From sequence record NC_073318.1: a stretch of DNA of 44,240 bases. One strand, given 5' to 3'. Shown piece after piece: positions 1 to 44,240 of the stretch; positions within the stretch are counted from its first letter, which is position 1, and every line of letters starts with the position of its first letter. The stretch comes from Escherichia phage NTEC3. The position numbers and the translations under genes were made by a program. The notes under the pieces were generated by a model. The model had not been told where the DNA came from and searched no databases. It worked only from the letters and a program-made list of their open reading frames with translations.

Positions 1-513
1 TTAACCCCGGTACACATTAAATGAGAAGCCGTTGTTAAGACCACCACACAGTAACGGGCGTAAGGCGTCGTCAGCGGCGGTAATCGCGGTTGTGGCCCCG
101 CTGTTGCCGTTGTTGAAGTAGGTAACTGTTACCGCACCCTCTACACGCTCGGTCTGCACGGAACGTCCATCGGAGTTAGCCCGAACATCAGTGCCCGCTC
201 CATACGTAACAGCGGCGATTACCTGCGCCCGGATTAACTGCGGTGGGATAACATTATCAGCTACGGTGAAGCCGTTTAGTGTTGTTCCCGTACGTGGGTA
301 CGCCAGGGACTGCTCGGCGGACACACGGCGGCCGCACATCTGCGGTTCTGCAAGCCCGACATAAGTAGCGCCGTTGCGCAAGGCTACTTCGGTGGCCGTA
401 TCGTCTTCCGGTAGCTCAAGGCCATAATTAGCCGCTAACGCGCGGGCGTCGGCCAGGCTAATGTAACTGTCAGCATTAGGGACGATTTCTCCCGTTTCCA
501 CGATTAGCGGCAT
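1..513 (-). CDS. hypothetical virion protein (head completion / head-tail joining candidate)
   Basis: Complete 170 aa ORF; ATG at 513 preceded by GAGGAA; stop at window position 1-3; co-oriented directly downstream of capsid genes; Gly/Thr/Ala-rich. Function from position only. Confidence 0.45.
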   Translation of the reverse strand: MPLIVETGEIVPNADSYISLADARALAANYGLELPEDDTATEVALRNGATYVGLAEPQMCGRRVSAEQSLAYPRTGTTLNGFTVADNVIPPQLIRAQVIAAVTYGAGTDVRANSDGRSVQTERVEGAVTVTYFNNGNSGATTAITAADDALRPLLCGGLNNGFSFNVYRG

Positions 514-516
514 GAA

Positions 517-696
517 TTATTCCTCTGATTTACGGCGACGACGCTTGGCACCACCGCCGTTGTTGTGCGCTTCTTCGTTGTCCGGTTGGGTAGTGACCAG
601 TTCATCCGCGTCTACAACACCGCGAACTGGCATCACCTGCCCATCAACAATATCAACGTGGGTGTACTTTTCGCGGATTACATAATTATCTGCCAT
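517..696 (-). CDS. small hypothetical protein (59 aa, basic C-terminus)
   Basis: ORF below the track cutoff found by hand; ATG at 696 preceded by AAGGA; stop 4 nt before next gene start. Confidence 0.3.
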   Translation of the reverse strand: MADNYVIREKYTHVDIVDGQVMPVRGVVDADELVTTQPDNEEAHNNGGGAKRRRRKSEE

Positions 697-732
697 GACC
701 TTTCCTTATTACGGCCCCGAAGGGCCGTTGTA

Positions 733-1074
733 TTAAGACACAGTTGCTACAGTGCTGCTGGAGATAATATTACCATACACATCGTGAACAACCACTTTAT
801 ACGTGCCTGAATCTGCGCTAGTAGTAGACGCCTTTACATAGGAAGCAGCGTTTGCCCCGGCGATAGCGTTGTTGTTCTTGTACCACTGGTAGGAGTATGG
901 CTCCAGACCGCCAGTTACGGTTACGGTCAGTGTCATAGTTCCCCCTGTGTTTGCTGAGGTAGTACTCGCCAGCGCAGATGAGAAAGACGCGGGGGCGATA
1001 TTTGCCATATCGATTTTAGCGCCTACGGTATCGGCTGAAACACCGGTAATGCGACGTTTGATTACATCAACCAT
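733..1074 (-). CDS. Ig-like domain protein (capsid decoration candidate)
   Basis: 113 aa; C-terminal YxWYKN...SGxYxV pattern typical of Ig-like domains; lies in head module. Confidence 0.5.
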   Translation of the reverse strand: MVDVIKRRITGVSADTVGAKIDMANIAPASFSSALASTTSANTGGTMTLTVTVTGGLEPYSYQWYKNNNAIAGANAASYVKASTTSADSGTYKVVVHDVYGNIISSSTVATVS

Positions 1075-1086
1075 TTTTAAGCTCCT

Positions 1087-1386
1087 TTAGCTTACAGTTC
1101 CTGCGTTTTTAAGCGCAGTCAACAGATTTGCTACGGTAGTGCGCAGCGCGGTAACATCGGTTCGGAGTTTGTTGTACTCCGCTACAATGGCGTCGAACTC
1201 TTCCTTAGTCGGTGCCGCGGCGGACTGCACCCCGGCGGCGGCGGTAATGGCCGCAGGTGCCGCCACAGTAGCTGACTTTTTAACCCCACCAACTACGCTG
1301 GTAGTAGCAGGCGTGACTGGGATATCAAAGTCACCGAAGTCGACATTCTGAAGGCTGCGCGGCAAGCCTTTTCCGGTCTTAGCCAT
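1087..1386 (-). CDS. hypothetical head protein
   Basis: 99 aa ORF immediately downstream of major capsid gene, same strand; Ala-rich. Confidence 0.45.
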   Translation of the reverse strand: MAKTGKGLPRSLQNVDFGDFDIPVTPATTSVVGGVKKSATVAAPAAITAAAGVQSAAAPTKEEFDAIVAEYNKLRTDVTALRTTVANLLTALKNAGTVS

Positions 1387-1445
1387 AATTTACCTCTTAG
1401 TAAATGAAAAGAGGGACCGAAGTCCCTCTCGATTATAGCTTAACC

Positions 1446-2495
1446 TTAAGCACCGACACCAGTTACCAGGAAGGCAATCGGTACGTGCTTGCGGTCAACC
1501 ACACGGTTCCAGTTGGAGGCGTTCGCCAGGTCCTGCCAGGAAGCAGAGCGCGGGGTAGTCTCGGTGCCGTTGCCAGTGATTACTGCACTGGTGAAGCTGT
1601 AACCAAACGGATGTAGCAACCAGGTCTTACGGGTCCACAGGGTTTCAACGCCGCCGCCGTTGCCGCGGGACGCTTCGCGCTCGTATTCCAGCGGGTTGGA
1701 CGGAGAACCTTCACCGTAACCGATAGCGCCGTTGCCGAAGATGATGGAGATGAACTTACGGGTCGGGCCAGTGCCGACTACGGTCATGCTGTCGTCAACA
1801 ATCACGCGGTAGCCCTGGTAGGTGGCGAACATGGTGTTGTTGTCCGCGTCACGGATGAAGTCGATAAGCTGCTGCTTACGTGCCTGCGCATAAACGAAGC
1901 TATGCATCGCGATAGCCCCCAGCACTTCACCGCCGTTGCCCATCAGAGCATCGCCCATAGTCTGGGTAGCGTCGATGAACGCGCCCGCATCGAAGCCCAG
2001 AGTAGCAGACACGTCGATTACCATGTCATTCTGCTCGTGGTATGCGTCGGTAGCGGCTACGTTGTCATTGTACAGCCCGAGCGCGGTAGCAATCAGACGG
2101 CGTTGTGCCTGACGCTGCCAGAAGTTATCCAGACGTGACGCTACGGATTGCAGCGGGTTCTGGCTGGTCAGTTCAACGGTCAAATCCGCCTGACCGAAAC
2201 CTTCGTTCAGGTACGCAACGCGCGCCATCATCTCGCCGGTCTGCACGTTACGCGGGGTGGCGATGTCCTGGTATACGTCGTTCGAGTAGTTCGGCTCGAT
2301 AGAGGTATCAATCGCTTTCCAGAAAGGAATATTAGCGACGTTGGACGGGCCGCGGGCAATCTCGGCAGCGTACGGGGTCGGGGTCAGAATACCAGACTGG
2401 AAGAACGCGGTTTTTTCTACCGGGTCCTCGGTCATATAAGACGCCAGGACCGGGATGTTGCCAGTTACGATATCGCCGATAGTGGTAATTGCCAT
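1446..2495 (-). CDS. major capsid protein (candidate)
   Basis: 349 aa ORF directly after scaffold gene (2 nt gap) in portal - morphogenesis - scaffold - capsid order; assignment by synteny and size. Confidence 0.65.
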   Translation of the reverse strand: MAITTIGDIVTGNIPVLASYMTEDPVEKTAFFQSGILTPTPYAAEIARGPSNVANIPFWKAIDTSIEPNYSNDVYQDIATPRNVQTGEMMARVAYLNEGFGQADLTVELTSQNPLQSVASRLDNFWQRQAQRRLIATALGLYNDNVAATDAYHEQNDMVIDVSATLGFDAGAFIDATQTMGDALMGNGGEVLGAIAMHSFVYAQARKQQLIDFIRDADNNTMFATYQGYRVIVDDSMTVVGTGPTRKFISIIFGNGAIGYGEGSPSNPLEYEREASRGNGGGVETLWTRKTWLLHPFGYSFTSAVITGNGTETTPRSASWQDLANASNWNRVVDRKHVPIAFLVTGVGA

Positions 2496-2497
2496 TA

Positions 2498-3253
2498 TTA
2501 TTTCCTCAGGGCTTTAAGTTGCCGTTCAAATTCGGCAGGGTTCGATTTATACAGGGCTAAACGCTCTGCTTCACTCATGTCTTTAAACGCTGGTGCGGCC
2601 CCGCCGCCTTTGCTACCGGAAGCCCCGCCGCCGGAAGCTGCATTTGCTTTGATCAAATGCGAAAACGCCTTGTGTTCGCGCAGGTATTTGCGGAACTGTT
2701 CCGGGTCAGTCGTGATTACGTTACCGTCTGCGCCGACAAACTTAGTAACCACATCATCACCTTCGAACTCAGTCTTAACGAACGGCGCAAGGATGTCCAC
2801 TGCTTCCGGGGTAATAAAGTCACCCGCGAAAGAGCCTAGCACCGCTTTACGTTCGCTGCCGAGGATGCGCTCTGCCATTTTGGAGATGCGGCCATCTTTC
2901 TCGGCTAACACCGGGTCATACTGGCTACGAATCGTCTTTTCAAACTCGTCCATCTTACCGGCGGCCTTTAACGCCTCCTGGTGCGCACGCTGCCGTTCTT
3001 CTTCGGCCTCTTTTGCTTTACGGGCGGCTTCTTTCTTCTCCGCCAGCAATGCTTCCTGATTGGCCTTAAGCCCGGCAACTTCTTTCTCAATCAGCGCCTG
3101 AACTTCTTCAGCGGTGAACATTTTAGGAGCGTCACCGCCACCAGCTTTATCTTCTGCTCCAGCTTCTTCCTGGAACGGATAACGTAAAAAACGATTCATA
3201 GTCAGTATGTCCCCTGGACGTTGGAATCCGGGCCACCCGGATTTACATGTCAA
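2498..3253 (-). CDS. scaffolding protein (candidate)
   Basis: Highly charged Glu/Lys/Ala-rich helical protein immediately upstream of capsid gene; true start probably the internal Met (MNRFL) near 3199. Confidence 0.55.
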   Translation of the reverse strand: MTCKSGWPGFQRPGDILTMNRFLRYPFQEEAGAEDKAGGGDAPKMFTAEEVQALIEKEVAGLKANQEALLAEKKEAARKAKEAEEERQRAHQEALKAAGKMDEFEKTIRSQYDPVLAEKDGRISKMAERILGSERKAVLGSFAGDFITPEAVDILAPFVKTEFEGDDVVTKFVGADGNVITTDPEQFRKYLREHKAFSHLIKANAASGGGASGSKGGGAAPAFKDMSEAERLALYKSNPAEFERQLKALRK

Positions 3254-3281
3254 GAATAAATTATTCCAACATGCAAGGCAA

Positions 3282-3545
3282 CTATTCCAGAATATTCCTC
3301 ACGTAATCCTGCAACATGAACACTTTCAGTCTCAGTTGCCGTACGCATTCGGCGTTCTGAACGTCGATAGCTAAATCCTCGTCCGCGTCACTACTTGGTG
3401 GCGCCAGCTTGCACGGCGGCTGCATCATCGTCGTATCCGGAGATGGAATTGGCGTTGGCGACGGCGCGGGACTTGAGCTGCACGCGCTCAGGGTCAAAAG
3501 TGCACACGCTGCGACCAGGCGTTTTAATGTACTTAACGACTTCAC
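3282..3545 (-). CDS. o-spanin (Rz1-like outer membrane lipoprotein)
   Basis: Signal peptide with lipobox LSAC, Pro-rich mature part; starts inside the 3391-3777 ORF in another frame and extends past it (overlapped spanin architecture). Confidence 0.55.
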   Translation of the reverse strand: MKSLSTLKRLVAACALLTLSACSSSPAPSPTPIPSPDTTMMQPPCKLAPPSSDADEDLAIDVQNAECVRQLRLKVFMLQDYVRNILE

Positions 3546-3777
3546 GGGTAATCACCTCTGATTTCGTCTTGCCTTCGTTGTCAGCGGCGGCGGCCTTCGA
3601 TTCATCCTGCTGCTGCCGTTGTGTTTTCTTCGCTAACTCAGCCTGTGCTTTCTGCTGTTGCTGCGAAACGAGATTAGCCCGGCCTTCGTTCCATCCGCTG
3701 CGATACTGGTAGATGCCGTGTGCGTAAACCAGGATGATGAAACATGCTCCTGCTACGACAGTTGCTTTAAGATTCAT
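3391..3777 (-). CDS. i-spanin (Rz-like)
   Basis: N-terminal transmembrane segment, then Gln/Ala/Lys-rich coiled-coil-like region; overlaps the lipoprotein ORF; RBS AAAGGGGA before ATG. Confidence 0.55.
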   Translation of the reverse strand: MNLKATVVAGACFIILVYAHGIYQYRSGWNEGRANLVSQQQQKAQAELAKKTQRQQQDESKAAAADNEGKTKSEVITREVVKYIKTPGRSVCTFDPERVQLKSRAVANANSISGYDDDAAAVQAGATK

Positions 3778-4096
3778 GTTTCCCCTTTCTCGATAAGTAA
3801 AGCCCCGCCATAAAGCGGGGCGCTAGTCCTTATCATTTAAACATAGAAACGGCGTAATCTCAGTAAACCAGTTACTTTTTACACAAGCAATAGGGTATGG
3901 CCCTTCCGAACGCGTCAGCGTAACTACACTCAGGACTTACGTCCCGCTCCGTTACCTGCCCGCGCCGCGGTCGCTTGTTCATACTTCACAAGCTCAGGTG
4001 GAGCTTATCATATTTTTAGTGAAAAGTCAACTATTCGAATAGTTTATTCCAACATTTACAATTCGGAGGAATAACTGGAATACGTAAATAAATAGT

Positions 4097-4125
4097 TTGC
4101 ACACCCCAATATAATAGGGTACTAT
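4097..4125 (+). promoter_or_regulatory. class A sigma70-like promoter, TTGCAC-N17-TACTAT, with AATAG-GGTA-CTATT palindrome
   Basis: -35 at 4097-4102, -10 at 4120-4125; 32-bp element identical to the copy at 38905. Confidence 0.55.
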
Positions 4126-4152
4126 TCAGTTAACTTAAACAGGAGGTGAAAA

Positions 4153-4356
4153 ATGTATGCAATTTGCGAAGTAGTTCAAGAGTTCGATGAAGAGTTCGAC
4201 GGTGACTTGTGCCGGGTTAAAAAGGTTCTGCAGGTTTTCCCTGACGCAATGTCTGCTTACAAGGCATTAGATATATTTGAACCTGGAAGATACGGGGATT
4301 ATGACACTGTTCTGAGGGTTGTCCATGAGCAGGATTTAAACACAAGATTCCGTTGA
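4153..4356 (+). CDS. moron-encoded small acidic protein, unknown function
   Basis: 67 aa; strong RBS AGGAGGT 7 nt before ATG; own promoter upstream and terminator downstream; opposite strand to flanking head genes. Confidence 0.6.
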   Translation: MYAICEVVQEFDEEFDGDLCRVKKVLQVFPDAMSAYKALDIFEPGRYGDYDTVLRVVHEQDLNTRFR

Positions 4357-4361
4357 AAACT

Positions 4362-4388
4362 AAGGCCCCATAATGGGGCCTTTTATCA
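4362..4388. terminator. bidirectional intrinsic terminator
   Basis: Hairpin GGCCCC-ATAAT-GGGGCC followed by TTTTAT; on the minus strand followed by TTAGTTTT. Confidence 0.6.
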
Positions 4389-4847
4389 TTCTGGCTTAGT
4401 AACCTTCGCCGCTTTGCTTACCGCCTCTACTCCATCGGCATCAGTAACTTTAACGAAGTATTCGCCGACCGCATTAACCGTCAGAGACAGAGCCTCCTCA
4501 GGCGCATTCACCACTTCCTTACCGTCTTTGTACCAGGTCAGAGAATACGGCGCTTTGCCTGCCTTAACCTCGACAGTGATGGTTGCGCTGCCGCCCGCCA
4601 GTTCAGCGTCCTGCGGTTGCGCAGAGAAATACACGTCGCCAGCGTCCGCCAGATACGGAATTTCATAAAGCATACCGGCGGCGGGCAACGCAATACCGGT
4701 TTTATCTGCAAACGGCATATCATCTACCGGTGTACCGAGTACACTTTCGTCCTCAATAAATACCACGTTCTCGCCAGAGCCAGACACGCGGGCGTACTGG
4801 ACTACGCGACGAGACGGTACGTCAGTTACTTTGAAAAAGCCCATCAT
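4386..4847 (-). CDS. Ig-like domain protein (virion-associated candidate)
   Basis: 153 aa; C-terminal PYSLTWYKDGKEV...GEYFVKVTD Ig-like pattern; start overlaps stop of upstream gene at 4847. Confidence 0.5.
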   Translation of the reverse strand: MMGFFKVTDVPSRRVVQYARVSGSGENVVFIEDESVLGTPVDDMPFADKTGIALPAAGMLYEIPYLADAGDVYFSAQPQDAELAGGSATITVEVKAGKAPYSLTWYKDGKEVVNAPEEALSLTVNAVGEYFVKVTDADGVEAVSKAAKVTKPE

Positions 4848-5890
4848 TATTCCCCTTTCAGATAATCAGCAACACGTTTATCGAGTTCCGCCATCTGCTT
4901 AAGCGTGAGCGGATTCCCGAAACCATCTACAGATATTACGCGAAACTCTTCCGGCGATATACCGCTGTTACGGAAAATCTTACCTCGCACCGGGCCGAGC
5001 GCCTGGTCCTGAAACCATGCTGGTTGTTGTTTCAGGAACTCGTAATATGTTGTGTCCGCGCTTACCTGAGTGCCGCCGTCAGCGCCCTTAGCCGCCCGTT
5101 TTGCGCCTTTATCGAGGAAGTCGAACTCTGAACTGATTACCGGAGCCGTGCACGACCGACAATTCGGATGGGCTGGGGGTGTCGGCCCTTTACCGATTTC
5201 CCACGTCATTCCGTCTCTGGCCCTGCAAATAGCGCTGGTACGGCTATCCAGCGTAGACACCCATTCATATTTCTCGATGATGTCGTCGTTCTGGCGGTAT
5301 GTCTCGTTGCGGGCTTCGTTGGATACGTGAGACAGCGCGGTGCGTATTACTGTAGCTGCGTTACGTTCTGAGATGTCAGCCAGCCCGCCCGCGCCTACGA
5401 CATTCTTAACAATCTGCCGTGTTGTCTGGCCTTGTACAAAGCCCATCTTAACGCCGGTTACAAGACGTGCTACTTCCGTTTCACCCCAGCCGTCCATCAG
5501 CTTAGTGAAATCAACGGGCTTGTCACTCAACGATAATGGCTGAAACTCGGCAGCAGCCCACACCTGTTCAGCGGTAGGTGTAACAAATTCCGCGTCTACG
5601 TTGGCGGTCAGTGTCTTTACGTTCCACTCAGCCTCGTACGCCGCCAGTTCCTTAAGGTCGTCTGTCAGCTTTGTCTGCCAGTCGCCCGTAATCCCTGTCA
5701 GTGCTTCTTCAAGGTCCCGTAACAGTTTATTCAGCCGCGCAGTGCTTCGCCCGTCGTCGCCGAATAACAGCACCTGCCGTTTGATTTCATCCCGCATCTC
5801 CTGAATGAACGGTGTGAGGTCTTTCACCTCACCGGATGCGGTGCGTTGCAGCCATATCTGATGGCTGATGAGGGATGTAAGTAAGCTCAT
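4847..5890 (-). CDS. head morphogenesis protein, Mu F-like / SPP1 gp7-like family
   Basis: 347 aa; position right after portal; STLDSRTSAICRARDGMTW and HPNCRC motifs characteristic of this family. Confidence 0.65.
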   Translation of the reverse strand: MSLLTSLISHQIWLQRTASGEVKDLTPFIQEMRDEIKRQVLLFGDDGRSTARLNKLLRDLEEALTGITGDWQTKLTDDLKELAAYEAEWNVKTLTANVDAEFVTPTAEQVWAAAEFQPLSLSDKPVDFTKLMDGWGETEVARLVTGVKMGFVQGQTTRQIVKNVVGAGGLADISERNAATVIRTALSHVSNEARNETYRQNDDIIEKYEWVSTLDSRTSAICRARDGMTWEIGKGPTPPAHPNCRSCTAPVISSEFDFLDKGAKRAAKGADGGTQVSADTTYYEFLKQQPAWFQDQALGPVRGKIFRNSGISPEEFRVISVDGFGNPLTLKQMAELDKRVADYLKGE

Positions 5891-5933
5891 AGATCAACCC
5901 TGTGGCGCTAAAGTTAATAGCATACTATAAGAA

Positions 5934-5949
5934 AGCCCCTTTCGGGGCT
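5934..5949 (-). terminator. hairpin / attenuator after portal gene
   Basis: AGCCCC-TTTC-GGGGCT stem-loop 10 nt past portal stop; T-rich on minus strand. Confidence 0.35.
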
Positions 5950-5959
5950 ATAGGTGAAC

Positions 5960-7441
5960 TTACTGCTGAGTGGTGTCCTGTTGCTGCGCCGACTGCGGAA
6001 TCTCTCCCGCTACCTGAGCAACAGAACCCAACGGCAGAGGTGCGTCTTCAATAGCGTTCTGAATGTCCTCATCTGTCCAGTCAGTCACACCTGCCTTGCG
6101 CAACGCAGCATAGTAAGCGGTGGCGGGTAGCAGGCCAGCGTTAATATCCGCCATCCACTGAGCGCGGTCCTGAGCTGTCATAGGTTGCAGGAAGAATTCC
6201 ATATTCAGCTTGAACTCAATCTCAGTATCTTCACTAAGCCCAAGCATACCCGCAACCCAGCGCAACGCATCGGTATACGCCATGCTTACATTACGTGCTA
6301 TTGTTGCCATGACTGACGTGTCGGCGCCGCGTTGCAGGCGGGCCGATTCCGCGGTGATTTGCTGCGTCGGGGTGATAAGCTGCGCGCCAATCTGGATGGC
6401 CTGATTCTCTTTATCCAGCATATTCTGTTTGGCGAGGTTAGTTTCCGCCGCCTGAACCAGAAACGCATTTCCGCCGGAGCCGATGTTGTGGCCTGAACGC
6501 GACCCCATGCGTATGCCGTGTGGGTTGGCTTCTTTCCACTGCTCCATGCTCATGTTCTCGCCGGGGGCAATGAACAGTGTCGGTTGACCTACTATAAAGC
6601 TGGCCTCTTCCACATCGGCCGAATTTCTGAAGTGTCCTATATTTAGCTCAGCTAACGGCAGTAAAGGCGCATCGTCTATAGTGGCGTCGTTGTTGCTTGC
6701 GCCAATGAACGTGAACGGGATTTTACCGCGCAACTGTTCGCCGAGTTCCGGGAAGATTTCGATTACTTCATCCTGTGCACCACCTTCGGCATCGAAGCGG
6801 TAGATGCGCTGGCGGTAGCGACCGTCAATCAGGTCAAGGACGCGGTATTGCTCGCCGAATTTTGTTTCAAACTCAGCGCCTGGTTCCGAGTATTCCCATG
6901 CCTCACGCAATACAACCATCGTCACGCGGTTCACTGAACCGATGCGGGTGAGTCTCCAGTTGATAATGTTCTCCGCGGTATAGAATGCGATTACCGGGTT
7001 TAATAATCCCGCGTTCTGCTCTGCCGCCGTTGCTGCGGCTGTTTCCGGGGCGTCCACCAGCAACCCGCCACGGCCTATCGAGTTAATCTCCATCAGCGTA
7101 TCCTGCGCGTGCTGCCACAGCCCGACACCTGAACCGTCAGCGTTGTGCAACAGGTACTCAAGTTCAGGCGGGATAATCTGCTCAGGGTCTTTGCGCATCA
7201 CTGACCCCGTCATCCCCGCCAGCGTGCGTTTGGTGAAATTGTAGCAGATAGCGCCGTTCTCGTATTCTTCCTGTCGCTGTGCTGCGTAGGTCTGGTCAGG
7301 CTCGTTCTTCCCGACGTTGCGCAGATAGCGGATAAGGTCGCCTTCAAGAGCGTGGCGTACCTTCTGCCATTTATCGAAGTGATGCAGCCATTCCCGGTGT
7401 TTTGTCTTAACACCCTGATTCTGACCGTTCATAGTTAACAT
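5960..7441 (-). CDS. portal protein
   Basis: 493 aa ORF immediately downstream of large terminase; size, acidic C-terminus and synteny. Confidence 0.7.
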   Translation of the reverse strand: MLTMNGQNQGVKTKHREWLHHFDKWQKVRHALEGDLIRYLRNVGKNEPDQTYAAQRQEEYENGAICYNFTKRTLAGMTGSVMRKDPEQIIPPELEYLLHNADGSGVGLWQHAQDTLMEINSIGRGGLLVDAPETAAATAAEQNAGLLNPVIAFYTAENIINWRLTRIGSVNRVTMVVLREAWEYSEPGAEFETKFGEQYRVLDLIDGRYRQRIYRFDAEGGAQDEVIEIFPELGEQLRGKIPFTFIGASNNDATIDDAPLLPLAELNIGHFRNSADVEEASFIVGQPTLFIAPGENMSMEQWKEANPHGIRMGSRSGHNIGSGGNAFLVQAAETNLAKQNMLDKENQAIQIGAQLITPTQQITAESARLQRGADTSVMATIARNVSMAYTDALRWVAGMLGLSEDTEIEFKLNMEFFLQPMTAQDRAQWMADINAGLLPATAYYAALRKAGVTDWTDEDIQNAIEDAPLPLGSVAQVAGEIPQSAQQQDTTQQ

Positions 7442-7453
7442 TGAATAATCCTC

Positions 7454-8725
7454 TTAAAGTGCGAAAGTCACCGGGACGTTAATAACTGGTTTGCGAATCG
7501 GCATTTCATACGCGATAGGGTATGTGGTTCCATCATTCTGGTGGTCCACACCGCCTGATTTATCCGGTTCGCCGTTCTTGTCGTAAGCCTGTTGCTCCAG
7601 GCATCGTGCGGTAACAGGGCAAGCCTGTTCATTAATCATGACCATACCAGATTCAAGCGCCTTATTCATCGCCGCTACGCGGTCTTTAACCGGTGGGTTT
7701 GTCGATTTAGCGCGCACTTCGAAGCCGGCCTGCTGTAACTGGGCAATATCAGATGTGCTGGCGTTGTTACTTTTACGGTTTTTACCGCTTGCGTCGGGGT
7801 ACATAACGATATAGTGGCCCTTACTTTTCCAGCGCTCTGTTACGGCTCTCACCACATCGGGCGTATCGAACATATCCACCAACTCGGCGACTGCATGCCA
7901 GACTTTGCCACGTTGCACGTAAACTGTACTAGCCATGTGGCCTACGTTAAAGTCCTGCCCGATATACAGAGTCTCGCCTGGTTTTATTGTTTCGCGGCTG
8001 CTGTTTTTCCTGCGGTCATAGGCGTAATAGACAGTCCCCGCCGTCAGGTTGACGAACTCGCCGTTGATGTAGGCGTCAATCAACTGACCTGGGTATGTGT
8101 CGCGTAACGACTGCACATAATCTTCTGGCAGGAACGGGTTAGACAGGGTGGACGCCTGAATCATCTCGTAGCCTGGATTCTTTTTGACTACCCAGCGGTC
8201 ATGTACGAAACGGAATCCTTCCGGGGTAGTGAACACGGAAACGGTATTAGCAGGTTTCGGTGTAATAGGTTTATATGTCCGCGGCAACTGGCGGTTACGG
8301 GCGATGACTTTGTTCCACGCGTGCTCGGCGTGCTCCATGTTAAGGGTGTCCAACTCGTCGATTTTCGCACGAAACGATTCGTAGCCAACGATTCGTGCTG
8401 GATTATCAAGTGTACGCAGAACAAAATCCCCAAATTGTCCGGAAGACGTATAGATTATGTTGTCAGACTTGTTGTATTTGTACCGGATACCCCAGTCGGT
8501 GAGCTTTTCTTCCATACGCGGTGCAAGGATGAGGCGCACCAGGTCATAAGTCGGCTCATACATGGCGATGATAGAATCGCTACCACCTTCCATGCTGTCG
8601 AGTAGTGCAGAGTTGCACATAACTTCGGATTTACCCGTACCGAAGCCAGCTACGAATGCCGGAAACTTGCAATGCATACCGAGAAACGCGCCTTGCGGCT
8701 CCGTTGCCGTGATATTAACGTTCAC
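7454..8725 (-). CDS. terL: terminase large subunit
   Basis: 423 aa; Walker A GFGTGKS near N-terminus; follows small terminase with an 11 nt overlap. Confidence 0.8.
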   Translation of the reverse strand: MNVNITATEPQGAFLGMHCKFPAFVAGFGTGKSEVMCNSALLDSMEGGSDSIIAMYEPTYDLVRLILAPRMEEKLTDWGIRYKYNKSDNIIYTSSGQFGDFVLRTLDNPARIVGYESFRAKIDELDTLNMEHAEHAWNKVIARNRQLPRTYKPITPKPANTVSVFTTPEGFRFVHDRWVVKKNPGYEMIQASTLSNPFLPEDYVQSLRDTYPGQLIDAYINGEFVNLTAGTVYYAYDRRKNSSRETIKPGETLYIGQDFNVGHMASTVYVQRGKVWHAVAELVDMFDTPDVVRAVTERWKSKGHYIVMYPDASGKNRKSNNASTSDIAQLQQAGFEVRAKSTNPPVKDRVAAMNKALESGMVMINEQACPVTARCLEQQAYDKNGEPDKSGGVDHQNDGTTYPIAYEMPIRKPVINVPVTFAL

Positions 8726-9224
8726 CGGACACCACCTTAATTGTTACTTCGCTGATTGGCTCGTCGCGTACTTCTTCGGCGACAACTGTTTTATTCAGGC
8801 CCAGTTTCGCGGCAGCAAACGTAGCAGAGATGCCCGCGGCCCCCGTTTCAGTGAAGTATGCCTCTTCCAGCGCCTGTGCTGTCTCCCAGGCTTCTGCAAA
8901 TGCGGGAATCTCACGCAGCCAAAGCTTAATAATCGGGATAGTGACTCCGATGTGTAAGGCGAAGCGGGCCAGTGACGGTGGTTTATCCTGAATCAGCGGG
9001 CGTTCGTCACCCTTAGACGTTGGCACAAGCTCCCACGACGTGCGGTCGAAGAACTCGATTAACGCGTCACAGTAGTCCGGGTCCCACAATGCCGCAGAAT
9101 TACGGGATGATTGATAAAGGCTCTGTTTACCGCGCGGTCGTTTACGGCGACGGTTTGCGCTAACAGCTTCTTCATGTGCAGCTTGTACCACCTCTGGCGA
9201 TGGCTGCTTAAGTTTCAGCTTCAT
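8715..9224 (-). CDS. terS: terminase small subunit (candidate)
   Basis: ORF track gives 8715-9263; start more likely ATG at 9224 (MKLKLKQ) with RBS AAGGGGA; basic N-terminus, helix-rich, directly upstream of terL. Confidence 0.55.
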   Translation of the reverse strand: MKLKLKQPSPEVVQAAHEEAVSANRRRKRPRGKQSLYQSSRNSAALWDPDYCDALIEFFDRTSWELVPTSKGDERPLIQDKPPSLARFALHIGVTIPIIKLWLREIPAFAEAWETAQALEEAYFTETGAAGISATFAAAKLGLNKTVVAEEVRDEPISEVTIKVVSGER

Positions 9225-9264
9225 AGAATCCCCTTGCATATGCGTCTGACCATCAGAGCGCACC

Positions 9265-9283
9265 AGACGCGCCCTACGCGTCT
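9265..9283. repeat. perfect inverted repeat in terS leader
   Basis: AGACGCG-CCCTA-CGCGTCT, 7-bp arms, between early/late terminator and terS start codon. Confidence 0.5.
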
Positions 9284-9311
9284 AAATGGATTATATAGGG
9301 GGATTGCTCGG

Positions 9312-9342
9312 GATGTACAGAAAAGCCCTCCGTAGAGGGCTT
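9312..9342 (-). terminator. intrinsic terminator separating early block from terminase genes
   Basis: 8-bp stem AAGCCCTC / GAGGGCTT with CGTA tetraloop; minus strand followed by TTTTCTGT. Confidence 0.55.
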
Positions 9343-9440
9343 GTATCAGTTATATAGGCCGTGGCGTGGCGCTCTTTTACCGTCGTCGCAATGGTCGTTA
9401 GCTACGGCGATAGCCCTGGCGTTTGGTATGATTAGTAGTC

Positions 9441-9659
9441 TCATATATGTTCCAGTGATTCTCTCCAGTCTGTATCTTGGTTCTCTACACACCCGAGGCA
9501 TTGTACTTCTCCATCCTCGCTCGACCATACCCATTCAAGACCCTCGATAATGGGTTCGTACTCGAAGCCGTACACAGCCCCGTCTTCATCCGTGGCAACA
9601 TAGTTTATATTATCCCACACATGAAAATGTTTACCTTTATATTCTATAGTACGACTCAT
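9441..9659 (-). CDS. hypothetical protein
   Basis: 72 aa ORF in minus-strand early block; no recognisable motif. Confidence 0.4.
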   Translation of the reverse strand: MSRTIEYKGKHFHVWDNINYVATDEDGAVYGFEYEPIIEGLEWVWSSEDGEVQCLGCVENQDTDWRESLEHI

Positions 9660-9916
9660 TCCCCGCTCTCCTCTTTAGCAATGCGTTGCTCTGTTTTAGT
9701 GATACCCCGGCGCGTGAATAACACCGGGCTAGTCTTAACGTGCGTCATCAGACGATTGTTATAAATTACGTGGCGCTCACAATCAACGTCTTTACTGTAC
9801 TTAGCAATCGTCATTTCGTTGATACCGGTTTGTCGGCATGTCTCCGCCATCGTACCAAATTCTTTAATCAGGTTAGGAATGCTGGTAATCATCCTAAGAA
9901 ATTCCTCGTTGTCCAC
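9656..9916 (-). CDS. hypothetical protein (possible HTH)
   Basis: 86 aa; start overlaps downstream gene (ATGA-type coupling); TCRQTGINEMTIAKY resembles an HTH turn. Confidence 0.4.
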   Translation of the reverse strand: MDNEEFLRMITSIPNLIKEFGTMAETCRQTGINEMTIAKYSKDVDCERHVIYNNRLMTHVKTSPVLFTRRGITKTEQRIAKEESGE

Positions 9917-10146
9917 ATCGCATTCGGATATTTGTTATCGCGGTCCTGCACCACGGCGACCATGTTACCACGTTGCACCAGGCAGAAGTGACGCTGTTGC
10001 TCGCCGTTGTAACGGCGCCAGATTGCTTCTTCGATTGCTGCGTTGATGTCGCTGAACATTAGTATCTACCCCACAGAAAACCGACCAATAGCCCAATGAA
10101 GTAACTAAGACCAACCAGACTTATAACAACCTCAAGACTCATGCTC

Positions 10147-10344
10147 TCACCCCACTATCTCATCGCCAAGCCACGCCGTTTCTCGTATATCGTCTACTAC
10201 ACACGCAGCGTGCTCGCGGCTAATCGCAAAAATGTAGAAACTGAACTTCTTCCCATCGGCGTCGACGTGGTTAACCGAGTAAGGTTTCCACAGGACGCCA
10301 TCGATAACTACCGGCTCAGGCGTGCTCATCTGGCGCCTCAACAA
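10147..10344 (-). CDS. hypothetical protein
   Basis: 65 aa ORF in early block, overlapping neighbour. Confidence 0.35.
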   Translation of the reverse strand: MLRRQMSTPEPVVIDGVLWKPYSVNHVDADGKKFSFYIFAISREHAACVVDDIRETAWLGDEIVG

Positions 10345-10603
10345 GACAACTCAGCATGTCAGTAATCTCCGTCTCAAGCCGTTTTCCTAACGCCGATTTA
10401 GTGCAGTGTTCGGCCCACTCCCCGGATTGCAACAATCCAATCATATTTTCTATGTCCGCCGTGAGTGTGAGTAACAACTTAAATGCCTCCAGTTGAAACT
10501 CACCGTTAATTGACAATTGTCCGCCTAACGTCTGTTTTTCCGACTCAAGCACCAGAATACGACGCTCAAGTGATGAGATTGTGATTTCAGGCATTGGTAT
10601 CAC
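10316..10603 (-). CDS. hypothetical protein
   Basis: 95 aa ORF, helical/acidic, in early block. Confidence 0.4.
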   Translation of the reverse strand: MIPMPEITISSLERRILVLESEKQTLGGQLSINGEFQLEAFKLLLTLTADIENMIGLLQSGEWAEHCTKSALGKRLETEITDMLSCLVEAPDEHA

Positions 10604-10772
10604 CTTTGTTCAGGTTGAAGCGGTTAATCAGTTCGCGGCGCGTCTCATAAAGCGACTCCACCATTTGCTCGGCTACCGCGATTTTATTATTCAGGACGCA
10701 CATCACGTGGCTAATGTCTACGCCGCCGTTAACGGCCTCTACCATCATCTTTTCATATTCACGGTCAGTCAT
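10587..10772 (-). CDS. hypothetical protein
   Basis: 61 aa ORF overlapping neighbours. Confidence 0.4.
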   Translation of the reverse strand: MTDREYEKMMVEAVNGGVDISHVMCVLNNKIAVAEQMVESLYETRRELINRFNLNKGDTNA

Positions 10773-10922
10773 TTTTACGCTCTCCCCACATGCGGTTGAG
10801 ATACTTGTTCTTGTCCGGCCCCGGGAAACTGTTACGTTTCATAAGTTCCTCTCGTGTCGGGAACGGGGTGTGATTGACTTTACGGCCTACACGTAATGGT
10901 TGGCTTACTTGACCTTGTTCGC

Positions 10923-11114
10923 TCATTTTGTTAACTCCATCAATTTAGCGGCTAACTCTTTCGCTTGTTCTCTGGATAAAAGCAACACCTCTTCGTTAGT
11001 ATGAATACAGATATCACCATCGTCCCATGTGACTATTTCACCAATATCTCCTGCCTTATCCTTAAAGATATAACGGCCGCAGTACAAATCTCTTTCGTAG
11101 TTAAACATGCTCAT
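10923..11114 (-). CDS. hypothetical protein
   Basis: 63 aa ORF. Confidence 0.4.
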   Translation of the reverse strand: MSMFNYERDLYCGRYIFKDKAGDIGEIVTWDDGDICIHTNEEVLLLSREQAKELAAKLMELTK

Positions 11115-11359
11115 TTCTTCTCTCCTGCATAAGCTGCTTTAAGTGTCTGCATCGCGGCGAACCAGAACGCGTCCGCAGGGATGCTATTGCTCAGGTTACT
11201 AACGGCGATGCGTGCCATCAGTTGTGCGTCTTTGAATGCTTCGATGTCTGTGATTTTCATTGGAAATTTACGCATAGCAACCGGGTCATTATCCATAGTC
11301 CATGCGATACATTTGGCTTCAAGTTCCTCGGTTATTGCGATTGTCGGTACGTTACTCAT
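11111..11359 (-). CDS. hypothetical protein
   Basis: 82 aa ORF; first gene after a 180 bp noncoding gap. Confidence 0.4.
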   Translation of the reverse strand: MSNVPTIAITEELEAKCIAWTMDNDPVAMRKFPMKITDIEAFKDAQLMARIAVSNLSNSIPADAFWFAAMQTLKAAYAGEKK

Positions 11360-11440
11360 CTTCTCTACTCCGTTCTCGTTGTCGATGGAGTAAATATAAT
11401 AGGGTCGTAGGTAATAGTCAACTAGTCATTGCAGAAAATA

Positions 11441-11476
11441 GATAAAAAAAATCCCGGCTGGGTCAGGGCCGGGATA
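11441..11476 (-). terminator. intrinsic terminator after endolysin gene
   Basis: Stem ATCCCGGC / GCCGGGAT; minus strand followed by run of 7 T. Confidence 0.6.
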
Positions 11477-11539
11477 AAACTGGAGAGCAGAGGTATGGAA
11501 CAGGAGGTGATTTAAGTATCGTCGGATTAGTCTCAGGTG

Positions 11540-12079
11540 TCAACCTTTCACCGCGCGCCCGATAGCCTCTGCCTCTTGCCACGGTTTACCGTCGAACAGC
11601 GCCAGACGACCGGCAGTACGGCGGCGCAGACCAAGTAACGGTCTGCCGTTCTGGTTGATGAACAGTGTCAGCTTAGCCCGCAGCGTCTCGATGTCACCAG
11701 AACGCAGCGCCTTACCTGTGCCCGTGGTAGCGGCAATCACGCCAGCGCCTGCGTTGTAGACCAGGTCACACACAGCGTCGAACTGTGCCTGTGTCAGTGA
11801 ATGGTGCGCTGCCGCATCAACCGCAGCTACGGCTTTAGCCATATCGCGATTAAGTAACAGGAGGCCTTGTCCTGGAGTGATGGTCTGCCCAGCCTTAACA
11901 TGCGGGCCATAGCTTCCATACCCAATAGTCAGGTACTTCTCATTTGGCGTAGCGCGATACGCAGTTCCTCGGAATCCCTCGAACGCGGCGGTAAAATGCA
12001 ATCCATTATCTGAAATATTTCGAGACACGCTTATGTCCTCCGTATGACAGCCACGCCTGGCGAATCTGACGCAGCGCAA
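11540..12079 (-). CDS. endolysin, GH24 lysozyme (T4 / P22 gp19-like)
   Basis: AAFEGFRGTAYRA...TIGYG and FDAVCDLVYNAGAG motifs match phage lysozymes; true start probably internal (near 12020). Confidence 0.8.
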   Translation of the reverse strand: MRCVRFARRGCHTEDISVSRNISDNGLHFTAAFEGFRGTAYRATPNEKYLTIGYGSYGPHVKAGQTITPGQGLLLLNRDMAKAVAAVDAAAHHSLTQAQFDAVCDLVYNAGAGVIAATTGTGKALRSGDIETLRAKLTLFINQNGRPLLGLRRRTAGRLALFDGKPWQEAEAIGRAVKG

Positions 12080-12278
12080 CTAATGTAATTAACGTCTCAG
12101 GCAGCGTTGGTGACATGCTGCCCTGTAACAGGTGGATACACCCGGCAGCGCAGACAATAGCTGTCAGGATGTATAGCACCCGACCAAACAGTCCGTCGTC
12201 CACGCTGGGATGATATACATTAAACAGCGATGCGCCTCCGATTGCCAGCATACCGCCGAACCAGAATAATTCATTCAT
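12006..12278 (-). CDS. holin-like membrane protein
   Basis: 90 aa, two predicted transmembrane segments; overlaps endolysin start. Confidence 0.45.
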   Translation of the reverse strand: MNELFWFGGMLAIGGASLFNVYHPSVDDGLFGRVLYILTAIVCAAGCIHLLQGSMSPTLPETLITLVALRQIRQAWLSYGGHKRVSKYFR

Positions 12279-12579
12279 CTGTGCCTCCTCGACGTGCGAT
12301 GTATTCTCCGGCGACGATACCGGAGAGACGGGAATAGATGGGCATCCAGAGAATTGCGATGATGAATCCGAGGCCAGCTATCTCGCGCTCTCCGGTAATA
12401 CCGAACCATTGAGCGGCGAGAGGCGCGCCAAATACGGCGCAAGTGAAGCCAGTTGCAATAAAGCAGAATCCGTCGATAGGGCCGGAAATAGCGGACTTAT
12501 GTTGTCGTAGTCCGATTACCCCACCAGCTAGTGCGGCTGCCAGAAGCCAGCCTGTCACTGTTTCAGTAAATTTATCCAA
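12271..12579 (-). CDS. holin-like membrane protein
   Basis: 102 aa, three hydrophobic segments and charged C-terminus; directly upstream of second membrane protein and endolysin. Confidence 0.5.
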   Translation of the reverse strand: MDKFTETVTGWLLAAALAGGVIGLRQHKSAISGPIDGFCFIATGFTCAVFGAPLAAQWFGITGEREIAGLGFIIAILWMPIYSRLSGIVAGEYIARRGGTDE

Positions 12580-12638
12580 GATGAATCCTCCAGGTGCGTA
12601 TTAAGTATGCAGTAACTGGAGGATACCACGGTTAGGAA

Positions 12639-13076
12639 TTATCCTAATAGTTGTTTGGTAATAATCTTGCCGCCGGTGTTGGTGTCGAACTTAGATGCAA
12701 CTGCTACGCCACCATGTGCTGAATACCCACACTCCATAGCCGCCAGTGCATATGACGAGCCAGACCCTACGGCGGCAAAGCCGTCTGCAATTGGAATAAC
12801 AGAACTTAGAGTGCAATCCCAAGATTTGTAGAACTCCACCTTATACAACGTTTCAATGTCTTTAACCCATACCAAAGCAGAGAAATCAAAATCATAATGC
12901 TTAGGCACTAAAATACTATCGTCCTTCACTAAAAGGATACCAGCTTCAGCATTACCCGCTACACCGATAACAGCAAACTCGTTCTCATATATCTTGGTAT
13001 CTGTGTTGTAGATGTGGTCCCCGGCTACTCGGGTGTCACAGGCCATTGTCTTTCCGTCAAACGCGATAGTAGTCAT
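12639..13076 (-). CDS. HslV-like proteasome-type Ntn-hydrolase peptidase
   Basis: 145 aa; N-terminus MTTIAFDG...AGDH mirrors HslV Thr1 region; VIGVAGNAEAG and AAVGSGSSYALAA match HslV GFAG and GSG motifs. Confidence 0.6.
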   Translation of the reverse strand: MTTIAFDGKTMACDTRVAGDHIYNTDTKIYENEFAVIGVAGNAEAGILLVKDDSILVPKHYDFDFSALVWVKDIETLYKVEFYKSWDCTLSSVIPIADGFAAVGSGSSYALAAMECGYSAHGGVAVASKFDTNTGGKIITKQLLG

Positions 13077-13390
13077 TTATGTCTCCAGATGTATTGTCGT
13101 CTCTGTGGTTTCGTCGGAATATCATCGTACCCCAGCGATTTCCAGTAATTAAATAGCCGGTTCGCGATAGCTGCGCGTTCCTTTGTTTTAAACTCACCGA
13201 GATTCACGGCCTTTCCGTTCTGGAATCCACAGGCGTGGATAGCTTTACGCCGTTCTTGTATCTCTGGGTACAGCACGTTACGGCGACGCTTGTGTATACG
13301 TGTCTTCGCTCTCGGTGACAGCGGCGCAAGGCCGCTTCGTTTCAGGATGTCAGTTGCAAGGCTCATTGCGATACTTCTCCAGAATCTCAC
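13073..13390 (-). CDS. hypothetical basic protein, translationally coupled to HslV-like gene
   Basis: 105 aa, Arg/Lys-rich; its stop overlaps the HslV-like start (ATGA). Confidence 0.4.
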   Translation of the reverse strand: MRFWRSIAMSLATDILKRSGLAPLSPRAKTRIHKRRRNVLYPEIQERRKAIHACGFQNGKAVNLGEFKTKERAAIANRLFNYWKSLGYDDIPTKPQRRQYIWRHK

Positions 13391-13646
13391 CTACTCTATC
13401 GTATGCATATTCGTCCGGTATTACGCCGTAACCCAGGTCGTTGTCCAGCTTAACTAACATATCGAGTATATCGTTGAGTTCGGCTTCGAGTTTCGCGTAG
13501 TCTTCGTAACTTACATAACGCCCTTCATGAGAGTCCGGAACAGGCGTTATATCTACCACGCCACTCGCGCAGTCTTCTGTTAAATCGTAGCGTATAACCA
13601 TCACTCCACCCCCTCCACATGTGTAACTGACCCGCAGTTCGCGCAC
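13350..13646 (-). CDS. tandem paralog family member C (acidic small protein)
   Basis: Likely true start MVIRYDL (internal); shares MVxRY N-terminus with the two upstream paralogs. Confidence 0.45.
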   Translation of the reverse strand: MRELRVSYTCGGGGVMVIRYDLTEDCASGVVDITPVPDSHEGRYVSYEDYAKLEAELNDILDMLVKLDNDLGYGVIPDEYAYDRVGEILEKYRNEPCN

Positions 13647-13690
13647 TCGACGTAATCAGGGTACTGGTCTTTGTATTTCTGTAGCTCGGC
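13601..13690. repeat. direct repeat copy 1 (about 90 bp) from tandem gene duplication
   Basis: About 90% identical to 13870-13959 (shared CACATGTGTAACTGACC...CAGTTCGCGCACTCGACGTAATC core). Confidence 0.7.
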
Positions 13691-13915
13691 GTTTACTTCT
13701 GCCAGTCTCGACACAAGCCCTTCTATTTCCTTGTCGGCGTCGGCTAGACGTTCCTGGTAATAGTCGTCCAGTTCCTTATAGCTGTCGTACTCTACATAAT
13801 CGCCGTATGCGTACTCAGCCATCTCAGGCTCTGGCAGGCCCCACGCTTTTACCTCATATCTCTGTACCATTACTCCACCCCTCCCACATGTGTAACTGAC
13901 CCACAGTTCGCGCAC
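13601..13915 (-). CDS. tandem paralog family member B (acidic, C-terminal CxxC)
   Basis: Likely start MVQRYEV; C-terminal ELQKYKDQYPDYVECANCGSVTHVEGVE nearly identical to paralog A. Confidence 0.5.
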   Translation of the reverse strand: MRELWVSYTCGRGGVMVQRYEVKAWGLPEPEMAEYAYGDYVEYDSYKELDDYYQERLADADKEIEGLVSRLAEVNAELQKYKDQYPDYVECANCGSVTHVEGVE

Positions 13916-13959
13916 TCGACGTAATCCGGGAACTGGTCCTTGTATTTCTGTAACTCGGC
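13870..13959. repeat. direct repeat copy 2
   Basis: Matches 13601-13690; encodes the conserved C-termini of paralogs A and B. Confidence 0.7.
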
Positions 13960-14145
13960 TTCAACTTCCAACAGCTTTAGGTCAAGATTCTGGTAGTCCT
14001 CAAACTTAACCCACTTCCCGTGGCGGTCAATGAAATGGTTGTCGGACCCATACTTAGAATATCTCTGTACCATGTTATTTCTCCTGTTTTCCAAGTCGCT
14101 TAGGTGAGCAGATAGCGCGTACCTCTGAATCGTTGGGCTTGTCAC
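13870..14145 (-). CDS. tandem paralog family member A (acidic, C-terminal CxxC)
   Basis: Contains MVQRY...ELQKYKDQFPDYVECANCGSVTHVGGVE. Confidence 0.5.
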   Translation of the reverse strand: MTSPTIQRYALSAHLSDLENRRNNMVQRYSKYGSDNHFIDRHGKWVKFEDYQNLDLKLLEVEAELQKYKDQFPDYVECANCGSVTHVGGVE

Positions 14146-14278
14146 CCTGAAACAGAAAGTGCGCGTTCTCGGCGGCGCGTGCCGCTGACTGGCACGCCTC
14201 CATCGAGTAAAACGTTTCTGATGCCGCCAGGTGCATCTGGCCTGCGGACAGTACCCAGATAAATAAGATGCTGGTCAT
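14075..14278 (-). CDS. small secreted protein (signal peptide, two Cys)
   Basis: 67 aa; hydrophobic N-terminus ILFIWVLSAGQMHLAA followed by polar mature part; overlaps both neighbours. Confidence 0.4.
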   Translation of the reverse strand: MTSILFIWVLSAGQMHLAASETFYSMEACQSAARAAENAHFLFQGDKPNDSEVRAICSPKRLGKQEK

Positions 14279-14748
14279 TTGATTTTCCCGTGGTTGTCGT
14301 GAAACCCATATTTGTTCTCAGCGTCGGCCCTCGCTGCTCTTGCGGCAGAAAGGTCGTCGAAATATCCTAAATGTACATTTTTACCGTTAACCTTTATGGT
14401 CCCTTTCCATTTACCCGCACGCTGGAACCAATACACTCCAGTAACACCTGACCGGTTGTTGGCGGCTAATTTTGTGTTTCTATGGTTTTCGGATGCTGTT
14501 ACTTTCCTAAGATTGCACAAACGATTGTCACTACGGTCGTGATTTATGTGGTCTATTTGCTCCCCTGGGTGAAGTAAATCGTCGGGGTTAAACATGTCCC
14601 ATATTATTCGATGTGCGCGGTACTGCCTCTTTTCGACCTTCAACACAACATAGCCATCCCTATTCTTACACGTTACTTTTGCTGAGGTCTTCTTCCATGA
14701 AAGAATGCCGGTAGTATGGTCATAATCGAATAGTGTGTGCCATTTCAT
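14275..14748 (-). CDS. HNH homing endonuclease with AP2-like DNA-binding domain
   Basis: IDHINHDRSDNRLCNLRKVTASENHRN HNH motif; GVTGVYW...GKWKGTIKVNGKNVHLGYFDD AP2-like segment. Confidence 0.75.
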   Translation of the reverse strand: MKWHTLFDYDHTTGILSWKKTSAKVTCKNRDGYVVLKVEKRQYRAHRIIWDMFNPDDLLHPGEQIDHINHDRSDNRLCNLRKVTASENHRNTKLAANNRSGVTGVYWFQRAGKWKGTIKVNGKNVHLGYFDDLSAARAARADAENKYGFHDNHGKIK

Positions 14749-15212
14749 TTGTTGTCAGCGTCCCATTTTCGGCAACCAGATTGCTCCCACCCGTACCTGC
14801 CCTTGCAGATAAGTTTGTACGACTCCACGTCACCTGTGGCCTCAGCCAGCTGTTTTGTCAGGCCCTTAACTTGCCCTGTCAGGTGCGATATGTGCTCAGA
14901 TTTCTTAATGTTGTCTTCCTGTAACTCGGCCACCAGCGACGAAGCATCACGTAACTGGTTTTTAAGTGACTGCACCTCATGCGCCAGGTCTTCGCACTGG
15001 CTGTTATTTACCTGCTGCCGTAAACTGTCTTTCAGCGCTCGTATTTCGTCATCCTTACCGGCGATATGCTGCTGTAGGTTGTGAATTACCTGCTTGACCT
15101 CATCAAGGTCGGATATCCGCACAGACACATTGAAAGATGTGACATCTTTCTTATTTACCTGCTGCCGTAGTTGGTCAATCAGGTACTCGAATACTTCGTT
15201 TTTGTTACTCAT
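14745..15212 (-). CDS. coiled-coil protein, unknown function
   Basis: 155 aa, heptad-rich (LRQQVN repeats), overlaps HNH gene start. Confidence 0.45.
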   Translation of the reverse strand: MSNKNEVFEYLIDQLRQQVNKKDVTSFNVSVRISDLDEVKQVIHNLQQHIAGKDDEIRALKDSLRQQVNNSQCEDLAHEVQSLKNQLRDASSLVAELQEDNIKKSEHISHLTGQVKGLTKQLAEATGDVESYKLICKGRYGWEQSGCRKWDADNK

Positions 15213-15406
15213 ACTACGTCTCCTACTAACCCAACCTTCATGACGCCGCGTTCACCTTTCTTGCCTGCACGAAGCCACTCACGCGCAACTTTCTCATCAG
15301 TGAACACAAATTTCGGTACGTGCTTTCCGTCGGGGGCGATAACCCACGCCGACCATACCGGGGTAACTTTAATCAAATGCTCGTTTTTAGTATTCATATT
15401 CTTCAC
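15209..15406 (-). CDS. hypothetical protein
   Basis: 65 aa ORF, overlapping neighbour. Confidence 0.4.
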   Translation of the reverse strand: MKNMNTKNEHLIKVTPVWSAWVIAPDGKHVPKFVFTDEKVAREWLRAGKKGERGVMKVGLVGDVV

Positions 15407-15546
15407 TCACTCCGTTATAGACGCCGTTGTAATCTCCGTCGCAGATGAACGGGTAGAGCATATCTTCATACTCGTCCTGCAACTCGCCTAAAGTCACTTC
15501 GCTATAATCTTTCATCCTCTGTCTCTCCTCTCGTTTGTGTAAATGA

Positions 15547-15575
15547 ATAGTAGCCTATTCTATATTAGTGTGCAA
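15547..15575 (-). promoter_or_regulatory. class A promoter variant (internal early promoter)
   Basis: Reverse complement TTGCAC-N17-TACTAT, 26/32 match; upstream of a small minus-strand ORF starting near 15522. Confidence 0.4.
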
Positions 15576-15722
15576 GTAAATTTTATTGGTGTTTGTATTG
15601 TTGCGTCTCCTGCAATAGTCGCTTCGATTGTTGCGTTTGGTGAAATAGAACAAAAATGAGAAAAATGATACGCTGCTGTGTAGCAGCGTAAGTCACTCAG
15701 TAAAATCCCAAACTATTGAACA

Positions 15723-15923
15723 TCACACTTCTGGCGGCTCGGGTAACGGCATCCAGTGCGTCACGTACTTATCGTAGTGATTCCAGAAAGGCTTTCTCCC
15801 GTCATCAGGAACGATGTAATAATCGTGTTGAACTGCGTTATTTAACGTTTCATACACCAGGAACTCTTTATCCGTACACCCATTACCCGGCAGCATCTCA
15901 CTACACTTAATCCACTCACCCAT
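15723..15923 (-). CDS. DUF551-like small protein
   Basis: 66 aa; WIKCSEMLP ... THWMPLPEPP pattern recalled from the DUF551 phage family; not verified by search. Confidence 0.45.
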   Translation of the reverse strand: MGEWIKCSEMLPGNGCTDKEFLVYETLNNAVQHDYYIVPDDGRKPFWNHYDKYVTHWMPLPEPPEV

Positions 15924-16219
15924 ACCTCACACCTCTTTCAATCAAGGATTGCACACCAGCTTTCCACGCCCGCCATGCGAGACGCGTCTTAACGTTCAGG
16001 TACTCTTTCTTCGAACCCTTGTTAACCGGCAGACCCTCGACGACGGCCCACCGTTCGAATGCTTCTCTCATACCAGAACCTCGCATTCATCCCGATACAC
16101 GAACAATAATGACCCTTTGTACTCAATCATAAAACCATAATGGTTGCTGCTGAACGCCAGAAAAACATCACCTACCGAGATACCGAAATCTATAAGCCTG
16201 CGGTCAGTTATTCGAATTC

Positions 16220-16516
16220 TCATTGACGGCAACCTCCCTCAGAGTCGTCGGCACGAGCATCACGATTCGATGCCGTTCTCATAAACAATTTGCCCTTACG
16301 CTGTAGCAAGTCCATCGTTACCACACCTGCACCTGACTTATTAGGGCGACGCAGTATGCTAAAGTTCCATACCCTGGCCTTTGTTACGTCTCTGGCGTTA
16401 CACACCCACAAAGCGCCATTTTCTCTTAGTTCCAGCAATTCAGAAATGTTGAAATTATTTACGGGAATAAACCCGCTAATGAACTGGCGTTCGCATTGAG
16501 GTAATTCTTCCATCAC
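16220..16516 (-). CDS. hypothetical protein
   Basis: 98 aa ORF in early block; coupled to flanking ORFs. Confidence 0.35.
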   Translation of the reverse strand: MMEELPQCERQFISGFIPVNNFNISELLELRENGALWVCNARDVTKARVWNFSILRRPNKSGAGVVTMDLLQRKGKLFMRTASNRDARADDSEGGCRQ

Positions 16517-16713
16517 TTCGCCCCTTTGAATTTAAAATTGTTGCCGATGAGCTTCATTTCATACTCTTGGTAATACGCCGCGGAACTTAACCCGTGCTCC
16601 CTTAGTAAGCTAACGACATAAGAACTTCGATACACTGTCGATTTCTTTTCAATAATACCTAAGCTACCGTATATAGTTTTTACTAACTGACCCTTCTTAA
16701 ACATAACCACCAC
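16513..16713 (-). CDS. first early gene, hypothetical
   Basis: 66 aa; probable ATG at 16704 after AGGAG; about 25 nt downstream of predicted class A promoter. Confidence 0.45.
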   Translation of the reverse strand: MVVMFKKGQLVKTIYGSLGIIEKKSTVYRSSYVVSLLREHGLSSAAYYQEYEMKLIGNNFKFKGAK

Positions 16714-16738
16714 TCCTCTGTCTCGTTCCGATAAGTGA

Positions 16739-16767
16739 ATAGTATCCTATTATATTGGGGTGTGCAA
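16739..16767 (-). promoter_or_regulatory. class A promoter for minus-strand early block
   Basis: Reverse complement reads TTGCAC-N17-TACTAT (31/32 match to consensus); first early ORF about 25 nt downstream. Confidence 0.5.
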
Positions 16768-17016
16768 GAGGATAGTTACGTTGCCGTTGTGATTCTTCGG
16801 GGATGGTTGTGCCATTATTCTTATTACTTGGTAACTAAAGGGCAGGCCTTAAGCCTGCCCAATAATCGTTACATTTTTACGGTTGCGAATCTACGGCACT
16901 TTAAGAAAATCAGATACTTAAGAGATATGCTGTCGATGAGAATAGAGCTTGCCCAGGGCAACCGGAGATACTTAGGAAGGAAAGTTACAACAATTCTCGT
17001 GTTCAGTAAGCCTGCT

Positions 17017-17048
17017 GCTTAACCCTTTGCTTAACGCACGGGTTAAGC
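17017..17048. repeat. 9-bp inverted repeat in divergent control region
   Basis: GCTTAACCC ... GGGTTAAGC separated by 14 nt that re-contain GCTTAAC. Confidence 0.45.
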
Positions 17049-17138
17049 ATTCTTACAAGGTGAACAGGAATCAAAGTAACTAAGATATAGAAGCACCTTA
17101 AACGAAGATTTTCTTAATGTCAATAGGTGTGATTATGT

Positions 17139-17167
17139 TTGATTTCCCATTATTCGCAATGTATACT
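17139..17167 (+). promoter_or_regulatory. candidate sigma70 promoter for replication module
   Basis: TTGATT-N17-TATACT about 30 nt upstream of the HTH gene start at 17200. Confidence 0.35.
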
Positions 17168-17199
17168 TGGTTTCGTTAACTGATAATGAGGGCTTTGGA

Positions 17200-17370
17200 A
17201 TGACACAGAATGAAGTAGCTGAGCGTATCGGGGTTACCCGTCGTACGCTGAATAACTGGTTAAAGAGTGGGAAGTTCCCGGATTGTTGTATTCGCATTAT
17301 GGGCCGCAGGCAGCCTGGTACGTTTGACCCGGAGAAAGTGGAAGCGTGGATTAAGGAGAACGTGAAATGA
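17200..17370 (+). CDS. HTH DNA-binding protein (AlpA/excisionase-like)
   Basis: ORF track starts at TTG 17167; likely ATG 17200 (MTQNEVAERIGVTRRTLNNW) after GAGGG; classic HTH. Confidence 0.55.
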   Translation: MTQNEVAERIGVTRRTLNNWLKSGKFPDCCIRIMGRRQPGTFDPEKVEAWIKENVK

Positions 17371-17600
17371 CAGAGTTTCAGTCACGCGTATTTACGGCAG
17401 TCGTTTCATTAACACGTAAAAAAGGGTCGTGCAGCGTTATCGACTTGCGCCGTAGTTATTTTAAGTACTATAGTTCCGCCATTATTGAAGGGTCGTTGAA
17501 GGTACTGGTTAAATCTGGTGTCGTGAAAAATGTTGGCGGGAAATATAGTGCTGTTGCCGAAGTTCGCGGAATGACCGCTACTTTAGAAGACCTGGAATAA
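17367..17600 (+). CDS. hypothetical protein with C-terminal LEDLE tail
   Basis: 77 aa; start overlaps previous stop (ATGA); C-terminus ATLEDLE resembles tails of two downstream replication proteins. Confidence 0.5.
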   Translation: MTEFQSRVFTAVVSLTRKKGSCSVIDLRRSYFKYYSSAIIEGSLKVLVKSGVVKNVGGKYSAVAEVRGMTATLEDLE

Positions 17601-17617
17601 AAGAAAGCCCCGACGCG

Positions 17618-19900
17618 GTGAACGCCGAGGCCAAATTACTTGCTGAAGGAATATACAACATGTCCGATGTAATTTTATCCTACTCGTGGTCCCGTCGCAA
17701 CGCGCGGGCAGAGAAAAAGGATATAAACGTCAGAACCACGCATGCGGCAACACTGGACGACCTGAAAGAGTTAATCCAGCCGCTCGATGCTGTTCGTGAC
17801 GGGATTAACCCTAAGACCGCGCCCGGCTATATCACAGCCGCGTGCGACTCTACGCACAGCACCGTAAAAGACCCGGAAACTGGGGACTTTAAGCAAGCAC
17901 GTAAAGGCTTCTTCTATCGCTGTGACGCGTCTGTAAGCAAATCGTCGCTCGCCTATCTGGACTTTGACAGTGCAACGCCGGAGGAGTATCAGGAAGCGGT
18001 GCGCCTGGTTAAGCGCAGCCGCCAGGCTATGTGCCTTTACACTACGGCATCCCATACTGATGAGGTCCCCCGCTTCCGCGTCGTCATGCCGCTAGGTCGC
18101 CCGGTCGAAGGTGGTGACATCATCCGCGTTCGTCATGGATTGCTGGAGCACTTCTTTAAAGGCATGGGCGCGGACCGCAGTGGTTTTACTCTGTCGCAGC
18201 CGATGTACCTGCCACCGGTCGGCTCTACCGTTATCTGGTCACGACGCAACGACCTGATTGACCCGGACGAGTTGCTGGAAGGTATCCCTGCCGTTGACGT
18301 TAGCAGCGCATCGGATTACCAGATACCTGAAGAACTGCGCACCGCGTTTACTGATGCGTTCGAGGCACTGGCGTTTGAGTACGGCGGCATCATGACGCCC
18401 CGCGGCCTTAAGATGCCAGCTACACCAGAACACGCAGAAAACTACAGCGACCCGACGCCTCGCCCGGACGACTTCCTGTTGTGTTTTCCGCGCGAGGGAT
18501 ATGAAGCGCCGAACGTAACCATGATTCACGACACCGACATTACGGCAACTGAAGGCATGTCTCCGAAAGAGGTGTGGAAGTATGCGTGCGACGCGACCGG
18601 GCTGCCGTTCAGTGAAGTGGCAGAGGCCATAGGTTGGGGTGCGCGTGAATCCGTTTCATGCAGCCTCGACGACCTGGAAGACGAGGATGACTCAGAGGAG
18701 TACGAGCTACCGGAACCTGTAAAGGCTGATTTCGTCGTAGAAGGGTATATGCCGTCGGATTGTATATGGGATATCGTCGGGGAGTCGGGCACATACAAAT
18801 CGTTCTATACTCTGGGGATGATGTACCTTAGCGCCGCCGGATACCGGTTCGCCGGGGCGGACACCCAGCGTTGCCATCACTTCTATATCGACGGTGAGGG
18901 GGGTGCTGCTACACGTACACGTATTGACGCACTCGCGGCTAAATACGGCGAGGAAGGTAAAGATTATGTACACGTCATCGATATGGGCGAAGTCGGCAAA
19001 CTGAAGAGCCTGATTAAGTTAATGCGCGAAACTGCCGGCGACGAGCCAATCGGCATGGTCGCGTTCGACACCCTAAACCAGACGCTGGCCCTGACGATTG
19101 ATAAGTTCGACGAGAACAGTTCATCAACGGCAATCGGCATGGGTAAAGTCATCGCCATCCTGAAAGAAGTGCGTGACGCGACTAAAGCCGCAGTAGGCGT
19201 TGTCCACCATACGCCGAAGGGTGGAAAGAAAGCACGCGGCAGTGGGGCGCTGTATGCGGGTGTTGACGTGGAACTGACAATCGAACGTGCAACCGACCGT
19301 CAAATAAACGTATACCACTCGAAATTTAAGCACGGTCCTCAACAGAAAACGGTTGGCATGGTGCTGGAGTCTGTGCAGTTCCGCGAAGCTCCGCCGCCGA
19401 AAGAGTACCGTGCGGTTGAGTTCCTGGGGGGCACAGAAGAATACGGCACAATCGTAAACCTGGACCTTCCTGAACCACACAAGGCGCTTGTGTTGATGCC
19501 GTGGGGTTTCGAGCCGTTCAAAACTGACGAGGAGAAAGAGCGGGAAGAAGGGTTGACGAAAGAAGGTAAGCAAAAAGTAAAGGAAGAAGTTAAACGCGGC
19601 AGGGATGAAGTAAGGAAGGAGTCAATACTTTCGGCACTGGAAGACCTGCAACAGTCAGATGACACAGGTCGCGGTTTTACTCAGCAGCAGATAGTGGCTC
19701 GTTCCGGTGACTTCTCTGTGACTAACACCCATCTTGATAAAATGTTGAAAGATGGAGAACTAATGCTTGGTTGCGATGCTAACGGCGAAGTAGTACCGAG
19801 AACATATCGTATACCCGAAAGAATAGGGGATAGATTAAGGCCGAAGACACTATACGAACCAAATGAGATGCTGGTGGTGACAGAGGAGGATTTGGAATAG
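17618..19900 (+). CDS. DNA primase / helicase (RepA/DnaB-like ATPase domain)
   Basis: 760 aa; Walker A-like GESGTYKS, Walker B MVAFDTLN, VVHHTPKGG block typical of RepA-like ATPases; C-terminal VTEEDLE. Confidence 0.7.
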   Translation: MNAEAKLLAEGIYNMSDVILSYSWSRRNARAEKKDINVRTTHAATLDDLKELIQPLDAVRDGINPKTAPGYITAACDSTHSTVKDPETGDFKQARKGFFYRCDASVSKSSLAYLDFDSATPEEYQEAVRLVKRSRQAMCLYTTASHTDEVPRFRVVMPLGRPVEGGDIIRVRHGLLEHFFKGMGADRSGFTLSQPMYLPPVGSTVIWSRRNDLIDPDELLEGIPAVDVSSASDYQIPEELRTAFTDAFEALAFEYGGIMTPRGLKMPATPEHAENYSDPTPRPDDFLLCFPREGYEAPNVTMIHDTDITATEGMSPKEVWKYACDATGLPFSEVAEAIGWGARESVSCSLDDLEDEDDSEEYELPEPVKADFVVEGYMPSDCIWDIVGESGTYKSFYTLGMMYLSAAGYRFAGADTQRCHHFYIDGEGGAATRTRIDALAAKYGEEGKDYVHVIDMGEVGKLKSLIKLMRETAGDEPIGMVAFDTLNQTLALTIDKFDENSSSTAIGMGKVIAILKEVRDATKAAVGVVHHTPKGGKKARGSGALYAGVDVELTIERATDRQINVYHSKFKHGPQQKTVGMVLESVQFREAPPPKEYRAVEFLGGTEEYGTIVNLDLPEPHKALVLMPWGFEPFKTDEEKEREEGLTKEGKQKVKEEVKRGRDEVRKESILSALEDLQQSDDTGRGFTQQQIVARSGDFSVTNTHLDKMLKDGELMLGCDANGEVVPRTYRIPERIGDRLRPKTLYEPNEMLVVTEEDLE

Positions 19901-19927
19901 GTAAAAAGAAAGGGGCTTTAAGCCCCT
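19900..19927 (-). terminator. terminator hairpin at 3' end of XRE gene
   Basis: AGGGGCT-TTA-AGCCCCT stem-loop; minus strand followed by TTCTTTTTAC. Confidence 0.45.
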
Positions 19928-20133
19928 TCACCTAACGCCAGCCACTTGGCGTCTACTTCCAGAACTTCCGCCAGTTTGAACAGCGTTGCCGGGCGGACGT
20001 CCTGAGTTACTCCAAGTGCCAGTTGGTTAATCGCGCCCTGGGAAACGCCGGTCAGGGCCGCCAAACGGCGCTGGGAGATGCCGAGTTCTTTGCGGCGTTG
20101 TTCTACACGGATGCCTAGTTCAGATGGTTGCAT
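19918..20133 (-). CDS. XRE-family (Cro/CI-type) HTH transcriptional regulator
   Basis: 71 aa; LGISQRRLAALTGVSQGAINQLALG is a canonical XRE HTH; RBS AAGGAG; divergent from plus-strand promoter. Confidence 0.75.
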   Translation of the reverse strand: MQPSELGIRVEQRRKELGISQRRLAALTGVSQGAINQLALGVTQDVRPATLFKLAEVLEVDAKWLALGEGA

Positions 20134-20154
20134 GTCAATTACTCCTTAGTCAGT

Positions 20155-20183
20155 TGATATGTGAATAGTACCATATTAATTAT
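20155..20183 (-). promoter_or_regulatory. candidate promoter for XRE repressor gene
   Basis: Minus-strand -10 TACTAT (plus coordinates 20155-20160) inside AATAGTACCATATT palindrome, 22 nt upstream of XRE start codon; -35 weak. Confidence 0.4.
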
Positions 20184-20197
20184 TTTAGAAAAGCCCA

Positions 20198-20226
20198 TTG
20201 ACATGTGAATAGTTCGCTATTATAGT
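20198..20226 (+). promoter_or_regulatory. class B sigma70 promoter, TTGACA-N17-TATAGT, operator in spacer
   Basis: -35 20198-20203, -10 20221-20226; spacer carries AATAGTTCGCTATT palindrome; drives gene at 20258. Confidence 0.6.
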
Positions 20227-20257
20227 TAGCCCATACCAAACGAGAGGAGAGAAACAA

Positions 20258-20758
20258 ATGTTAGAACAATTCTTAAAATTACTGGAACGTTTCGTAGTTG
20301 CACATGAACTGATTGCTGCGAACAGTGCGAAACAGTCAGCACAAGTTGCAGCGCCGTTAGAAGTAGAGACGGTAGTGTATACCAAAGAAGCGGTAGCTGA
20401 GTGCGAAAAAGAAGCAACAAAAGAAATCCCTGTTGAAGGTGAAGACATCGTTGACGCTAAACCAGCAGAAGAAGAGAAGCCGAAACGCAAGCCGCGTAAA
20501 GCTAAAGTAGAGGAGCCGACTCCAGAACCAGAAGAAGAGAAAGAAGAGGTCGATTACCAGTCTCTTCGTGACCAGATTCAGGCTATCGACGATGCGATTA
20601 ACGAAGGCCCAAGCGATGCCGCGTGCGACGATTCCGATGAACTGCTGGAGGAGTTCACCGGTAAGAAAATGAAGATTGCCGCGATTAAAGACGAAGACCT
20701 GGCTGAATACCTGAAACGCCTGACGGCAATCAAGAACAAGTATTTCGAAGAAGAATAA
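20258..20758 (+). CDS. acidic low-complexity protein, unknown function
   Basis: 166 aa, Glu/Lys-rich; RBS GAGAGGAGAG; 32 nt after class B promoter. Confidence 0.5.
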   Translation: MLEQFLKLLERFVVAHELIAANSAKQSAQVAAPLEVETVVYTKEAVAECEKEATKEIPVEGEDIVDAKPAEEEKPKRKPRKAKVEEPTPEPEEEKEEVDYQSLRDQIQAIDDAINEGPSDAACDDSDELLEEFTGKKMKIAAIKDEDLAEYLKRLTAIKNKYFEEE

Positions 20759-20801
20759 TTTATCTGGCGGCCTCCGGGCCGCTTTAACAGAGGGTCGTAA
20801 T

Positions 20802-21074
20802 ATGATTTACCAACTCTACCGAGGTATTGACCGACGGGATAACACAGAGGCGTTGTGGCTGTTGCGTGCGCCGTCCGGCGCGCACCAGATGGAAGAGATG
20901 GCCTACCTCGGCAAAGTACCGAAGCCGAAAGATATAGGCCGTCACCTGTCGCAGATTAAGCGCACGACATTCGTTAAAAGTGACTTTTATGTCTTCGAGT
21001 CGATGTATAGCTGGGCGATGCATTGTGACCACAAGACACGACATTTAATTGACCAGTGGGAGGTCAGGGTATGA
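20802..21074 (+). CDS. hypothetical protein
   Basis: 90 aa ORF with GAGGG RBS; overlaps next gene. Confidence 0.45.
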   Translation: MIYQLYRGIDRRDNTEALWLLRAPSGAHQMEEMAYLGKVPKPKDIGRHLSQIKRTTFVKSDFYVFESMYSWAMHCDHKTRHLIDQWEVRV

Positions 21075-22312
21075 TTTTAAAAGAACGCGGCGGCAATAAC
21101 GATGTGCACGCCCTGCTGTCGCCGTCAGGGGCTAAAAAGTGGCTAAGCTGCGCCGCATCGCTGGCCTGTGAGAAAGATATTCCCAACACGTCAGGTAAAG
21201 CCGCCGTTACAGGTACAGCGTGCCACACCATAGCGGAGGTCCATCTCAACGCCTATATCCGCGGAACTGCACTGCCGTTAGAGCGTGAAGTTGGCGCTTA
21301 CGTGCTGGACGAGGGTAAAGGCCAGATTAAGGCGCTAATCAGCCCGATGAAAGGTGCTGTACTGATTACGGCGGACATGATTGAGCAGGTGCGCAAGTAC
21401 ACCGACTACTGCAAAGCGATTATAGACGTAGCGACTTACGCCAAGCTGGAAATGCGTGTCAATCTTACTGAGGTATTGCATCCGGGGTATGAAGGCGTTG
21501 AGACGTTCGGAACCGCTGACCTCGTTGCTGTCCAGGAACTGGCAAACACCGACGAGCACATGCTCATTATCGGCGACATGAAAACCGGGCGGCATCGCGT
21601 CGAAGCGAAAGAAAACAAGCAGCTTATGCTTTACGCTCTCGGTGTTTATCGTCGACTCAAGAGACGTTATAACATAACAACCGTTCGTCTGGTCATCTTC
21701 CAGCCTTACGCTGGGGGCGCGACAGAGTGGGACATCTCGGTTGAAGGACTGGAACTGTTCGCTAAGTTCGCACAGAAACGCGCGCTGTTAGCGCTTGATG
21801 CGTATTTCCGTGGCAAGAAGAACCTGAAAGCGTCGGACTTCAAGCCATCGGTAGATGGTTGTCAGTGGTGCCGGTTCTCTGAACAATGCGCTGCGCGTAC
21901 AAAGACGGTTAATTCTGTACTGGCGGAAGAACTGGAAGACGACTTTGTGCTGGAACTGACGCCGGAGCAACTCGTAGCTGAGTATGAGAAGTTGCCGCTG
22001 TTGCGCCAGCACATCGACAAGGTTGAGAAAGCTATGGCGGCCGCGTTGCATTCAGGTAAGAAAGTTCCTGGTTACAAGTTGGTTGAAGGCCGCCCGGGTA
22101 ATCGTGCATGGAAAGACGCGGAGAAAGTAACAGAACTCTACGGCGACAAGCTGACTAAAGAAGTGCTCATGTCACCTACCGAAGCTGTTAAAGTCATACC
22201 GGAAGAAGAACTGAAAGACTTCATTACCCGTAAGCCAGGCGCACCATGTGTCGCAACGGCAGACGACAAACGTCCTGAGTGGAATCAGGTAACAGAGGAG
22301 GATTTGGAATGA
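21071..22312 (+). CDS. DUF2800-like PD-(D/E)xK (Cas4/RecB-like) nuclease
   Basis: ADLVAV ... IGDMKTG nuclease-like motifs and C-terminal Cys cluster CQWCRFSEQC; likely start ATG 21071 after GGGAGG; C-terminal VTEEDLE. Confidence 0.65.
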   Translation: MILKERGGNNDVHALLSPSGAKKWLSCAASLACEKDIPNTSGKAAVTGTACHTIAEVHLNAYIRGTALPLEREVGAYVLDEGKGQIKALISPMKGAVLITADMIEQVRKYTDYCKAIIDVATYAKLEMRVNLTEVLHPGYEGVETFGTADLVAVQELANTDEHMLIIGDMKTGRHRVEAKENKQLMLYALGVYRRLKRRYNITTVRLVIFQPYAGGATEWDISVEGLELFAKFAQKRALLALDAYFRGKKNLKASDFKPSVDGCQWCRFSEQCAARTKTVNSVLAEELEDDFVLELTPEQLVAEYEKLPLLRQHIDKVEKAMAAALHSGKKVPGYKLVEGRPGNRAWKDAEKVTELYGDKLTKEVLMSPTEAVKVIPEEELKDFITRKPGAPCVATADDKRPEWNQVTEEDLE

Positions 22313-22512
22313 TTCAAGTAAATGAAATGCCCACAGATAAAGATTTTGTGATGATATGGCGCTGGGGCGGTTATATCCATTCGGAATCGTTTACGTTCCT
22401 GAACGGCACGATGGTGCGATACAACCATGTGGAGGATGAATTCGAACCCGTTGATATGAATGATTTCGAGAACATAGTCCGTATTGCGAAATTTTATTTG
22501 ACACCTGAATAG
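22309..22512 (+). CDS. hypothetical protein
   Basis: Likely start ATG 22309 (MIQVNEM) after GAGGAGG; 67 aa. Confidence 0.45.
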   Translation: MIQVNEMPTDKDFVMIWRWGGYIHSESFTFLNGTMVRYNHVEDEFEPVDMNDFENIVRIAKFYLTPE

Positions 22513-22526
22513 TTAGCTATTATAGT
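22498..22526 (+). promoter_or_regulatory. class B promoter upstream of DUF2815-like gene
   Basis: TTGACA 22498-22503, 17 nt spacer with AATAGTTAGCTAT, TATAGT 22521-22526. Confidence 0.55.
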
Positions 22527-22585
22527 TCTAATCACTGACCGGGCAGCTTCCCGGAGTAAACGAAACTTAAAAGCGAGAAATTAAG

Positions 22586-23212
22586 ATGGGTATTAAACTG
22601 AATCTGCGTAAAGTAAACACTGCTTGGGTTAACGTATTTGAACGTGAAAAAGACCGTGAAAACGATGATGGCTCAATCACTAAAGGCCAGTACAGCGCGA
22701 CTATCATCCTGCCGTCTGACCATGCTCAAATCGATGCACTCTACGACACCGTTTACGCTGTAGTTGAAGAAGCGTTAGGCGCAGCCGCTGCCGAGAAATG
22801 GATGAAGTCCAACTACGGTGAAGGTAAGCACATGGATAAATGCGCGATTAAAGACATTGCCGAGCGCGACAATCCGTTTGAAGACTTCCCGGAAGGCTTC
22901 TACTTCAAAGCGAAGGCACAGAAACAGCCGCTGATTGTAACCTCTAAAAAAGGTGAGACTCAGGTAGAGCAGGACTTCAACGTAGACGGCGAACAGATTG
23001 AAGGTGAACAGGTTTACAGCGGATGCTTAGCTAACGTAAGCGTTGAAATCTGGTTCAGCCAGAAATACAAAGTCCTCGGCGTTAACCTGCTGGCGATTAA
23101 ATACGTTGGCGAAGGCAAAGCGTTCGGCGGTTCTAAAGTCGCTGCGAGCGTCAATGACCTGGAAGACGACGAAGAAGATGAAGCACCGCGCCGCGAACGT
23201 CGCCGCCGCTAA
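22586..23212 (+). CDS. DUF2815-like protein (ssDNA-binding candidate)
   Basis: 208 aa; sits between DUF2800-like nuclease and DNA polymerase as in the known DUF2800-DUF2815-PolA phage module; acidic/basic C-terminus. Confidence 0.55.
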   Translation: MGIKLNLRKVNTAWVNVFEREKDRENDDGSITKGQYSATIILPSDHAQIDALYDTVYAVVEEALGAAAAEKWMKSNYGEGKHMDKCAIKDIAERDNPFEDFPEGFYFKAKAQKQPLIVTSKKGETQVEQDFNVDGEQIEGEQVYSGCLANVSVEIWFSQKYKVLGVNLLAIKYVGEGKAFGGSKVAASVNDLEDDEEDEAPRRERRRR

Positions 23213-23231
23213 TATCTGAATCAATTTAACT

Positions 23232-23256
23232 AAGGCCCTTCATTGGGCCTTTTTAC
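23232..23256 (+). terminator. terminator / attenuator between DUF2815-like gene and DNA polymerase
   Basis: AAGGCCC-TTCATT-GGGCCTT hairpin followed by TTTTT, 16 nt before polymerase ATG. Confidence 0.45.
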
Positions 23257-23271
23257 TAGGGGTCAAAAATA

Positions 23272-25452
23272 ATGAGTTACCTGTTCTTAGACTTTGAAAC
23301 ATTCTCAGAAGCCGATTTGAAGAAAGTCGGTTCTTACGCTTACGCCGAACACCCGTCAACCGAAGTGCTTATCTGTACATATGCTTTTGACGACGAACCT
23401 GTGCGGGTATGGGATTGCACCGACGGCAGCGACATGCCGGGGGATTTACACCGCGCACTGCGCCGCCTTGTTAAGCCCAACAGCCGCATCAAGATGGTGT
23501 GGCACAACGGTGGACTTTTCGACCGCCTAATCATGAAACACTGCTGGGACTTTGATATTCCGGTAAGTAACACCATTGATACTATGATTTGGGCGTTCCG
23601 TCACGCGCTGCCGGGTTCTCTTGATGCGCTGTGCGAAGTGCTGGGCGTGTCTGCAGACAACGCGAAAGATAAACGCGGCAAGGCTCTGATTAAGCGTTTT
23701 TCTAAACCTACGCCGAAGAACTACAAAATCCGCCGCTACACCGCCGATACGCACCCGGACGAGTGGGCGCTGTTCATCAAGTACGCCGTTAGCGACATCA
23801 CTGCGATGCGTGAAGTCTTCCATAAGCTGCCGCGTTGGGGTAACTCCGAGTTCGAAGACCGTGTACTGGAACTGGACCAGTTGATTAACGACCGTGGGTT
23901 TAAGGTTGATGTGACGCTGGCGGAAGCCGCGATTGAAGCCGTGGAAAAACACAAGGCCAAGCTACAGGAAGAAGCACAGCGCAAATACGGCGGCTCGCTT
24001 ACTGGTAAAGACTTCCTGCCGATTCTGCGTGAACTGGCCCCCGCACACCGCATACACAACGCACAGAAGTCGACGCTGAATGACCTGCTGGCCGATGATG
24101 ATTTACCTGACGACGCCCGCACGATTATCGAAATGCGCCTCGGGGCCGCGTCAACAGCGTCCACGAAATATAACCCGCTGCTGTTAGGCCGCTCGTCGGA
24201 CGACCGACGCCGCGGTTGTATCCAGTACGGTGGGGCAAAGCGTACGTTACGGTTCGCGGGTAAAGGCTTCCAGCCACAGAACCTGGCGCGCGGGTACTAT
24301 CACGATGATGAACTGGATAAAGGTATTTCAGCGTTACTTAAGGGCCGCGCGCATCGCCGTTTCGATGTCGCTAAGCTAACGGCATCGACGGTGCGTAGCT
24401 GCATTATCCCGGAAGCCGGAAAAAAGTTTGTCGTCGCCGATTACTCTAACGTTGAAGGTCGGGGGCTTGCGTGGCTGGCAGGCGAAGAAACCGCGCTAGA
24501 TACGTTCCGCGCCGGGCTGGACATTTACTGTGTAACCGCGGGTAAGATGTTCGGCATGGAGCCGGATTACATTAAGAAGGAACGCAAAGACTTGCGCCAG
24601 ATTGGTAAAGCCTGCGAGCTTGGCCTCGGCTACGCTGGTGGTGTTGGCGCTTTCGTTCAGTTTGCTAAGAACCTCGGACTTGACCTTGTTGATATGTCAA
24701 AAACAATGGACGGTACTTTCCCGGACCACATCTGGGCGGCTACTGCACGCGGCTATGAATGGGCACGTATTCAGGAAGCCAAGCGACCGCCGCGACCCGG
24801 GGAGAAGGATGACCGACCATCGTATATTCTTGATAAGAAAGTGTGGCGTACCTGTGACGCTATCAAGCGTATGTGGCGAGAGTCACACCCTGAAACAGTA
24901 GCTTTCTGGCGAGATATTGAAGACGCAGCTATGGCCGCTATCCGCAATCCAGGTAAAGAGTTCACCGCGGGGCCTAGGGGGGTTAAGTTTTCGCGCAACG
25001 TAGAGACAGACAACAACGGCAACAAAGTCGCCGGCTGGTGGTTGCGCATGACGTTGCCGTCGGGTCGCGTTATGTCTTATCCGGGCGTCGGGTTAAGCGT
25101 GTCGAAAGAAACAGACGAAGATGGAAAAGTGTCTACTAACGTACGCATCAAGTACCAGGGGGAGAACCAGTTAACCCGTCAGTGGGGCTTCCAGTACACC
25201 TACTCTGGTAAACTCGTGGAAAACTGTACTCAGGCGCTGTGCCGTGATTTGCTGGCCAATGCACTGCTGAACGTTGAAGCAAACGGCTATCCTATTGTGC
25301 TTCACGTACACGACGAAATTATCTGCGAAACACCAGATACGCCAGAATACAATGTTGCAGAGCTTGAGCGGTTGATGTGCGAATTACCGGAGTGGGCGGA
25401 GGGGTTCCCTCTTGTAGCGGAAGGTGCGGAGATGAAGCGATATGCCAAGTAA
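23272..25452 (+). CDS. family A DNA polymerase with 3'-5' exonuclease domain
   Basis: 726 aa; N-terminal DFETFS exonuclease motif; C-terminal VHDEIICE polymerase motif C. Confidence 0.85.
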   Translation: MSYLFLDFETFSEADLKKVGSYAYAEHPSTEVLICTYAFDDEPVRVWDCTDGSDMPGDLHRALRRLVKPNSRIKMVWHNGGLFDRLIMKHCWDFDIPVSNTIDTMIWAFRHALPGSLDALCEVLGVSADNAKDKRGKALIKRFSKPTPKNYKIRRYTADTHPDEWALFIKYAVSDITAMREVFHKLPRWGNSEFEDRVLELDQLINDRGFKVDVTLAEAAIEAVEKHKAKLQEEAQRKYGGSLTGKDFLPILRELAPAHRIHNAQKSTLNDLLADDDLPDDARTIIEMRLGAASTASTKYNPLLLGRSSDDRRRGCIQYGGAKRTLRFAGKGFQPQNLARGYYHDDELDKGISALLKGRAHRRFDVAKLTASTVRSCIIPEAGKKFVVADYSNVEGRGLAWLAGEETALDTFRAGLDIYCVTAGKMFGMEPDYIKKERKDLRQIGKACELGLGYAGGVGAFVQFAKNLGLDLVDMSKTMDGTFPDHIWAATARGYEWARIQEAKRPPRPGEKDDRPSYILDKKVWRTCDAIKRMWRESHPETVAFWRDIEDAAMAAIRNPGKEFTAGPRGVKFSRNVETDNNGNKVAGWWLRMTLPSGRVMSYPGVGLSVSKETDEDGKVSTNVRIKYQGENQLTRQWGFQYTYSGKLVENCTQALCRDLLANALLNVEANGYPIVLHVHDEIICETPDTPEYNVAELERLMCELPEWAEGFPLVAEGAEMKRYAK

Positions 25453-25573
25453 ACTGATTATTGCGGTACTGGCGGGATTTGCCGCCGGTGTCTACTGTCA
25501 CGAGGGACAATACGGCATGATGGTTGCCATATTGGGCATGTTCATCGCAATTTATATGTGGGTGCTGGAATGA
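25442..25573 (+). CDS. micro-ORF, single-pass membrane peptide (43 aa)
   Basis: Hand-found; ATG overlaps polymerase stop; hydrophobic core IIAVLAGFAAGV / MMVAILGMFIAIYMWVL. Confidence 0.35.
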   Translation: MPSKLIIAVLAGFAAGVYCHEGQYGMMVAILGMFIAIYMWVLE

Positions 25574-25659
25574 AAATTTACTGGTTTTATGAAGAAGACT
25601 GCCGAATCTGCCCGCGCTGCGGGATTGAGCATACGAAACGTGAGGGGTGCGTATTATGA
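25570..25659 (+). CDS. micro-ORF, Cys-rich zinc-ribbon-like peptide (29 aa)
   Basis: ATGA overlap with previous ORF; CRICPRCG ... C pattern. Confidence 0.3.
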   Translation: MKIYWFYEEDCRICPRCGIEHTKREGCVL

Positions 25660-25809
25660 CAATGTTTGTATTTAGGACCATAGTAACCATGCTCGCACTG
25701 TTACTCGGTGCGGGAATAGCTGCTATGTTCTGTTACGGCCTGTTCTTTCAGTTTGCCGGTGTTGCCATTCTAGGCTGGGTTTTCCTTACCTGGATGCTGC
25801 GGTCATGAC
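25656..25809 (+). CDS. micro-ORF, membrane peptide (50 aa)
   Basis: ATGA overlap both sides; two hydrophobic stretches. Confidence 0.35.
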
Positions 25810-26089
25810 TAAAGAGGGACGCATCCAGAAATACGCAAAAGAGCGATTCGAGGCCATTGGTGGCCTCGTTCGTAAGCTGTCTTATGAGGGGCGCTCCGGC
25901 GCCCCCGACCTGCTGGTAATTCTCCCCGGCGGCATCGTCTGGTTCGTCGAGGTTAAGAAAGACGAAAACACGAAGCCAGACCCGCACCAGATACGAGAGC
26001 ACGAGCGGATGCGTAAACGCGGTGCAAATGTTTTTGTCGTCGGTTCGTTTAAACAGGTTGACGACCTAATAGCGAACTATTATAGTTAG
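25805..26089 (+). CDS. VRR-NUC domain nuclease
   Basis: 94 aa; GAPDLLVI ... VEVKK fits the PD-(D/E)xK VRR-NUC signature. Confidence 0.65.
   Translation: MTKEGRIQKYAKERFEAIGGLVRKLSYEGRSGAPDLLVILPGGIVWFVEVKKDENTKPDPHQIREHERMRKRGANVFVVGSFKQVDDLIANYYS
26058..26086 (+). promoter_or_regulatory. class B promoter upstream of 63 aa / methyltransferase / SNF2 genes
   Basis: TTGACG 26058-26063, spacer with AATAGCGAACTAT, TATAGT 26081-26086; overlaps 3' end of VRR-NUC gene. Confidence 0.55.
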
Positions 26090-26119
26090 TCCTACACCAA
26101 CAATATAAGGAATTGAGAA

Positions 26120-26311
26120 ATGAAACACGAATATGACCGAAAACCTGCACGTGACATCGTACCAGGCGACATGATTTTCAACGTTAAGACCCGTCGTCCT
26201 GTTGCCGTTGATACAGTGTTCGTCGAGTCGAACGGTAAACTGGTTATCGAAGATGTAACCGGCAATATTACGGCGTTCGGGCGTAAAGAGTTAGTTCTGG
26301 TGGCAAAATGA
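26120..26311 (+). CDS. hypothetical small protein, coupled to methyltransferase
   Basis: 63 aa; RBS AAGGAA; stop overlaps methyltransferase start (ATGA). Confidence 0.45.
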   Translation: MKHEYDRKPARDIVPGDMIFNVKTRRPVAVDTVFVESNGKLVIEDVTGNITAFGRKELVLVAK

Positions 26312-27102
26312 ACTATTACAACGAATGGGATAAAGGCGCAGCCGCGTGGCTGCGTGAATTAATAAAACAGGGTCACATACCTTTTGGAGTTGTAGATGAA
26401 AGAAGCATTACCGAAGTTAGACCAGAAGACCTTGACGGGTTCACCCAGTGTCATTTTTTCGCGGGTATTGGCGGCTGGCCTCTCGCGCTCAGACTTGCGG
26501 GAGTTTCTGAAGATACGCCTATATGGACGGGAAGTCCGCCTTGCCAACCGTTTAGCACGGCAGGAAAGCAACTCGGACAGTTCGACCAGAGACACCTCGC
26601 ACCTGTGCTCCTCGACCTCATCAGCGAGTGCCACCCTCCAGTCATCTTTGGGGAGCAGGTTGCGGCAGCAATTGCAAAATCGTGGATGTGCGATTTACAA
26701 ACTCACCTGGAAAGAGAAGACTACGCCGTCGGGTTTGCCGTACTCCCAGCTTGTAGCGTCGGCGCACCGCACAAAAGGAATCGATTGTTCTTCGGAGCGC
26801 AGCAACTGGCCAACACCGTGTGCGAACAACTCGGCGGGAGCAGGCCATCAGGGCAGGAACGGGGGCCACAATCTGCAAACAGAGGCATCTCTGACACAGC
26901 CAATCCGCCTAACGGGTTCTGGTCAGATGCTGACTGGCTCGGATGCCGGGATGGAAAATTCAGGCCAGTTGAACCCAGCACATTCCCGCTGGCTAATGGG
27001 GTACCCGCCAGAGTGGGACGATTGCGCGGTTACGGCAATGCTATCGTCCCGCAAGTAGCCGCTGAATTTATAAAGGCGTTCATGGGGGCCGTAAATGAGT
27101 AA
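26308..27102 (+). CDS. DNA (cytosine-5)-methyltransferase, compact form
   Basis: Motif I FAGIGG, motif IV PCQPFS (catalytic Cys), ENV-like GEQV, motif VIII-like HKRNRLFF, motif X GNAIVP; only 264 aa. Confidence 0.7.
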
Positions 27103-28519
27103 GTTTCAAAGGCGCGAATACCAGAAGCTAATGACTTCGTTCATGTTGCGGCACCATCGCTGTAATATTTGGGCGAGCATGGGCGCCGGGAAGACTGGCA
27201 GCGTACTGTGGACATTAAACCGACTGTTCCGCAACGGGCAGCTTACAGAAGAGGACCGCGTGTTAATCCTCGCCCCGTTGCGCGTTGCGTCCGGCACATG
27301 GCCGGCGGAACAAACTAAGTGGAATTTCCCATGTCTGCGTGTCGTAGACGCGACCGGTTCAGAGAAGCGCCGCATCGCGGCGCTGGAGTCAGATGCTAAC
27401 GTGGTGTGCACGAACTACGAAGTTATCGAGTGGCTTATTGACTACTACGGCAAAGACGACTGGCCTTTTACCGTTATCGTTGCCGATGAAAGCACGAAAC
27501 TGAAGTCATTCCGCAGCCGTTCAGGCGGCAGCAAGAGGGCAAAGGCGCTTAGTAAAGTGGCATTTGGCAAAGTTAAGCGTTTCATTAACCTGACTGGCAC
27601 GCCGTCACCAAACGGCCTCAAGGACTTGTGGGGGCAGAACTGGTTTATCGACGCAGGCGAGCGCCTGGGGTCATCGTACACAGCATTCACCGACCGCTGG
27701 TTTAACTCGGTACAGAAAGGGAAATCTGCGATGGCCCGTGAATACCACGCACGCCCGGGTGCGGATAATGAAATTCACCAGAAGATGAAGGACATTAGTC
27801 TCACGATTGACGCCGCCGAGTGGTTCGGGTGTGAAGCGCCGATTATTGTGCCGGTTGAAATCGACCTGCCGAAGAAAGCACGTCAGGCGTACATCGATAT
27901 GGAGGAGAAGTTATTCGCGGAACTGGAAAGCGGAGAAGTTGAAGCGGCTAACGCTGCGGCGAAGACGTCGAAGTGCCTACAGATTGCCTCCGGTGCCGTG
28001 TATGTATCGGGGCCAGATGGCGAATCAACCAAAGAATGGGAGAAAGTGCACGACACGAAACTTGATGCGCTGGAGTCAATTGTGGAGGAGTTGCAGGGCG
28101 CGCCGTTGCTGGTCGCCTATCAGTTCAAGCACGAACTTGAGCGCATCCTTAAGCGATTCCCACAGGCGCAGGCGTTTTCCAAAGGCGCGAAGGGTAATAA
28201 GCAGATGGAAGCGTGGAACCGCGGCGAAATAGAAATCTTATGCGTACACCCTGCGTCAGCCGGGCATGGTTTGAATTTACAGGACGGCGGCCATCATCTG
28301 GCGTTTATTTCACAAGGCTGGAATCTTGAGCACTATTTGCAGGTTGTCGAGCGCATCGGCCCTGTTCGCCAGAAACAAGCTGGGCACGAGCGCCCGGTGT
28401 TCCTTTATCACATAGTCGCTAAAGACACGCTGGACGAGGTTGTTGCCGCGCGTACCGACGAGAAGAAATCGGTACAGGAAGAGTTGCTTAACTACATGAA
28501 GAGACGAGGTAAGAAATGA
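27095..28519 (+). CDS. SNF2-family helicase / ATPase
   Basis: Walker A ASMGAGKTG, DExx box VADEST, LTGTPSPN motif III. Confidence 0.75.
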   Translation: MSKFQRREYQKLMTSFMLRHHRCNIWASMGAGKTGSVLWTLNRLFRNGQLTEEDRVLILAPLRVASGTWPAEQTKWNFPCLRVVDATGSEKRRIAALESDANVVCTNYEVIEWLIDYYGKDDWPFTVIVADESTKLKSFRSRSGGSKRAKALSKVAFGKVKRFINLTGTPSPNGLKDLWGQNWFIDAGERLGSSYTAFTDRWFNSVQKGKSAMAREYHARPGADNEIHQKMKDISLTIDAAEWFGCEAPIIVPVEIDLPKKARQAYIDMEEKLFAELESGEVEAANAAAKTSKCLQIASGAVYVSGPDGESTKEWEKVHDTKLDALESIVEELQGAPLLVAYQFKHELERILKRFPQAQAFSKGAKGNKQMEAWNRGEIEILCVHPASAGHGLNLQDGGHHLAFISQGWNLEHYLQVVERIGPVRQKQAGHERPVFLYHIVAKDTLDEVVAARTDEKKSVQEELLNYMKRRGKK

Positions 28520-28653
28520 ACATCATAGCCCCGATTCCAGCATTGCAAAAACGTATCAAGGAACTCGAAGAGGAGGTTCTACGCCTACGGCAACAGAGAG
28601 ATGCCGCTAATGCGCAACTGGCGTTTGTGCTGGAGAAGTTATCAGAAGAGTAG
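28516..28653 (+). CDS. small coiled-coil peptide (45 aa)
   Basis: Hand-found; ATGA overlap with SNF2 stop; followed by terminator. Confidence 0.3.
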   Translation: MNIIAPIPALQKRIKELEEEVLRLRQQRDAANAQLAFVLEKLSEE

Positions 28654-28654
28654 A

Positions 28655-28684
28655 GAAAAGGCCCCGTTTGGGGCCTTAGTTTTA
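28655..28684. terminator. bidirectional terminator between replication module and tailspike gene
   Basis: AAGGCCCC-GTTT-GGGGCCTT hairpin; T-runs on both strands. Confidence 0.6.
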
Positions 28685-30862
28685 ATCGCAAAGTAAGGAT
28701 TTGGTGAAGTTTGGCACCCACGGCATCCTGTCAGAAATTACTAAATCTCTGATTAATATGCCGCAGTCTGCAGATGCGCCGCTATAGGTAACTTGGATAT
28801 TAAAACTAGTTGCCTGGCTTCTGGCAAGACTGATGGCTGCAAAATAATCGTTACCGGTCTGTGGTGATATAGTCACATATGAGGTTCCTAGTCCTATTTT
28901 TACGACAGTATTTGTCCCATAACTGGTAAATTGATGACGGAAAAGAACATAAACGCGGTCGTGATTGTTGAAAACCGCGTTTGTAGTTGTGATTGGTATT
29001 GTGAATGTTTTTGTGGTAGCGTCTCGTGCAAAGGTAACCTGTAGATTATCACCAGAAGTAGCCATAGTTACGCCTGATTCCTGCGGGTAAGCAGAACCGT
29101 TATTGGCGTTAAGCGCAGACCTTTTAAAAAGAACAAATGGTTTTGAAGACATTTGTTCACTCTCCCAGGTACTTGTCCCACTATCGTCCCAAAAAAGACC
29201 CTTAAAATAATACATTACACTGGATGACACGGTCCAACCGGCTAAATCAAACATGCTCCCGGTTGCATCTGTTAAGTCACAGTTAATAAATCTATTAAAT
29301 CTGTTGGTGGAGTTCTGGTATACGCAACAAGGTGTCGTTGTTCCTGTTGTGATATTAGGGTCCGCAAATGATACTGAGTTGAATGTTACGTATTCGCACC
29401 CATCCATGATAATGCCGCCGCGAGTCACAGCGCCGGAGCGTTGGATATTAGTAAATGTACTGTTACGCATATTCGCAAGAAGGGCAAAAGTACAGTCCGC
29501 TGTTAATGACCCATCGGCATTGTGGGCTTCTCCGTGGAAATCTGTAAAATGAATATCGCGGAAGCCCTTGACATCAGATGCACTATTTCCGGCTAGGCTT
29601 TCTGAATAGATGGCGTATGTTGCGCGACTCGCCCATCCTACACGGTCGAATGTACATGCAAAAATCTGTCGGTCTACATGGCAGGAGAACCTGATACTAG
29701 GGTTGCCAGATGTCGCCCATGAAGGGTTGTTGTCGATTGTGCTGAAAAACATACAATCCCGGAATGACAGGCCTGTTAAATTTCCACGGTCGATATCTGT
29801 ATTAGTCCTGAGCACAAGCCCACCGCCTAATGTCCATACGTGGCTTAATTCCAGGTTCTCCACGTCTCCAGATGTTGCGTTTTTAGGGTGGATAACAACA
29901 GCAGCATCGAAGGTTCCAGATACAGATATCCGACGGACGACGGAATTACGGCAGCCGCCAATGTGCAGCCCAACCACATTCGGCTGGGAACCATCTGCGT
30001 TTATCTGGAAACCTTCAATATAAAACGGGTCTTGTCCTGTGTTATCAATAGCGACTATAGCGGGTCCTGTGGAACCGGCAATTACGTTAGTGCCAGTAAA
30101 GTCAGGGAGAGCCATAAAGTATGTTTCTGGGTAGACCCCAACAATACGCGTCCTTTTTGGAAGGTTAAGAGTAGAATCAAGCCAAAAGAACCCAGCCGGG
30201 AAACGTAAAGTAACCCCAGTACCGATATTCTCGCTAGTTGCTGCCGCTAAAGCCTGCTCAATGTATGTCCTTACGCTTCCTAGTGCTTTTGACGCGTTAA
30301 CATCGTTTAGAGCTGCGATCACGTTAGCTGGAAGGTAGTCAAGTATGTTTATCTCTGTTTTTGCTGCTTGAGTCTTGCGGTAGTCAAACTCTGCCTGTAC
30401 GGTCCTGCCGGATGTTGTCCCAACTAACCCTGCGCCAGTGCTTAGGGCCAAATCACGGCGCAATGCAGCTTCACTAACGGCAACCCATGCGGTCTGGCCT
30501 ACTCCGCCCGTAGACGCCGGGGTTGAAGATGCCGGGATGGTTTTTGGCAGAGCACCCTTCCATGCATAATAGTTGCCGTCGCCTGATGGCCCTGGCCACA
30601 ACACCGCCAGGTCAGCGTCGTTAACGCCCAAAGTCCCACCTGTTTCGAATGTGAAAGACGCAGGTCTGAACCCGGCGTCGCGCAACACGGCGGGGAGTGT
30701 CTTCTGCGTCTGCCCTGTAACCTGATTTGTTGCGTAATCAATATCAGCACCAGTAGCAACACCACCGGATTTACCAGTAATAACCTCAGCTTCAAAAATC
30801 TGGTGCTTCTTGGCGGTCTGTAAATCCGCCAGGCTTAAAACGTCACCGCATACGCTTGACAT
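28682..30862 (-). CDS. tailspike / tail fibre protein (receptor binding, beta-helix candidate)
   Basis: 726 aa, last gene of tail module, Gly/Asn/Thr/Ser-rich repetitive C-terminal part; fold not verified. Confidence 0.55.
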   Translation of the reverse strand: MSSVCGDVLSLADLQTAKKHQIFEAEVITGKSGGVATGADIDYATNQVTGQTQKTLPAVLRDAGFRPASFTFETGGTLGVNDADLAVLWPGPSGDGNYYAWKGALPKTIPASSTPASTGGVGQTAWVAVSEAALRRDLALSTGAGLVGTTSGRTVQAEFDYRKTQAAKTEINILDYLPANVIAALNDVNASKALGSVRTYIEQALAAATSENIGTGVTLRFPAGFFWLDSTLNLPKRTRIVGVYPETYFMALPDFTGTNVIAGSTGPAIVAIDNTGQDPFYIEGFQINADGSQPNVVGLHIGGCRNSVVRRISVSGTFDAAVVIHPKNATSGDVENLELSHVWTLGGGLVLRTNTDIDRGNLTGLSFRDCMFFSTIDNNPSWATSGNPSIRFSCHVDRQIFACTFDRVGWASRATYAIYSESLAGNSASDVKGFRDIHFTDFHGEAHNADGSLTADCTFALLANMRNSTFTNIQRSGAVTRGGIIMDGCEYVTFNSVSFADPNITTGTTTPCCVYQNSTNRFNRFINCDLTDATGSMFDLAGWTVSSSVMYYFKGLFWDDSGTSTWESEQMSSKPFVLFKRSALNANNGSAYPQESGVTMATSGDNLQVTFARDATTKTFTIPITTTNAVFNNHDRVYVLFRHQFTSYGTNTVVKIGLGTSYVTISPQTGNDYFAAISLARSQATSFNIQVTYSGASADCGILIRDLVISDRMPWVPNFTKSLLCD

Positions 30863-30874
30863 ATAGAGTCCTCT

Positions 30875-33442
30875 TTAATTAAAACCATTGCTGAATCCAT
30901 CGGAGAAACCGCTGCCGTATGGCGCGACGCCGTCGTATTTATAGAATCCGTCGTCATAGTTGTAGCCAGTAATCTTGACCGTGCGGTCGTCGCCCGGGTC
31001 GATTGAAGAAACAACTATCTTCTGAGCATTATGCCTTGCTTCGTTGCCGAATGAAAACTCAGTTTTTAGCGCGCTATTCCCCGTGTAGATTGCTTCTTCC
31101 GGCGCGGAGAGCATAATCACCTCGCGGTCGTGGCTTCCTTTGATAACCGAGATACTCTGCACAGAGCCATCGCGCTTCTTGAGGATGATGGAGTGGTCGT
31201 CTCCGGGGGTAAACGTAACTGGCTGAGACAGCGTAAGCGTAAGCCCGTTAACGGCAACAACATAACCATCCTGCGGCGCGATGCGTGAGCCTTTAACCAC
31301 GCTGATTACGCCGCCCGGTGTAGCGAGTGCCCCCTCTTCGGTAGCTTCGAACTCTACGACAACTTTACTTAACGCGTTGCGCTGGTAGCGACGCCACGCC
31401 AGCCAATATGCCTGCTGATAGTTACGTACGCCCTTCGATTCATATTCCTCGGTGTTTGCTCCGAGTTCTTCCGGGATATAAATCGTTTCCTGTACGTTAG
31501 TATCCGGGTCGATGTATGAGAACGACAGGCTATCATAGGTTGTCGAATCGTTGAACGTGCGCGTCCATTTCTCTGTACCAGTAGTTTTGCTGCGGTGGGT
31601 GAACACCATCTCAGGCCCAGCAACCGGACGGTCGAATCGCAGCATAATATCCGCACCTTTACGGTACGCAGTACAGAACACGGCTTCCGCTATAGTCTGA
31701 ACGATGTCCTGCATCGTGGTGTCGTAGTCGTCGAACGTGTAGCAGAACTGCCCGGCTAATTCACTGCCAAAATACGACTCAATTTCTTCCTGCACGGCAA
31801 GTAACTTGTCCATATTTGCCGTTGTCAGTTCCAGATTACCCACCACAGGGTCACGCGCCAGCCTGATTAGCGACTGCACGGCCTGAGTGTTCGGTGTCAT
31901 TACCGTATCGAATACGCCGTTACCTAAGTATTTGTAACACATCTCGGTTGCTATCATGCGTAGTTCCGGTTCTGACACCTCCGCGGCACGTGGCGTTTGT
32001 TTACGAGCGCAGTGTACGGTGGTTCTGTTGCCGTAGTGTGGGGTTGTGTCCAGAGACTGCCCGTACAGATTAGTGAAAGTAACCTCATCACTAACAGTAC
32101 CTTCAAAATCTTTATCGGTGTCGGAAACACGACGCATACGGGCGCGGAATCTGGAAGCAGTTGGTAAACTTCCGTAAAGAGTAATACCTGTGTAATCCGT
32201 GTTCCGGCCTGTTACGGTTCCTTGTACAGTAAATATATCACCTACAGGCTGTTTCAGCTCATCAACCATCTGGTATTGCAGTTCCACTGTCACTGAAGCG
32301 CGGTTATAGTCGCCGTTGTATTTATACATGCCGTTGCTGGCGGCGACATTGGCTACAACACGGTCGACAGTACCGCGGGTGATGTACGCCCATTCAGAGA
32401 GAGAAGCCGCGTAAGTGTCCGCCGGGCCTATAAGATGGTTACCCTCTTCACCTATAAACCACACAGACGCCCCTAGCTGGTTCCATACTGATTGATTTGT
32501 ACTGACGTCCACAATAAGGGTCGTTTCACTAACAGAAAGAACCGTGTACCTCCCGTCCAGGTTAACCTCATTACCCAAAGACCCTGGGGTTGTATCTGCA
32601 TATACGTTATCGAAGTATGCCAGGTCCCCGACCGCCAAAAACTCATCGAAACCAGCGTCATCGCCTACTACAACGCCGGTTGTTCCCTGCCGCTGGACAG
32701 TGTAGTCCTGCACGTCTATAGCGATATCATTAGGGGCGGGAAGAACAGCGCCATCGACATCGGCGTTTTTAAATGTAACGTACAATTTCTGGTCTATAGG
32801 GTCGCCGATATGCAATTGTGGTGTGCTGGTGTTATTCGGCGAAGTGTAAGGAGAATACACCGTCACCGACGAGCCAGTTATCTCGCTGATTCGGGTATCT
32901 GCCTCAGTTACACCGTCTTCCTCAATATGCAGATACCCTCGACCGGCGTCATAGTACGCATATTCAATAAGCGCCCCCGTGGCGTTAAACACCTTATACG
33001 TCTGCATCAGGTCATTGGGTATAGTCTGCACTGTCCCGCAGATATCATAGGAACGCTCATAAGGTCGTGGCTTGTTTGAGCGGTCGGTGAGACTGTTGTT
33101 AGGCGACGTAGCCTGATTGTTGGTAGCGGAATAATTAGCGTTAGCCGCTGTGTTTAGCCCGAACAATTTGGCGATTGGCTTAAGGATGAAACTGAATACA
33201 CTCCCGATGGCGTCGCCAATGCCGCCGCCAGCGCCCTCAATAATGTGGTACACGGCGTCCTCGTCTTTGAGCGCGTCGAAGTCGTCTGTAACATCAGTAT
33301 CATCACCAATCTCGCCAAGATAGACGCGTACCGGAACGCCGTCCGGGATACGGTTAACGACAAACTCCATCGGCATCCCGACGTGTTTTGTACGGTTGAA
33401 AGCGCCATCAGCGTTTCGCGTGTAGTGCAAGATTATCGCCAA
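30875..33442 (-). CDS. tail tip / host specificity protein (lambda J-like)
   Basis: 855 aa; position after K-like gene in lambda-type order. Confidence 0.55.
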   Translation of the reverse strand: MAIILHYTRNADGAFNRTKHVGMPMEFVVNRIPDGVPVRVYLGEIGDDTDVTDDFDALKDEDAVYHIIEGAGGGIGDAIGSVFSFILKPIAKLFGLNTAANANYSATNNQATSPNNSLTDRSNKPRPYERSYDICGTVQTIPNDLMQTYKVFNATGALIEYAYYDAGRGYLHIEEDGVTEADTRISEITGSSVTVYSPYTSPNNTSTPQLHIGDPIDQKLYVTFKNADVDGAVLPAPNDIAIDVQDYTVQRQGTTGVVVGDDAGFDEFLAVGDLAYFDNVYADTTPGSLGNEVNLDGRYTVLSVSETTLIVDVSTNQSVWNQLGASVWFIGEEGNHLIGPADTYAASLSEWAYITRGTVDRVVANVAASNGMYKYNGDYNRASVTVELQYQMVDELKQPVGDIFTVQGTVTGRNTDYTGITLYGSLPTASRFRARMRRVSDTDKDFEGTVSDEVTFTNLYGQSLDTTPHYGNRTTVHCARKQTPRAAEVSEPELRMIATEMCYKYLGNGVFDTVMTPNTQAVQSLIRLARDPVVGNLELTTANMDKLLAVQEEIESYFGSELAGQFCYTFDDYDTTMQDIVQTIAEAVFCTAYRKGADIMLRFDRPVAGPEMVFTHRSKTTGTEKWTRTFNDSTTYDSLSFSYIDPDTNVQETIYIPEELGANTEEYESKGVRNYQQAYWLAWRRYQRNALSKVVVEFEATEEGALATPGGVISVVKGSRIAPQDGYVVAVNGLTLTLSQPVTFTPGDDHSIILKKRDGSVQSISVIKGSHDREVIMLSAPEEAIYTGNSALKTEFSFGNEARHNAQKIVVSSIDPGDDRTVKITGYNYDDGFYKYDGVAPYGSGFSDGFSNGFN

Positions 33443-33798
33443 AATTCAATCTCCGTGTACGTGTCTCTGAGGTCTGCCAGCCTGTCAAGCCGTACCTGAC
33501 GGGAAGCAAGCTCGCAATGGCTCACCATCCCGTCGAAGTAAACTCCTGCGTGCCACACGATACGGCCGCCGCGGCGATACCCCATAAGCACCGCACAGAA
33601 GTTTTCAGGCTTATCAATTTTTGTAAGTCCCTTCGTGTTGCGATGTCCTTCGTCGAACGCTTCGTTAATCGCCGTTGGGCTTGTAACGTCGAACGCCGGG
33701 GTTTCTAACCCGGCATCGGCCCGTACAATGCGAACGTGATGCCAGCAATTGCGCTTGCGAAAGTCGTAAGGTATGCCCGTGTAGTCGTTAATATTCAT
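33433..33798 (-). CDS. tail assembly protein, NlpC/P60-like (lambda K-like)
   Basis: 121 aa; candidate Cys (NCWHH) and His (WHAGV, SHCE) residues arranged as in NlpC/P60 peptidases. Confidence 0.45.
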   Translation of the reverse strand: MNINDYTGIPYDFRKRNCWHHVRIVRADAGLETPAFDVTSPTAINEAFDEGHRNTKGLTKIDKPENFCAVLMGYRRGGRIVWHAGVYFDGMVSHCELASRQVRLDRLADLRDTYTEIEFWR

Positions 33799-34310
33799 GT
33801 GGTCAACAGGCCGCGTAATAACGGTATCTCTTTAGGTGTCATCAGTATACCAGTGCTTCGCTGGTTCAGCATAGGTGTACCAACATCCGCGGAGAACTCG
33901 CCCTTCTCCTGGTTGATGGCCTGCAACTCATACATGACAGGACCGTCAGCCGGATAAGACAGGTCTGTGCTGACGTAACGACGGAAGACGAACTTCGGCA
34001 ACTCGGTGTTACTCATAGGGATTTTATCCATCTCATCGTCAAGTTGATTGAGAATATCCGGTAAAGTAAATGTCGTCGTCTGGTCCATATCACTGTTGTT
34101 AGCCGCACCCGACGCTTCCATAGGAGTAGGTTCGAACGTGATTGTTTCTCCCGTCTCCAGCGTTGCCGTAAGTTCCTGTAGCCCGCGCACAAGATAGTAC
34201 GTCTTTGACAGCAACGGGTGGCTGATTTGCAACGTGATGTAGTCCATCTCGCCGTCGGGATTTGAGGCCAGCTTACGGCGATAGGCGGCTTCTACAGATT
34301 CCTGGCTCAT
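33795..34310 (-). CDS. minor tail protein
   Basis: 171 aa; overlaps both neighbours within tail module. Confidence 0.45.
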   Translation of the reverse strand: MSQESVEAAYRRKLASNPDGEMDYITLQISHPLLSKTYYLVRGLQELTATLETGETITFEPTPMEASGAANNSDMDQTTTFTLPDILNQLDDEMDKIPMSNTELPKFVFRRYVSTDLSYPADGPVMYELQAINQEKGEFSADVGTPMLNQRSTGILMTPKEIPLLRGLLTT

Positions 34311-34313
34311 AAA

Positions 34314-35714
34314 TTAACCGTCCACATTAAAATCAATACGAGTGATGTATTTACTACCCCACGCCGAATCCGCTTGTGGTATGGAGGCGTAACCGTCAAC
34401 AGCCTGAACGTTTATCACGGAGCCGTCGGAGTAGGTAATGTCAATGCTTGTCGCGCCATTCATGGTTACTTTTGCTGATGCCGTTGGACGAGTTACCGGT
34501 GACTCCTCGGTCACTATCGGGGAGGAGGCAAACTCTGAAGGCTCCATCTGGATTAGGGCTATAATGAACCCACTGACATCATCCCCTGTGAAGGTGAGGG
34601 AGTTAGACGGAGACAACATGTTTATCTGCGAATAAATCAATCCGCCGGAGTCGTTAGTGTCCGCTGACATTGAAACGTGATACCACCCACCACCAAGATT
34701 GCTTACGAACGACCTTGAGGTGTCGCCTGATATCAAATAGCCGGAGGCTAAGTCAACATAGGCATACTGGAAATTATCTAAAGCGGCTCGGTTGCCGATG
34801 GCTACCGCTGCCGACTGGTACTCATCTGCTTTTATAATAGCACTAATAGAGTATCTTGTTTCTTGTTCTGGGGCCTCTGCCTTGTTTATATAATGGTTAC
34901 CTGATACCGACGTTGCGGTTAATTTAGCAGCATAAGTTTCTTGGAATAACGCCAAAGAACTCGCCGTGGTTGTTGTTCTGGTACGTGAAAATGATGTAGA
35001 TAGTAAGTTGTTAGAATGTTCTACCACATTGGTAGCAGCCTTTTCCGGCGGCACACGCCCAACTGCAGTTCCGTCAATAAACGTAAGAGGCCATTCATTA
35101 GTGGCGGACTGCACAAGATTGCCGTTGCGGTTGATGTAATAAACCTGCGGCCCTTCATACACAATGCGGCTATCAAGAGTCGACGCCAGAAGGTTAATCG
35201 GCGGATACCCGGCAGGGCCTTCATTACTCCAGATTCGTGGAAACGTTGATTGCGCGGTTCCGTAGGCTTTAAGGAAACACCCCAGCCCGTCACCATAGCA
35301 ACCATACAAATCCGGCAGATTATTGACAAGACACTGGTTCTCGAGGTCCTGGAACGGGGATTTCTCGGCGGTTGCCGTGAAAGTAATCGTCCAGTTAATG
35401 CCGTCTTCGGTGGACTCCGCGATGGTGGACGTGATGGTTACCTGATAATCTTCAATACCCATGCCGAAGTCATGCGCCATCCAGAAACTTGACGCACCGC
35501 CGTCCACTTTCTCAAGGAACGACAGAAACGCCTGTCGCCCTAGTGCAGATGTAATCAGGGTTACGCTTATTGGGAACACATCATAATACGTGTCACGGCC
35601 CTGGCGCACTCCACCGCCGGCTAAATCTACACTCCAGACGTTGTTGCGTCTGGTCATTGAGTAGCCTTTCGATACCACCGGCTTAAGGCTACGTGGGAAA
35701 TATAAGTCGCTCAT
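34314..35714 (-). CDS. distal tail / minor tail protein
   Basis: 466 aa; start overlaps tape measure stop. Confidence 0.45.
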   Translation of the reverse strand: MSDLYFPRSLKPVVSKGYSMTRRNNVWSVDLAGGGVRQGRDTYYDVFPISVTLITSALGRQAFLSFLEKVDGGASSFWMAHDFGMGIEDYQVTITSTIAESTEDGINWTITFTATAEKSPFQDLENQCLVNNLPDLYGCYGDGLGCFLKAYGTAQSTFPRIWSNEGPAGYPPINLLASTLDSRIVYEGPQVYYINRNGNLVQSATNEWPLTFIDGTAVGRVPPEKAATNVVEHSNNLLSTSFSRTRTTTTASSLALFQETYAAKLTATSVSGNHYINKAEAPEQETRYSISAIIKADEYQSAAVAIGNRAALDNFQYAYVDLASGYLISGDTSRSFVSNLGGGWYHVSMSADTNDSGGLIYSQINMLSPSNSLTFTGDDVSGFIIALIQMEPSEFASSPIVTEESPVTRPTASAKVTMNGATSIDITYSDGSVINVQAVDGYASIPQADSAWGSKYITRIDFNVDG

Positions 35715-38041
35715 TATTTAAACCCCGGCGCATTTCTTGTGGCCTTGCGGGCCTTGCTAATCTTACTGTTACTGTTCTGCAAAGAGGCAGCCACTTGCTC
35801 CTCGATGATGATACGCAAACGGCCTTCATCATCTTGCTCAGTGGATACGTTGCCGATTTGAGAACTCGTGTTGTTTACGATAGTAACATTAGACGGTCCG
35901 GAAGAAGACCCGTTTTGCCCCATAATTTCTTTCATCTGCTGTGCGGTGCGTACACGTGACGCACCAGCGGGCATGATAACTTCTGGTTTACCGCGTTCGG
36001 CGATGGTTGAAGCCTGCCCCGCGGATAACTGTCCGCCCTGTTCACGTGCGGACCTGATAGCGGAAATCTGCGCCATACCCGCCCCAACGGCAGCAGCGGC
36101 AGCTACAGGAGCCAGGAACGGGCCAACTACAGGGATAGCCGCTGTTGACTTATACGCCTCAATAGCCGCGGTGTACGTGGCTATAGTGGCCTGCACGATA
36201 GCGAATGCCTTGTACGCGCCAGAAGCCTCGCCCAAAGCCGAACCGATGTTTGAGGCCATGTTACCGAAGGCCGTTGCCGTTGCGTCGGCACGCTTCGTGG
36301 CGTACTGCTCATTGATGGCGTTAAGCGCCGCCTGGTACTGCTTCTCACTAATAAGCCCCTGCTCACGGTACTTATCCGCTACCTTCAGTTTCTGCTGTTC
36401 CTGGATGTCGAGAAGCTCAAGCTCAGTAGCGTTCTGACCCATAATCTGTGCCATGAAGTCCTCGCCTTTCTGCTGCTTTTCCTGCTGCTCTTTTCTTTTC
36501 TTATCCAGTTCTTCCTGTCTGGCCTGCTCGGCTGTGAGCATAATTTGAGTTTTGGCGTTTTCATACTGCTGCTGGCTTATCGTTCCGGCGCGGTTGAACT
36601 CCTCCAGTTTCGCCAGTTTCTGTTCTTCCGCAGCGGTAATGCGCGAAATCTCATCTCCGGTTGTGCGGTCGACAGTAGCCAGGAAATCTTCCGCCGCTTT
36701 TTTCTGTCGTTCAGCCGCCGTTTCTTCGCGTTTGGCTTGTGCCGCCAGCCGTTTCTCGTTCGATTTAGCCTCGCGGTCTGCCTTCTCTTTCTCGGTCTTG
36801 TCAATGCGGGCGATGTCTTGCTGAGCTTCCGTGTCGCGAGCGGCATTATACGCGGCTATCTGTTCTTTGGTGACAGCTTCACGTTTAGCGAACGCCTGTT
36901 TATCGAGTTCAGCTTGCGCCCGGATGCGCTCACGGTCGCTTAAGATGGCAATTTGCTGGTTTTTGACGATGGCGTCGTTCTGTTCCTGGAATCTCTGCGT
37001 GGTTGAGTTGACGTTACGGCCGAGATTCTTTTGGGCCTCCGCCGCCGCGTTTGCCGACTTCTCCGCGTTCTCCAGTGCCGTGGCGTTCTTGTTGGCATTG
37101 TCGGTCAGGCGGATAAGCTCCGGGTTCAGCTGTTTTGTGTTACCCAGCCAGTCGGTAAACACATCGGCGATGCGGCGGGCATTCTCCGCGGTTGGTTCTT
37201 TGTTAAACGCACTCTGCGCCGCTATCATCTCCAGCGCCTGGTCACGGTTAACCCCGAACTTACTGCTAAGCTCTGCGATATTCTGCGCCAGCATGTTGAC
37301 GCCTACGATGTTACCCTCGTAAGTGCCGCCGAGTTTTTCTAATGTGTCGCCTACATCTGCACCCTTAGACACCAGCGCATCATACTGGCTAATAGCTGAT
37401 GCTGTGGAGGCTTTCCATGTTTCCCATGATTCCGCGTCCTCACGAACAGCTTTAGCTGTTTGCTGTGCGATAAGGTCAGCGTTAGCCTTAGCCAAAGCGA
37501 GCTGAGTCTCCGCCGCTTCTCTGCTGATTTGGGTAAGCTGGATAAGGCCGTCTGTCAGTTCGAGGGAGCCAGATGCCGTTTGTTGGAAAGTATCTTTTAA
37601 CTGTTTCTGTGCGGCTTCGAGGTCTTTTGAACTGCCTTCTGCTTCGGTTAGCGATTTATACAGGACGCCACCAACAGCTGATGCAAGAGCAATTACAGCC
37701 CCAAGCACCGCACCACCGGGGCCGAAAGCACCCGCAAGCTGCGAACCTTGCTGTCCTATCGCGACGAATGCGGACGTACCGGATTGCAACTGGACAACCA
37801 TGTCCTGCACCTGGAAGCCTACCTGCCCAGCGGCATTACGGAACTTAGCGAAACCGTCAGAGGCGGCTTTAGACGTAGCGGAGTTTACTTTATTAACATC
37901 CGGAGTCAGCTTGTTTACTGCGGTATCCGCACGGTCTGCAGACGACGCCATAGCGTCAAGCTGTTTGGCAGCTACGTCAGCACCTTCTGTTTTTACTCTG
38001 GCAATTAGGGAAGCCGTATCAGCCATCTTCTCTGCCCTCAA
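35714..38041 (-). CDS. tape measure protein
   Basis: 775 aa; long Ala/Gln/Glu/Lys-rich coiled-coil centre, Gly/Ala hydrophobic stretch near C-terminus; follows G/GT pair. Confidence 0.75.
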   Translation of the reverse strand: MRAEKMADTASLIARVKTEGADVAAKQLDAMASSADRADTAVNKLTPDVNKVNSATSKAASDGFAKFRNAAGQVGFQVQDMVVQLQSGTSAFVAIGQQGSQLAGAFGPGGAVLGAVIALASAVGGVLYKSLTEAEGSSKDLEAAQKQLKDTFQQTASGSLELTDGLIQLTQISREAAETQLALAKANADLIAQQTAKAVREDAESWETWKASTASAISQYDALVSKGADVGDTLEKLGGTYEGNIVGVNMLAQNIAELSSKFGVNRDQALEMIAAQSAFNKEPTAENARRIADVFTDWLGNTKQLNPELIRLTDNANKNATALENAEKSANAAAEAQKNLGRNVNSTTQRFQEQNDAIVKNQQIAILSDRERIRAQAELDKQAFAKREAVTKEQIAAYNAARDTEAQQDIARIDKTEKEKADREAKSNEKRLAAQAKREETAAERQKKAAEDFLATVDRTTGDEISRITAAEEQKLAKLEEFNRAGTISQQQYENAKTQIMLTAEQARQEELDKKRKEQQEKQQKGEDFMAQIMGQNATELELLDIQEQQKLKVADKYREQGLISEKQYQAALNAINEQYATKRADATATAFGNMASNIGSALGEASGAYKAFAIVQATIATYTAAIEAYKSTAAIPVVGPFLAPVAAAAAVGAGMAQISAIRSAREQGGQLSAGQASTIAERGKPEVIMPAGASRVRTAQQMKEIMGQNGSSSGPSNVTIVNNTSSQIGNVSTEQDDEGRLRIIIEEQVAASLQNSNSKISKARKATRNAPGFK

Positions 38042-38291
38042 ATATTCCGTCTAAGCCCATGATAACCTCGGCTTCGAACAAACTTATGCCGTAACCGGCG
38101 ACATCACGAAACGCTACCAAATCTTGCCATTTGAGCGCATCGCGCGGGATTATAACGATAGTATCATCTGTTTCGCGCTGTAGGAATTTAATGGCACGGT
38201 ATTTCTCGAACACGTCGATAAGAGAAACGGGGCATTCCGGCCCCGTCGCTTCTTTCATCTGCGGTTCTTTAATCACGCCCATTGCAATCAA
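38019..38291 (-). CDS. tail assembly chaperone T segment (expressed as G-T fusion by -1 frameshift, candidate)
   Basis: Reading frame is open upstream to 38399 and is the -1 frame relative to the G ORF; overlaps tape measure start. Confidence 0.45.
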   Translation of the reverse strand: MIAMGVIKEPQMKEATGPECPVSLIDVFEKYRAIKFLQRETDDTIVIIPRDALKWQDLVAFRDVAGYGISLFEAEVIMGLDGIFEGREDG

Positions 38292-38380
38292 AGCCGCCTG
38301 GTGGCCCGCCGCGATGTCGTCGAATTGCTTACGTTTGTGGCGGTCGACAAAGCACCATTGCGCAAATTCATACAGCGCTT

Positions 38381-38797
38381 TTACTTTTCCGAGAGTTTCT
38401 CACGGCTATCGGTGTGATGCTTAACTACGGCCTCTGCCAACCCACTGTACTGGTCGAACAGGTTAGCAAGCGCCTCTTTGCTGAATGGTTCGTCGAATGA
38501 CCAACCGGTGACGATTTCCACGGCAAGCTGCTTGTTCAGGTCCATCACCCGCCAGCCCTTCTCATCATTATAGCGCGCCCAGTTATTCAGCGCCTCGCAC
38601 TCTTTATCTAATGGCGCAAGTTCTTCCGTAAGGCGTCGAATTGCCGTTGTGTAGGCGCGGCCCGCACGAACACCAGCGTCACAATCGGGGCCAATGACCT
38701 GTAGCCATTCACCAGAGTCTTTACCACTCGGCAGAAGGATAGGCATTTTAGTGCCAGCAGCATGGCGGTCCGCAAAATAAAAATCAGAAAGTTTCAT
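38381..38797 (-). CDS. tail assembly chaperone G (candidate)
   Basis: 138 aa acidic protein immediately upstream of tape measure gene; ends in GAA-AAG-TAA. Confidence 0.5.
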   Translation of the reverse strand: MKLSDFYFADRHAAGTKMPILLPSGKDSGEWLQVIGPDCDAGVRAGRAYTTAIRRLTEELAPLDKECEALNNWARYNDEKGWRVMDLNKQLAVEIVTGWSFDEPFSKEALANLFDQYSGLAEAVVKHHTDSREKLSEK

Positions 38798-38904
38798 TCT
38801 TTAATCCTTTGGTTAAGAGGTTACTGGTTAAGGTTGACGCGCCAGACGGGAACCACCCGCTTTTCGTGTGCGACACTAGGCGCAAAATTATTCTAGCACA
38901 CTAC

Positions 38905-38933
38905 TTGCACACCCCAATATAATAGGGTACTAT
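38905..38933 (+). promoter_or_regulatory. class A promoter driving the tail-module accessory operon
   Basis: -35 TTGCAC 38905-38910, 17 nt spacer, -10 TACTAT 38928-38933; identical 32-mer to 4097-4128. Confidence 0.55.
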
Positions 38934-38961
38934 TCACCAGTAACTTACTGAGGGTATAATT

Positions 38962-39288
38962 ATGCGTAAATTAGTATTAGCTCTGGGGTTTATGTCTTTT
39001 GCTACTTTTGGAGCCCCGTGCGAACAGGTATTTAGTGAATCCGTTCTTATGACTTCTGGTGTGCTTGATAAAGCCGACCTTACTATTGTAAAGGCATTTA
39101 AAGACTCTACAGTTCGCGAGTGTGAGGCTGCCGTAGTGGTTGGTAAATCGGGCCTGCCTCCGCAAGCCGTAACATACTCGGTAATACGTTCTGTAGAGAA
39201 AAACGGAGACGCGTTTTACAGCCTACTGACAGCCACCCGCCTGCAAATGGTGATGACCGGGTGGGCGATAGGCGCGGAAAGTAAATAG
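38962..39288 (+). CDS. secreted small protein (signal peptide), accessory operon gene 1
   Basis: 108 aa; N-terminal MRKLVLALGFMSFATFGA signal peptide; GAGGG RBS; class A promoter 30 nt upstream. Confidence 0.55.
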   Translation: MRKLVLALGFMSFATFGAPCEQVFSESVLMTSGVLDKADLTIVKAFKDSTVRECEAAVVVGKSGLPPQAVTYSVIRSVEKNGDAFYSLLTATRLQMVMTGWAIGAESK

Positions 39289-39353
39289 TCGCCTTTATTT
39301 AAAGGAATGCACTGTGGTTAAATAGGACAAATCCTAAACACGAGGAAGTAAGC

Positions 39354-40484
39354 ATGGCCCGGAAGAAAATAACCGACGAACAGTTGCAGGAAGAATTGAA
39401 CGCCGGGATGAAGAATATCGATATCGCCCGTAAATACGGAATCTCAGACCGCGTTATTCGTATCCGTAAAGCGAAGCTGGCTAAGAAAGGTGTAGGCCAC
39501 GGGCGTGACGTTAGCCACCTTGTCCCAGACGGCTACAAGATTAAAGGGACGTCGTCCCTGGTGGACGAGTTCGGCAACACTAAGTTGCAATGGGTTAAGA
39601 CCGACGCTGATGCCGAACGTCAGGTTGAATTGATGAAAGCCGTAATAGAGGGCATGAAGTCAGAGATTACGCCCGTTGCGCCTGTTAAACCGGCACGAGC
39701 CAAACGTGACGATAAACTACTCAATCTTTACACGGTATCTGATTTCCATCTCGGTATGCTGGCATGGGCCGATGAGAGCGGCGACGACTGGGACATGAAG
39801 ATTGCAGAAGACCTGTTCTCTCGGTGGTTCGACGCGGCGTTTCAGAAAGCACCGGATGCAGGAACAGGAGTTATTAACCTGCTTGGCGACCTTGCACACT
39901 TCGATAGTCTGGACGCCGTTACCCCGGCAAGTGGTCATGTTCTCGATGCGGACACGCGCTACCAGAAACTGGTTCGCTACATGATTCGTATGGTCCGCCG
40001 TGTTGTCGATATGGCCCTTGTTAAGCATAAAAATGTTCGCTTGCTTATCGTACAAGGGAACCACGACGAAAGCGGAATGATTTGGTTAGCTGAGATGTTC
40101 AGTACGCTGTACGACAATGAGCCTCGTGTGTTCGTCGATACGTCGCCGGATGTTTACAAGATGGTGCAACACGGCAAAACGACGCTGTTCTTTACACACG
40201 GGCATAAATGCCGGTTTGAGGTGGTCGAACCCATTATGATAGCTAAGTTCAGAAAAGCATTTGGCGAAAGCGAGTACAGTTACGCACATGTCGGTCATCT
40301 CCACCATCAAAAGATTGTAGAAAGTAGGAATATGGTAGTGGAACAACATCGCACTCTCGCGGCGAAAGATGCATATGCTTCCCGCGGTGGGTGGATGTCT
40401 AAGAGGTCCGCTAATGTCATAACCTATAGTTCAGAGTTCGGGGAAGTAGGTAGGCTTTCGATCTCACCGGAGATGCTAAGATGA
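39354..40484 (+). CDS. HTH domain fused to calcineurin-like / SbcD-Mre11-like metallophosphoesterase
   Basis: N-terminal HTH (NIDIARKYGISDRVIRIRK); phosphoesterase motifs SDFHLG, GDLAHFD, QGNHDE, THGH, VGHLHH in canonical order. Confidence 0.65.
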   Translation: MARKKITDEQLQEELNAGMKNIDIARKYGISDRVIRIRKAKLAKKGVGHGRDVSHLVPDGYKIKGTSSLVDEFGNTKLQWVKTDADAERQVELMKAVIEGMKSEITPVAPVKPARAKRDDKLLNLYTVSDFHLGMLAWADESGDDWDMKIAEDLFSRWFDAAFQKAPDAGTGVINLLGDLAHFDSLDAVTPASGHVLDADTRYQKLVRYMIRMVRRVVDMALVKHKNVRLLIVQGNHDESGMIWLAEMFSTLYDNEPRVFVDTSPDVYKMVQHGKTTLFFTHGHKCRFEVVEPIMIAKFRKAFGESEYSYAHVGHLHHQKIVESRNMVVEQHRTLAAKDAYASRGGWMSKRSANVITYSSEFGEVGRLSISPEMLR

Positions 40485-40951
40485 AGTACCTTGATGTTTC
40501 AAAACAATTTAAATACTGCCCTGATACTGGGCAGGTTACCAGGATATCTACTGGTGCTGAGGTTGGTACGGTTGGTGTAAGAGGCTATCTGTGCTGCGGT
40601 ATGGGTGGCAAAACAGTGTATGTCCACCGCATAGCATGGTGTCTTTATAATAAATGTGACTTAGACAGGAAAACTCAAATAGACCACATAAACCATAACA
40701 GGCTAGACAATAGAATAGAAAATCTACGCGCCACCGACAATACAGGGAACAGTAAAAATAAAACTATGAGAAAGATAAATAAATCCGGGGCTACAGGTGT
40801 AAGTTTCCACAAAGCCGCGGGTAAGTGGCGCGCGTTTATAAAAGTTAACTACAAACAAGTGCATTTAGGGCTTTACGACGATTTTGATGTAGCGGTTGCC
40901 GCGCGTAAAGCCGCCGAGAGTAAATACGGTTTCCATGAAAACCATGAGTAG
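40481..40951 (+). CDS. HNH homing endonuclease with AP2-like domain (paralog of 14275-14748)
   Basis: IDHINHNRLDNRIENLRATDN HNH motif; GVSFHKAAGKWRAFIKVNYKQVHLGLYDD AP2-like segment; ATGA overlap with upstream gene. Confidence 0.75.
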   Translation: MKYLDVSKQFKYCPDTGQVTRISTGAEVGTVGVRGYLCCGMGGKTVYVHRIAWCLYNKCDLDRKTQIDHINHNRLDNRIENLRATDNTGNSKNKTMRKINKSGATGVSFHKAAGKWRAFIKVNYKQVHLGLYDDFDVAVAARKAAESKYGFHENHE

Positions 40952-40964
40952 GGGAGATTGATTT

Positions 40965-41195
40965 ATGACTTCAAAATACAACCGCACAATGACAAATACT
41001 CACGGCAGCACTATGACAGTAGACGTTTATGATGTGCTCCGCGCCTTCGATATACGCGACCCGGCGCTACAGCACGCATTGAAGAAGCTATTGTGCATGG
41101 GCTTGCGCGGACACAAGGACACCGGAACCGACTTAGCGGAAGCAATTGAAAGTCTGGAGAAGTTACGGGAATACCGAAGCAATATTGATGAGTAA
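40965..41195 (+). CDS. hypothetical protein, last gene of accessory operon
   Basis: 76 aa ORF, 14 nt after HNH gene, followed by terminator. Confidence 0.45.
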   Translation: MTSKYNRTMTNTHGSTMTVDVYDVLRAFDIRDPALQHALKKLLCMGLRGHKDTGTDLAEAIESLEKLREYRSNIDE

Positions 41196-41226
41196 GAAAA
41201 AGGCCCCGAAAGGGGCCTTAGTTTTA
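41196..41226. terminator. bidirectional terminator between accessory operon and major tail gene
   Basis: AAGGCCCC-GAAA-GGGGCCTT hairpin; plus strand followed by AGTTTTA, minus strand by TTTTTCTTA. Confidence 0.6.
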
Positions 41227-42396
41227 TGCGTAGGTGATACGTTGAATTACGATAGACGACTGGTACTGGTTGCCGGTGGCCTGCCCCTCAATGGACTGAG
41301 TGATTGACTCAGGTCCGCCAATCTCTGGGGTAACTGCCGTAAGCTCCGCACGTTTCAGGCTGAAAGACATAGCCCCGTTTACCCCCGCCAGAATAGAGTT
41401 AATCTCTACCTGCTGCTCGTTGATAAACTTCTGAATCATCGCCATGTCATACAGCTTGCCGGAGATGGAGAAGGTGTTAGCCGCGCGGCTACGTTCCACA
41501 AACGCAACGTTAGAGTTGCCGAGTTCGAACTGTGCGGACGCGCTGTTGTCGTTGGTGATGGTAAGGCTATCACAACGCAACGGCGTAGAGCCATCGAACA
41601 CGGAAACGTCAACCGAAGAGAATGGCTCATCACCAAAAGTAATAGATGAGAAGTTGGAACCGGTCGGCGGCGTAGTGAGAATCTCCTGACTGCGACCGAT
41701 GAATGGGAAGCTGCCGGTTACCATAGCGTTAACTGCCTGCTCAATAGTGAAACCAGAAACTTCCACGCCTTTGGTTAGTGTGTATGCGTCAGTCCCGCCG
41801 CACTGTCCTTTGTACCAGGTGAGAATAGAGAACGTCTTACATGTGTTACCGGTTTCCAGCGTGTCGCCAGTTTTAGCCTTACTAGTTTTTGTCTCGGTGG
41901 TCAGGGTGTGTTGGATGCCTGCACCAGTAACAACGGTAGCCGTTACTGCGGTAACAATAAATGGTTTTGCGTTATCGCCTGTTAAGTCGGTAAACGCAAT
42001 CAGGTCGCCTACCCCAACTCCGTCAGTGATAAAACTGCCGGTAGCGCGTGTGAACGTCTTGCCCGCGGGCGCGACGGTGATCGATAGTCCTGGCAGAGAA
42101 ACACCGGATTGCCACGTAGAGCCTAAAGCACCTGCCAACCAGTCATCCTGGCTTTTAGAGCTAAGCTCAATTGCGTATTCACCGCTAACCTGTTTGTTAC
42201 CGGTGCGGATGGATGTAGTTTCACGGCTGCCGTCGAGTTCGTTGGAGGTCAGTGTGTCACGGGTAATGGCAGGAACACCGCCCGTGTTACGTAATGGTGA
42301 CCAGACCGGGTTAGTCGGTGTTACACCCGGGGTCACTTCCGCCACATAGAATTGCGCGGTATTCGCGCCCTTAAAAGGAGTTGTAGCCATATTCAC
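41224..42396 (-). CDS. major tail protein (candidate)
   Basis: 390 aa Thr/Gly/Ser-rich ORF upstream (in transcription order) of G/GT and tape measure. Confidence 0.5.
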   Translation of the reverse strand: MNMATTPFKGANTAQFYVAEVTPGVTPTNPVWSPLRNTGGVPAITRDTLTSNELDGSRETTSIRTGNKQVSGEYAIELSSKSQDDWLAGALGSTWQSGVSLPGLSITVAPAGKTFTRATGSFITDGVGVGDLIAFTDLTGDNAKPFIVTAVTATVVTGAGIQHTLTTETKTSKAKTGDTLETGNTCKTFSILTWYKGQCGGTDAYTLTKGVEVSGFTIEQAVNAMVTGSFPFIGRSQEILTTPPTGSNFSSITFGDEPFSSVDVSVFDGSTPLRCDSLTITNDNSASAQFELGNSNVAFVERSRAANTFSISGKLYDMAMIQKFINEQQVEINSILAGVNGAMSFSLKRAELTAVTPEIGGPESITQSIEGQATGNQYQSSIVIQRITYA

Positions 42397-42806
42397 AGCC
42401 TCTTGGTGAATGCTATAAAGTTAATTGACAATGGCCGTTTGGCCCATCCGTTTTCTACAATCAGCGGCCCCAGGCTAACCGATTGAACCTCGGCGCAGAT
42501 GTCGTTACGCGAAAATGACTTACCTGCTTTAAACGCCGTGTTAAGTAAGTCTGCCATTTTATTGATTGGCGCGCTACCTTTCACCGATGCGTAGTTAATG
42601 TCTACCTGATAAATACCAGAGCGTTGCTCAGTGAAGAACAAATCCGCCTGCTCGGTATCTGCCAGTAGCATGTAACTCGCCAGATACGGCGTATCGGTTG
42701 ACGTCGGCGCGTCGATGTTTTCAAGCGCAACCTTGATGCCGTTGGCGGTTCCGAAGGCTACCAGCGGAACATCGAACGCTTTTGTTAAGTCCTCAAAGTA
42801 GCCCAT
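42393..42806 (-). CDS. head-tail connector / tail terminator candidate
   Basis: 137 aa; overlaps both neighbours (coupled). Confidence 0.4.
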   Translation of the reverse strand: MGYFEDLTKAFDVPLVAFGTANGIKVALENIDAPTSTDTPYLASYMLLADTEQADLFFTEQRSGIYQVDINYASVKGSAPINKMADLLNTAFKAGKSFSRNDICAEVQSVSLGPLIVENGWAKRPLSINFIAFTKRL

Positions 42807-43306
42807 TATTTATACTTCCTCGCTTCTTCTTCGAGCAGTTTATTGAATCGCTGAACGTTAACCCGGACAACACCTTGCGGAGCCTGAAGGGAATATCCGT
42901 CTGTGGTTGTTCTGCTGGGCGCTTTCGGCCTCAATGGGCCAACAAATTTAGAGCCTAAGTTAGAAGGACGCTTAGGGCCATGGAAGCCGGTAGCGTAACC
43001 CCCGAACTCTATAACTTCCGCATACGGCAGATTATTTGTCAGGGTGAACTCGCTCCAGTCGGGTAAACCAGACACGGTAGAAACCATGGCACTTATTGCG
43101 TTCGCCCCGCTAGGGTCAGTACCGCGGCTTGTACCGGAAGCGGGGGTACTGCCAGAGGCCATCCAGTTCATTCGGAACCGGCCTGTATCTACCGGACTCG
43201 CCTTTATAATAGCGGAAAACAGCTTGATAGACACCTGACGCATCACCTTCTCGGGGTTCTTCTTCGCCTTTTCCACGAACTTAGAGACATCAAGCGCGAA
43301 ACTCAT
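42806..43306 (-). CDS. head-tail connector protein candidate
   Basis: 166 aa; coupled ORF in connector region. Confidence 0.4.
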   Translation of the reverse strand: MSFALDVSKFVEKAKKNPEKVMRQVSIKLFSAIIKASPVDTGRFRMNWMASGSTPASGTSRGTDPSGANAISAMVSTVSGLPDWSEFTLTNNLPYAEVIEFGGYATGFHGPKRPSNLGSKFVGPLRPKAPSRTTTDGYSLQAPQGVVRVNVQRFNKLLEEEARKYK

Positions 43307-43716
43307 TTTCTCACCTGAATAAAGTATGCCACGACATCACCATTAACCATCTTCTTCTCGATGGCTACGACAGACCATTGCCCGCCGTCGAATTGCACCT
43401 TGTCTTCCATCTTCGGAACGACACTGCAATCGGCTTTAACAATCACATCACCGGCCTGAATCGTCGTACCGTTTACCAGTCCAGCGTTTACCGGAACCGG
43501 AACCGCTTTCAACGGCAACACTTCATCCGCAGACCAGACGTATTCACCGAGAACTTCATCCCACACTTTCGAGCCAGCACGAACCAGAGATACCGTGCTG
43601 CCGAATTTGGTTAGCAGGCGTGTACCCACGCCTTGCATACGTTTACTGAAAGCGGTGCTCATCAGGCGGCCTCCAGTCTCGAAATAACCAGCAACGCGGA
43701 CGGGGCTATACCCCAT
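43303..43716 (-). CDS. head-tail connector protein candidate
   Basis: 137 aa; coupled ORF. Confidence 0.4.
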   Translation of the reverse strand: MGYSPVRVAGYFETGGRLMSTAFSKRMQGVGTRLLTKFGSTVSLVRAGSKVWDEVLGEYVWSADEVLPLKAVPVPVNAGLVNGTTIQAGDVIVKADCSVVPKMEDKVQFDGGQWSVVAIEKKMVNGDVVAYFIQVRK

Positions 43717-44192
43717 GCGGTTACGGTAGCCGCTCGCGGGTATACACCACCGAAGTTAGTTCCGACGCTATCCCGCATAATCTGAACGGCAAACGTCTGG
43801 CCTGCTGTTGGGTTAATAACAACGCGAGATTCAATCGGGATTGTGGTGTCCGCGCTTACCAGTTTCGTGGCGGCAGGTGAGCCGTACTGAGCACCGTTCA
43901 GAAGAATGCGTGATAACAGGATAGACGTTCCGCTGGCACCTGTGCGGCCTGCCTGTAACTTGATGCGAACGGCGTAGTTACCGGCGGTGTTGAATGTAAC
44001 CAGCCCCGCAGCATTAATCATTACCGGGTCGGATGCACTACCCTGAGCTGCACCGAAAGTTAACTGCAATGCCGTATCTACCGCGGTAGGCGCTTGGGTT
44101 ACCGTAGACGCGGCACGGAGAACTTCAACCTCTTTAACACCTGGAGTGGCGTAAATAGGTGAGTCAGCCATCTGTGTCATTACCTCGCGCAA
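43662..44192 (-). CDS. virion structural protein candidate
   Basis: 176 aa; probable true start MTQMADS near 44180; Ala/Thr/Gly-rich. Confidence 0.4.
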   Translation of the reverse strand: MREVMTQMADSPIYATPGVKEVEVLRAASTVTQAPTAVDTALQLTFGAAQGSASDPVMINAAGLVTFNTAGNYAVRIKLQAGRTGASGTSILLSRILLNGAQYGSPAATKLVSADTTIPIESRVVINPTAGQTFAVQIMRDSVGTNFGGVYPRAATVTAWGIAPSALLVISRLEAA

Positions 44193-44240
44193 CGCTGCGG
44201 GGGTAATAAGCCCGGTAGTGTTATCGGGGAGGTTTGCGCC

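Follow-up and report, generated by a model that had tools for sequence, protein, structure and literature searches.

A conserved 14-bp dyad shared by early, accessory and replication promoters of a Kagunavirus genome is a candidate operator for a small 434 Cro-like protein

The window, by which we mean the whole 44,240-bp stretch of DNA analysed here, is a complete genome of a Kagunavirus (Guernseyvirinae), a small lytic siphovirus of E. coli, with its genes arranged as follows.

16704 down to 1, minus strand: head, packaging, lysis and small early genes
16807-28653, rightward: replication module
38797-28682 and 44240-41224, minus strand: tail genes
4153-4356 and 38962-41195, plus strand: two small inserts

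No RNA polymerase gene was found in the window, where the open reading frames (ORFs) of at least 700 aa are those of the helicase-primase, DNA polymerase, tailspike, tail protein and tape measure, and none is listed in the annotation of the collinear record vB_EcoS_SCS92 (ON548432.1). Nor does the window carry a cI-like partner, an integrase or a lysogeny module, and this group of phages is regarded as strictly lytic (PMC7203180, PMC9825357). The vB_EcoS_SCS92 genome matches the window coordinate for coordinate, with 1,461 differing positions and no indels. We note that the two are equal in length and in gene coordinates, that the differences are gathered in clustered blocks of up to 14% per kb, and that the absence of any indel is unusual for natural mosaic divergence.

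The replication module contains three plus-strand promoters of the form TTGAC(A/G)-N17-TATAGT, which we refer to as class B promoters P1-P3 and which are listed here with the units that lie downstream of them.

20198-20226, plus strand: P1, TTGACA-TGTG-AATAGTTCGCTATT-ATAGT, with the -35 TTGACA at 20198-20203, putative operator O1 (AATAGTTCGCTATT) at 20208-20221 and the -10 TATAGT at 20221-20226; ATG at 20258
20258-22512: unit downstream of P1, with two hypothetical proteins, a PD-(D/E)XK exonuclease and a small ORF
22498-22526, plus strand: P2, TTGACA-CCTG-AATAGTTAGCTATT-ATAGT, with the putative operator at 22508-22521 and the -10 TATAGT; ATG at 22586
Unit downstream of P2: gp2.5-like SSB (22586-23212) and DNA polymerase
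26058-26086, plus strand: P3, TTGACG-ACCT-AATAGCGAACTATT-ATAGT, with the putative operator at 26068-26081 and the -10 TATAGT; ATG at 26120
26120-28653: unit downstream of P3, with a small ORF, methyltransferase and helicase

The three promoters had been picked out earlier from the sequence alone, and we found them to be correct to the base. Each is followed at 32-60 nt by an ATG in the same orientation and the downstream genes have ribosome-binding sites; P2 overlaps the 3' end of the ORF at 22309-22512, and P3 falls within the 3'-terminal part of the endonuclease gene (25805-26089). P1, P2 and P3 match 11, 11 and 10 of the 12 sigma-70 consensus positions, respectively, with an N17 spacer, and they are the top matches in a sigma-70 scan of the 15-29 kb region. 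In the rest of the genome this generic scan did no better than shuffled sequences and is therefore silent on late promoters. A search of the whole window for TTGAC-N18-TATAGT with at most one mismatch returned 4 matches where 0.53 were expected, and none of 100 shuffles reached 4. The best reading of these hexamers is that P1-P3 would be host sigma-70 promoters, each at the head of one of three transcription units that follow one another in the replication module. They do not resemble MerR-type activator sites, in which a weak promoter has an over-long spacer of 19-20 bp, as here near-consensus hexamers stand at the optimal spacing of 17 bp.

A fourth class-B-like promoter, TTGACT-N17-TATATT, is found on the minus strand at 11393-11421 with the right half-site CTATT only. 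It lies just 3' of a poly-A/T terminator region, its block ACTAGTTGACTATT is kept in Kagunavirus and Jerseyvirus, and it may be constitutive or under different regulation.

The sequence-only reading had also described AATAG-N4-CTAT in the spacer of each class B promoter; this is present in all three, and the full dyad is one base longer, a 14-bp AATAG-N4-CTATT. Across the whole window the shorter form gave 15 strand-hits at 8 sites versus 0.25 expected (0/100 shuffles), and a chance origin of both the promoter pattern and the dyad is ruled out by the shuffles. The perfect 14-bp dyad occurs at seven sites (4113, 15546, 16738, 20208, 22508, 26068 and 38921), and all seven lie within a predicted core promoter immediately 5' of a gene. 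The same half-sites had been said to occur in a second group, the class A promoters, which holds true at the four sites outside P1-P3. Class A has the form TTGCAC-N17-TACTAT, or TTGCAC-N10-AATAGGnTACTATT, in which the -10 TACTAT is made from the right arm of the dyad.

4097-4126, plus strand: class A promoter with the putative operator AATAGGGTACTATT at 4113-4126 overlapping the -10; would drive the lone plus-strand gene 4153-4356
38905-38934, plus strand: class A promoter with the putative operator at 38921-38934; would drive 38962-41195 (hypothetical protein, phosphoesterase, HNH and a small ORF)
16738-16767, minus strand: class A promoter with the putative operator at 16738-16751; would drive the leftward small early genes from 16704
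15546-15575, minus strand: class A promoter with the putative operator at 15546-15559; would drive the leftward genes from 15515

The conserved sequence is wider than the dyad and forms a 22-bp module, TGAATAG-N4-CTATTATAKT, whose orientation to the gene is reversed in class A; neither the extended module nor this inversion is explained by a simple operator model. When read in reverse, class A contains a class-B-like core, which at 16738 is TCGATA-N17-TATATT (16728-16756) and is aimed into the replication operon. This reverse core is kept in Kagunavirus and has the form TCGATA-N17-TATGTT in Salmonella phage Jersey, and the arrangement suggests overlapping divergent promoters that may have one operator in common at 16738.

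We note that the interval between the -35 and the putative operator of class A (4103-4112, 38911-38920 and 16752-16761) includes an extra conserved box, ACACCCCAATAT, which in Jersey is AACCAAACAT; this is more conservation than a spacer needs and the box could be the site of a second protein. At 4025-4044 there is also a perfect 16-bp palindrome, AACTATTCGAATAGTT, in which the two half-sites are in inverted order. It abuts a minus-strand TTGACT in an unusually long region of 375 bp located 5' of the spanin and head genes, with a strong minus-strand terminator (3821-3802) separating this region from the first gene.

Roles other than protein binding at promoters were considered for the dyad and rejected. 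As an RNA element or terminator it would have a 5-bp A+T-rich stem with no T-run, located 5' of the predicted start, and Rfam had no match in the window; as origin iterons or a packaging site it would be ill-placed, the sites being single, dispersed around the genome and each in a promoter.

Two small DNA-binding proteins encoded in the replication module are candidates for binding the dyad, and are listed here with the features around the first of them.

19918-20133, minus strand: gene for a 71-aa XRE/Cro-C1 HTH protein (XRE), the candidate operator-binding repressor; a single-gene unit with the RBS AAGGAG
19909-19929: G+C-rich hairpin where the helicase-primase and XRE genes converge, probably a bidirectional terminator
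20182-20209, minus strand: predicted XRE promoter TTCACA-N16-TAAAAT (10/12 matches; a consensus match only)
20164-20177: imperfect second putative operator O2, AATAGTACCATATT, 44 bp from O1
17200-17370, plus strand: gene for a 56-aa HTH_17 (excisionase-like) DNA-binding protein (Pfam HTH_17, E = 2.1e-7), the rival candidate binder

XRE is the only minus-strand gene within the replication module, and its divergent orientation relative to P1 was seen in each of the three lineages compared (Kagunavirus, Jerseyvirus and SE1/Cornellvirus). The predicted XRE promoter has a -35 that overlaps O1, in the left arm, and a -10 that is separated from the XRE start codon by O2, all within a control region of 124 bp. 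O2 is the left operator arm kept by a decayed tandem duplicate of P1 (TTGATATGTGAATAGTACCATATTAATTAT, 20154-20183) located 44 bp upstream, which is invariant in Kagunavirus and has AATAGTACAGTAAT as its counterpart in Jersey. A predicted promoter placed between O1 and O2 is typical of the layout of an autoregulated repressor gene, and the layout recurs in Jersey and the SE1 lineage.

The XRE protein belongs to Pfam HTH_3 (PF01381; 49.7 bits versus a gathering cut-off of 23, E = 3.9e-13) and matches PHROG transcriptional repressor families. Its best PDB sequence matches are 434 Cro and the DNA-binding domain of 434 repressor (E of about 1e-5, with 36-42% identity over the aligned region), and in the alignment the equivalents of Gln28, Gln33 and Arg43 of 434 repressor are present in the XRE protein of the window, those of Gln33 and Arg43 being retained in Kagunavirus XRE only and not in Jerseyvirus. 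A single-sequence AF2 model (pLDDT 81) has four DSSP helices, with a short turn at 43-45 in the place of the 434-type fifth helix. Foldseek comparison of this model gave TM scores of 0.6-0.7 to HipB, C.BclI, 434 repressor/Cro (about 39% identity), P22 c2 and SinR; the E-values, all weak (4e-3 or higher) for so short a chain, support a generic XRE fold only. The model thus agrees with a predicted helical bundle of the 434 Cro / P22 c2 type.

Dyads of the form (T/A)GTAG-N4-CTAC were also seen in three unrelated viral contigs, about 100-130 bp upstream of a distant XRE-like gene in divergent control regions. Although their 5-N4-5 geometry and TAG/CTA core match those of the phage dyad, we set them aside as evidence for an XRE operator, the recognition helices being unrelated.

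We compared the dyad in XRE-centred 20-kb loci from IMG/VR and in the whole genomes of Jersey, SE1 and Dhillonvirus SSL-2009a. Two to six perfect dyads were found in every Kagunavirus locus and two to four in every Jerseyvirus locus. A tally of motif-selected sites might be subject to ascertainment bias, and it was repeated with alignments of the 110 nt upstream of the three class B downstream proteins from Kagunavirus and Jerseyvirus, anchored on the first 50 residues and not on the motif, with the same outcome. The ten half-site columns are the lowest-entropy positions of the promoters, with a mean column entropy of 0.07 bit that is below those of both hexamers (0.13 bit for the -10 and 0.29 bit for the -35), compared to about 0.45 bit for the flanks, 0.88 bit for the linker between the -35 and the dyad, and 1.06 bit for the central N4 (half-sites versus N4 plus linker, Mann-Whitney p = 3e-10). 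Each group of promoter orthologs has six to eight N4 variants, and in the case of P2 there are eight with the right arm invariant. In four of the loci (L012, L014, L016 and L018) we also noted an extra ORF between P3 and its usual small gene (the ortholog of 26058-26120), with the promoter and putative operator remaining at the upstream position despite the insertion.

The -35 and the dyad are separated by 4 nt in class B and by 10 nt in class A, and the Jersey ortholog of 38921 (TTGCAT-N7-AATAGTGGCCTATT, with the -10 TATTAT) has 7 nt between them; the dyad centre is thus at about -18.5, -12.5 and -15.5, respectively, and in each case within the polymerase footprint. With a constant sequence at varying distances from the -35, the dyad behaves as an element in its own right, one that overlaps the polymerase site in every case. 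Arms that do not vary, a centre that does and a register that shifts are what one would expect where a symmetric dimer binds, and not of bases read by sigma-70. These comparisons support a single cis-element that early, accessory and replication promoters have in common and that is under strong purifying selection throughout.

The two candidate genes and the motif are distributed among the relatives as follows.

Kagunavirus: XRE at least 93% identical, HTH_17 present, motif perfect
Jerseyvirus: XRE 49% identical, HTH_17 87.5% identical, motif perfect
SE1/Cornellvirus (L003 and L034-L037): XRE 41-43% identical, HTH_17 absent, variant ATTAG-N4-GTAWT
Dhillonvirus SSL-2009a: no XRE, no HTH_17, no motif

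The perfect dyad is absent from the SE1/Cornellvirus lineage, where the variant ATTAG-N4-GTAWT is found at the same promoter positions, in both registers and both orientations; it is asymmetric at half-site positions 2 and 5, and has 7 matches in L003 versus 1.9 expected and is not enriched in the window. In this outgroup both XRE and the motif have diverged, while Kagunavirus and Jerseyvirus have the motif in common despite different recognition helices in XRE (SQGAINQL and SQSLITHL, respectively, with an identical operator in both). Dhillonvirus SSL-2009a has a homologous replication module with polymerase and SSB, and its SSB promoter is a plain TTGACC-N17-TAGATT.

This repeated element has been reported before. 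In the Kagunavirus fBC-Eco01, PHIRE returned a "phage RNA polymerase promoter" with the consensus tgAATAGTa-ccTATTat-T in seven copies (PMC9825357, Table S2), which is the same repeated element as described here, again seven per genome and including the copy beside the XRE gene. The dyad symmetry, the surrounding host-type hexamers and the adjacent XRE gene are not discussed in that paper (PMC9825357). With no RNA polymerase gene in the genome, the element cannot be attributed to a phage RNA polymerase, and our analysis corrects this published misassignment of the motif. Seven PHIRE promoters are also reported for vB_EcoS-Golestan (PMC7203180), and we assume them to be the same element. The record for Salmonella phage Jersey (NC_021777) annotates promoters "similar to TTGACA(N15-18)TATAAT" at 29238-29266, 32925-32953 and 39893-39920, and these are the orthologs of P3, P2 and the class A promoter at 16738, respectively; neither the palindrome nor a regulator is mentioned there, and the counterpart of P1 divergent from XRE is not annotated. 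The only RNA-seq study of a Kagunavirus, on K1B4, was carried out at a low effective infection and gives gene-level time classes, which are too coarse to bear on the model; it places one HTH gene among the early ones. Our literature search found no paper that notes the dyad symmetry, links the dyad to the XRE gene or tests these regulators experimentally.

434 Cro and 434 repressor bind 14-bp operators (ACAA-N6-TTGT) in which the outer bases are conserved and the centre is variable. The dyad described here is likewise 14 bp long with 4-5 conserved outer bp in each half, a non-conserved centre and an overlap with promoters, and the candidate XRE is also a 71-aa HTH_3 protein; however, the half-site is AATAG rather than ACAA, and the window lacks the cI, integrase or lysogeny module. 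The tandem OR1-3/OL1-3 clusters found between divergent cI and cro genes in 434-type phages were not seen in the window, which has one O1/O2 pair and six other operators that are single and dispersed. Lambda-type shut-off offers a further likeness, in that a small early HTH dimer acts at operators overlapping early promoters and damps early and replication genes as well as its own, as we suggest might occur here; lambda Cro, in contrast, belongs to another fold class and has two operator clusters as its targets, whereas the single protein proposed here would serve about seven promoters set apart around the genome. The C proteins of restriction-modification systems are also small XRE-fold dimers which bind dyads in their own promoter region and time expression (C.BclI and C.AhdI are among the top fold matches of XRE), but they act on one operon rather than on a genome-wide set of promoters, are activators first, and have C-boxes that bear no sequence relationship to the sites described here.

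The explanation we prefer, to which we would give a probability of roughly 55%, is that the operators are read by a dimer of the 71-aa 434 Cro-like XRE protein, which would repress the early, accessory and replication promoters and its own. In this model all of the operator-bearing promoters would fire on phage entry. XRE would then accumulate from its own promoter after infection and its dimer would bind the AATAG-N4-CTATT operators in all seven promoters, where the protein would cover -25 to -12 in class B or -19 to -6 in class A and keep RNA polymerase out or hold it in place. It would thus damp the early, accessory and replication promoters, and would lower the activity of its own promoter by way of O1, which lies at the -35, and O2, just 3' of the start. 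The units controlled would be the exonuclease unit of P1, the SSB and DNA polymerase of P2, the methyltransferase and helicase of P3, the leftward small early genes from 16738 and 15546, and the plus-strand accessory cassettes at 4113 and 38921. Overall this would amount to a Cro-type early shut-off in a strictly lytic phage.

XRE is favoured as the binder because of its HTH_3 family, its kinship to 434 Cro, its divergent position with two sites bracketing the predicted promoter, and its phylogenetic profile. We consider it the likely binder on these grounds, and recognise as points against it the 49% identity and differing helices at the same operator, the better-conserved HTH_17, and the asymmetric SE1 variant. 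The sequence-only reading had proposed one regulon, under a repressor or an activator, that spans early genes, accessory morons and replication genes: a single regulon is supported by the shared and conserved cis-element and by XRE in an autoregulatory position, but an activator is unlikely, as the site is inside the polymerase footprint and the class B hexamers are near consensus with the optimal 17-bp spacer, and therefore need no activator.

The motif is already in print and a Cro-like repressor at promoter-overlapping dyads is a textbook mechanism, and the general surprise is small. Phages of the Guernseyvirinae (Kagunavirus and Jerseyvirus) are among those most often isolated for therapy or biocontrol of E. 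coli and Salmonella. The Kagunavirus CM001 is in use as a chassis for synthetic biology (PMC11990801). Our analysis offers a cheaply testable model for the timing of early and replication genes in Kagunavirus and Jerseyvirus, and strong host-type promoters, a compact 14-bp operator and a candidate 71-aa repressor would together be portable engineering parts.

Alternatively, the dyad may be the operator of the 56-aa HTH_17 protein encoded in the rightward early operon, with XRE having another role, which we consider rather unlikely. This protein is restricted to genomes with the perfect AATAG-N4-CTATT (441 records) and is absent from SE1/Cornellvirus, where the perfect motif is absent too, its 87.5% identity between Kagunavirus and Jerseyvirus is in step with an invariant motif, and its operon begins at the 16738 element. 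However, the lineage that has XRE without HTH_17 still has the enriched motif variant at the same promoter positions, and the element persists wherever XRE is found, even when HTH_17 is not, and differs between two phage lineages on the same Salmonella species, which together point to a binder encoded by the phage and most of all to XRE. Direct repeats, bound by monomers, are the usual targets of small HTH_17 or Xis-like proteins, and without an obvious dimerisation domain the HTH_17 protein is a poor fit to a perfect dyad; its gene also has no flanking pair of sites, unlike that of XRE, and a PDB search with the protein gave no significant match, leaving it without an informative solved homologue.

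It is also unlikely that there is no dedicated regulator and that the 22-bp module is a phage-specific promoter core which was spread by duplication and kept for strong host-polymerase promoters. Conservation outside the dyad (TG before and ATAKT after) would fit such a core, as would the selection by PHIRE of a whole 20-mer as the promoter motif; the decayed tandem copy beside P1 indicates that modules of this kind do duplicate, and the SE1-lineage variant has the same asymmetric changes at several sites, as in copies related by descent. Sigma-70 is not known to read spacer bases from -25 to -13 with such specificity. The half-sites are better kept than the -35 while the N4 and linker drift, which is the signature of a dimer that binds a dyad, and this explanation also has to contend with a dyad in three registers relative to the -35 and with a homologous Dhillonvirus promoter that has none.

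A bolder version of the preferred explanation is improbable: that the whole early programme of a strictly lytic siphovirus is under one lambda-style Cro without cI at about seven dispersed promoters, with the 22-bp module acting two ways so that occupancy would flip the early direction to the opposite one (replication or late) at 16738 and perhaps at 4113 and 38921. Quite unlikely, in turn, is that XRE binds the dyad as an activator or two-way switch which represses in the class A direction and favours the opposed core promoter, for example for rightward replication transcription from 16738. The class-B-like core of the reversed class A elements, conserved at 16728-16756 in Kagunavirus and Jersey, is consistent with a switch, and two class A elements are in divergent regions facing late operons. 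Nevertheless, the reverse -35 is poor at 4113 and 38921 (2-3 of 6 positions), the Jersey ortholog of 38921 lacks a reverse -10 and the Jersey head operon lacks any such module; in a 17-bp spacer, a centre at -18.5 is where a repressor would sit, and the class B promoters need no activator. We have demoted the reversed class A element as a promoter for the late operons, as it is not conserved in Jersey, and a general early-to-late switch is not supported.

We regard it as very unlikely that a host transcription factor such as a MarR/SlyA-type dimer binds the dyad: the MarR/SlyA-type consensus, TTAGCAAGCTAA, has the same TAG-N4-CTA core, and most regulators are common to E. coli and Salmonella, as would suit an identical motif in Kagunavirus and Jerseyvirus, but the motif follows phage lineage and the presence of XRE and is absent from Dhillonvirus on E. 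coli, and SE1-like phages have a different variant from Jerseyviruses on the same host, Salmonella enterica, which argues for a phage-encoded rather than a host binder.

Finally, we note that the 5' leader of the SSB gene downstream of P2 (22527-22585) has a near-invariant hairpin, CACTGRCCGGGCAG...CCCGGAGT, whose conservation reaches as far as the SE1 and Cornellvirus lineages, despite the changed operator in the promoter there. Its base pairs never vary, so that no covariation was seen, and it might serve as an operator for translation or as a stabilising hairpin at the 5' end.

Follow-up and report, generated by a model that had tools for sequence, protein, structure and literature searches.

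The locus examined here raises the question of how a C5 cytosine methyltransferase finds its DNA target when its gene appears to leave little room for a target-recognition domain (TRD). The window was the whole 44,240-nucleotide stretch of Escherichia phage NTEC3 (NC_073318.1). A preliminary description of this DNA had read a 264-aa open reading frame (ORF) as a compact, single-chain C5 methyltransferase. We found that it had overlooked a second conserved gene, here called beta, nested in the methyltransferase gene, here called alpha, and shifted by +1 relative to its frame. The nested gene probably supplies the missing DNA-recognition part, and the enzyme is therefore probably composed of two proteins. 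We consider it quite likely that the product of the locus is a C5 cytosine methyltransferase of two polypeptides, similar to M.EcoHK31I and doubly read from one stretch of DNA.

Organization of the locus

The ORFs and candidate signals in this part of the window were as follows.

26058–26086, + strand: sigma-70-like promoter match, inside the 3′ end of the VRR-NUC gene
26120–26311, + strand: 63-aa ORF of unassigned function, matching PHROG 4879 (function unknown)
26308–27102, + strand: alpha, 264-aa C5 methyltransferase ORF (PF00145, PHROG 363 and hhalign against M.HhaI)
26396–27058, + strand: beta, 220-aa ORF in the +1 frame of alpha, proposed target-recognition subunit
27095–28519, + strand: SNF2-family helicase gene (ORF and profile matches)
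28658–28687, + strand: intrinsic terminator-like hairpin at the end of the operon (8-bp stem with 6 GC pairs, then a T-rich tail)

The ORF listing of the window placed the 63-aa ORF, alpha and the SNF2 gene where the preliminary description had put them and bore out their tight coupling. The stop of the 63-aa ORF and the start of alpha share ATGA (26308–26311), the stop of alpha and the start of the SNF2-like ORF share 8 nt (27095–27102), and the trio has a plausible terminator downstream, at 28658. At the promoter proposed at 26058, the sequence TTGACG-17-TATAGT is present and agrees with the consensus at 10 of 12 positions, but promoter-like matches in the region were no more common than in shuffled sequence (4 found versus 3.6 expected); therefore, we treat it as a consensus match only. 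The name "class B" for this promoter is the preliminary description's own label.

The same description had suggested that coupling of the methyltransferase to the SNF2 helicase, with the VRR-NUC nuclease adjacent, could indicate a DNA-processing complex. In the genus of NTEC3, translational overlaps link the genes, which probably share a promoter and a terminator. However, when neighbors were counted in the 1.5-kb flanks of 87 related methyltransferase loci, SNF2 was found beside the methyltransferase in 11/87, VRR-NUC in 8/87 and a homologue of the 63-aa ORF in 5/87. In addition, the nested alpha/beta pair sits in other gene contexts in P2-like, Casjensviridae and Detrevirus phages. Linkage of the methyltransferase with the helicase is not conserved, and we consider such a complex very unlikely.

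Catalytic core and motif order of alpha

The motifs assigned to alpha were as follows.

26320–26409, + strand, residues 5–34: motif II-like (NEWDK) plus motif III-like (VDERSI) segment, upstream of motif I
26458–26475, + strand, residues 51–56: motif I, FAGIGG, AdoMet-binding loop; aligned to M.HhaI FAGLGG and invariant in alignment A1
26539–26556, + strand, residues 78–83: motif IV, PCQPFS, with catalytic Cys79; inside the PF00145 match and aligned to M.HhaI PCQ
26647–26661, + strand, residues 114–118: motif VI, FGEQV (Glu of ENV); aligned to M.HhaI
26764–26793, + strand, residues 153–162: motif VIII, with HKRNR; aligned to M.HhaI
26803–26907, + strand, residues 166–200: read-through linker; unconserved, of disordered-looking composition
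27034–27051, + strand, residues 243–248: motif X, GNAIVP; from the A1 alignment and hhalign

PF00145 (C-5 cytosine methylase) matched alpha with 59 bits over residues 72–163 only, hhalign aligned alpha to M.HhaI with a probability of 98.5%, and PHROG 363 matched with E = 2e-82. The segment PPCQPFS (residues 77–83) was invariant in alignment A1. The motifs named in the preliminary description (I, IV, VI-like, VIII-like and X) were all recovered, and the PF00145 score supported a C5 methyltransferase core. These sequence matches identify alpha as the predicted catalytic core of a C5 cytosine methyltransferase.

Alpha did not show the canonical layout, in which motifs I–X are colinear in one chain and the TRD lies between VIII and IX. 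The profile matches (PF00145 and TIGR00675) ended at motif VIII. The earlier remark on a short TRD was correct because only about 80 residues separate motifs VIII and X; the reading as one protein with a tiny TRD probably does not hold, since the beta frame is conserved there. After the linker, alpha retains a conserved C-terminal segment with motif X; the part of it that includes RVGRLRGY shares its DNA with the C-domain of beta.

The order of motifs in alpha was II-III-I-IV-VI-VIII-linker-X. When the motif I block was moved in silico to a position before the II-III segment, the PF00145 score rose from 59.4 to 80.8 bits and the TIGR00675 score from 40.1 to 61.6 bits, i.e., by 21 bits in each of two independent profiles, whereas a reversed-block control gained 0.4 and 1.2 bits, respectively. 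On these profile scores, the II-III-I-IV order is best described as a non-circular translocation of the motif I block. Natural C5 methyltransferases of non-canonical motif order include circularly permuted enzymes (M.BssHII, M.Alw26I and others; PMC5944983). The catalogued natural permutants are all circular and are opened within the variable region, and therefore motifs IX–X precede motif I in them (PMC5944983). Alpha is like the M.BssHII-type permutants in being a natural C5 methyltransferase with a non-canonical order, but its motif X is C-terminal and a block appears translocated instead. A 37-column profile of the alpha N-terminus gave no methyltransferase matches among solved structures. 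The II-III-I order would extend the range of motif arrangements that the C5 methyltransferase fold is known to tolerate.

A conserved gene in the +1 frame of alpha

The features of beta were as follows.

26386–26398, + strand: predicted start, with Shine-Dalgarno GGAG (26386–26389), a beta-frame TAG and then ATG (26396)
First 72 residues or so, + strand: N-terminal stretch, poorly conserved, without amino-acid-level selection
26612–26803, + strand, residues 73–136: conserved N-domain, including VASAHRT; dual-coding with alpha motifs VI–VIII
26807–26899, + strand, residues 138–168 (31 aa): variable "WPTP" cassette, type "E", candidate TRD
26900–27040, + strand, residues 169–215: conserved C-domain; dual-coding with the conserved alpha C-terminal segment
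26966–27016, + strand: motif IX-like segment of 17 aa, resembling the M.HhaI segment KLHPRECARVMGYPDSY

The overlap of approximately 660 nt covers 83% of alpha, which would thus be read twice. In 87/87 related loci, a beta-like domain was found in the +1 frame relative to the alpha N-domain; among these loci, identity ranged from 51 to 100% for alpha and from 31 to 100% for beta. Both ORFs were open in every one of the 87 loci, and the third frame had a median of 15 stops; the beta stop lay beyond the alpha stop in nine of them. Sequencing error or a pseudogene was rejected as an explanation, since 87 independent loci share the two-frame arrangement. By tblastn, beta-like ORFs were also detected in distant phages (E about 1e-8 to 1e-37), and 9282 clusters at 50% identity matched beta; of the 13 inspected from the top 150, none had catalytic motifs.

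Synonymous sites were constrained in both directions. Synonymous-site identity of alpha rose from a baseline of 0.40 to 0.63 and 0.66 over the conserved beta domains, 0.63 being the value over the beta N-domain (residues 73–136). Synonymous-site identity of beta was 0.57–0.80 where alpha is conserved versus 0.39 over the cassettes. Purifying selection acts on both frames. In the variable region, the alpha frame contained no stops in 5302 codons, as compared with 175 (range 142–214) expected from synonymous shuffles of the beta codons. The mean pairwise BLOSUM62 local score there was 56.9 for frame B, that of beta, versus 37.3 for frame A, that of alpha, and 36.7 for frame C, the non-coding third frame, and frame B outscored frame A in 538 of 600 pairs. 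Conservation at the protein level is confined here to the beta frame, and the alpha frame is simply kept free of stops.

Upstream of its conserved domain, the beta frame stayed open for a median of 88 codons, as compared with 10 in shuffles. A +1-frame ATG preceded by a Shine-Dalgarno sequence occurred between alpha nt +54 and +129 in 62 of 80 unique loci, as compared with 0/80 for each of the other two frames in the same interval. In NTEC3, these start signals are formed from alpha codons F26–E31, within the VDERSI region (conserved G-V-V-D-E codons). We infer from these signals that beta is translated separately. The first 72 residues or so of beta are without amino-acid-level selection; therefore, its true start could be further downstream.

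These results bear on the view taken in the preliminary description, i.e., that alpha is a compact C5 methyltransferase that has a minimal TRD and needs no partner. The +1 ORF would then be a non-functional by-product. All of motifs I, IV, VI, VIII and X are on alpha, and hhalign set alpha's own DGKFRPVEP against the motif IX region of M.HhaI; therefore, alpha may retain a degenerate motif IX. However, the linker between motifs VIII and X in alpha was no more conserved than the third frame. Against a by-product also stand the opening of the +1 ORF at all loci, its conservation as a protein in distant phages, the synonymous variation of alpha that it depresses, and the Shine-Dalgarno and ATG of its own at most loci. 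We regard a self-sufficient alpha as highly improbable.

Candidate target recognition by beta

The variable region of beta is a candidate for target recognition. Among the relatives, we distinguished 56 cassette types of about 30–46 aa each, which occur one to four per beta in shuffled combinations; NTEC3 beta has one cassette. Frame B had 68 occurrences of the W.TP motif, whereas frames A and C had one apiece. The cassettes are modular. Beta most likely carries target recognition, and the cassette would set target specificity.

The Bacillus phages SPR, phi3T and rho11s encode multispecific C5 methyltransferases of comparable modularity, which have short tandem target-recognition modules between motifs VIII and IX. 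The number and order of these modules differ between related phages. The SPR, phi3T and rho11s methyltransferases are single polypeptides with the canonical motif order. The likeness would lie in short tandem modules of varying number, as in the one to four WPTP cassettes of beta relatives; the difference is that the modules are within one chain there, whereas the candidate cassettes are on the separate beta chain here, with one in NTEC3.

The C-domain of beta contains the motif IX-like segment, a candidate for the motif IX of the enzyme. The hhalign match of this segment to M.HhaI residues 270–290 was short, local and non-significant (E = 0.11). We also considered one polypeptide made through two programmed frameshifts, +1 after motif VIII and −1 before motif X, which would give a canonical I–X enzyme. 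This A-B-A reading would bring the catalytic motifs, the WPTP cassette, the motif IX-like segment and motif X into the canonical order. However, it would skip beta residues 73–136 and alpha residues 203–240, each of which is under its own amino-acid-level selection, and the beta frame is open for about 88 codons upstream with a Shine-Dalgarno sequence and an ATG. In addition, the A-B-A chimera scored no better than native alpha against PF00145, and lone C-terminal fragments gained nothing either; because of this, the chimera test backs neither the assignment of motif IX to beta nor the frameshifts. On these grounds (skipped segments under selection, start signals of beta and a chimera without gain), we rejected the double frameshift as the main model and give it a very small probability.

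AlphaFold2 confidence was low (pLDDT 35.7 for alpha and 46.6 for beta), and the models were unusable because the alignments contained close homologues only.

Beta could also be a real, separately translated protein that is unrelated to methylation, such as a regulator or an anti-defence factor. None of the Pfam, NCBIfam and PDB profiles recognized beta, i.e., no curated profile puts it among methyltransferases. A beta profile found no match in the PDB, and a single-sequence PDB search gave one chance match to a repeat protein. The similarity to motif IX is weak. Meanwhile, beta is always paired with alpha and nested in it in the same way, even in phages of very different types, alpha is without any conserved TRD, and the nested beta chain of M.EcoHK31I is required for methylation (PMC2836561; PMC3404938). 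We consider an unrelated function improbable, but less so than the other alternatives weighed here.

Two-polypeptide model and comparison with known enzymes

We favor the two-polypeptide enzyme, for which M.EcoHK31I provides the closest precedent. M.EcoHK31I is a C5 methyltransferase from E. coli HK31 with the target YGGCCR. It needs two polypeptides, alpha and beta, and its beta is encoded within the alpha gene in another frame (PMC2836561; PMC3404938). Its alpha has motifs I–VIII and X, its beta has a motif IX-like segment, its TRD was predicted in alpha and not in beta, and its beta tolerated N-terminal deletions at the cost of a progressive loss of association (PMC2836561; PMC3404938). Compared by description, the two systems share a small-subunit ORF nested in another frame of the large-subunit gene and a large subunit with motifs I–VIII and X. 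These deletions in M.EcoHK31I beta fit the unconserved N-terminus of NTEC3 beta. The two NTEC3 chains would associate. The systems differ in that the TRD was predicted on alpha there, whereas the beta frame alone is conserved across the variable region here; in that NTEC3 alpha has the II-III-I motif order; and in that the NTEC3 enzyme would be an orphan phage methyltransferase, for which no restriction partner was seen. A plasmid search for a restriction-modification context returned only matches on plasmids and Ralstonia megaplasmids, which were labelled "DNA cytosine methyltransferase" or unannotated.

The subunit genes of M.AquI, another two-chain enzyme, lie side by side without overlap. 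M.AquI is a split C5 methyltransferase whose smaller chain has part of the variable region, motif IX and motif X (PMC3404938). The likeness to our proposed enzyme would be a smaller chain that holds motif IX and some of the variable region, whereas motif X is on alpha in NTEC3 and the genes are nested in different frames. In the literature searched, we found no earlier accounts of nested phage methyltransferase genes, and our searches gave no explanation of the label "Mte8-like".

In the two-polypeptide enzyme, alpha would provide catalysis and AdoMet binding, and beta would initiate at its own Shine-Dalgarno sequence and ATG inside alpha codons. The conserved N-domain of beta is probably a docking surface for alpha. 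Beta would build the small DNA-recognition domain that is placed between motifs VIII and X in canonical enzymes, and its 31-aa WPTP cassette probably reads the DNA target. The alpha linker would need only to span the gap from VIII to X. The alpha/beta heterodimer would then methylate a specific cytosine-containing site on phage DNA, and this methylation would shield the DNA from matching host restriction enzymes. Such protection is a plausible biological role. BASEL Kagunavirus isolates are reported to be highly sensitive to the restriction-modification systems tested there (PMC11990801); therefore, any protection may be narrow.

Wider distribution and annotation

The thousands of clusters at 50% identity may represent a phage family of obligate alpha/beta C5 enzymes that are doubly read, with a specificity chain built of combinatorial, swappable cassettes and a catalytic chain carrying an uncatalogued II-III-I-IV translocation. 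We hold this reading tentatively and with somewhat less than even confidence. If it is true, Gram-negative phages would have a counterpart of the multispecific methylases of Bacillus phages, but with specificity placed on a separate, overprinted chain, and every cassette would also have to remain stop-free in the frame of the catalytic subunit. An overprinted pair that apparently forms the subunits of one enzyme across many unrelated phage groups is a strong test case for the evolution of overprinted genes under double constraint. If the cassettes set specificity, they would offer a natural modular route to retarget cytosine methylation, and they might predict which host restriction systems can be evaded, which is relevant to the choice of phages for therapy.

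As gene callers list a single frame of the two, the alpha/beta genes are routinely mis-annotated. In ON548432.1, the closest colinear GenBank record, the beta ORF is the sole annotated frame of the two and is labelled "methyltransferase". In phage K1G, both overlapping ORFs are annotated.

A conserved reading frame nested in the methyltransferase gene

The preliminary description had reported a compact C5 methyltransferase between a 63-aa ORF and an SNF2 helicase. The three ORFs and their overlaps lie where it had placed them, and the C5 methyltransferase identity was borne out: motifs I, IV, VI, VIII and X were all found in the methyltransferase (alpha), which matched PF00145 with 59 bits over residues 72-163 only (profile positions 64-159) and had M.HhaI as its closest solved relative (E=3e-7). 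Motifs VIII and X are ~80 residues apart, in agreement with the short space noted for a target-recognition domain (TRD). A second ORF (beta) had been overlooked.

26308-27102, + strand: alpha, 264-aa C5 methyltransferase ORF (frame A)
26396-27058, + strand: beta, 220-aa ORF in the +1 frame (frame B), wholly within alpha

Beta is the CDS labelled 'methyltransferase' in ON548432.1 (vB_EcoS_SCS92); in phage K1G, the two overlapping CDS are both annotated and the beta CDS was first named 'Mte8-like'. Beta matched PHROG 1008 and PHROG 31772, with no match in Pfam or NCBIfam. Its C-terminal two-thirds include VASAHRT and then NWPTPCANN. The beta-domain family comprises 9282 clusters (50% identity) matching at E<=1e-3 and 167 at E<=1e-30, and catalytic motifs were absent from all 13 beta-like proteins inspected among the best 150.

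A tblastn search with beta residues 97-220 recovered this domain from distant phages, with amino-acid identities of 35-60%; among them were Pseudomonas PMG1, P2-like Salmonella SW5, Klebsiella Seifer and Vibrio Fayden. In every distant-phage locus opened, it was again +1-nested in an alpha-like ORF. We then compared 87 loci (80 from IMG/VR, 6 from GenBank and the window). Relative to the alpha N-domain, the beta domain lay in the +1 frame in 87/87; both ORFs were open in all of them, and the third frame (frame C) contained a median of 15 stops (minimum 5). Alpha was typically 259-401 aa long, two first-start calls reaching 556 and 591, and beta was 220-342 aa long, or 445 and 449 aa in L012 and L013, two IMG/VR loci in which it runs ~430 nt beyond the alpha stop with a different C-terminal architecture.

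Dual coding was measured as the fraction of identical codons among codons encoding the same residue, in pairs 45-80% identical.

Table. Same-codon fraction, given the same residue, along alpha
Alpha residues; overlap; fraction
1-103; pre-beta and unconserved beta N-terminus; 0.40
104-171; conserved beta N-domain; 0.63
198-244; conserved beta C-domain; 0.66

For beta codons, the fraction was 0.57-0.80 wherever alpha is conserved and 0.39 across the cassettes, a region in which alpha is free of constraint. Each frame thus constrains the other, because the fraction rises in either frame where the other is conserved. Upstream of the conserved beta domain, the +1 frame also ran without a stop for 88 codons (median), versus 10 in synonymous alpha shuffles; the N-terminal 72 residues of beta showed no amino-acid-level selection of their own. 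These comparative data rule out beta as an artefact.

A Shine-Dalgarno-preceded ATG in the +1 frame was present at alpha nt +54 to +129 in 62/80 unique loci, and in 0/80 in the other two frames. In the window, GGAG (26386-26389) and the ATG (26396) are formed by alpha codons F26-G27-V28-V29-D30-E31. In many loci, the conserved D-E-R-S-I-(E)-D-V codons of alpha (window 26392-26409) read AAGGAG...ATG in the +1 frame; since these codons spell the beta start, conservation of the DERSI-type motif may be due in part to beta translation initiation.

Several relatives differ in architecture. The beta frame extends into downstream sequence in P0241 (497 aa), where the fused segment has an NPPY motif (WCNPPYSS) characteristic of N6-adenine (Dam-type) methylases, and in P0242 (758 aa), where the fusion partner is a long C-terminal region of unrelated sequence. 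Beta proteins P0280, P0364 and P0384 carry a cysteine-rich domain of ~150-200 aa, possibly zinc-ribbon- or HNH-like, inserted before the conserved domain.

A predicted two-polypeptide methyltransferase

We read the locus as a putative nested two-polypeptide C5 methyltransferase, because beta is conserved and dual-coding, an artefact is ruled out and the arrangement matches that of M.EcoHK31I, the one documented precedent. The compactness noted earlier is explained by the conserved nested gene for a predicted second subunit. Beta translation and alpha-beta association are proposed from sequence. In M.EcoHK31I, the TRD is predicted in alpha (PMC2836561, PMC3404938), whereas here the sole conserved protein of the variable region is beta.

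A single A-B-A chain produced by two frameshifts was also considered. Against such a chain, selection acts separately on both segments that it would leave out, beta 73-136 and alpha 203-240, and beta has its own initiation signals. Within the two-polypeptide reading, motif IX is a weak point: its putative position in beta is suggested by a short local alignment with M.HhaI residues 270-290 (E=0.11) and the analogy with M.EcoHK31I, the PF00145 score of an A-B-A chimera did not rise, and hhalign also places DGKFRPVEP of alpha on the M.HhaI motif IX region. AlphaFold2 models of alpha and of beta were both of low confidence because the input was limited to close homologues.

A nested architecture known from one enzyme would extend across a very large phage family. 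In this family, the variable cassettes, which probably read the target, lie on the nested subunit, and a translocated motif I is predicted in the catalytic subunit.

Motif order of alpha

Profile alignments of alpha with M.HhaI contained a 35-residue gap between motifs I and IV, the exact place expected for motifs II and III. The conserved alpha N-terminus, YYNE[IFW]DP.AA.WLR.LI..G.I..G.VDERSI.DV, resembles these two motifs, and TIGR00675 aligned alpha residues 4-163 with profile positions 26-158. We placed the motif I block before the N-terminal block in silico and rescored the protein. The PF00145 score increased from 59.4 to 80.8 bits, colinear over profile positions 5-158, and that of TIGR00675 from 40.1 to 61.6 bits. 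Reversing the N-terminal block gave a gain of just 0.4 bits (PF00145) and 1.2 bits (TIGR00675), and deleting it did not change the score. Because relocation raised both profile scores and the controls did not, the predicted motif order of alpha is II-III-I-IV, which amounts to translocation of a block rather than circular permutation. In contrast, a REBASE survey reported natural permuted C5 methyltransferases to be circular permutants in every case, with the break in the variable region (PMC5944983). The short N-terminal profile alone retrieved no methyltransferases from the PDB, so it is the tests with full-length profiles that support this order.

P0120, an alpha relative of 429 aa, has a ~150-aa insertion inside the conserved C-terminal segment, after FRPVE. 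In Pseudomonas phage PMG1 (L003, 1194-2027), the alpha-like frame lacks the YYNE N-terminal block in its stop-to-stop window, and the beta frame alone is annotated, as 'DNA methyltransferase'.

Variable region and cassettes

For the stretch between motif VIII and the conserved C-terminal segment of alpha, pairwise local BLOSUM62 scores had a mean of 56.9 for frame B. The mean was 37.3 for frame A, which frame B outscored in 538/600 pairs, and 36.7 for the non-coding frame C. Frame B contained 68 copies of the W.TP motif, versus a single copy in each of frames A and C. The alpha frame had 0 stops in 5302 codons of this region (72 unique loci), whereas synonymously reshuffled beta codons gave an expectation of 175 (range 142-214). 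The amino-acid composition of the alpha frame (G, R, A, S, D, E) looks like that of a disordered segment. Here, alpha is predicted to be a read-through linker only.

In 118 parsed beta proteins, the region consists of 1-4 'WPTP' cassettes of ~30-46 aa. Their 56 types (>=55% identity) are shuffled among proteins, giving combinations that include A, C-B, A-B, D-C-B, D-A, G-C-E and I-C-E. Beta of the window has one cassette only (31 aa, type E). Multispecific methylases of Bacillus phages carry target-recognising modules in tandem; the beta cassettes resemble these and would set target specificity. The cassette region (26797-26908) has 0 substitutions relative to SCS92, with flanking methyltransferase sequence ~5% diverged, which could reflect double constraint or a recent cassette exchange.

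Gene neighbourhood

The window, a siphovirus genome of the genus Kagunavirus (Guernseyvirinae), has a best phage match of 97.6% identity, with no closer database record. ON548432.1 is colinear, of equal length (44240) and with identical gene coordinates; over 19800-34600 (14.8 kb compared), it differs by 818 substitutions (~5.5%) and 0 indels. The gene order is DNA polymerase, small ORFs, VRR-NUC nuclease, 63-aa ORF, methyltransferase, SNF2 helicase, 45-aa ORF, terminator and a convergent tailspike gene. The promoter proposed at 26058 matches the consensus at 10/12, but such matches are no commoner than chance in the region.

28516-28653: 45-aa coiled-coil-like ORF, overlapping the helicase stop
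28658-28687: strong terminator hairpin after the 45-aa ORF, common to the convergent tailspike gene

A DNA-processing complex with the helicase had also been envisaged. SNF2 lies beside the methyltransferase in 11/87 loci, VRR-NUC in 8/87 and homologues of the 63-aa ORF in 5/87, and the alpha/beta pair in P2-like, Casjensviridae and Detrevirus phages has other neighbours, often a Dam-type methylase. Helicase coupling is therefore a trait of the replication module of this lineage and does not count as evidence for a methyltransferase-helicase machine. Kagunavirus isolates of BASEL reportedly show high sensitivity to the RM systems examined (PMC11990801); therefore, any protection would be confined to particular sites. 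In phages KMB35 (H7) and Bas72 (H8), the match to the query was split into two pieces, and an HNH endonuclease gene is annotated inside the matched region of KMB35.

Follow-up and report, generated by a model that had tools for sequence, protein, structure and literature searches.

Three copies of one GC-rich hairpin, here called A, B and C, lie between convergent genes in the window (the whole 44,240-nt stretch of DNA analysed, a Kagunavirus genome of the Guernseyvirinae) and are probably bidirectional intrinsic (Rho-independent) terminators for host RNA polymerase. That the hairpins serve as terminators at all can be held with even greater confidence. In its extended form, which runs from a stop codon through AACT, the first stem arm, the loop and the second stem arm to a T-rich tail, the hairpin appears to be the outer boundary both of cassettes on the opposite strand and of the tailspike gene. 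Comparison of Kagunavirus-like genomes further indicates that the extended hairpin is gained and lost together with these cassettes and with a 32-nt promoter-like element.

The window is collinear with vB_EcoS_SCS92 (ON548432.1; Guernseyvirinae, Kagunavirus), from which it differs by 1,461 substitutions and zero indels. These substitutions fall mostly at third codon positions and are clustered in patches. The minus strand carries the leftward early genes in addition to those for head, tail and lysis, and the replication genes occupy the plus strand from about 16.8 to 28.65 kb. Two short plus-strand cassettes break the series of minus-strand structural genes (Table 1). All four convergent gene junctions of the genome contain a hairpin, three of them a member of the exact AAGGCCCC/GGGGCCTT family. 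Intergenic DNA makes up 6.3% of the window and holds 12 of its 24 distinct strong hairpins, defined as perfect stems of at least 7 bp with at least five G-C pairs (binomial P = 5e-9). A scan of the window for tRNAs detected none, and an Rfam scan of the window yielded no family at its gathering score, only chance-level matches (E < 1) at approximately 3700 to 4200.

Table 1. Hairpins, cassettes and copies of the 32-nt element in the window, with discriminant scores for the plus and minus strands
Feature	Position	Strand	Sequence or content	Setting	Score (plus / minus)
Hairpin A	4362-4382		AAGGCCCC-ATAAT-GGGGCCTT; alternatively a 9-bp stem with loop TAA	29-nt spacer between plus cassette gene 4153-4356 (stop TGA 4354-4356) and minus Hoc-like head decoration gene 4386-4847	+23.5 / +3.3
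Hairpin B (flagged copy)	28658-28677		AAGGCCCC-GTTT-GGGGCCTT	28-nt spacer between plus gene 28516-28653 (last gene of the replication block) and minus tailspike gene 28682-30862	+7.2 / +27.0
Hairpin C	41200-41219		AAGGCCCC-GAAA-GGGGCCTT	28-nt spacer between last gene of the plus cassette (40965-41195) and minus major tail protein gene 41224-42390	+13.1 / +38.2
Hairpin D	23232-23251	+	AAGGCCC-TTCATT-GGGCCTT; AACT/TTTT flanks as in the family	Between co-directional plus genes 22586-23212 and 23272-25452 (DNA polymerase)	+14.1 / -18.0
Variant v1	19910-19928	-	AAGGGGCT-TTA-AGCCCCTT; T tract on minus strand only	Fourth convergent junction, between helicase-primase gene 17660-19900 (+) and repressor-like gene 19918-20133 (-)	-22.9 / +19.3
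Variant v2	5934-5949	-	AGCCCC-GAAA-GGGGCT then TTCTTATA (minus-strand reading; plus-strand loop TTTC)	After portal gene 5960-7441; one-way hairpin typical of genomes without a cassette here	+15.2 on minus only
Variant v3	9323-9342	-	AAGCCCTC-TACG-GAGGGCTT then TTCTGTAC (minus-strand reading; plus-strand loop CGTA)	End of leftward early gene block, upstream of terminase genes	+9.7 on minus only
32-nt element, copy 1	4097-4128	+	TTGCACACCCCAATATAATAGGGTACTATTCA; promoter/operator-like, perfect repeat	25 nt upstream of 4153-4356	
32-nt element, copy 2	38905-38936	+	Perfect repeat	25 nt upstream of cassette 38962-41195	
32-nt element, copy 3	16736-16767	-	1 mismatch	Divergent region of leftward and rightward early blocks; overlaps another repeat family	
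Cassette A	4153-4356	+	Single gene, 67 aa	Opposite to surrounding head genes; 32-nt element at start, hairpin A at end	
Cassette C	38962-41195	+	Four genes	Opposite to tail genes; 32-nt element at start, hairpin C at end	

The pattern AAGGCCCC-N(3-8)-GGGGCCTT matched the window exactly three times, compared with no match in 100 dinucleotide-preserving shuffles. These are the three places at which the sequence-only reading, made from the letters of the window, had reported a recurrent hairpin, in ranges that took in a few flanking bases as well. Each copy fills the entire 28- to 29-nt spacer between two stop codons, with its stem beginning 2 to 6 nt from both of them; at B, the stop codon of the tailspike gene is the TTA at 28682-28684, within AGTTTTA. 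The stem comprises 8 bp (9 are possible in A), of which six are G-C and two A-U pairs, and closes a loop of 3 to 5 nt. Calculated folding energies are -15.3 kcal/mol on both strands for A, -15.0 kcal/mol for B, and -15.8 (plus) and -14.9 kcal/mol (minus) for C. The tracts after the stem on the plus and minus strands are UUUUAUCAU and UUAGUUUUC at A, UUAGUUUUA and UUUUCUCUA at B, and UUAGUUUUA and UUUUUCUUA at C, and each contains 6 to 7 U per 9 nt when counted from the G/C core.

Beyond the stem, the flanks AAAAGGCCC(C)...(G)GGGCCTTAGTT are common to all copies, and B and C are alike over 40 nt at 83%. The products of the genes that precede B (45 aa) and C (76 aa) show no homology to each other except for LEKL near the C-terminus. 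The DNA common to the two sites is thus limited to the spacer, which points to duplication without coding sequence.

Terminator scores were calculated with a d'Aubenton-Carafa-type discriminant that uses present-day folding energies and counts terminal A-U pairs as part of the tract. Among the seven hairpins scored, only A, B and C were positive on both strands. The weaker score of each copy goes with the interrupted tract UUAGUUUU, and for A this score is barely positive. In a simple consensus terminator scan, C was picked up on either strand; A and B scored on a single strand each, which, like the interrupted tract, counts against the two-way reading. All three copies combine the features of an intrinsic terminator (GC stem-loop, adjacent 3' U-rich tract, location at the 3' end of a unit) with the layout of a bidirectional one (convergent genes, A tract upstream, T tract downstream). 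Given this anatomy and the scores on both strands, it is plausible that A, B and C terminate transcription in both directions, with unequal strength.

According to this reading, RNA polymerase arriving from either side would transcribe the same 8-bp stem with a 4- to 5-nt loop, at about -15 kcal/mol, and would then enter U-rich sequence (UUUU(U)CU in one direction, UUAGUUUU in the opposite one), where the transcript would be released. Termination would keep late structural transcription from continuing antisense into the cassettes and the replication block, and vice versa. The stronger direction is predicted to be that of the cassette gene at A, of the tailspike gene at B and of the tail gene at C. 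It counts against this reading that, if late transcription were stopped efficiently at A and C, the late genes downstream would need promoters of their own; a candidate late promoter is, for example, TGC-TAGAAT at approximately 38890, beside the 32-nt element.

In E. coli, convergent genes are widely separated by bidirectional terminators, according to PMC13500782, which cites Ju et al. 2019 and Wang et al. 2023. As described there, the E. coli examples mapped by SEnd-seq (Ju, Li and Liu 2019; Wang et al. 2023; via PMC13500782) resemble A, B and C in being perfect GC-rich palindromes with A-rich and T-rich sides, in lying between convergent genes and in providing a hairpin and U tract on both strands. 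Unlike these mapped terminators, A, B and C are predicted, and the same extended sequence is found at several junctions and across a phage subfamily. In the literature, we found no transcript 3'-end mapping for any Guernseyvirinae phage, and the sole Kagunavirus transcriptome found there (RNA-seq) reports gene-level counts and timing only.

Comparable predictions have been published for another Kagunavirus. The paper on fBC-Eco01 gives 23 predicted terminators and a motif, tgAATAGTa-ccTATTat-T (PMC9825357). The corresponding GenBank record (OM272052) has ARNold terminator predictions for either strand at the counterparts of the portal gene/cassette junction and of sites A, C and B, labels them "Rho-dependent," which is a mislabel, and places repeated "phage promoter" motifs at cassette starts. 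fBC-Eco01 (PMC9825357; OM272052) matches the window in genus, in the junctions concerned and in having predicted terminators on both strands. Its tailspike-junction hairpin differs from hairpin B of the window in having the stem AAGCCCTC, which is the stem of v3, and the published work (PMC9825357) consists of predictions, with no family-level or comparative analysis. The hairpin class as such is known and ordinary, having already been predicted in this published relative.

The sequence-only reading had also listed related variants at 19900-19927, 5934-5949 and 9312-9342 and had described several of the hairpins as T-flanked on both strands and bidirectional. Hairpins are indeed present at or near these positions (v1, v2 and v3 in Table 1), but their stems differ from that of the family and their T-rich tails serve the minus strand only. 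Bidirectionality thus holds up in sequence tests for A, B and C and fails for the three variants, which read as ordinary one-way minus-strand terminators outside the bidirectional family. Hairpin D, which that reading overlooked, is the closest fourth member of the family, nearer than v1, v2 or v3, and is probably a one-way terminator or attenuator on the plus strand.

Conservation was assessed in IMG/VR loci fetched around homologues of the major tail protein (80 loci), the helicase (71 loci) and the head morphogenesis protein (78 loci). A perfect GC hairpin directly follows the tail gene stop codon (site C) in 66 of 79 loci, compared with 0.6 in shuffles and 2.0 in intervals drawn at random from the same loci. 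The exact AAGGCCCC/GGGGCCTT stem was present in 47 of 79 loci at site C, 47 of 71 at site B and 42 of 74 at site A, and the exact-stem loci at sites A and B include Kagunavirus-like as well as Jerseyvirus-like genomes. As all three sites are kept across these relatives, they are old and orthologous and not the result of recent duplications within this genome.

More distant relatives carry other stems at site C (AAAGGGCC, AAGGGGC, AAGCCCCC and others), and stem pairs 3 and 4 are swapped from C-G to G-C in 8 to 10 of 29 distinct hairpins. Such retention of the stem structure while its sequence changes argues for function. The loops GAAA and TTTC prevail among relatives, which gives one of the two strands a stable GNRA tetraloop, and orthologous copies of the hairpin often differ by an inversion of the loop.

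The two cassettes of the window share a common architecture (Table 1), with 233 nt between the 32-nt element and the hairpin at A and approximately 2.3 kb at C. The products of cassette C are a 108-aa protein, a metallophosphoesterase / DNA-repair exonuclease-like protein, an HNH endonuclease and a 76-aa protein. The 32-nt element can be read as TTGCAC-17 nt-TACTAT with a dyad, AATAG..CTATT, inside it; the match to the -35 consensus is weak. Its core is the reverse complement of the fBC-Eco01 motif quoted above (PMC9825357). From these features we infer that the element is a promoter or operator. Among relatives, it occurs with at most 3 mismatches at the start of the site C cassette in 29 Kagunavirus-like loci, and the site A cassette has it in the corresponding position.

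Comparison of empty and filled sites connects the hairpin type with the presence of a cassette. In the 8 loci without a cassette at site A, the sequence is (AA)GCCCC-gaaa-GGGGC(TT)-TTTAG and the promoter element is absent. Where a cassette is present and a hairpin lies in the expected interval, the promoter element was found in 18 of 18 loci and a hairpin with a GGCCCC core in 17 of 18. When an empty and a filled locus are aligned, about 40 nt containing the one-way hairpin give way to a single block that consists of the AAGGCCCC hairpin, the gene and the 32-nt element. Likewise, the portal gene site carries AGCCCC-gaaa-GGGGCT-TTCTTATA when no cassette is present, as in the window and other genomes, and mostly AAGGCCCC...AGTTTTA or a close variant in relatives that do have a cassette there.

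At site C, the gene content beside the hairpin varies among relatives. In eight of them and in Salmonella phage SeF1, the hairpin is present twice, on either side of an additional anti-repressor-like gene that comes with an upstream region of its own. The single hairpin of the window at this site has the left flank of the first of these copies and the right flank (TTTTCTTACTC) of the second. The double copies and the empty/filled pattern are as expected if units of gene, promoter and hairpin come and go by exchange at the hairpin, and to this extent they support such exchange. On balance, we favor co-movement of the hairpin with the cassettes. This agrees with the earlier proposal that the hairpins spread together with the morons they terminate: the AAGGCCCC...AGTTTT hairpin and, in Kagunavirus-like genomes, the promoter element occur where a cassette is present, a one-way hairpin stands where it is absent, and duplicate hairpins flank an extra gene.

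A moron is a self-contained set of promoter, gene and terminator that has been inserted into a phage operon, between its genes. The classic examples belong to temperate lambdoid phages, have unrelated regulatory sequences and are often expressed from the prophage. The cassettes of the window resemble them in that they break the late structural genes and in that relatives either have them or cleanly lack them. Both cassettes are bracketed by a promoter-like element, albeit one with a weak -35 match, and a terminal hairpin, which may correspond to the promoter and terminator of a moron. Clean absence between conserved neighbors was observed in close relatives at site A (8 empty and 18 filled loci) and at the portal gene site. 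Unlike classic morons, the cassettes lie on the opposite strand of a siphovirus of the virulent type, and one conserved putative promoter and one conserved predicted terminator are reused.

The closest precedent is provided by the PeSL (promoter-early stem-loop) motifs of T4-type phages, which combine a conserved sigma-70-type early promoter with a stem-loop terminator built from G/C runs (GGGG...CCCC) (Arbiol et al. 2010, PMC2839356; Comeau et al. 2014, PMC4122927). PeSLs flank variable genes of unassigned function and mediate their shuffling, and crossovers have been mapped in or beside the stem-loop (PMC2839356; PMC4122927). As with PeSLs, a conserved promoter-like element and a stem-loop enclose variable genes at A and C (and at the portal site in relatives), the motifs bound gains, losses and replacements, and duplicate motifs surround an inserted gene. 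The double hairpins around the extra unit in eight relatives, together with the single window copy that bears the outer flanks, would fit recombination between copies. However, a PeSL joins its stem-loop and promoter side by side in a composite intergenic element between co-directional genes, whereas in the window they stand at opposite ends of a cassette. Also unlike PeSLs, the stem-loop of the window is predicted to be bidirectional and belongs to an opposite-strand cassette, in another phage family and with other motif sequences.

The hairpin also marks abrupt joints in an otherwise mosaic neighborhood. At each site, the identical hairpin adjoins 20 to 30 unrelated types of sequence on its variable side, and similarity collapses within approximately 8 nt of the stem; at site B, the exact stem adjoins 30 unrelated tailspike 3' ends. 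In about 80 other records that matched, all but a few of them from Kagunavirus, similarity mostly stops a few bases from the tailspike stop codon at 28684. The same element extends to other phage families. The 31-nt sequence GAGAAAAGGCCCCGTTTGGGGCCTTAGTTTTA recurs at 100% identity in Yersinia phage CAU_YEP3 (Ackermannviridae), and near-identical copies are present in another member of the Ackermannviridae, E. coli phage PH4, in Uz-1, Bp4, EC1-UPM and HK2 (Schitoviridae, Gamaleyavirus) and in Bas81. With Bas82, the match extends over 115 nt at 94%, of which 65 nt correspond to the 3' end of the tailspike gene of the window and lie outside annotated genes in Bas82. In all cases examined, the element is located directly 3' of a tailspike or tail fiber gene and in the same orientation.

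Recent cross-family homology of the tailspikes themselves was considered and rejected, as the best matches against the sampled Kagunavirus proteins reached approximately 35% identity (over 492 aa for Bas82 and 93 aa for CAU_YEP3). Since the adjacent tailspikes are at most about 35% identical, the element is far better conserved than the neighboring gene. This fits repeated recombination at or beside the element, but the same picture would result from random recombination followed by selection for intact genes. An origin of the fBC-Eco01 tailspike, reported to be nearly identical to that of CBA120, from Ackermannviridae was also rejected: its DNA had no match outside its own record, and the hairpin next to it has a different stem. 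A literature search for tailspike exchange linked to terminators found nothing relevant.

These joints raise the possibility that the element of about 30 nt and the 32-nt promoter element are maintained chiefly as short stretches of homology for swaps of cassettes and tailspikes, with termination as a secondary property. The phage's own annealing protein and exonuclease would then use the element, as has been proposed for the PeSLs of T4-type phages. The juxtaposition of one identical hairpin per site with 20 to 30 unrelated flanks, the duplicate hairpins around an inserted unit, and the recurrence of the element in Ackermannviridae, Gamaleyavirus, Bas82 and Bas81, where it again lies 3' of a tailspike gene, would all be accounted for in this way. 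So would a chimeric hairpin at locus L013, which has AAAACT on one side and AGTTTT on the other, and the PeSL crossovers located in or beside the stem-loop offer a precedent (PMC2839356; PMC4122927). However, selection for intact genes after random illegitimate recombination also leaves breakpoints at gene ends, and the homology for such swaps could come from neighboring conserved genes instead. The crossover role is read from sequence joints. Termination by itself suffices to explain both the anatomy of the A and T tracts and the position between convergent genes. As the primary role of the hairpins, homology for exchange is therefore considered possible but rather doubtful.

With termination retained as the preferred function, a boundary role in exchange may be superimposed on it. 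We tentatively propose that the unit of about 30 nt (stop codon, AACT, AAGGCCCC, loop, GGGGCCTT, T-rich tail) is a promiscuous boundary across unrelated groups of enterobacterial phages (Guernseyvirinae, Ackermannviridae, Gamaleyavirus and Bas82-like phages) that could act as a 3' anchor for the exchange of receptor-binding tailspike modules and of accessory cassettes on the opposite strand by short homology.

Alternatively, the identity of A, B and C could reflect selection of generic terminators for one optimum (A tract, GGCCCC, tetraloop, GGGGCC, T tract), with neither descent nor co-movement with cassettes involved. The bare stem is certainly widespread. In IMG/VR, AAGGCCCC-N4-GGGGCCTT occurs in at least 120 viral contig stretches, on contigs of all sizes. 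Among the matches listed, 68 of 122 copies are T-rich on both sides, and the loops are mainly the classic tetraloops GAAA/TTTC and TTCG/CGAA. Because the bare 8-bp stem is thus a generic sequence, shared by unrelated viral contigs, identity of the stem alone is no proof of common descent, and part of the resemblance within the family is convergence. The different stems at the same position in more distant relatives also accord with convergence.

The extended motif behaves differently. AAGGCCCC-N4-GGGGCCTTAGTTTTA was found in 79 IMG/VR stretches, all but one of them on contigs of Guernseyvirinae size or on shorter fragments, and these contigs often hold two or three copies each. A 36-nt query against INPHARED matched 522 records, overwhelmingly Guernseyvirinae of Salmonella and Escherichia, usually at 2 to 4 places per record. 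The extended form (...GGGGCCTTAGTTTTA) is thus almost confined to Guernseyvirinae. Convergence alone also sits poorly with the AAAACT/AGTTTT flanks common to the sites, with the dependence of hairpin type on cassette presence, where empty and filled sites differ by one block, and with the 31-nt copy in Ackermannviridae, which is identical in loop and flanks although Kagunavirus loops vary freely. As a complete explanation we regard it as unlikely; descent and convergence both appear to contribute to the shared hairpin sequence. The earlier suggestion that the hairpins spread by duplication is accordingly to be divided: recent duplication within this genome is contradicted by the age and conservation of the sites, and identity of the generic bare stem is no proof of it, whereas the near-confinement of the extended form and its gain and loss in blocks with cassettes are in keeping with spread.

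It is also established that 3' exonucleases are blocked by stable GC stems that carry GNRA-type loops and lie at gene 3' ends. The hairpins might accordingly be stabilizers or processing sites that shield transcript ends generated by read-through and RNase cleavage, and would not release polymerase at all. However, an A-rich tract leading into the stem and a U-rich tract immediately behind it, on both strands, are features specific to intrinsic termination, and a stabilizing role is compatible with termination, not exclusive of it. We consider a purely stabilizing function very unlikely. Least probable of all is an element acting at the DNA level (a protein binding site, a mobile repeat of the REP or MITE type, or a cruciform for replication or packaging), which the perfect palindrome in several copies and the frequent loop inversion in orthologues, suggestive of a DNA hairpin or of template-switch events, would allow, but which is at odds with the restriction of the copies to gene 3' ends, with compensatory stem changes in distant relatives that fit a structural and not a sequence-specific constraint, with the lack of any Rfam match, and with the absence of terminal inverted repeats or target duplications beyond the hairpin, nothing outside of which looks mobile, so that a REP- or MITE-like repeat was rejected.

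Overall, as terminators these hairpins are routine; they aid the annotation of transcription units and could possibly serve as compact two-way parts for synthetic biology. What this analysis adds is the correction of the three variants to one-way terminators, the fourth family member, and the comparative evidence that the extended terminator is a conserved, portable boundary of cassettes and tailspike genes. The more interesting pattern is that one short regulatory element stays constant while the neighboring tailspike ends and accessory cassettes are swapped. If the proposed role in exchange is correct, the unit would be a siphovirus and cross-family counterpart of the T4 PeSLs. If the element truly guides recombination, it would help to explain how host-range modules move between phage families, and it would offer a natural docking site for tailspike engineering in therapeutic Kagunavirus and Jerseyvirus phages.

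Among orthologous terminator-like hairpins that agreed fully in stem and flanks, loops were often exact reverse complements of one another. This was seen in related loci (L005-L233), at positions that correspond to the three same-stem hairpins of the window, A (4362-4382), B (28658-28677) and C (41200-41219). At site C, TTTC loops (n = 23) were found alongside GAAA (n = 14), and at site B GTTT (n = 17) alongside AAAC (n = 7), while site A carried reverse-complement loop pairs of six different kinds. These reversals look like the outcome of repeated flipping of the hairpin, which would have occurred via template switching or exchange between inverted copies.

The window and the deposited genome of Escherichia phage vB_EcoS_SCS92 (ON548432.1) are of equal length, with zero indels and 1,461 differing positions. 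The differences fall mostly at third codon positions and are patchily distributed (0 to 141 per kb). The window has a perfect hairpin A, but the deposited SCS92 record has a degenerate one (AAAGCCCC atttc GGGGCCTC). Two other strong GC hairpins of the window, both with T-rich tails, lie within annotated reading frames (see table).

Coordinates of hairpins, promoter/operator-like elements and the candidate RNA.
Feature	Record	Position	Strand	Context
Candidate structured RNA/leader	Window	3802-4045	minus	Upstream of spanin gene 3391-3777
Promoter/operator-like element	Window	4097-4128	plus	Common dyad
Promoter/operator-like element	Window	38905-38936	plus	Common dyad
Promoter/operator-like element	Window	16736-16767	minus	Common dyad
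Promoter/operator-like element	Window	20198-20227		Common dyad
Promoter/operator-like element	Window	22498-22527		Common dyad
Promoter/operator-like element	Window	26058-26087		Common dyad
GC hairpin	Window	16840-16860		Inside frame 16807-17022, adjoining divergent early promoter region
GC hairpin	Window	38226-38247		Inside 38019-38291, second tail assembly chaperone frame
GGTAATGCAAACAGTAAAtTCTATATAAGAAAAGGCCCC... stretch with hairpin	Yersinia phage CAU_YEP3 (L355)	1478-1531
GGTAATGCAAACAGTAAAtTCTATATAAGAAAAGGCCCC... stretch with hairpin	E. coli phage Uz-1 (L356)	1470-1532

The minus-strand stretch preceding the spanin gene possibly encodes a structured RNA or a leader. Its sigma-70-like TTGACT-17 nt-TAAGCT, which carries a TGn extension, is followed by ~170 nt of strongly folding sequence that closes with GCCCCGC-tttatg-GCGGGGC and TTTACTTATC at 3821-3802. 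Among 32 distinct relatives, compensatory changes were detected at 6 of the 66 pairs in the consensus fold (e.g., GGGAC/GTCC to GGTGC/GCAC). No Rfam family matched the folded stretch.

The promoter/operator-like elements occur in two forms, the 32-nt perfect repeat and, in the replication block, TTGACA-17 nt-TATAGT. Because all six share the dyad TGAATAGTnnnCTATTATA, the family is suggested to be an operator, possibly the target of the repressor-like protein encoded at 19918-20133. The dyad-bearing elements could perhaps also have promoter activity in both directions. In the related Kagunavirus fBC-Eco01, the motif was called a "phage promoter" (PMC9825357), although none of the records examined has an annotated gene for a phage RNA polymerase.

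The series of small leftward early genes in the window contains a 103-nt direct repeat (13597-13699 and 13866-13968; 89% identity, spaced 269 nt), suggesting tandem duplication of a small gene.

Ackermannviridae and Gamaleyavirus phages have in common a longer, 54-nt stretch (GGTAATGCAAACAGTAAAtTCTATATAAGAAAAGGCCCC...), including the hairpin, located 3' of their tailspike genes. This shared stretch points to exchange of the tailspike 3' junction between these two groups too.

Follow-up and report, generated by a model that had tools for sequence, protein, structure and literature searches.

A helix-turn-helix metallophosphoesterase of a Kagunavirus belongs to a very large phage family and may act as an early DNA-tethered nuclease

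The Metallophosphoesterase Cassette and Its Promoter

The analyzed stretch of DNA (the window) covers 44,240 nt of Escherichia phage NTEC3 (NC_073318.1), a member of the Guernseyvirinae, genus Kagunavirus. Embedded between tail genes of the - strand, it contains a four-gene + strand cassette (38962-41195), in which a gene for a helix-turn-helix (HTH) metallophosphoesterase (MPE) is followed by an HNH gene and a small ORF (Table 1). The MPE ORF is labeled ‘calcineurin-like phosphoesterase superfamily domain protein’ in GenBank (ON548432.1). In some relatives the gene at the position of the first cassette gene is labeled ‘superinfection immunity protein’, by annotation only. A near-copy of the terminator that closes the cassette lies at 28645-28684.

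Table 1. Features of the MPE cassette and of the encoded protein (coordinates in the window).
Feature	Position	Strand	Basis or remark
Sigma70-like promoter, TTGCAC-17 nt-TACTAT	38905..38936	+	32/32-identical copy at 4097-4128
Palindrome AATAGGGTACTATT within cassette promoter	38921-38934		
First cassette gene, 108 aa, hydrophobic signal-peptide-like N-terminus	38962..39288	+	PHROG 14165
HTH-metallophosphoesterase (MPE) gene	39354..40484	+	376 aa plus stop; ORF call
Residues 1-45, three-helix HTH of LuxR/GerE / sigma-70 region 4 / Fis type	39354..39488	+	AlphaFold, Pfam
Residues 46-118, linker, beta-hairpin (61-85) and helix (87-104)	39489..39707	+	Alignment, AlphaFold model
Residues 119-376, MPE core	39708..40481	+	
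Motif I, SDFHLG, residues 129-134	39738-39755	+	
Motif II, GDLAHFD, residues 178-184	39885-39905	+	
Family-specific segment VTPASGHVLDAD			Residues 189-200 of MPE core
Motif III, GNHDE, residues 235-239	40056-40070	+	
Motif IV, HGH, residues 282-284	40197-40205	+	
Motif V, GHLHH, residues 314-318	40293-40307	+	
Free-standing HNH_3 + AP2 homing endonuclease	40481..40951	+	Pfam HNH_3 4.7e-10, PHROG 99
76-aa ORF, native downstream neighbor of MPE gene	40965..41195	+	ATGA overlap in relatives without HNH
Bidirectional GC-rich hairpin terminator, closes + cassette and convergent tail-tube gene	41200..41219	.	

The cassette promoter closely resembles those of the leftward small-ORF operons. Another promoter, predicted by a tool at 38933-38960, was discarded in favor of the repeated one at 38905-38933, as its -10 element comes after the ribosome-binding site and before the start codon. 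The palindrome AATAG-N4-CTATT occurs seven times in the genome against an expectation of 0.10, always in a promoter-like context. It lies over the -10 region of the cassette promoter, of the copy at 4097-4128 and of the promoters of the leftward small-ORF, helicase, nuclease, polymerase and methylase operons. We infer that the cassette belongs to an early/DNA-metabolism regulon. Upstream of the cassette the palindrome is conserved in Bas71 and Jerseyvirus KE04; T1 and the partial Dhillonvirus, Hanrivervirus, Vibrio phage and Rhodobacter phage loci that were fetched lack it.

The HNH Gene and the Native Downstream Neighbor

An earlier note on this DNA, made from the letters alone, described the MPE as translationally coupled to an HNH endonuclease. 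The ATGA stop/start overlap that joins the two ORFs is real, but the link is incidental, the HNH gene being a clean insertion present in few relatives. In Bas71 and most relatives the MPE stop overlaps the 76-aa ORF directly through the same ATGA, and alignment against Bas71 places the HNH gene with a short spacer exactly between the MPE gene and this ORF. At least 80% of the 2.5-kb HNH-containing region was covered in only 8 of the 413 related records. The HNH is most similar (44% identical) to the other HNH of the genome (14275-14748), and unrelated HNH copies occupy the same spot, just downstream of the MPE gene, in T1, a Jerseyvirus and a Vibrio phage. Because of its clean junctions, sporadic presence and HNH_3 domain and the copies at the same spot elsewhere, the HNH gene is a selfish element that inserted at a conserved junction of two genes and not a functional partner of the MPE, and annotators should not take it for one. 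Compared with Bas71, the nucleotide identity of the MPE gene is 57-86% in the 3' half and 91-99% in the 5' half; homing-associated co-conversion would give such a raised divergence of the 3' half.

The 76-aa ORF matches the C-terminal part of PHROG 2452 (2.4e-36) and is found in 772 phage records. It was rejected as a conserved partner of the MPE, being unrelated to the small ORF that takes this position in Dhillonvirus, and also as a relative of DUF3310 (hhalign probability 0.8%). In one relative an 87-aa protein carries ‘ATPase’ as a transferred name.

A Divergent Metallophosphoesterase With a Conserved Metal Site

The five calcineurin-like phosphoesterase motifs that had been read from the sequence are all in place and in order. 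In an alignment of 49 homologues that are 33-51% identical to the query, D130, H132, D179, N236, H237, H282 and H317 are invariant, and H315, H182, D184, D198 and D238 are at least 90% conserved. Conservation of the metal ligands to this degree marks the motifs as a selected active site and rules out chance matches, which the earlier note had allowed for. The hallmarks of the calcineurin-like superfamily (DxH, GD, GNH[D/E], H and GHxH) follow each other in order with all seven metal ligands present, and the fold is the beta-sandwich fold of MPEs. Within motif II, H182 stands at D+3 in GDLAH, a spacing that we take to be that of His52 in Mre11 of P. furiosus (GDLFH). The catalytic site is intact and the metallophosphoesterase apparently active.

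A Pfam search gave real matches to Metallophos_2 and Metallophos, but both stay under the gathering score (25.2 bits vs. a cut-off of 27, and 19.5 vs. 21.5, respectively). The protein is a divergent branch of the superfamily, recognized by its motifs and fold and not by a curated threshold.

The N-Terminal HTH and the Hairpin-Helix Element

The HTH proposed for residues 1-45 is borne out by three helices in the AlphaFold model (8-16, 21-28 and 32-44), by a weak Pfam GerE match of this protein (residues 14-45, E 0.012) and by stronger matches among family members, of which Sigma70_r4_2 is the best (1.5e-9), followed by GerE (2.4e-8), with HTH_8 and HTH_23 also found. The PDB sequence search with the family profile found GerE (1fse) at E 0.038. 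Most family members carry the HTH and some lack it. The hairpin that follows (61-85) is conserved, with G74, W80 and K82 kept, and the hairpin-helix element is specific to the MPE family.

The recognition helix of the HTH is conserved among this phage, Jerseyvirus, Dhillonvirus and T1. Since it is conserved also where the palindrome is absent, AATAG-N4-CTATT is unlikely to be a general target of the HTH, and we rejected it as a universal one. The suggestion of a sequence-directed nuclease likewise lacks support, because the recognition helix is conserved across phage genera with differing promoters and operators.

Predicted Structure and Nearest Relatives by Fold

The AlphaFold2 model, built from the 49-sequence alignment (mean pLDDT 90.7), consists of the HTH, a linker, the conserved beta-hairpin with its helix and the MPE core (119-376). 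A Foldseek search against the PDB placed Rv0805 marginally first (E 1.4e-7), followed by DP1 and Mre11, and GpdQ, YfcE and LpxH were also among the high matches. Viral structure neighbors were auto-annotated as ‘DNA polymerase II small subunit’ or ‘SbcD’. PDB sequence searches with the single sequence and with the family profile gave no significant match, and the only MPE matches of the profile against all PDB sequences were nucleases (PdeM-type ‘Nuclease MPE’, SbcD and Mre11), all sub-threshold at E 0.3-1.5. The predicted fold leans to the nuclease branch of the MPEs and does not settle the substrate. Both domain architecture and fold uphold the earlier description of an HTH fused to a nuclease-like MPE. 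A lambda-type PPP Ser/Thr phosphatase without a DNA-binding domain, which would have the motifs GDxHG, GDxVDRG and GNHE and a PPP fold as nearest neighbor, does not match this protein and is excluded by the fold.

The protein differs from Mre11 and SbcD in several respects. Firstly, these nucleases have a capping domain, whereas the last residue of the phage model (376) still lies in the MPE sheets, and only 184-190 residues align to SbcD/Mre11 chains of 319-379 residues. Secondly, the N-terminal HTH and hairpin-helix element are extra in the phage protein. Thirdly, Mre11 and SbcD work with a Rad50/SbcC partner, and the earlier statement that an SbcC-like ATPase is missing was correct: no Rad50/SbcC-type ATPase is encoded among the 72 annotated genes or was found by a Pfam scan of the replication-module proteins, nor is there such a neighbor among the annotated recurrent clusters across 19 lineages (see section “Gene Neighborhood Across Lineages”). 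The SbcD/Mre11 models of NCBIfam did not match the MPE protein, the PDB sequences of SbcD and Mre11 came up only at E 0.36-1.5, and no nuclease family gave a significant sequence match.

The small subunit of PolD, DP1, is a 3'-5' proofreading exonuclease with DP2 as partner and an OB fold before its PDE domain. The phage, in contrast, has a family A polymerase and no DP2, and no OB-fold domain was identified in the MPE protein, which has the HTH, hairpin and helix before its core where DP1 has the OB fold. T1-like phages have no annotated polymerase. Class III cyclic-nucleotide phosphodiesterases (Rv0805 and CpdA) and GpdQ have the MPE core in common with the phage protein.

Breadth and Annotation of the Family

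The MPE protein is a member of PHROG 704, labeled ‘DNA repair exonuclease’, whose profile it matches over the full length (E 5.8e-166; residues 4-375 align to positions 2-389 of 390). T1 gp16 (ST16) has the same architecture of HTH, hairpin and MPE and is 45% identical overall (49% in the HTH and 47% in the MPE region). By profile match and architecture, the protein is thus to be counted as another member of a very large and already annotated phage family (T1 gp16 / PHROG 704). With phmmer, 4694 clusters at 50% identity were found at E <= 0.001 (1.84 billion cluster representatives scanned), and tblastn found homologues in 2062 phage records. Members occur in Guernseyvirinae, Dhillonvirus and Drexlerviridae and in phages of Klebsiella (presumably Webervirus), Vibrio, Rhodobacter, Roseobacter and Campylobacter.

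The earlier note had not recognized the architecture as a characterized one. This stands as far as experiments are concerned, as the full-text literature yielded in-silico labels only and no experimental characterization of any family member, but the architecture is not unusual, since it is that of PHROG 704 with 1957 nearly full-length phage records. An orthologue in a Kagunavirus genome paper was named ‘exonuclease subunit SbcD’ on the basis of domain hits alone (PMC7203180). The label ‘DNA repair exonuclease / SbcD’ says more than is known of this family.

The MPE gene is persistent in 508 of 522 Drexlerviridae (PMC13164509). Since about 413 Guernseyvirinae records hold the MPE region, compared with 396 that hold the terminase at >=80% identity, the gene is effectively core in this subfamily as well. 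It belongs to the small number of non-structural genes that are nearly universal in Drexlerviridae, Guernseyvirinae and Dhillonvirus, which are abundant virulent siphoviruses of enterobacteria and include many candidates for phage therapy and biocontrol.

Gene Neighborhood Across Lineages

The neighborhood was surveyed on 80 viral contigs with relatives at 47-95% identity, retrieved with a 12-sequence alignment. Loci were grouped into 19 lineages at 70% MPE identity, and ORFs were called, by a crude procedure, and clustered in windows of plus or minus 8 kb; the 19 lineages are not fully independent of each other. No partner was conserved across lineages. Within three ORFs of the MPE gene, we found a HAD phosphatase of the PNKP type in five lineages, a P-loop dNMP kinase in four and a DUF3310 domain in four; together, at least one of these was present in 10 of the 19 lineages. 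No such nucleotide-pool gene in these windows lay farther away than three ORFs. DUF3310-containing proteins carry the PHROGs label ‘nucleotide kinase’. In Drexlerviridae, kinases often come right after the MPE gene (PMC13164509). Our survey agrees with this independent remark and is suggestive of a recurrent proximity of nucleotide-pool enzymes to the MPE gene.

Comparison With T5 A1

T5 A1 is a predicted metallophosphatase that is necessary and sufficient for host DNA degradation and was reported to interact with RNA polymerase (bioRxiv 10.64898/2026.04.02.716235). Both A1 and the phage MPE are stand-alone phage MPEs with Mre11/DP1-like structural neighbors, both are under early-type promoters, and both are linked to nucleotide-pool enzymes (A1 to dmp, the phage MPE to HAD and dNMP kinase). 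Common to both are GNHD-x3-S-x-WL, HGH, GHxH and a C-terminal ITY segment. Comparison of A1 with the MPE family by hhalign gave a probability of 61% (E 8e-5) over 137 columns in the C-terminal half only, and 19% with the single MPE sequence. A1 differs in that it is 556 aa long, its N-terminal half is unrelated, and it has a separate DNA-binding protein, A2, as partner. The MPE protein was rejected as a member of the A1 family, as A1 matches only PHROG 1745 and the MPE protein does not. Still, we keep T5 A1 as a putative functional analogue, only distantly related.

Proposed Function and Alternatives

The reading that we tentatively prefer, and to which we give somewhat less than an even chance, is that the MPE is an early, DNA-tethered and Mn-dependent nuclease that works independently of a Rad50-type ATPase and supplies mononucleotides to phage salvage. 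Here we infer the early timing, DNA as the substrate, the nuclease activity and the salvage role. The gene would be transcribed along with early and DNA-metabolism genes. The enzyme would be a binuclear-metal (probably Mn2+) phosphodiesterase from the structural neighborhood of Mre11, SbcD and DP1, without a Rad50/SbcC ATPase. Its HTH may hold it on DNA, probably aided by the conserved hairpin-helix element, so that the MPE site could cut phosphodiester bonds in the bound DNA. Most likely, this DNA would be broken down to mononucleotides, which neighboring kinases and phosphatases would recycle into phage DNA. The enzyme would act on the host chromosome or on intermediates of replication and recombination, as a functional counterpart of T5 A1.

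A more specific and rather doubtful version of this proposal is that the HTH-MPE family is the long-sought host-chromosome DNase of T1-, Jersey- and Dhillon-like siphoviruses. The enzyme would combine the roles of T5 A1 and A2 in a single polypeptide, bound to DNA through its sigma-region-4-like HTH and yielding dNMPs for the adjacent kinases, possibly with a part in the shut-off of early transcription. The family may then correspond to the unmapped T1 function for host DNA breakdown, which we take to be the classical ‘gene 2.5’ phenotype. If the MPE does dismantle host DNA or reshape nucleotide pools, this would explain the nucleotide supply of these phages and the poor transduction by some of them, and would identify a source of the nucleotide danger signals that some defense systems sense.

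Reshaping of nucleotide pools would also follow from a different activity, which we consider unlikely. The MPE could be a phosphodiesterase or phosphohydrolase of free nucleotides that either destroys cyclic-nucleotide immune signals (anti-defense) or acts on (d)NTP/(d)NDP pools together with HAD and kinases, with the HTH serving localization or regulation. Rv0805, the first Foldseek match, is a class III cNMP phosphodiesterase, and the high ranks of GpdQ, YfcE and LpxH point the same way. The HAD phosphatase and dNMP kinases that adjoin the gene in many lineages fit a free-nucleotide enzyme equally well as a DNA nuclease that feeds salvage, and in bacteria a calcineurin-type enzyme with HAD (the defense module Calcineurin-CE + HAD) hydrolyzes dNTPs, turning dATP into dAMP. 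In Guernseyvirinae, moreover, the gene shares a small island of accessory appearance with a superinfection-immunity-type gene and sometimes Ant. However, a role on small molecules hardly explains a conserved DNA-binding HTH, and the protein matched nothing in PADLOC nor any known anti-defense family. Anti-defense genes are normally patchy in distribution, and the near-universal core status in several virulent phage groups would be unusual for one of them.

Less probable again is a nuclease that processes DNA ends or structures for replication, recombination or packaging (removal of hairpins or flaps, concatemers) in the manner of a lone Mre11, and not a bulk degrader of host DNA. Its appeal comes from the nearest structures, since Mre11, SbcD and DP1 are end-processing or proofreading exonucleases, and from the promoter family of the cassette, which also drives a PD-(D/E)XK/DUF2800 nuclease, an Enc34-type SSB, helicases and Pol I. 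The small terminase subunit is encoded just downstream of the gene in Dhillonvirus, but no conserved link to a recombinase or terminase was seen across lineages. The protein has neither a Rad50-like clamp nor a capping domain, and its recurrent neighbors are nucleotide-pool enzymes and not recombination genes.

Least of all do we expect a protein that is primarily a transcription factor, in which the HTH would bring about the switch between phage gene classes by binding to promoter DNA or to RNA polymerase, and the MPE would be regulatory or of secondary catalytic importance. The family matches of the N-terminal domain to Sigma70_r4_2, GerE and Fis-type HTHs, a weak match to a ‘late transcriptional activator’ PHROG (E 9e-4) and the operator-like palindrome in seven promoters would suit such a role, but the conserved recognition helix also occurs in T1, where, as in the other non-Guernseyvirinae loci fetched, the palindrome is absent, and some family members lack the HTH entirely. 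T5 A1 offers a parallel in which DNA degradation goes with damping of pre-early promoters and contact with RNA polymerase; in the phage MPE, the invariant catalytic residues imply that the enzyme activity is under selection. Lysis or terminase genes adjoin the gene in Dhillonvirus, a Rhodobacter phage and a Vibrio phage, and in Drexlerviridae the lysis cassette is directly downstream, although in T1 a terminator stands between the gene and the lysis genes.

Mosaicism of the MPE Gene and Apparent Homing at Its 3' Boundary

Comparison of the HTH-metallophosphoesterase (MPE) gene (39354-40484) with its counterpart in the Bas71 locus (3555-4685) gave 91-99% nucleotide identity in the first ~520 nt but 57-86% in the remainder. 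Against the Dhillonvirus 'rolling', the MPE domain had 83% protein identity whereas the HTH and linker had about 50-56%, and this pattern was reversed against Jerseyvirus KE04. The MPE gene is mosaic, and the shifts in identity between its segments point to intragenic recombination. In three more, distantly related phages an HNH endonuclease gene also directly follows the HTH-MPE gene (see table), and homing appears to recur at the 3' boundary of the latter. Co-conversion tied to HNH homing could possibly account for the recombination. Among the products of the replication module are a DUF2800/PD-(D/E)XK nuclease and an Enc34-type ssDNA-binding protein, so the phage already has a recombination-type nuclease distinct from the MPE. 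The 76-aa ORF at the end of the + strand cassette is equivalent to the C-terminal portion of a number of longer PHROG families (2452, 17613 'ATPase', 13223 and others) and is present in 772 phage records from many hosts; a relationship to DUF3310 was sought, with no significant link.

Transcriptional Organization

The cassette is one of two small + strand islands surrounded by − strand late structural operons, and the predicted promoter regions of the two islands are 100% identical over 32 nt. A palindrome, AATAG-N4-CTATT, occurs seven times in the window against 0.10 expected, and all seven copies overlap −10 regions of sigma70-like promoters. These promoters fall into two classes, TTGCACACCCCAATAT-palindrome-CA and TTGACAnnTG-palindrome-ATAGTT, and two divergent promoters share the copy at 16738. 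The palindrome resembles an operator that a dimeric regulator would bind. Near-identical terminators stand at the two points where + and − strand transcription converge. The cassette splits the − strand tail operon, so expression of the tail chaperone and tape-measure genes beyond it depends either on transcription that reads through antisense to the cassette or on a further promoter. Separately, the leftward small-ORF region carries a 103-nt direct repeat with copies of 89% identity, spaced 269 nt apart.

Coordinates of features (in the window unless another phage locus is named)
Feature	Position	Strand	Remark
Island	4153-4356	+	predicted promoter region 4097-4128
Island (cassette)	38962-41195	+	predicted promoter region 38905-38936
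76-aa ORF	40965-41195	+	
Bidirectional terminators	41200-41219; 28645-28684		GC-rich
Palindrome, 14 nt	4113; 15546; 16738; 20208; 22508; 26068; 38921		
Nuclease and ssDNA-binding protein genes	21071-22312; 22586-23212		replication module
Direct repeat	13597-13699; 13866-13968		
HNH gene, T1	42028-42510		directly downstream of HTH-MPE gene
HNH gene, Vibrio phage 98E28-2	6241-6750		directly downstream of HTH-MPE gene
HNH gene, Jerseyvirus KE04	4671-5171		directly downstream of HTH-MPE gene
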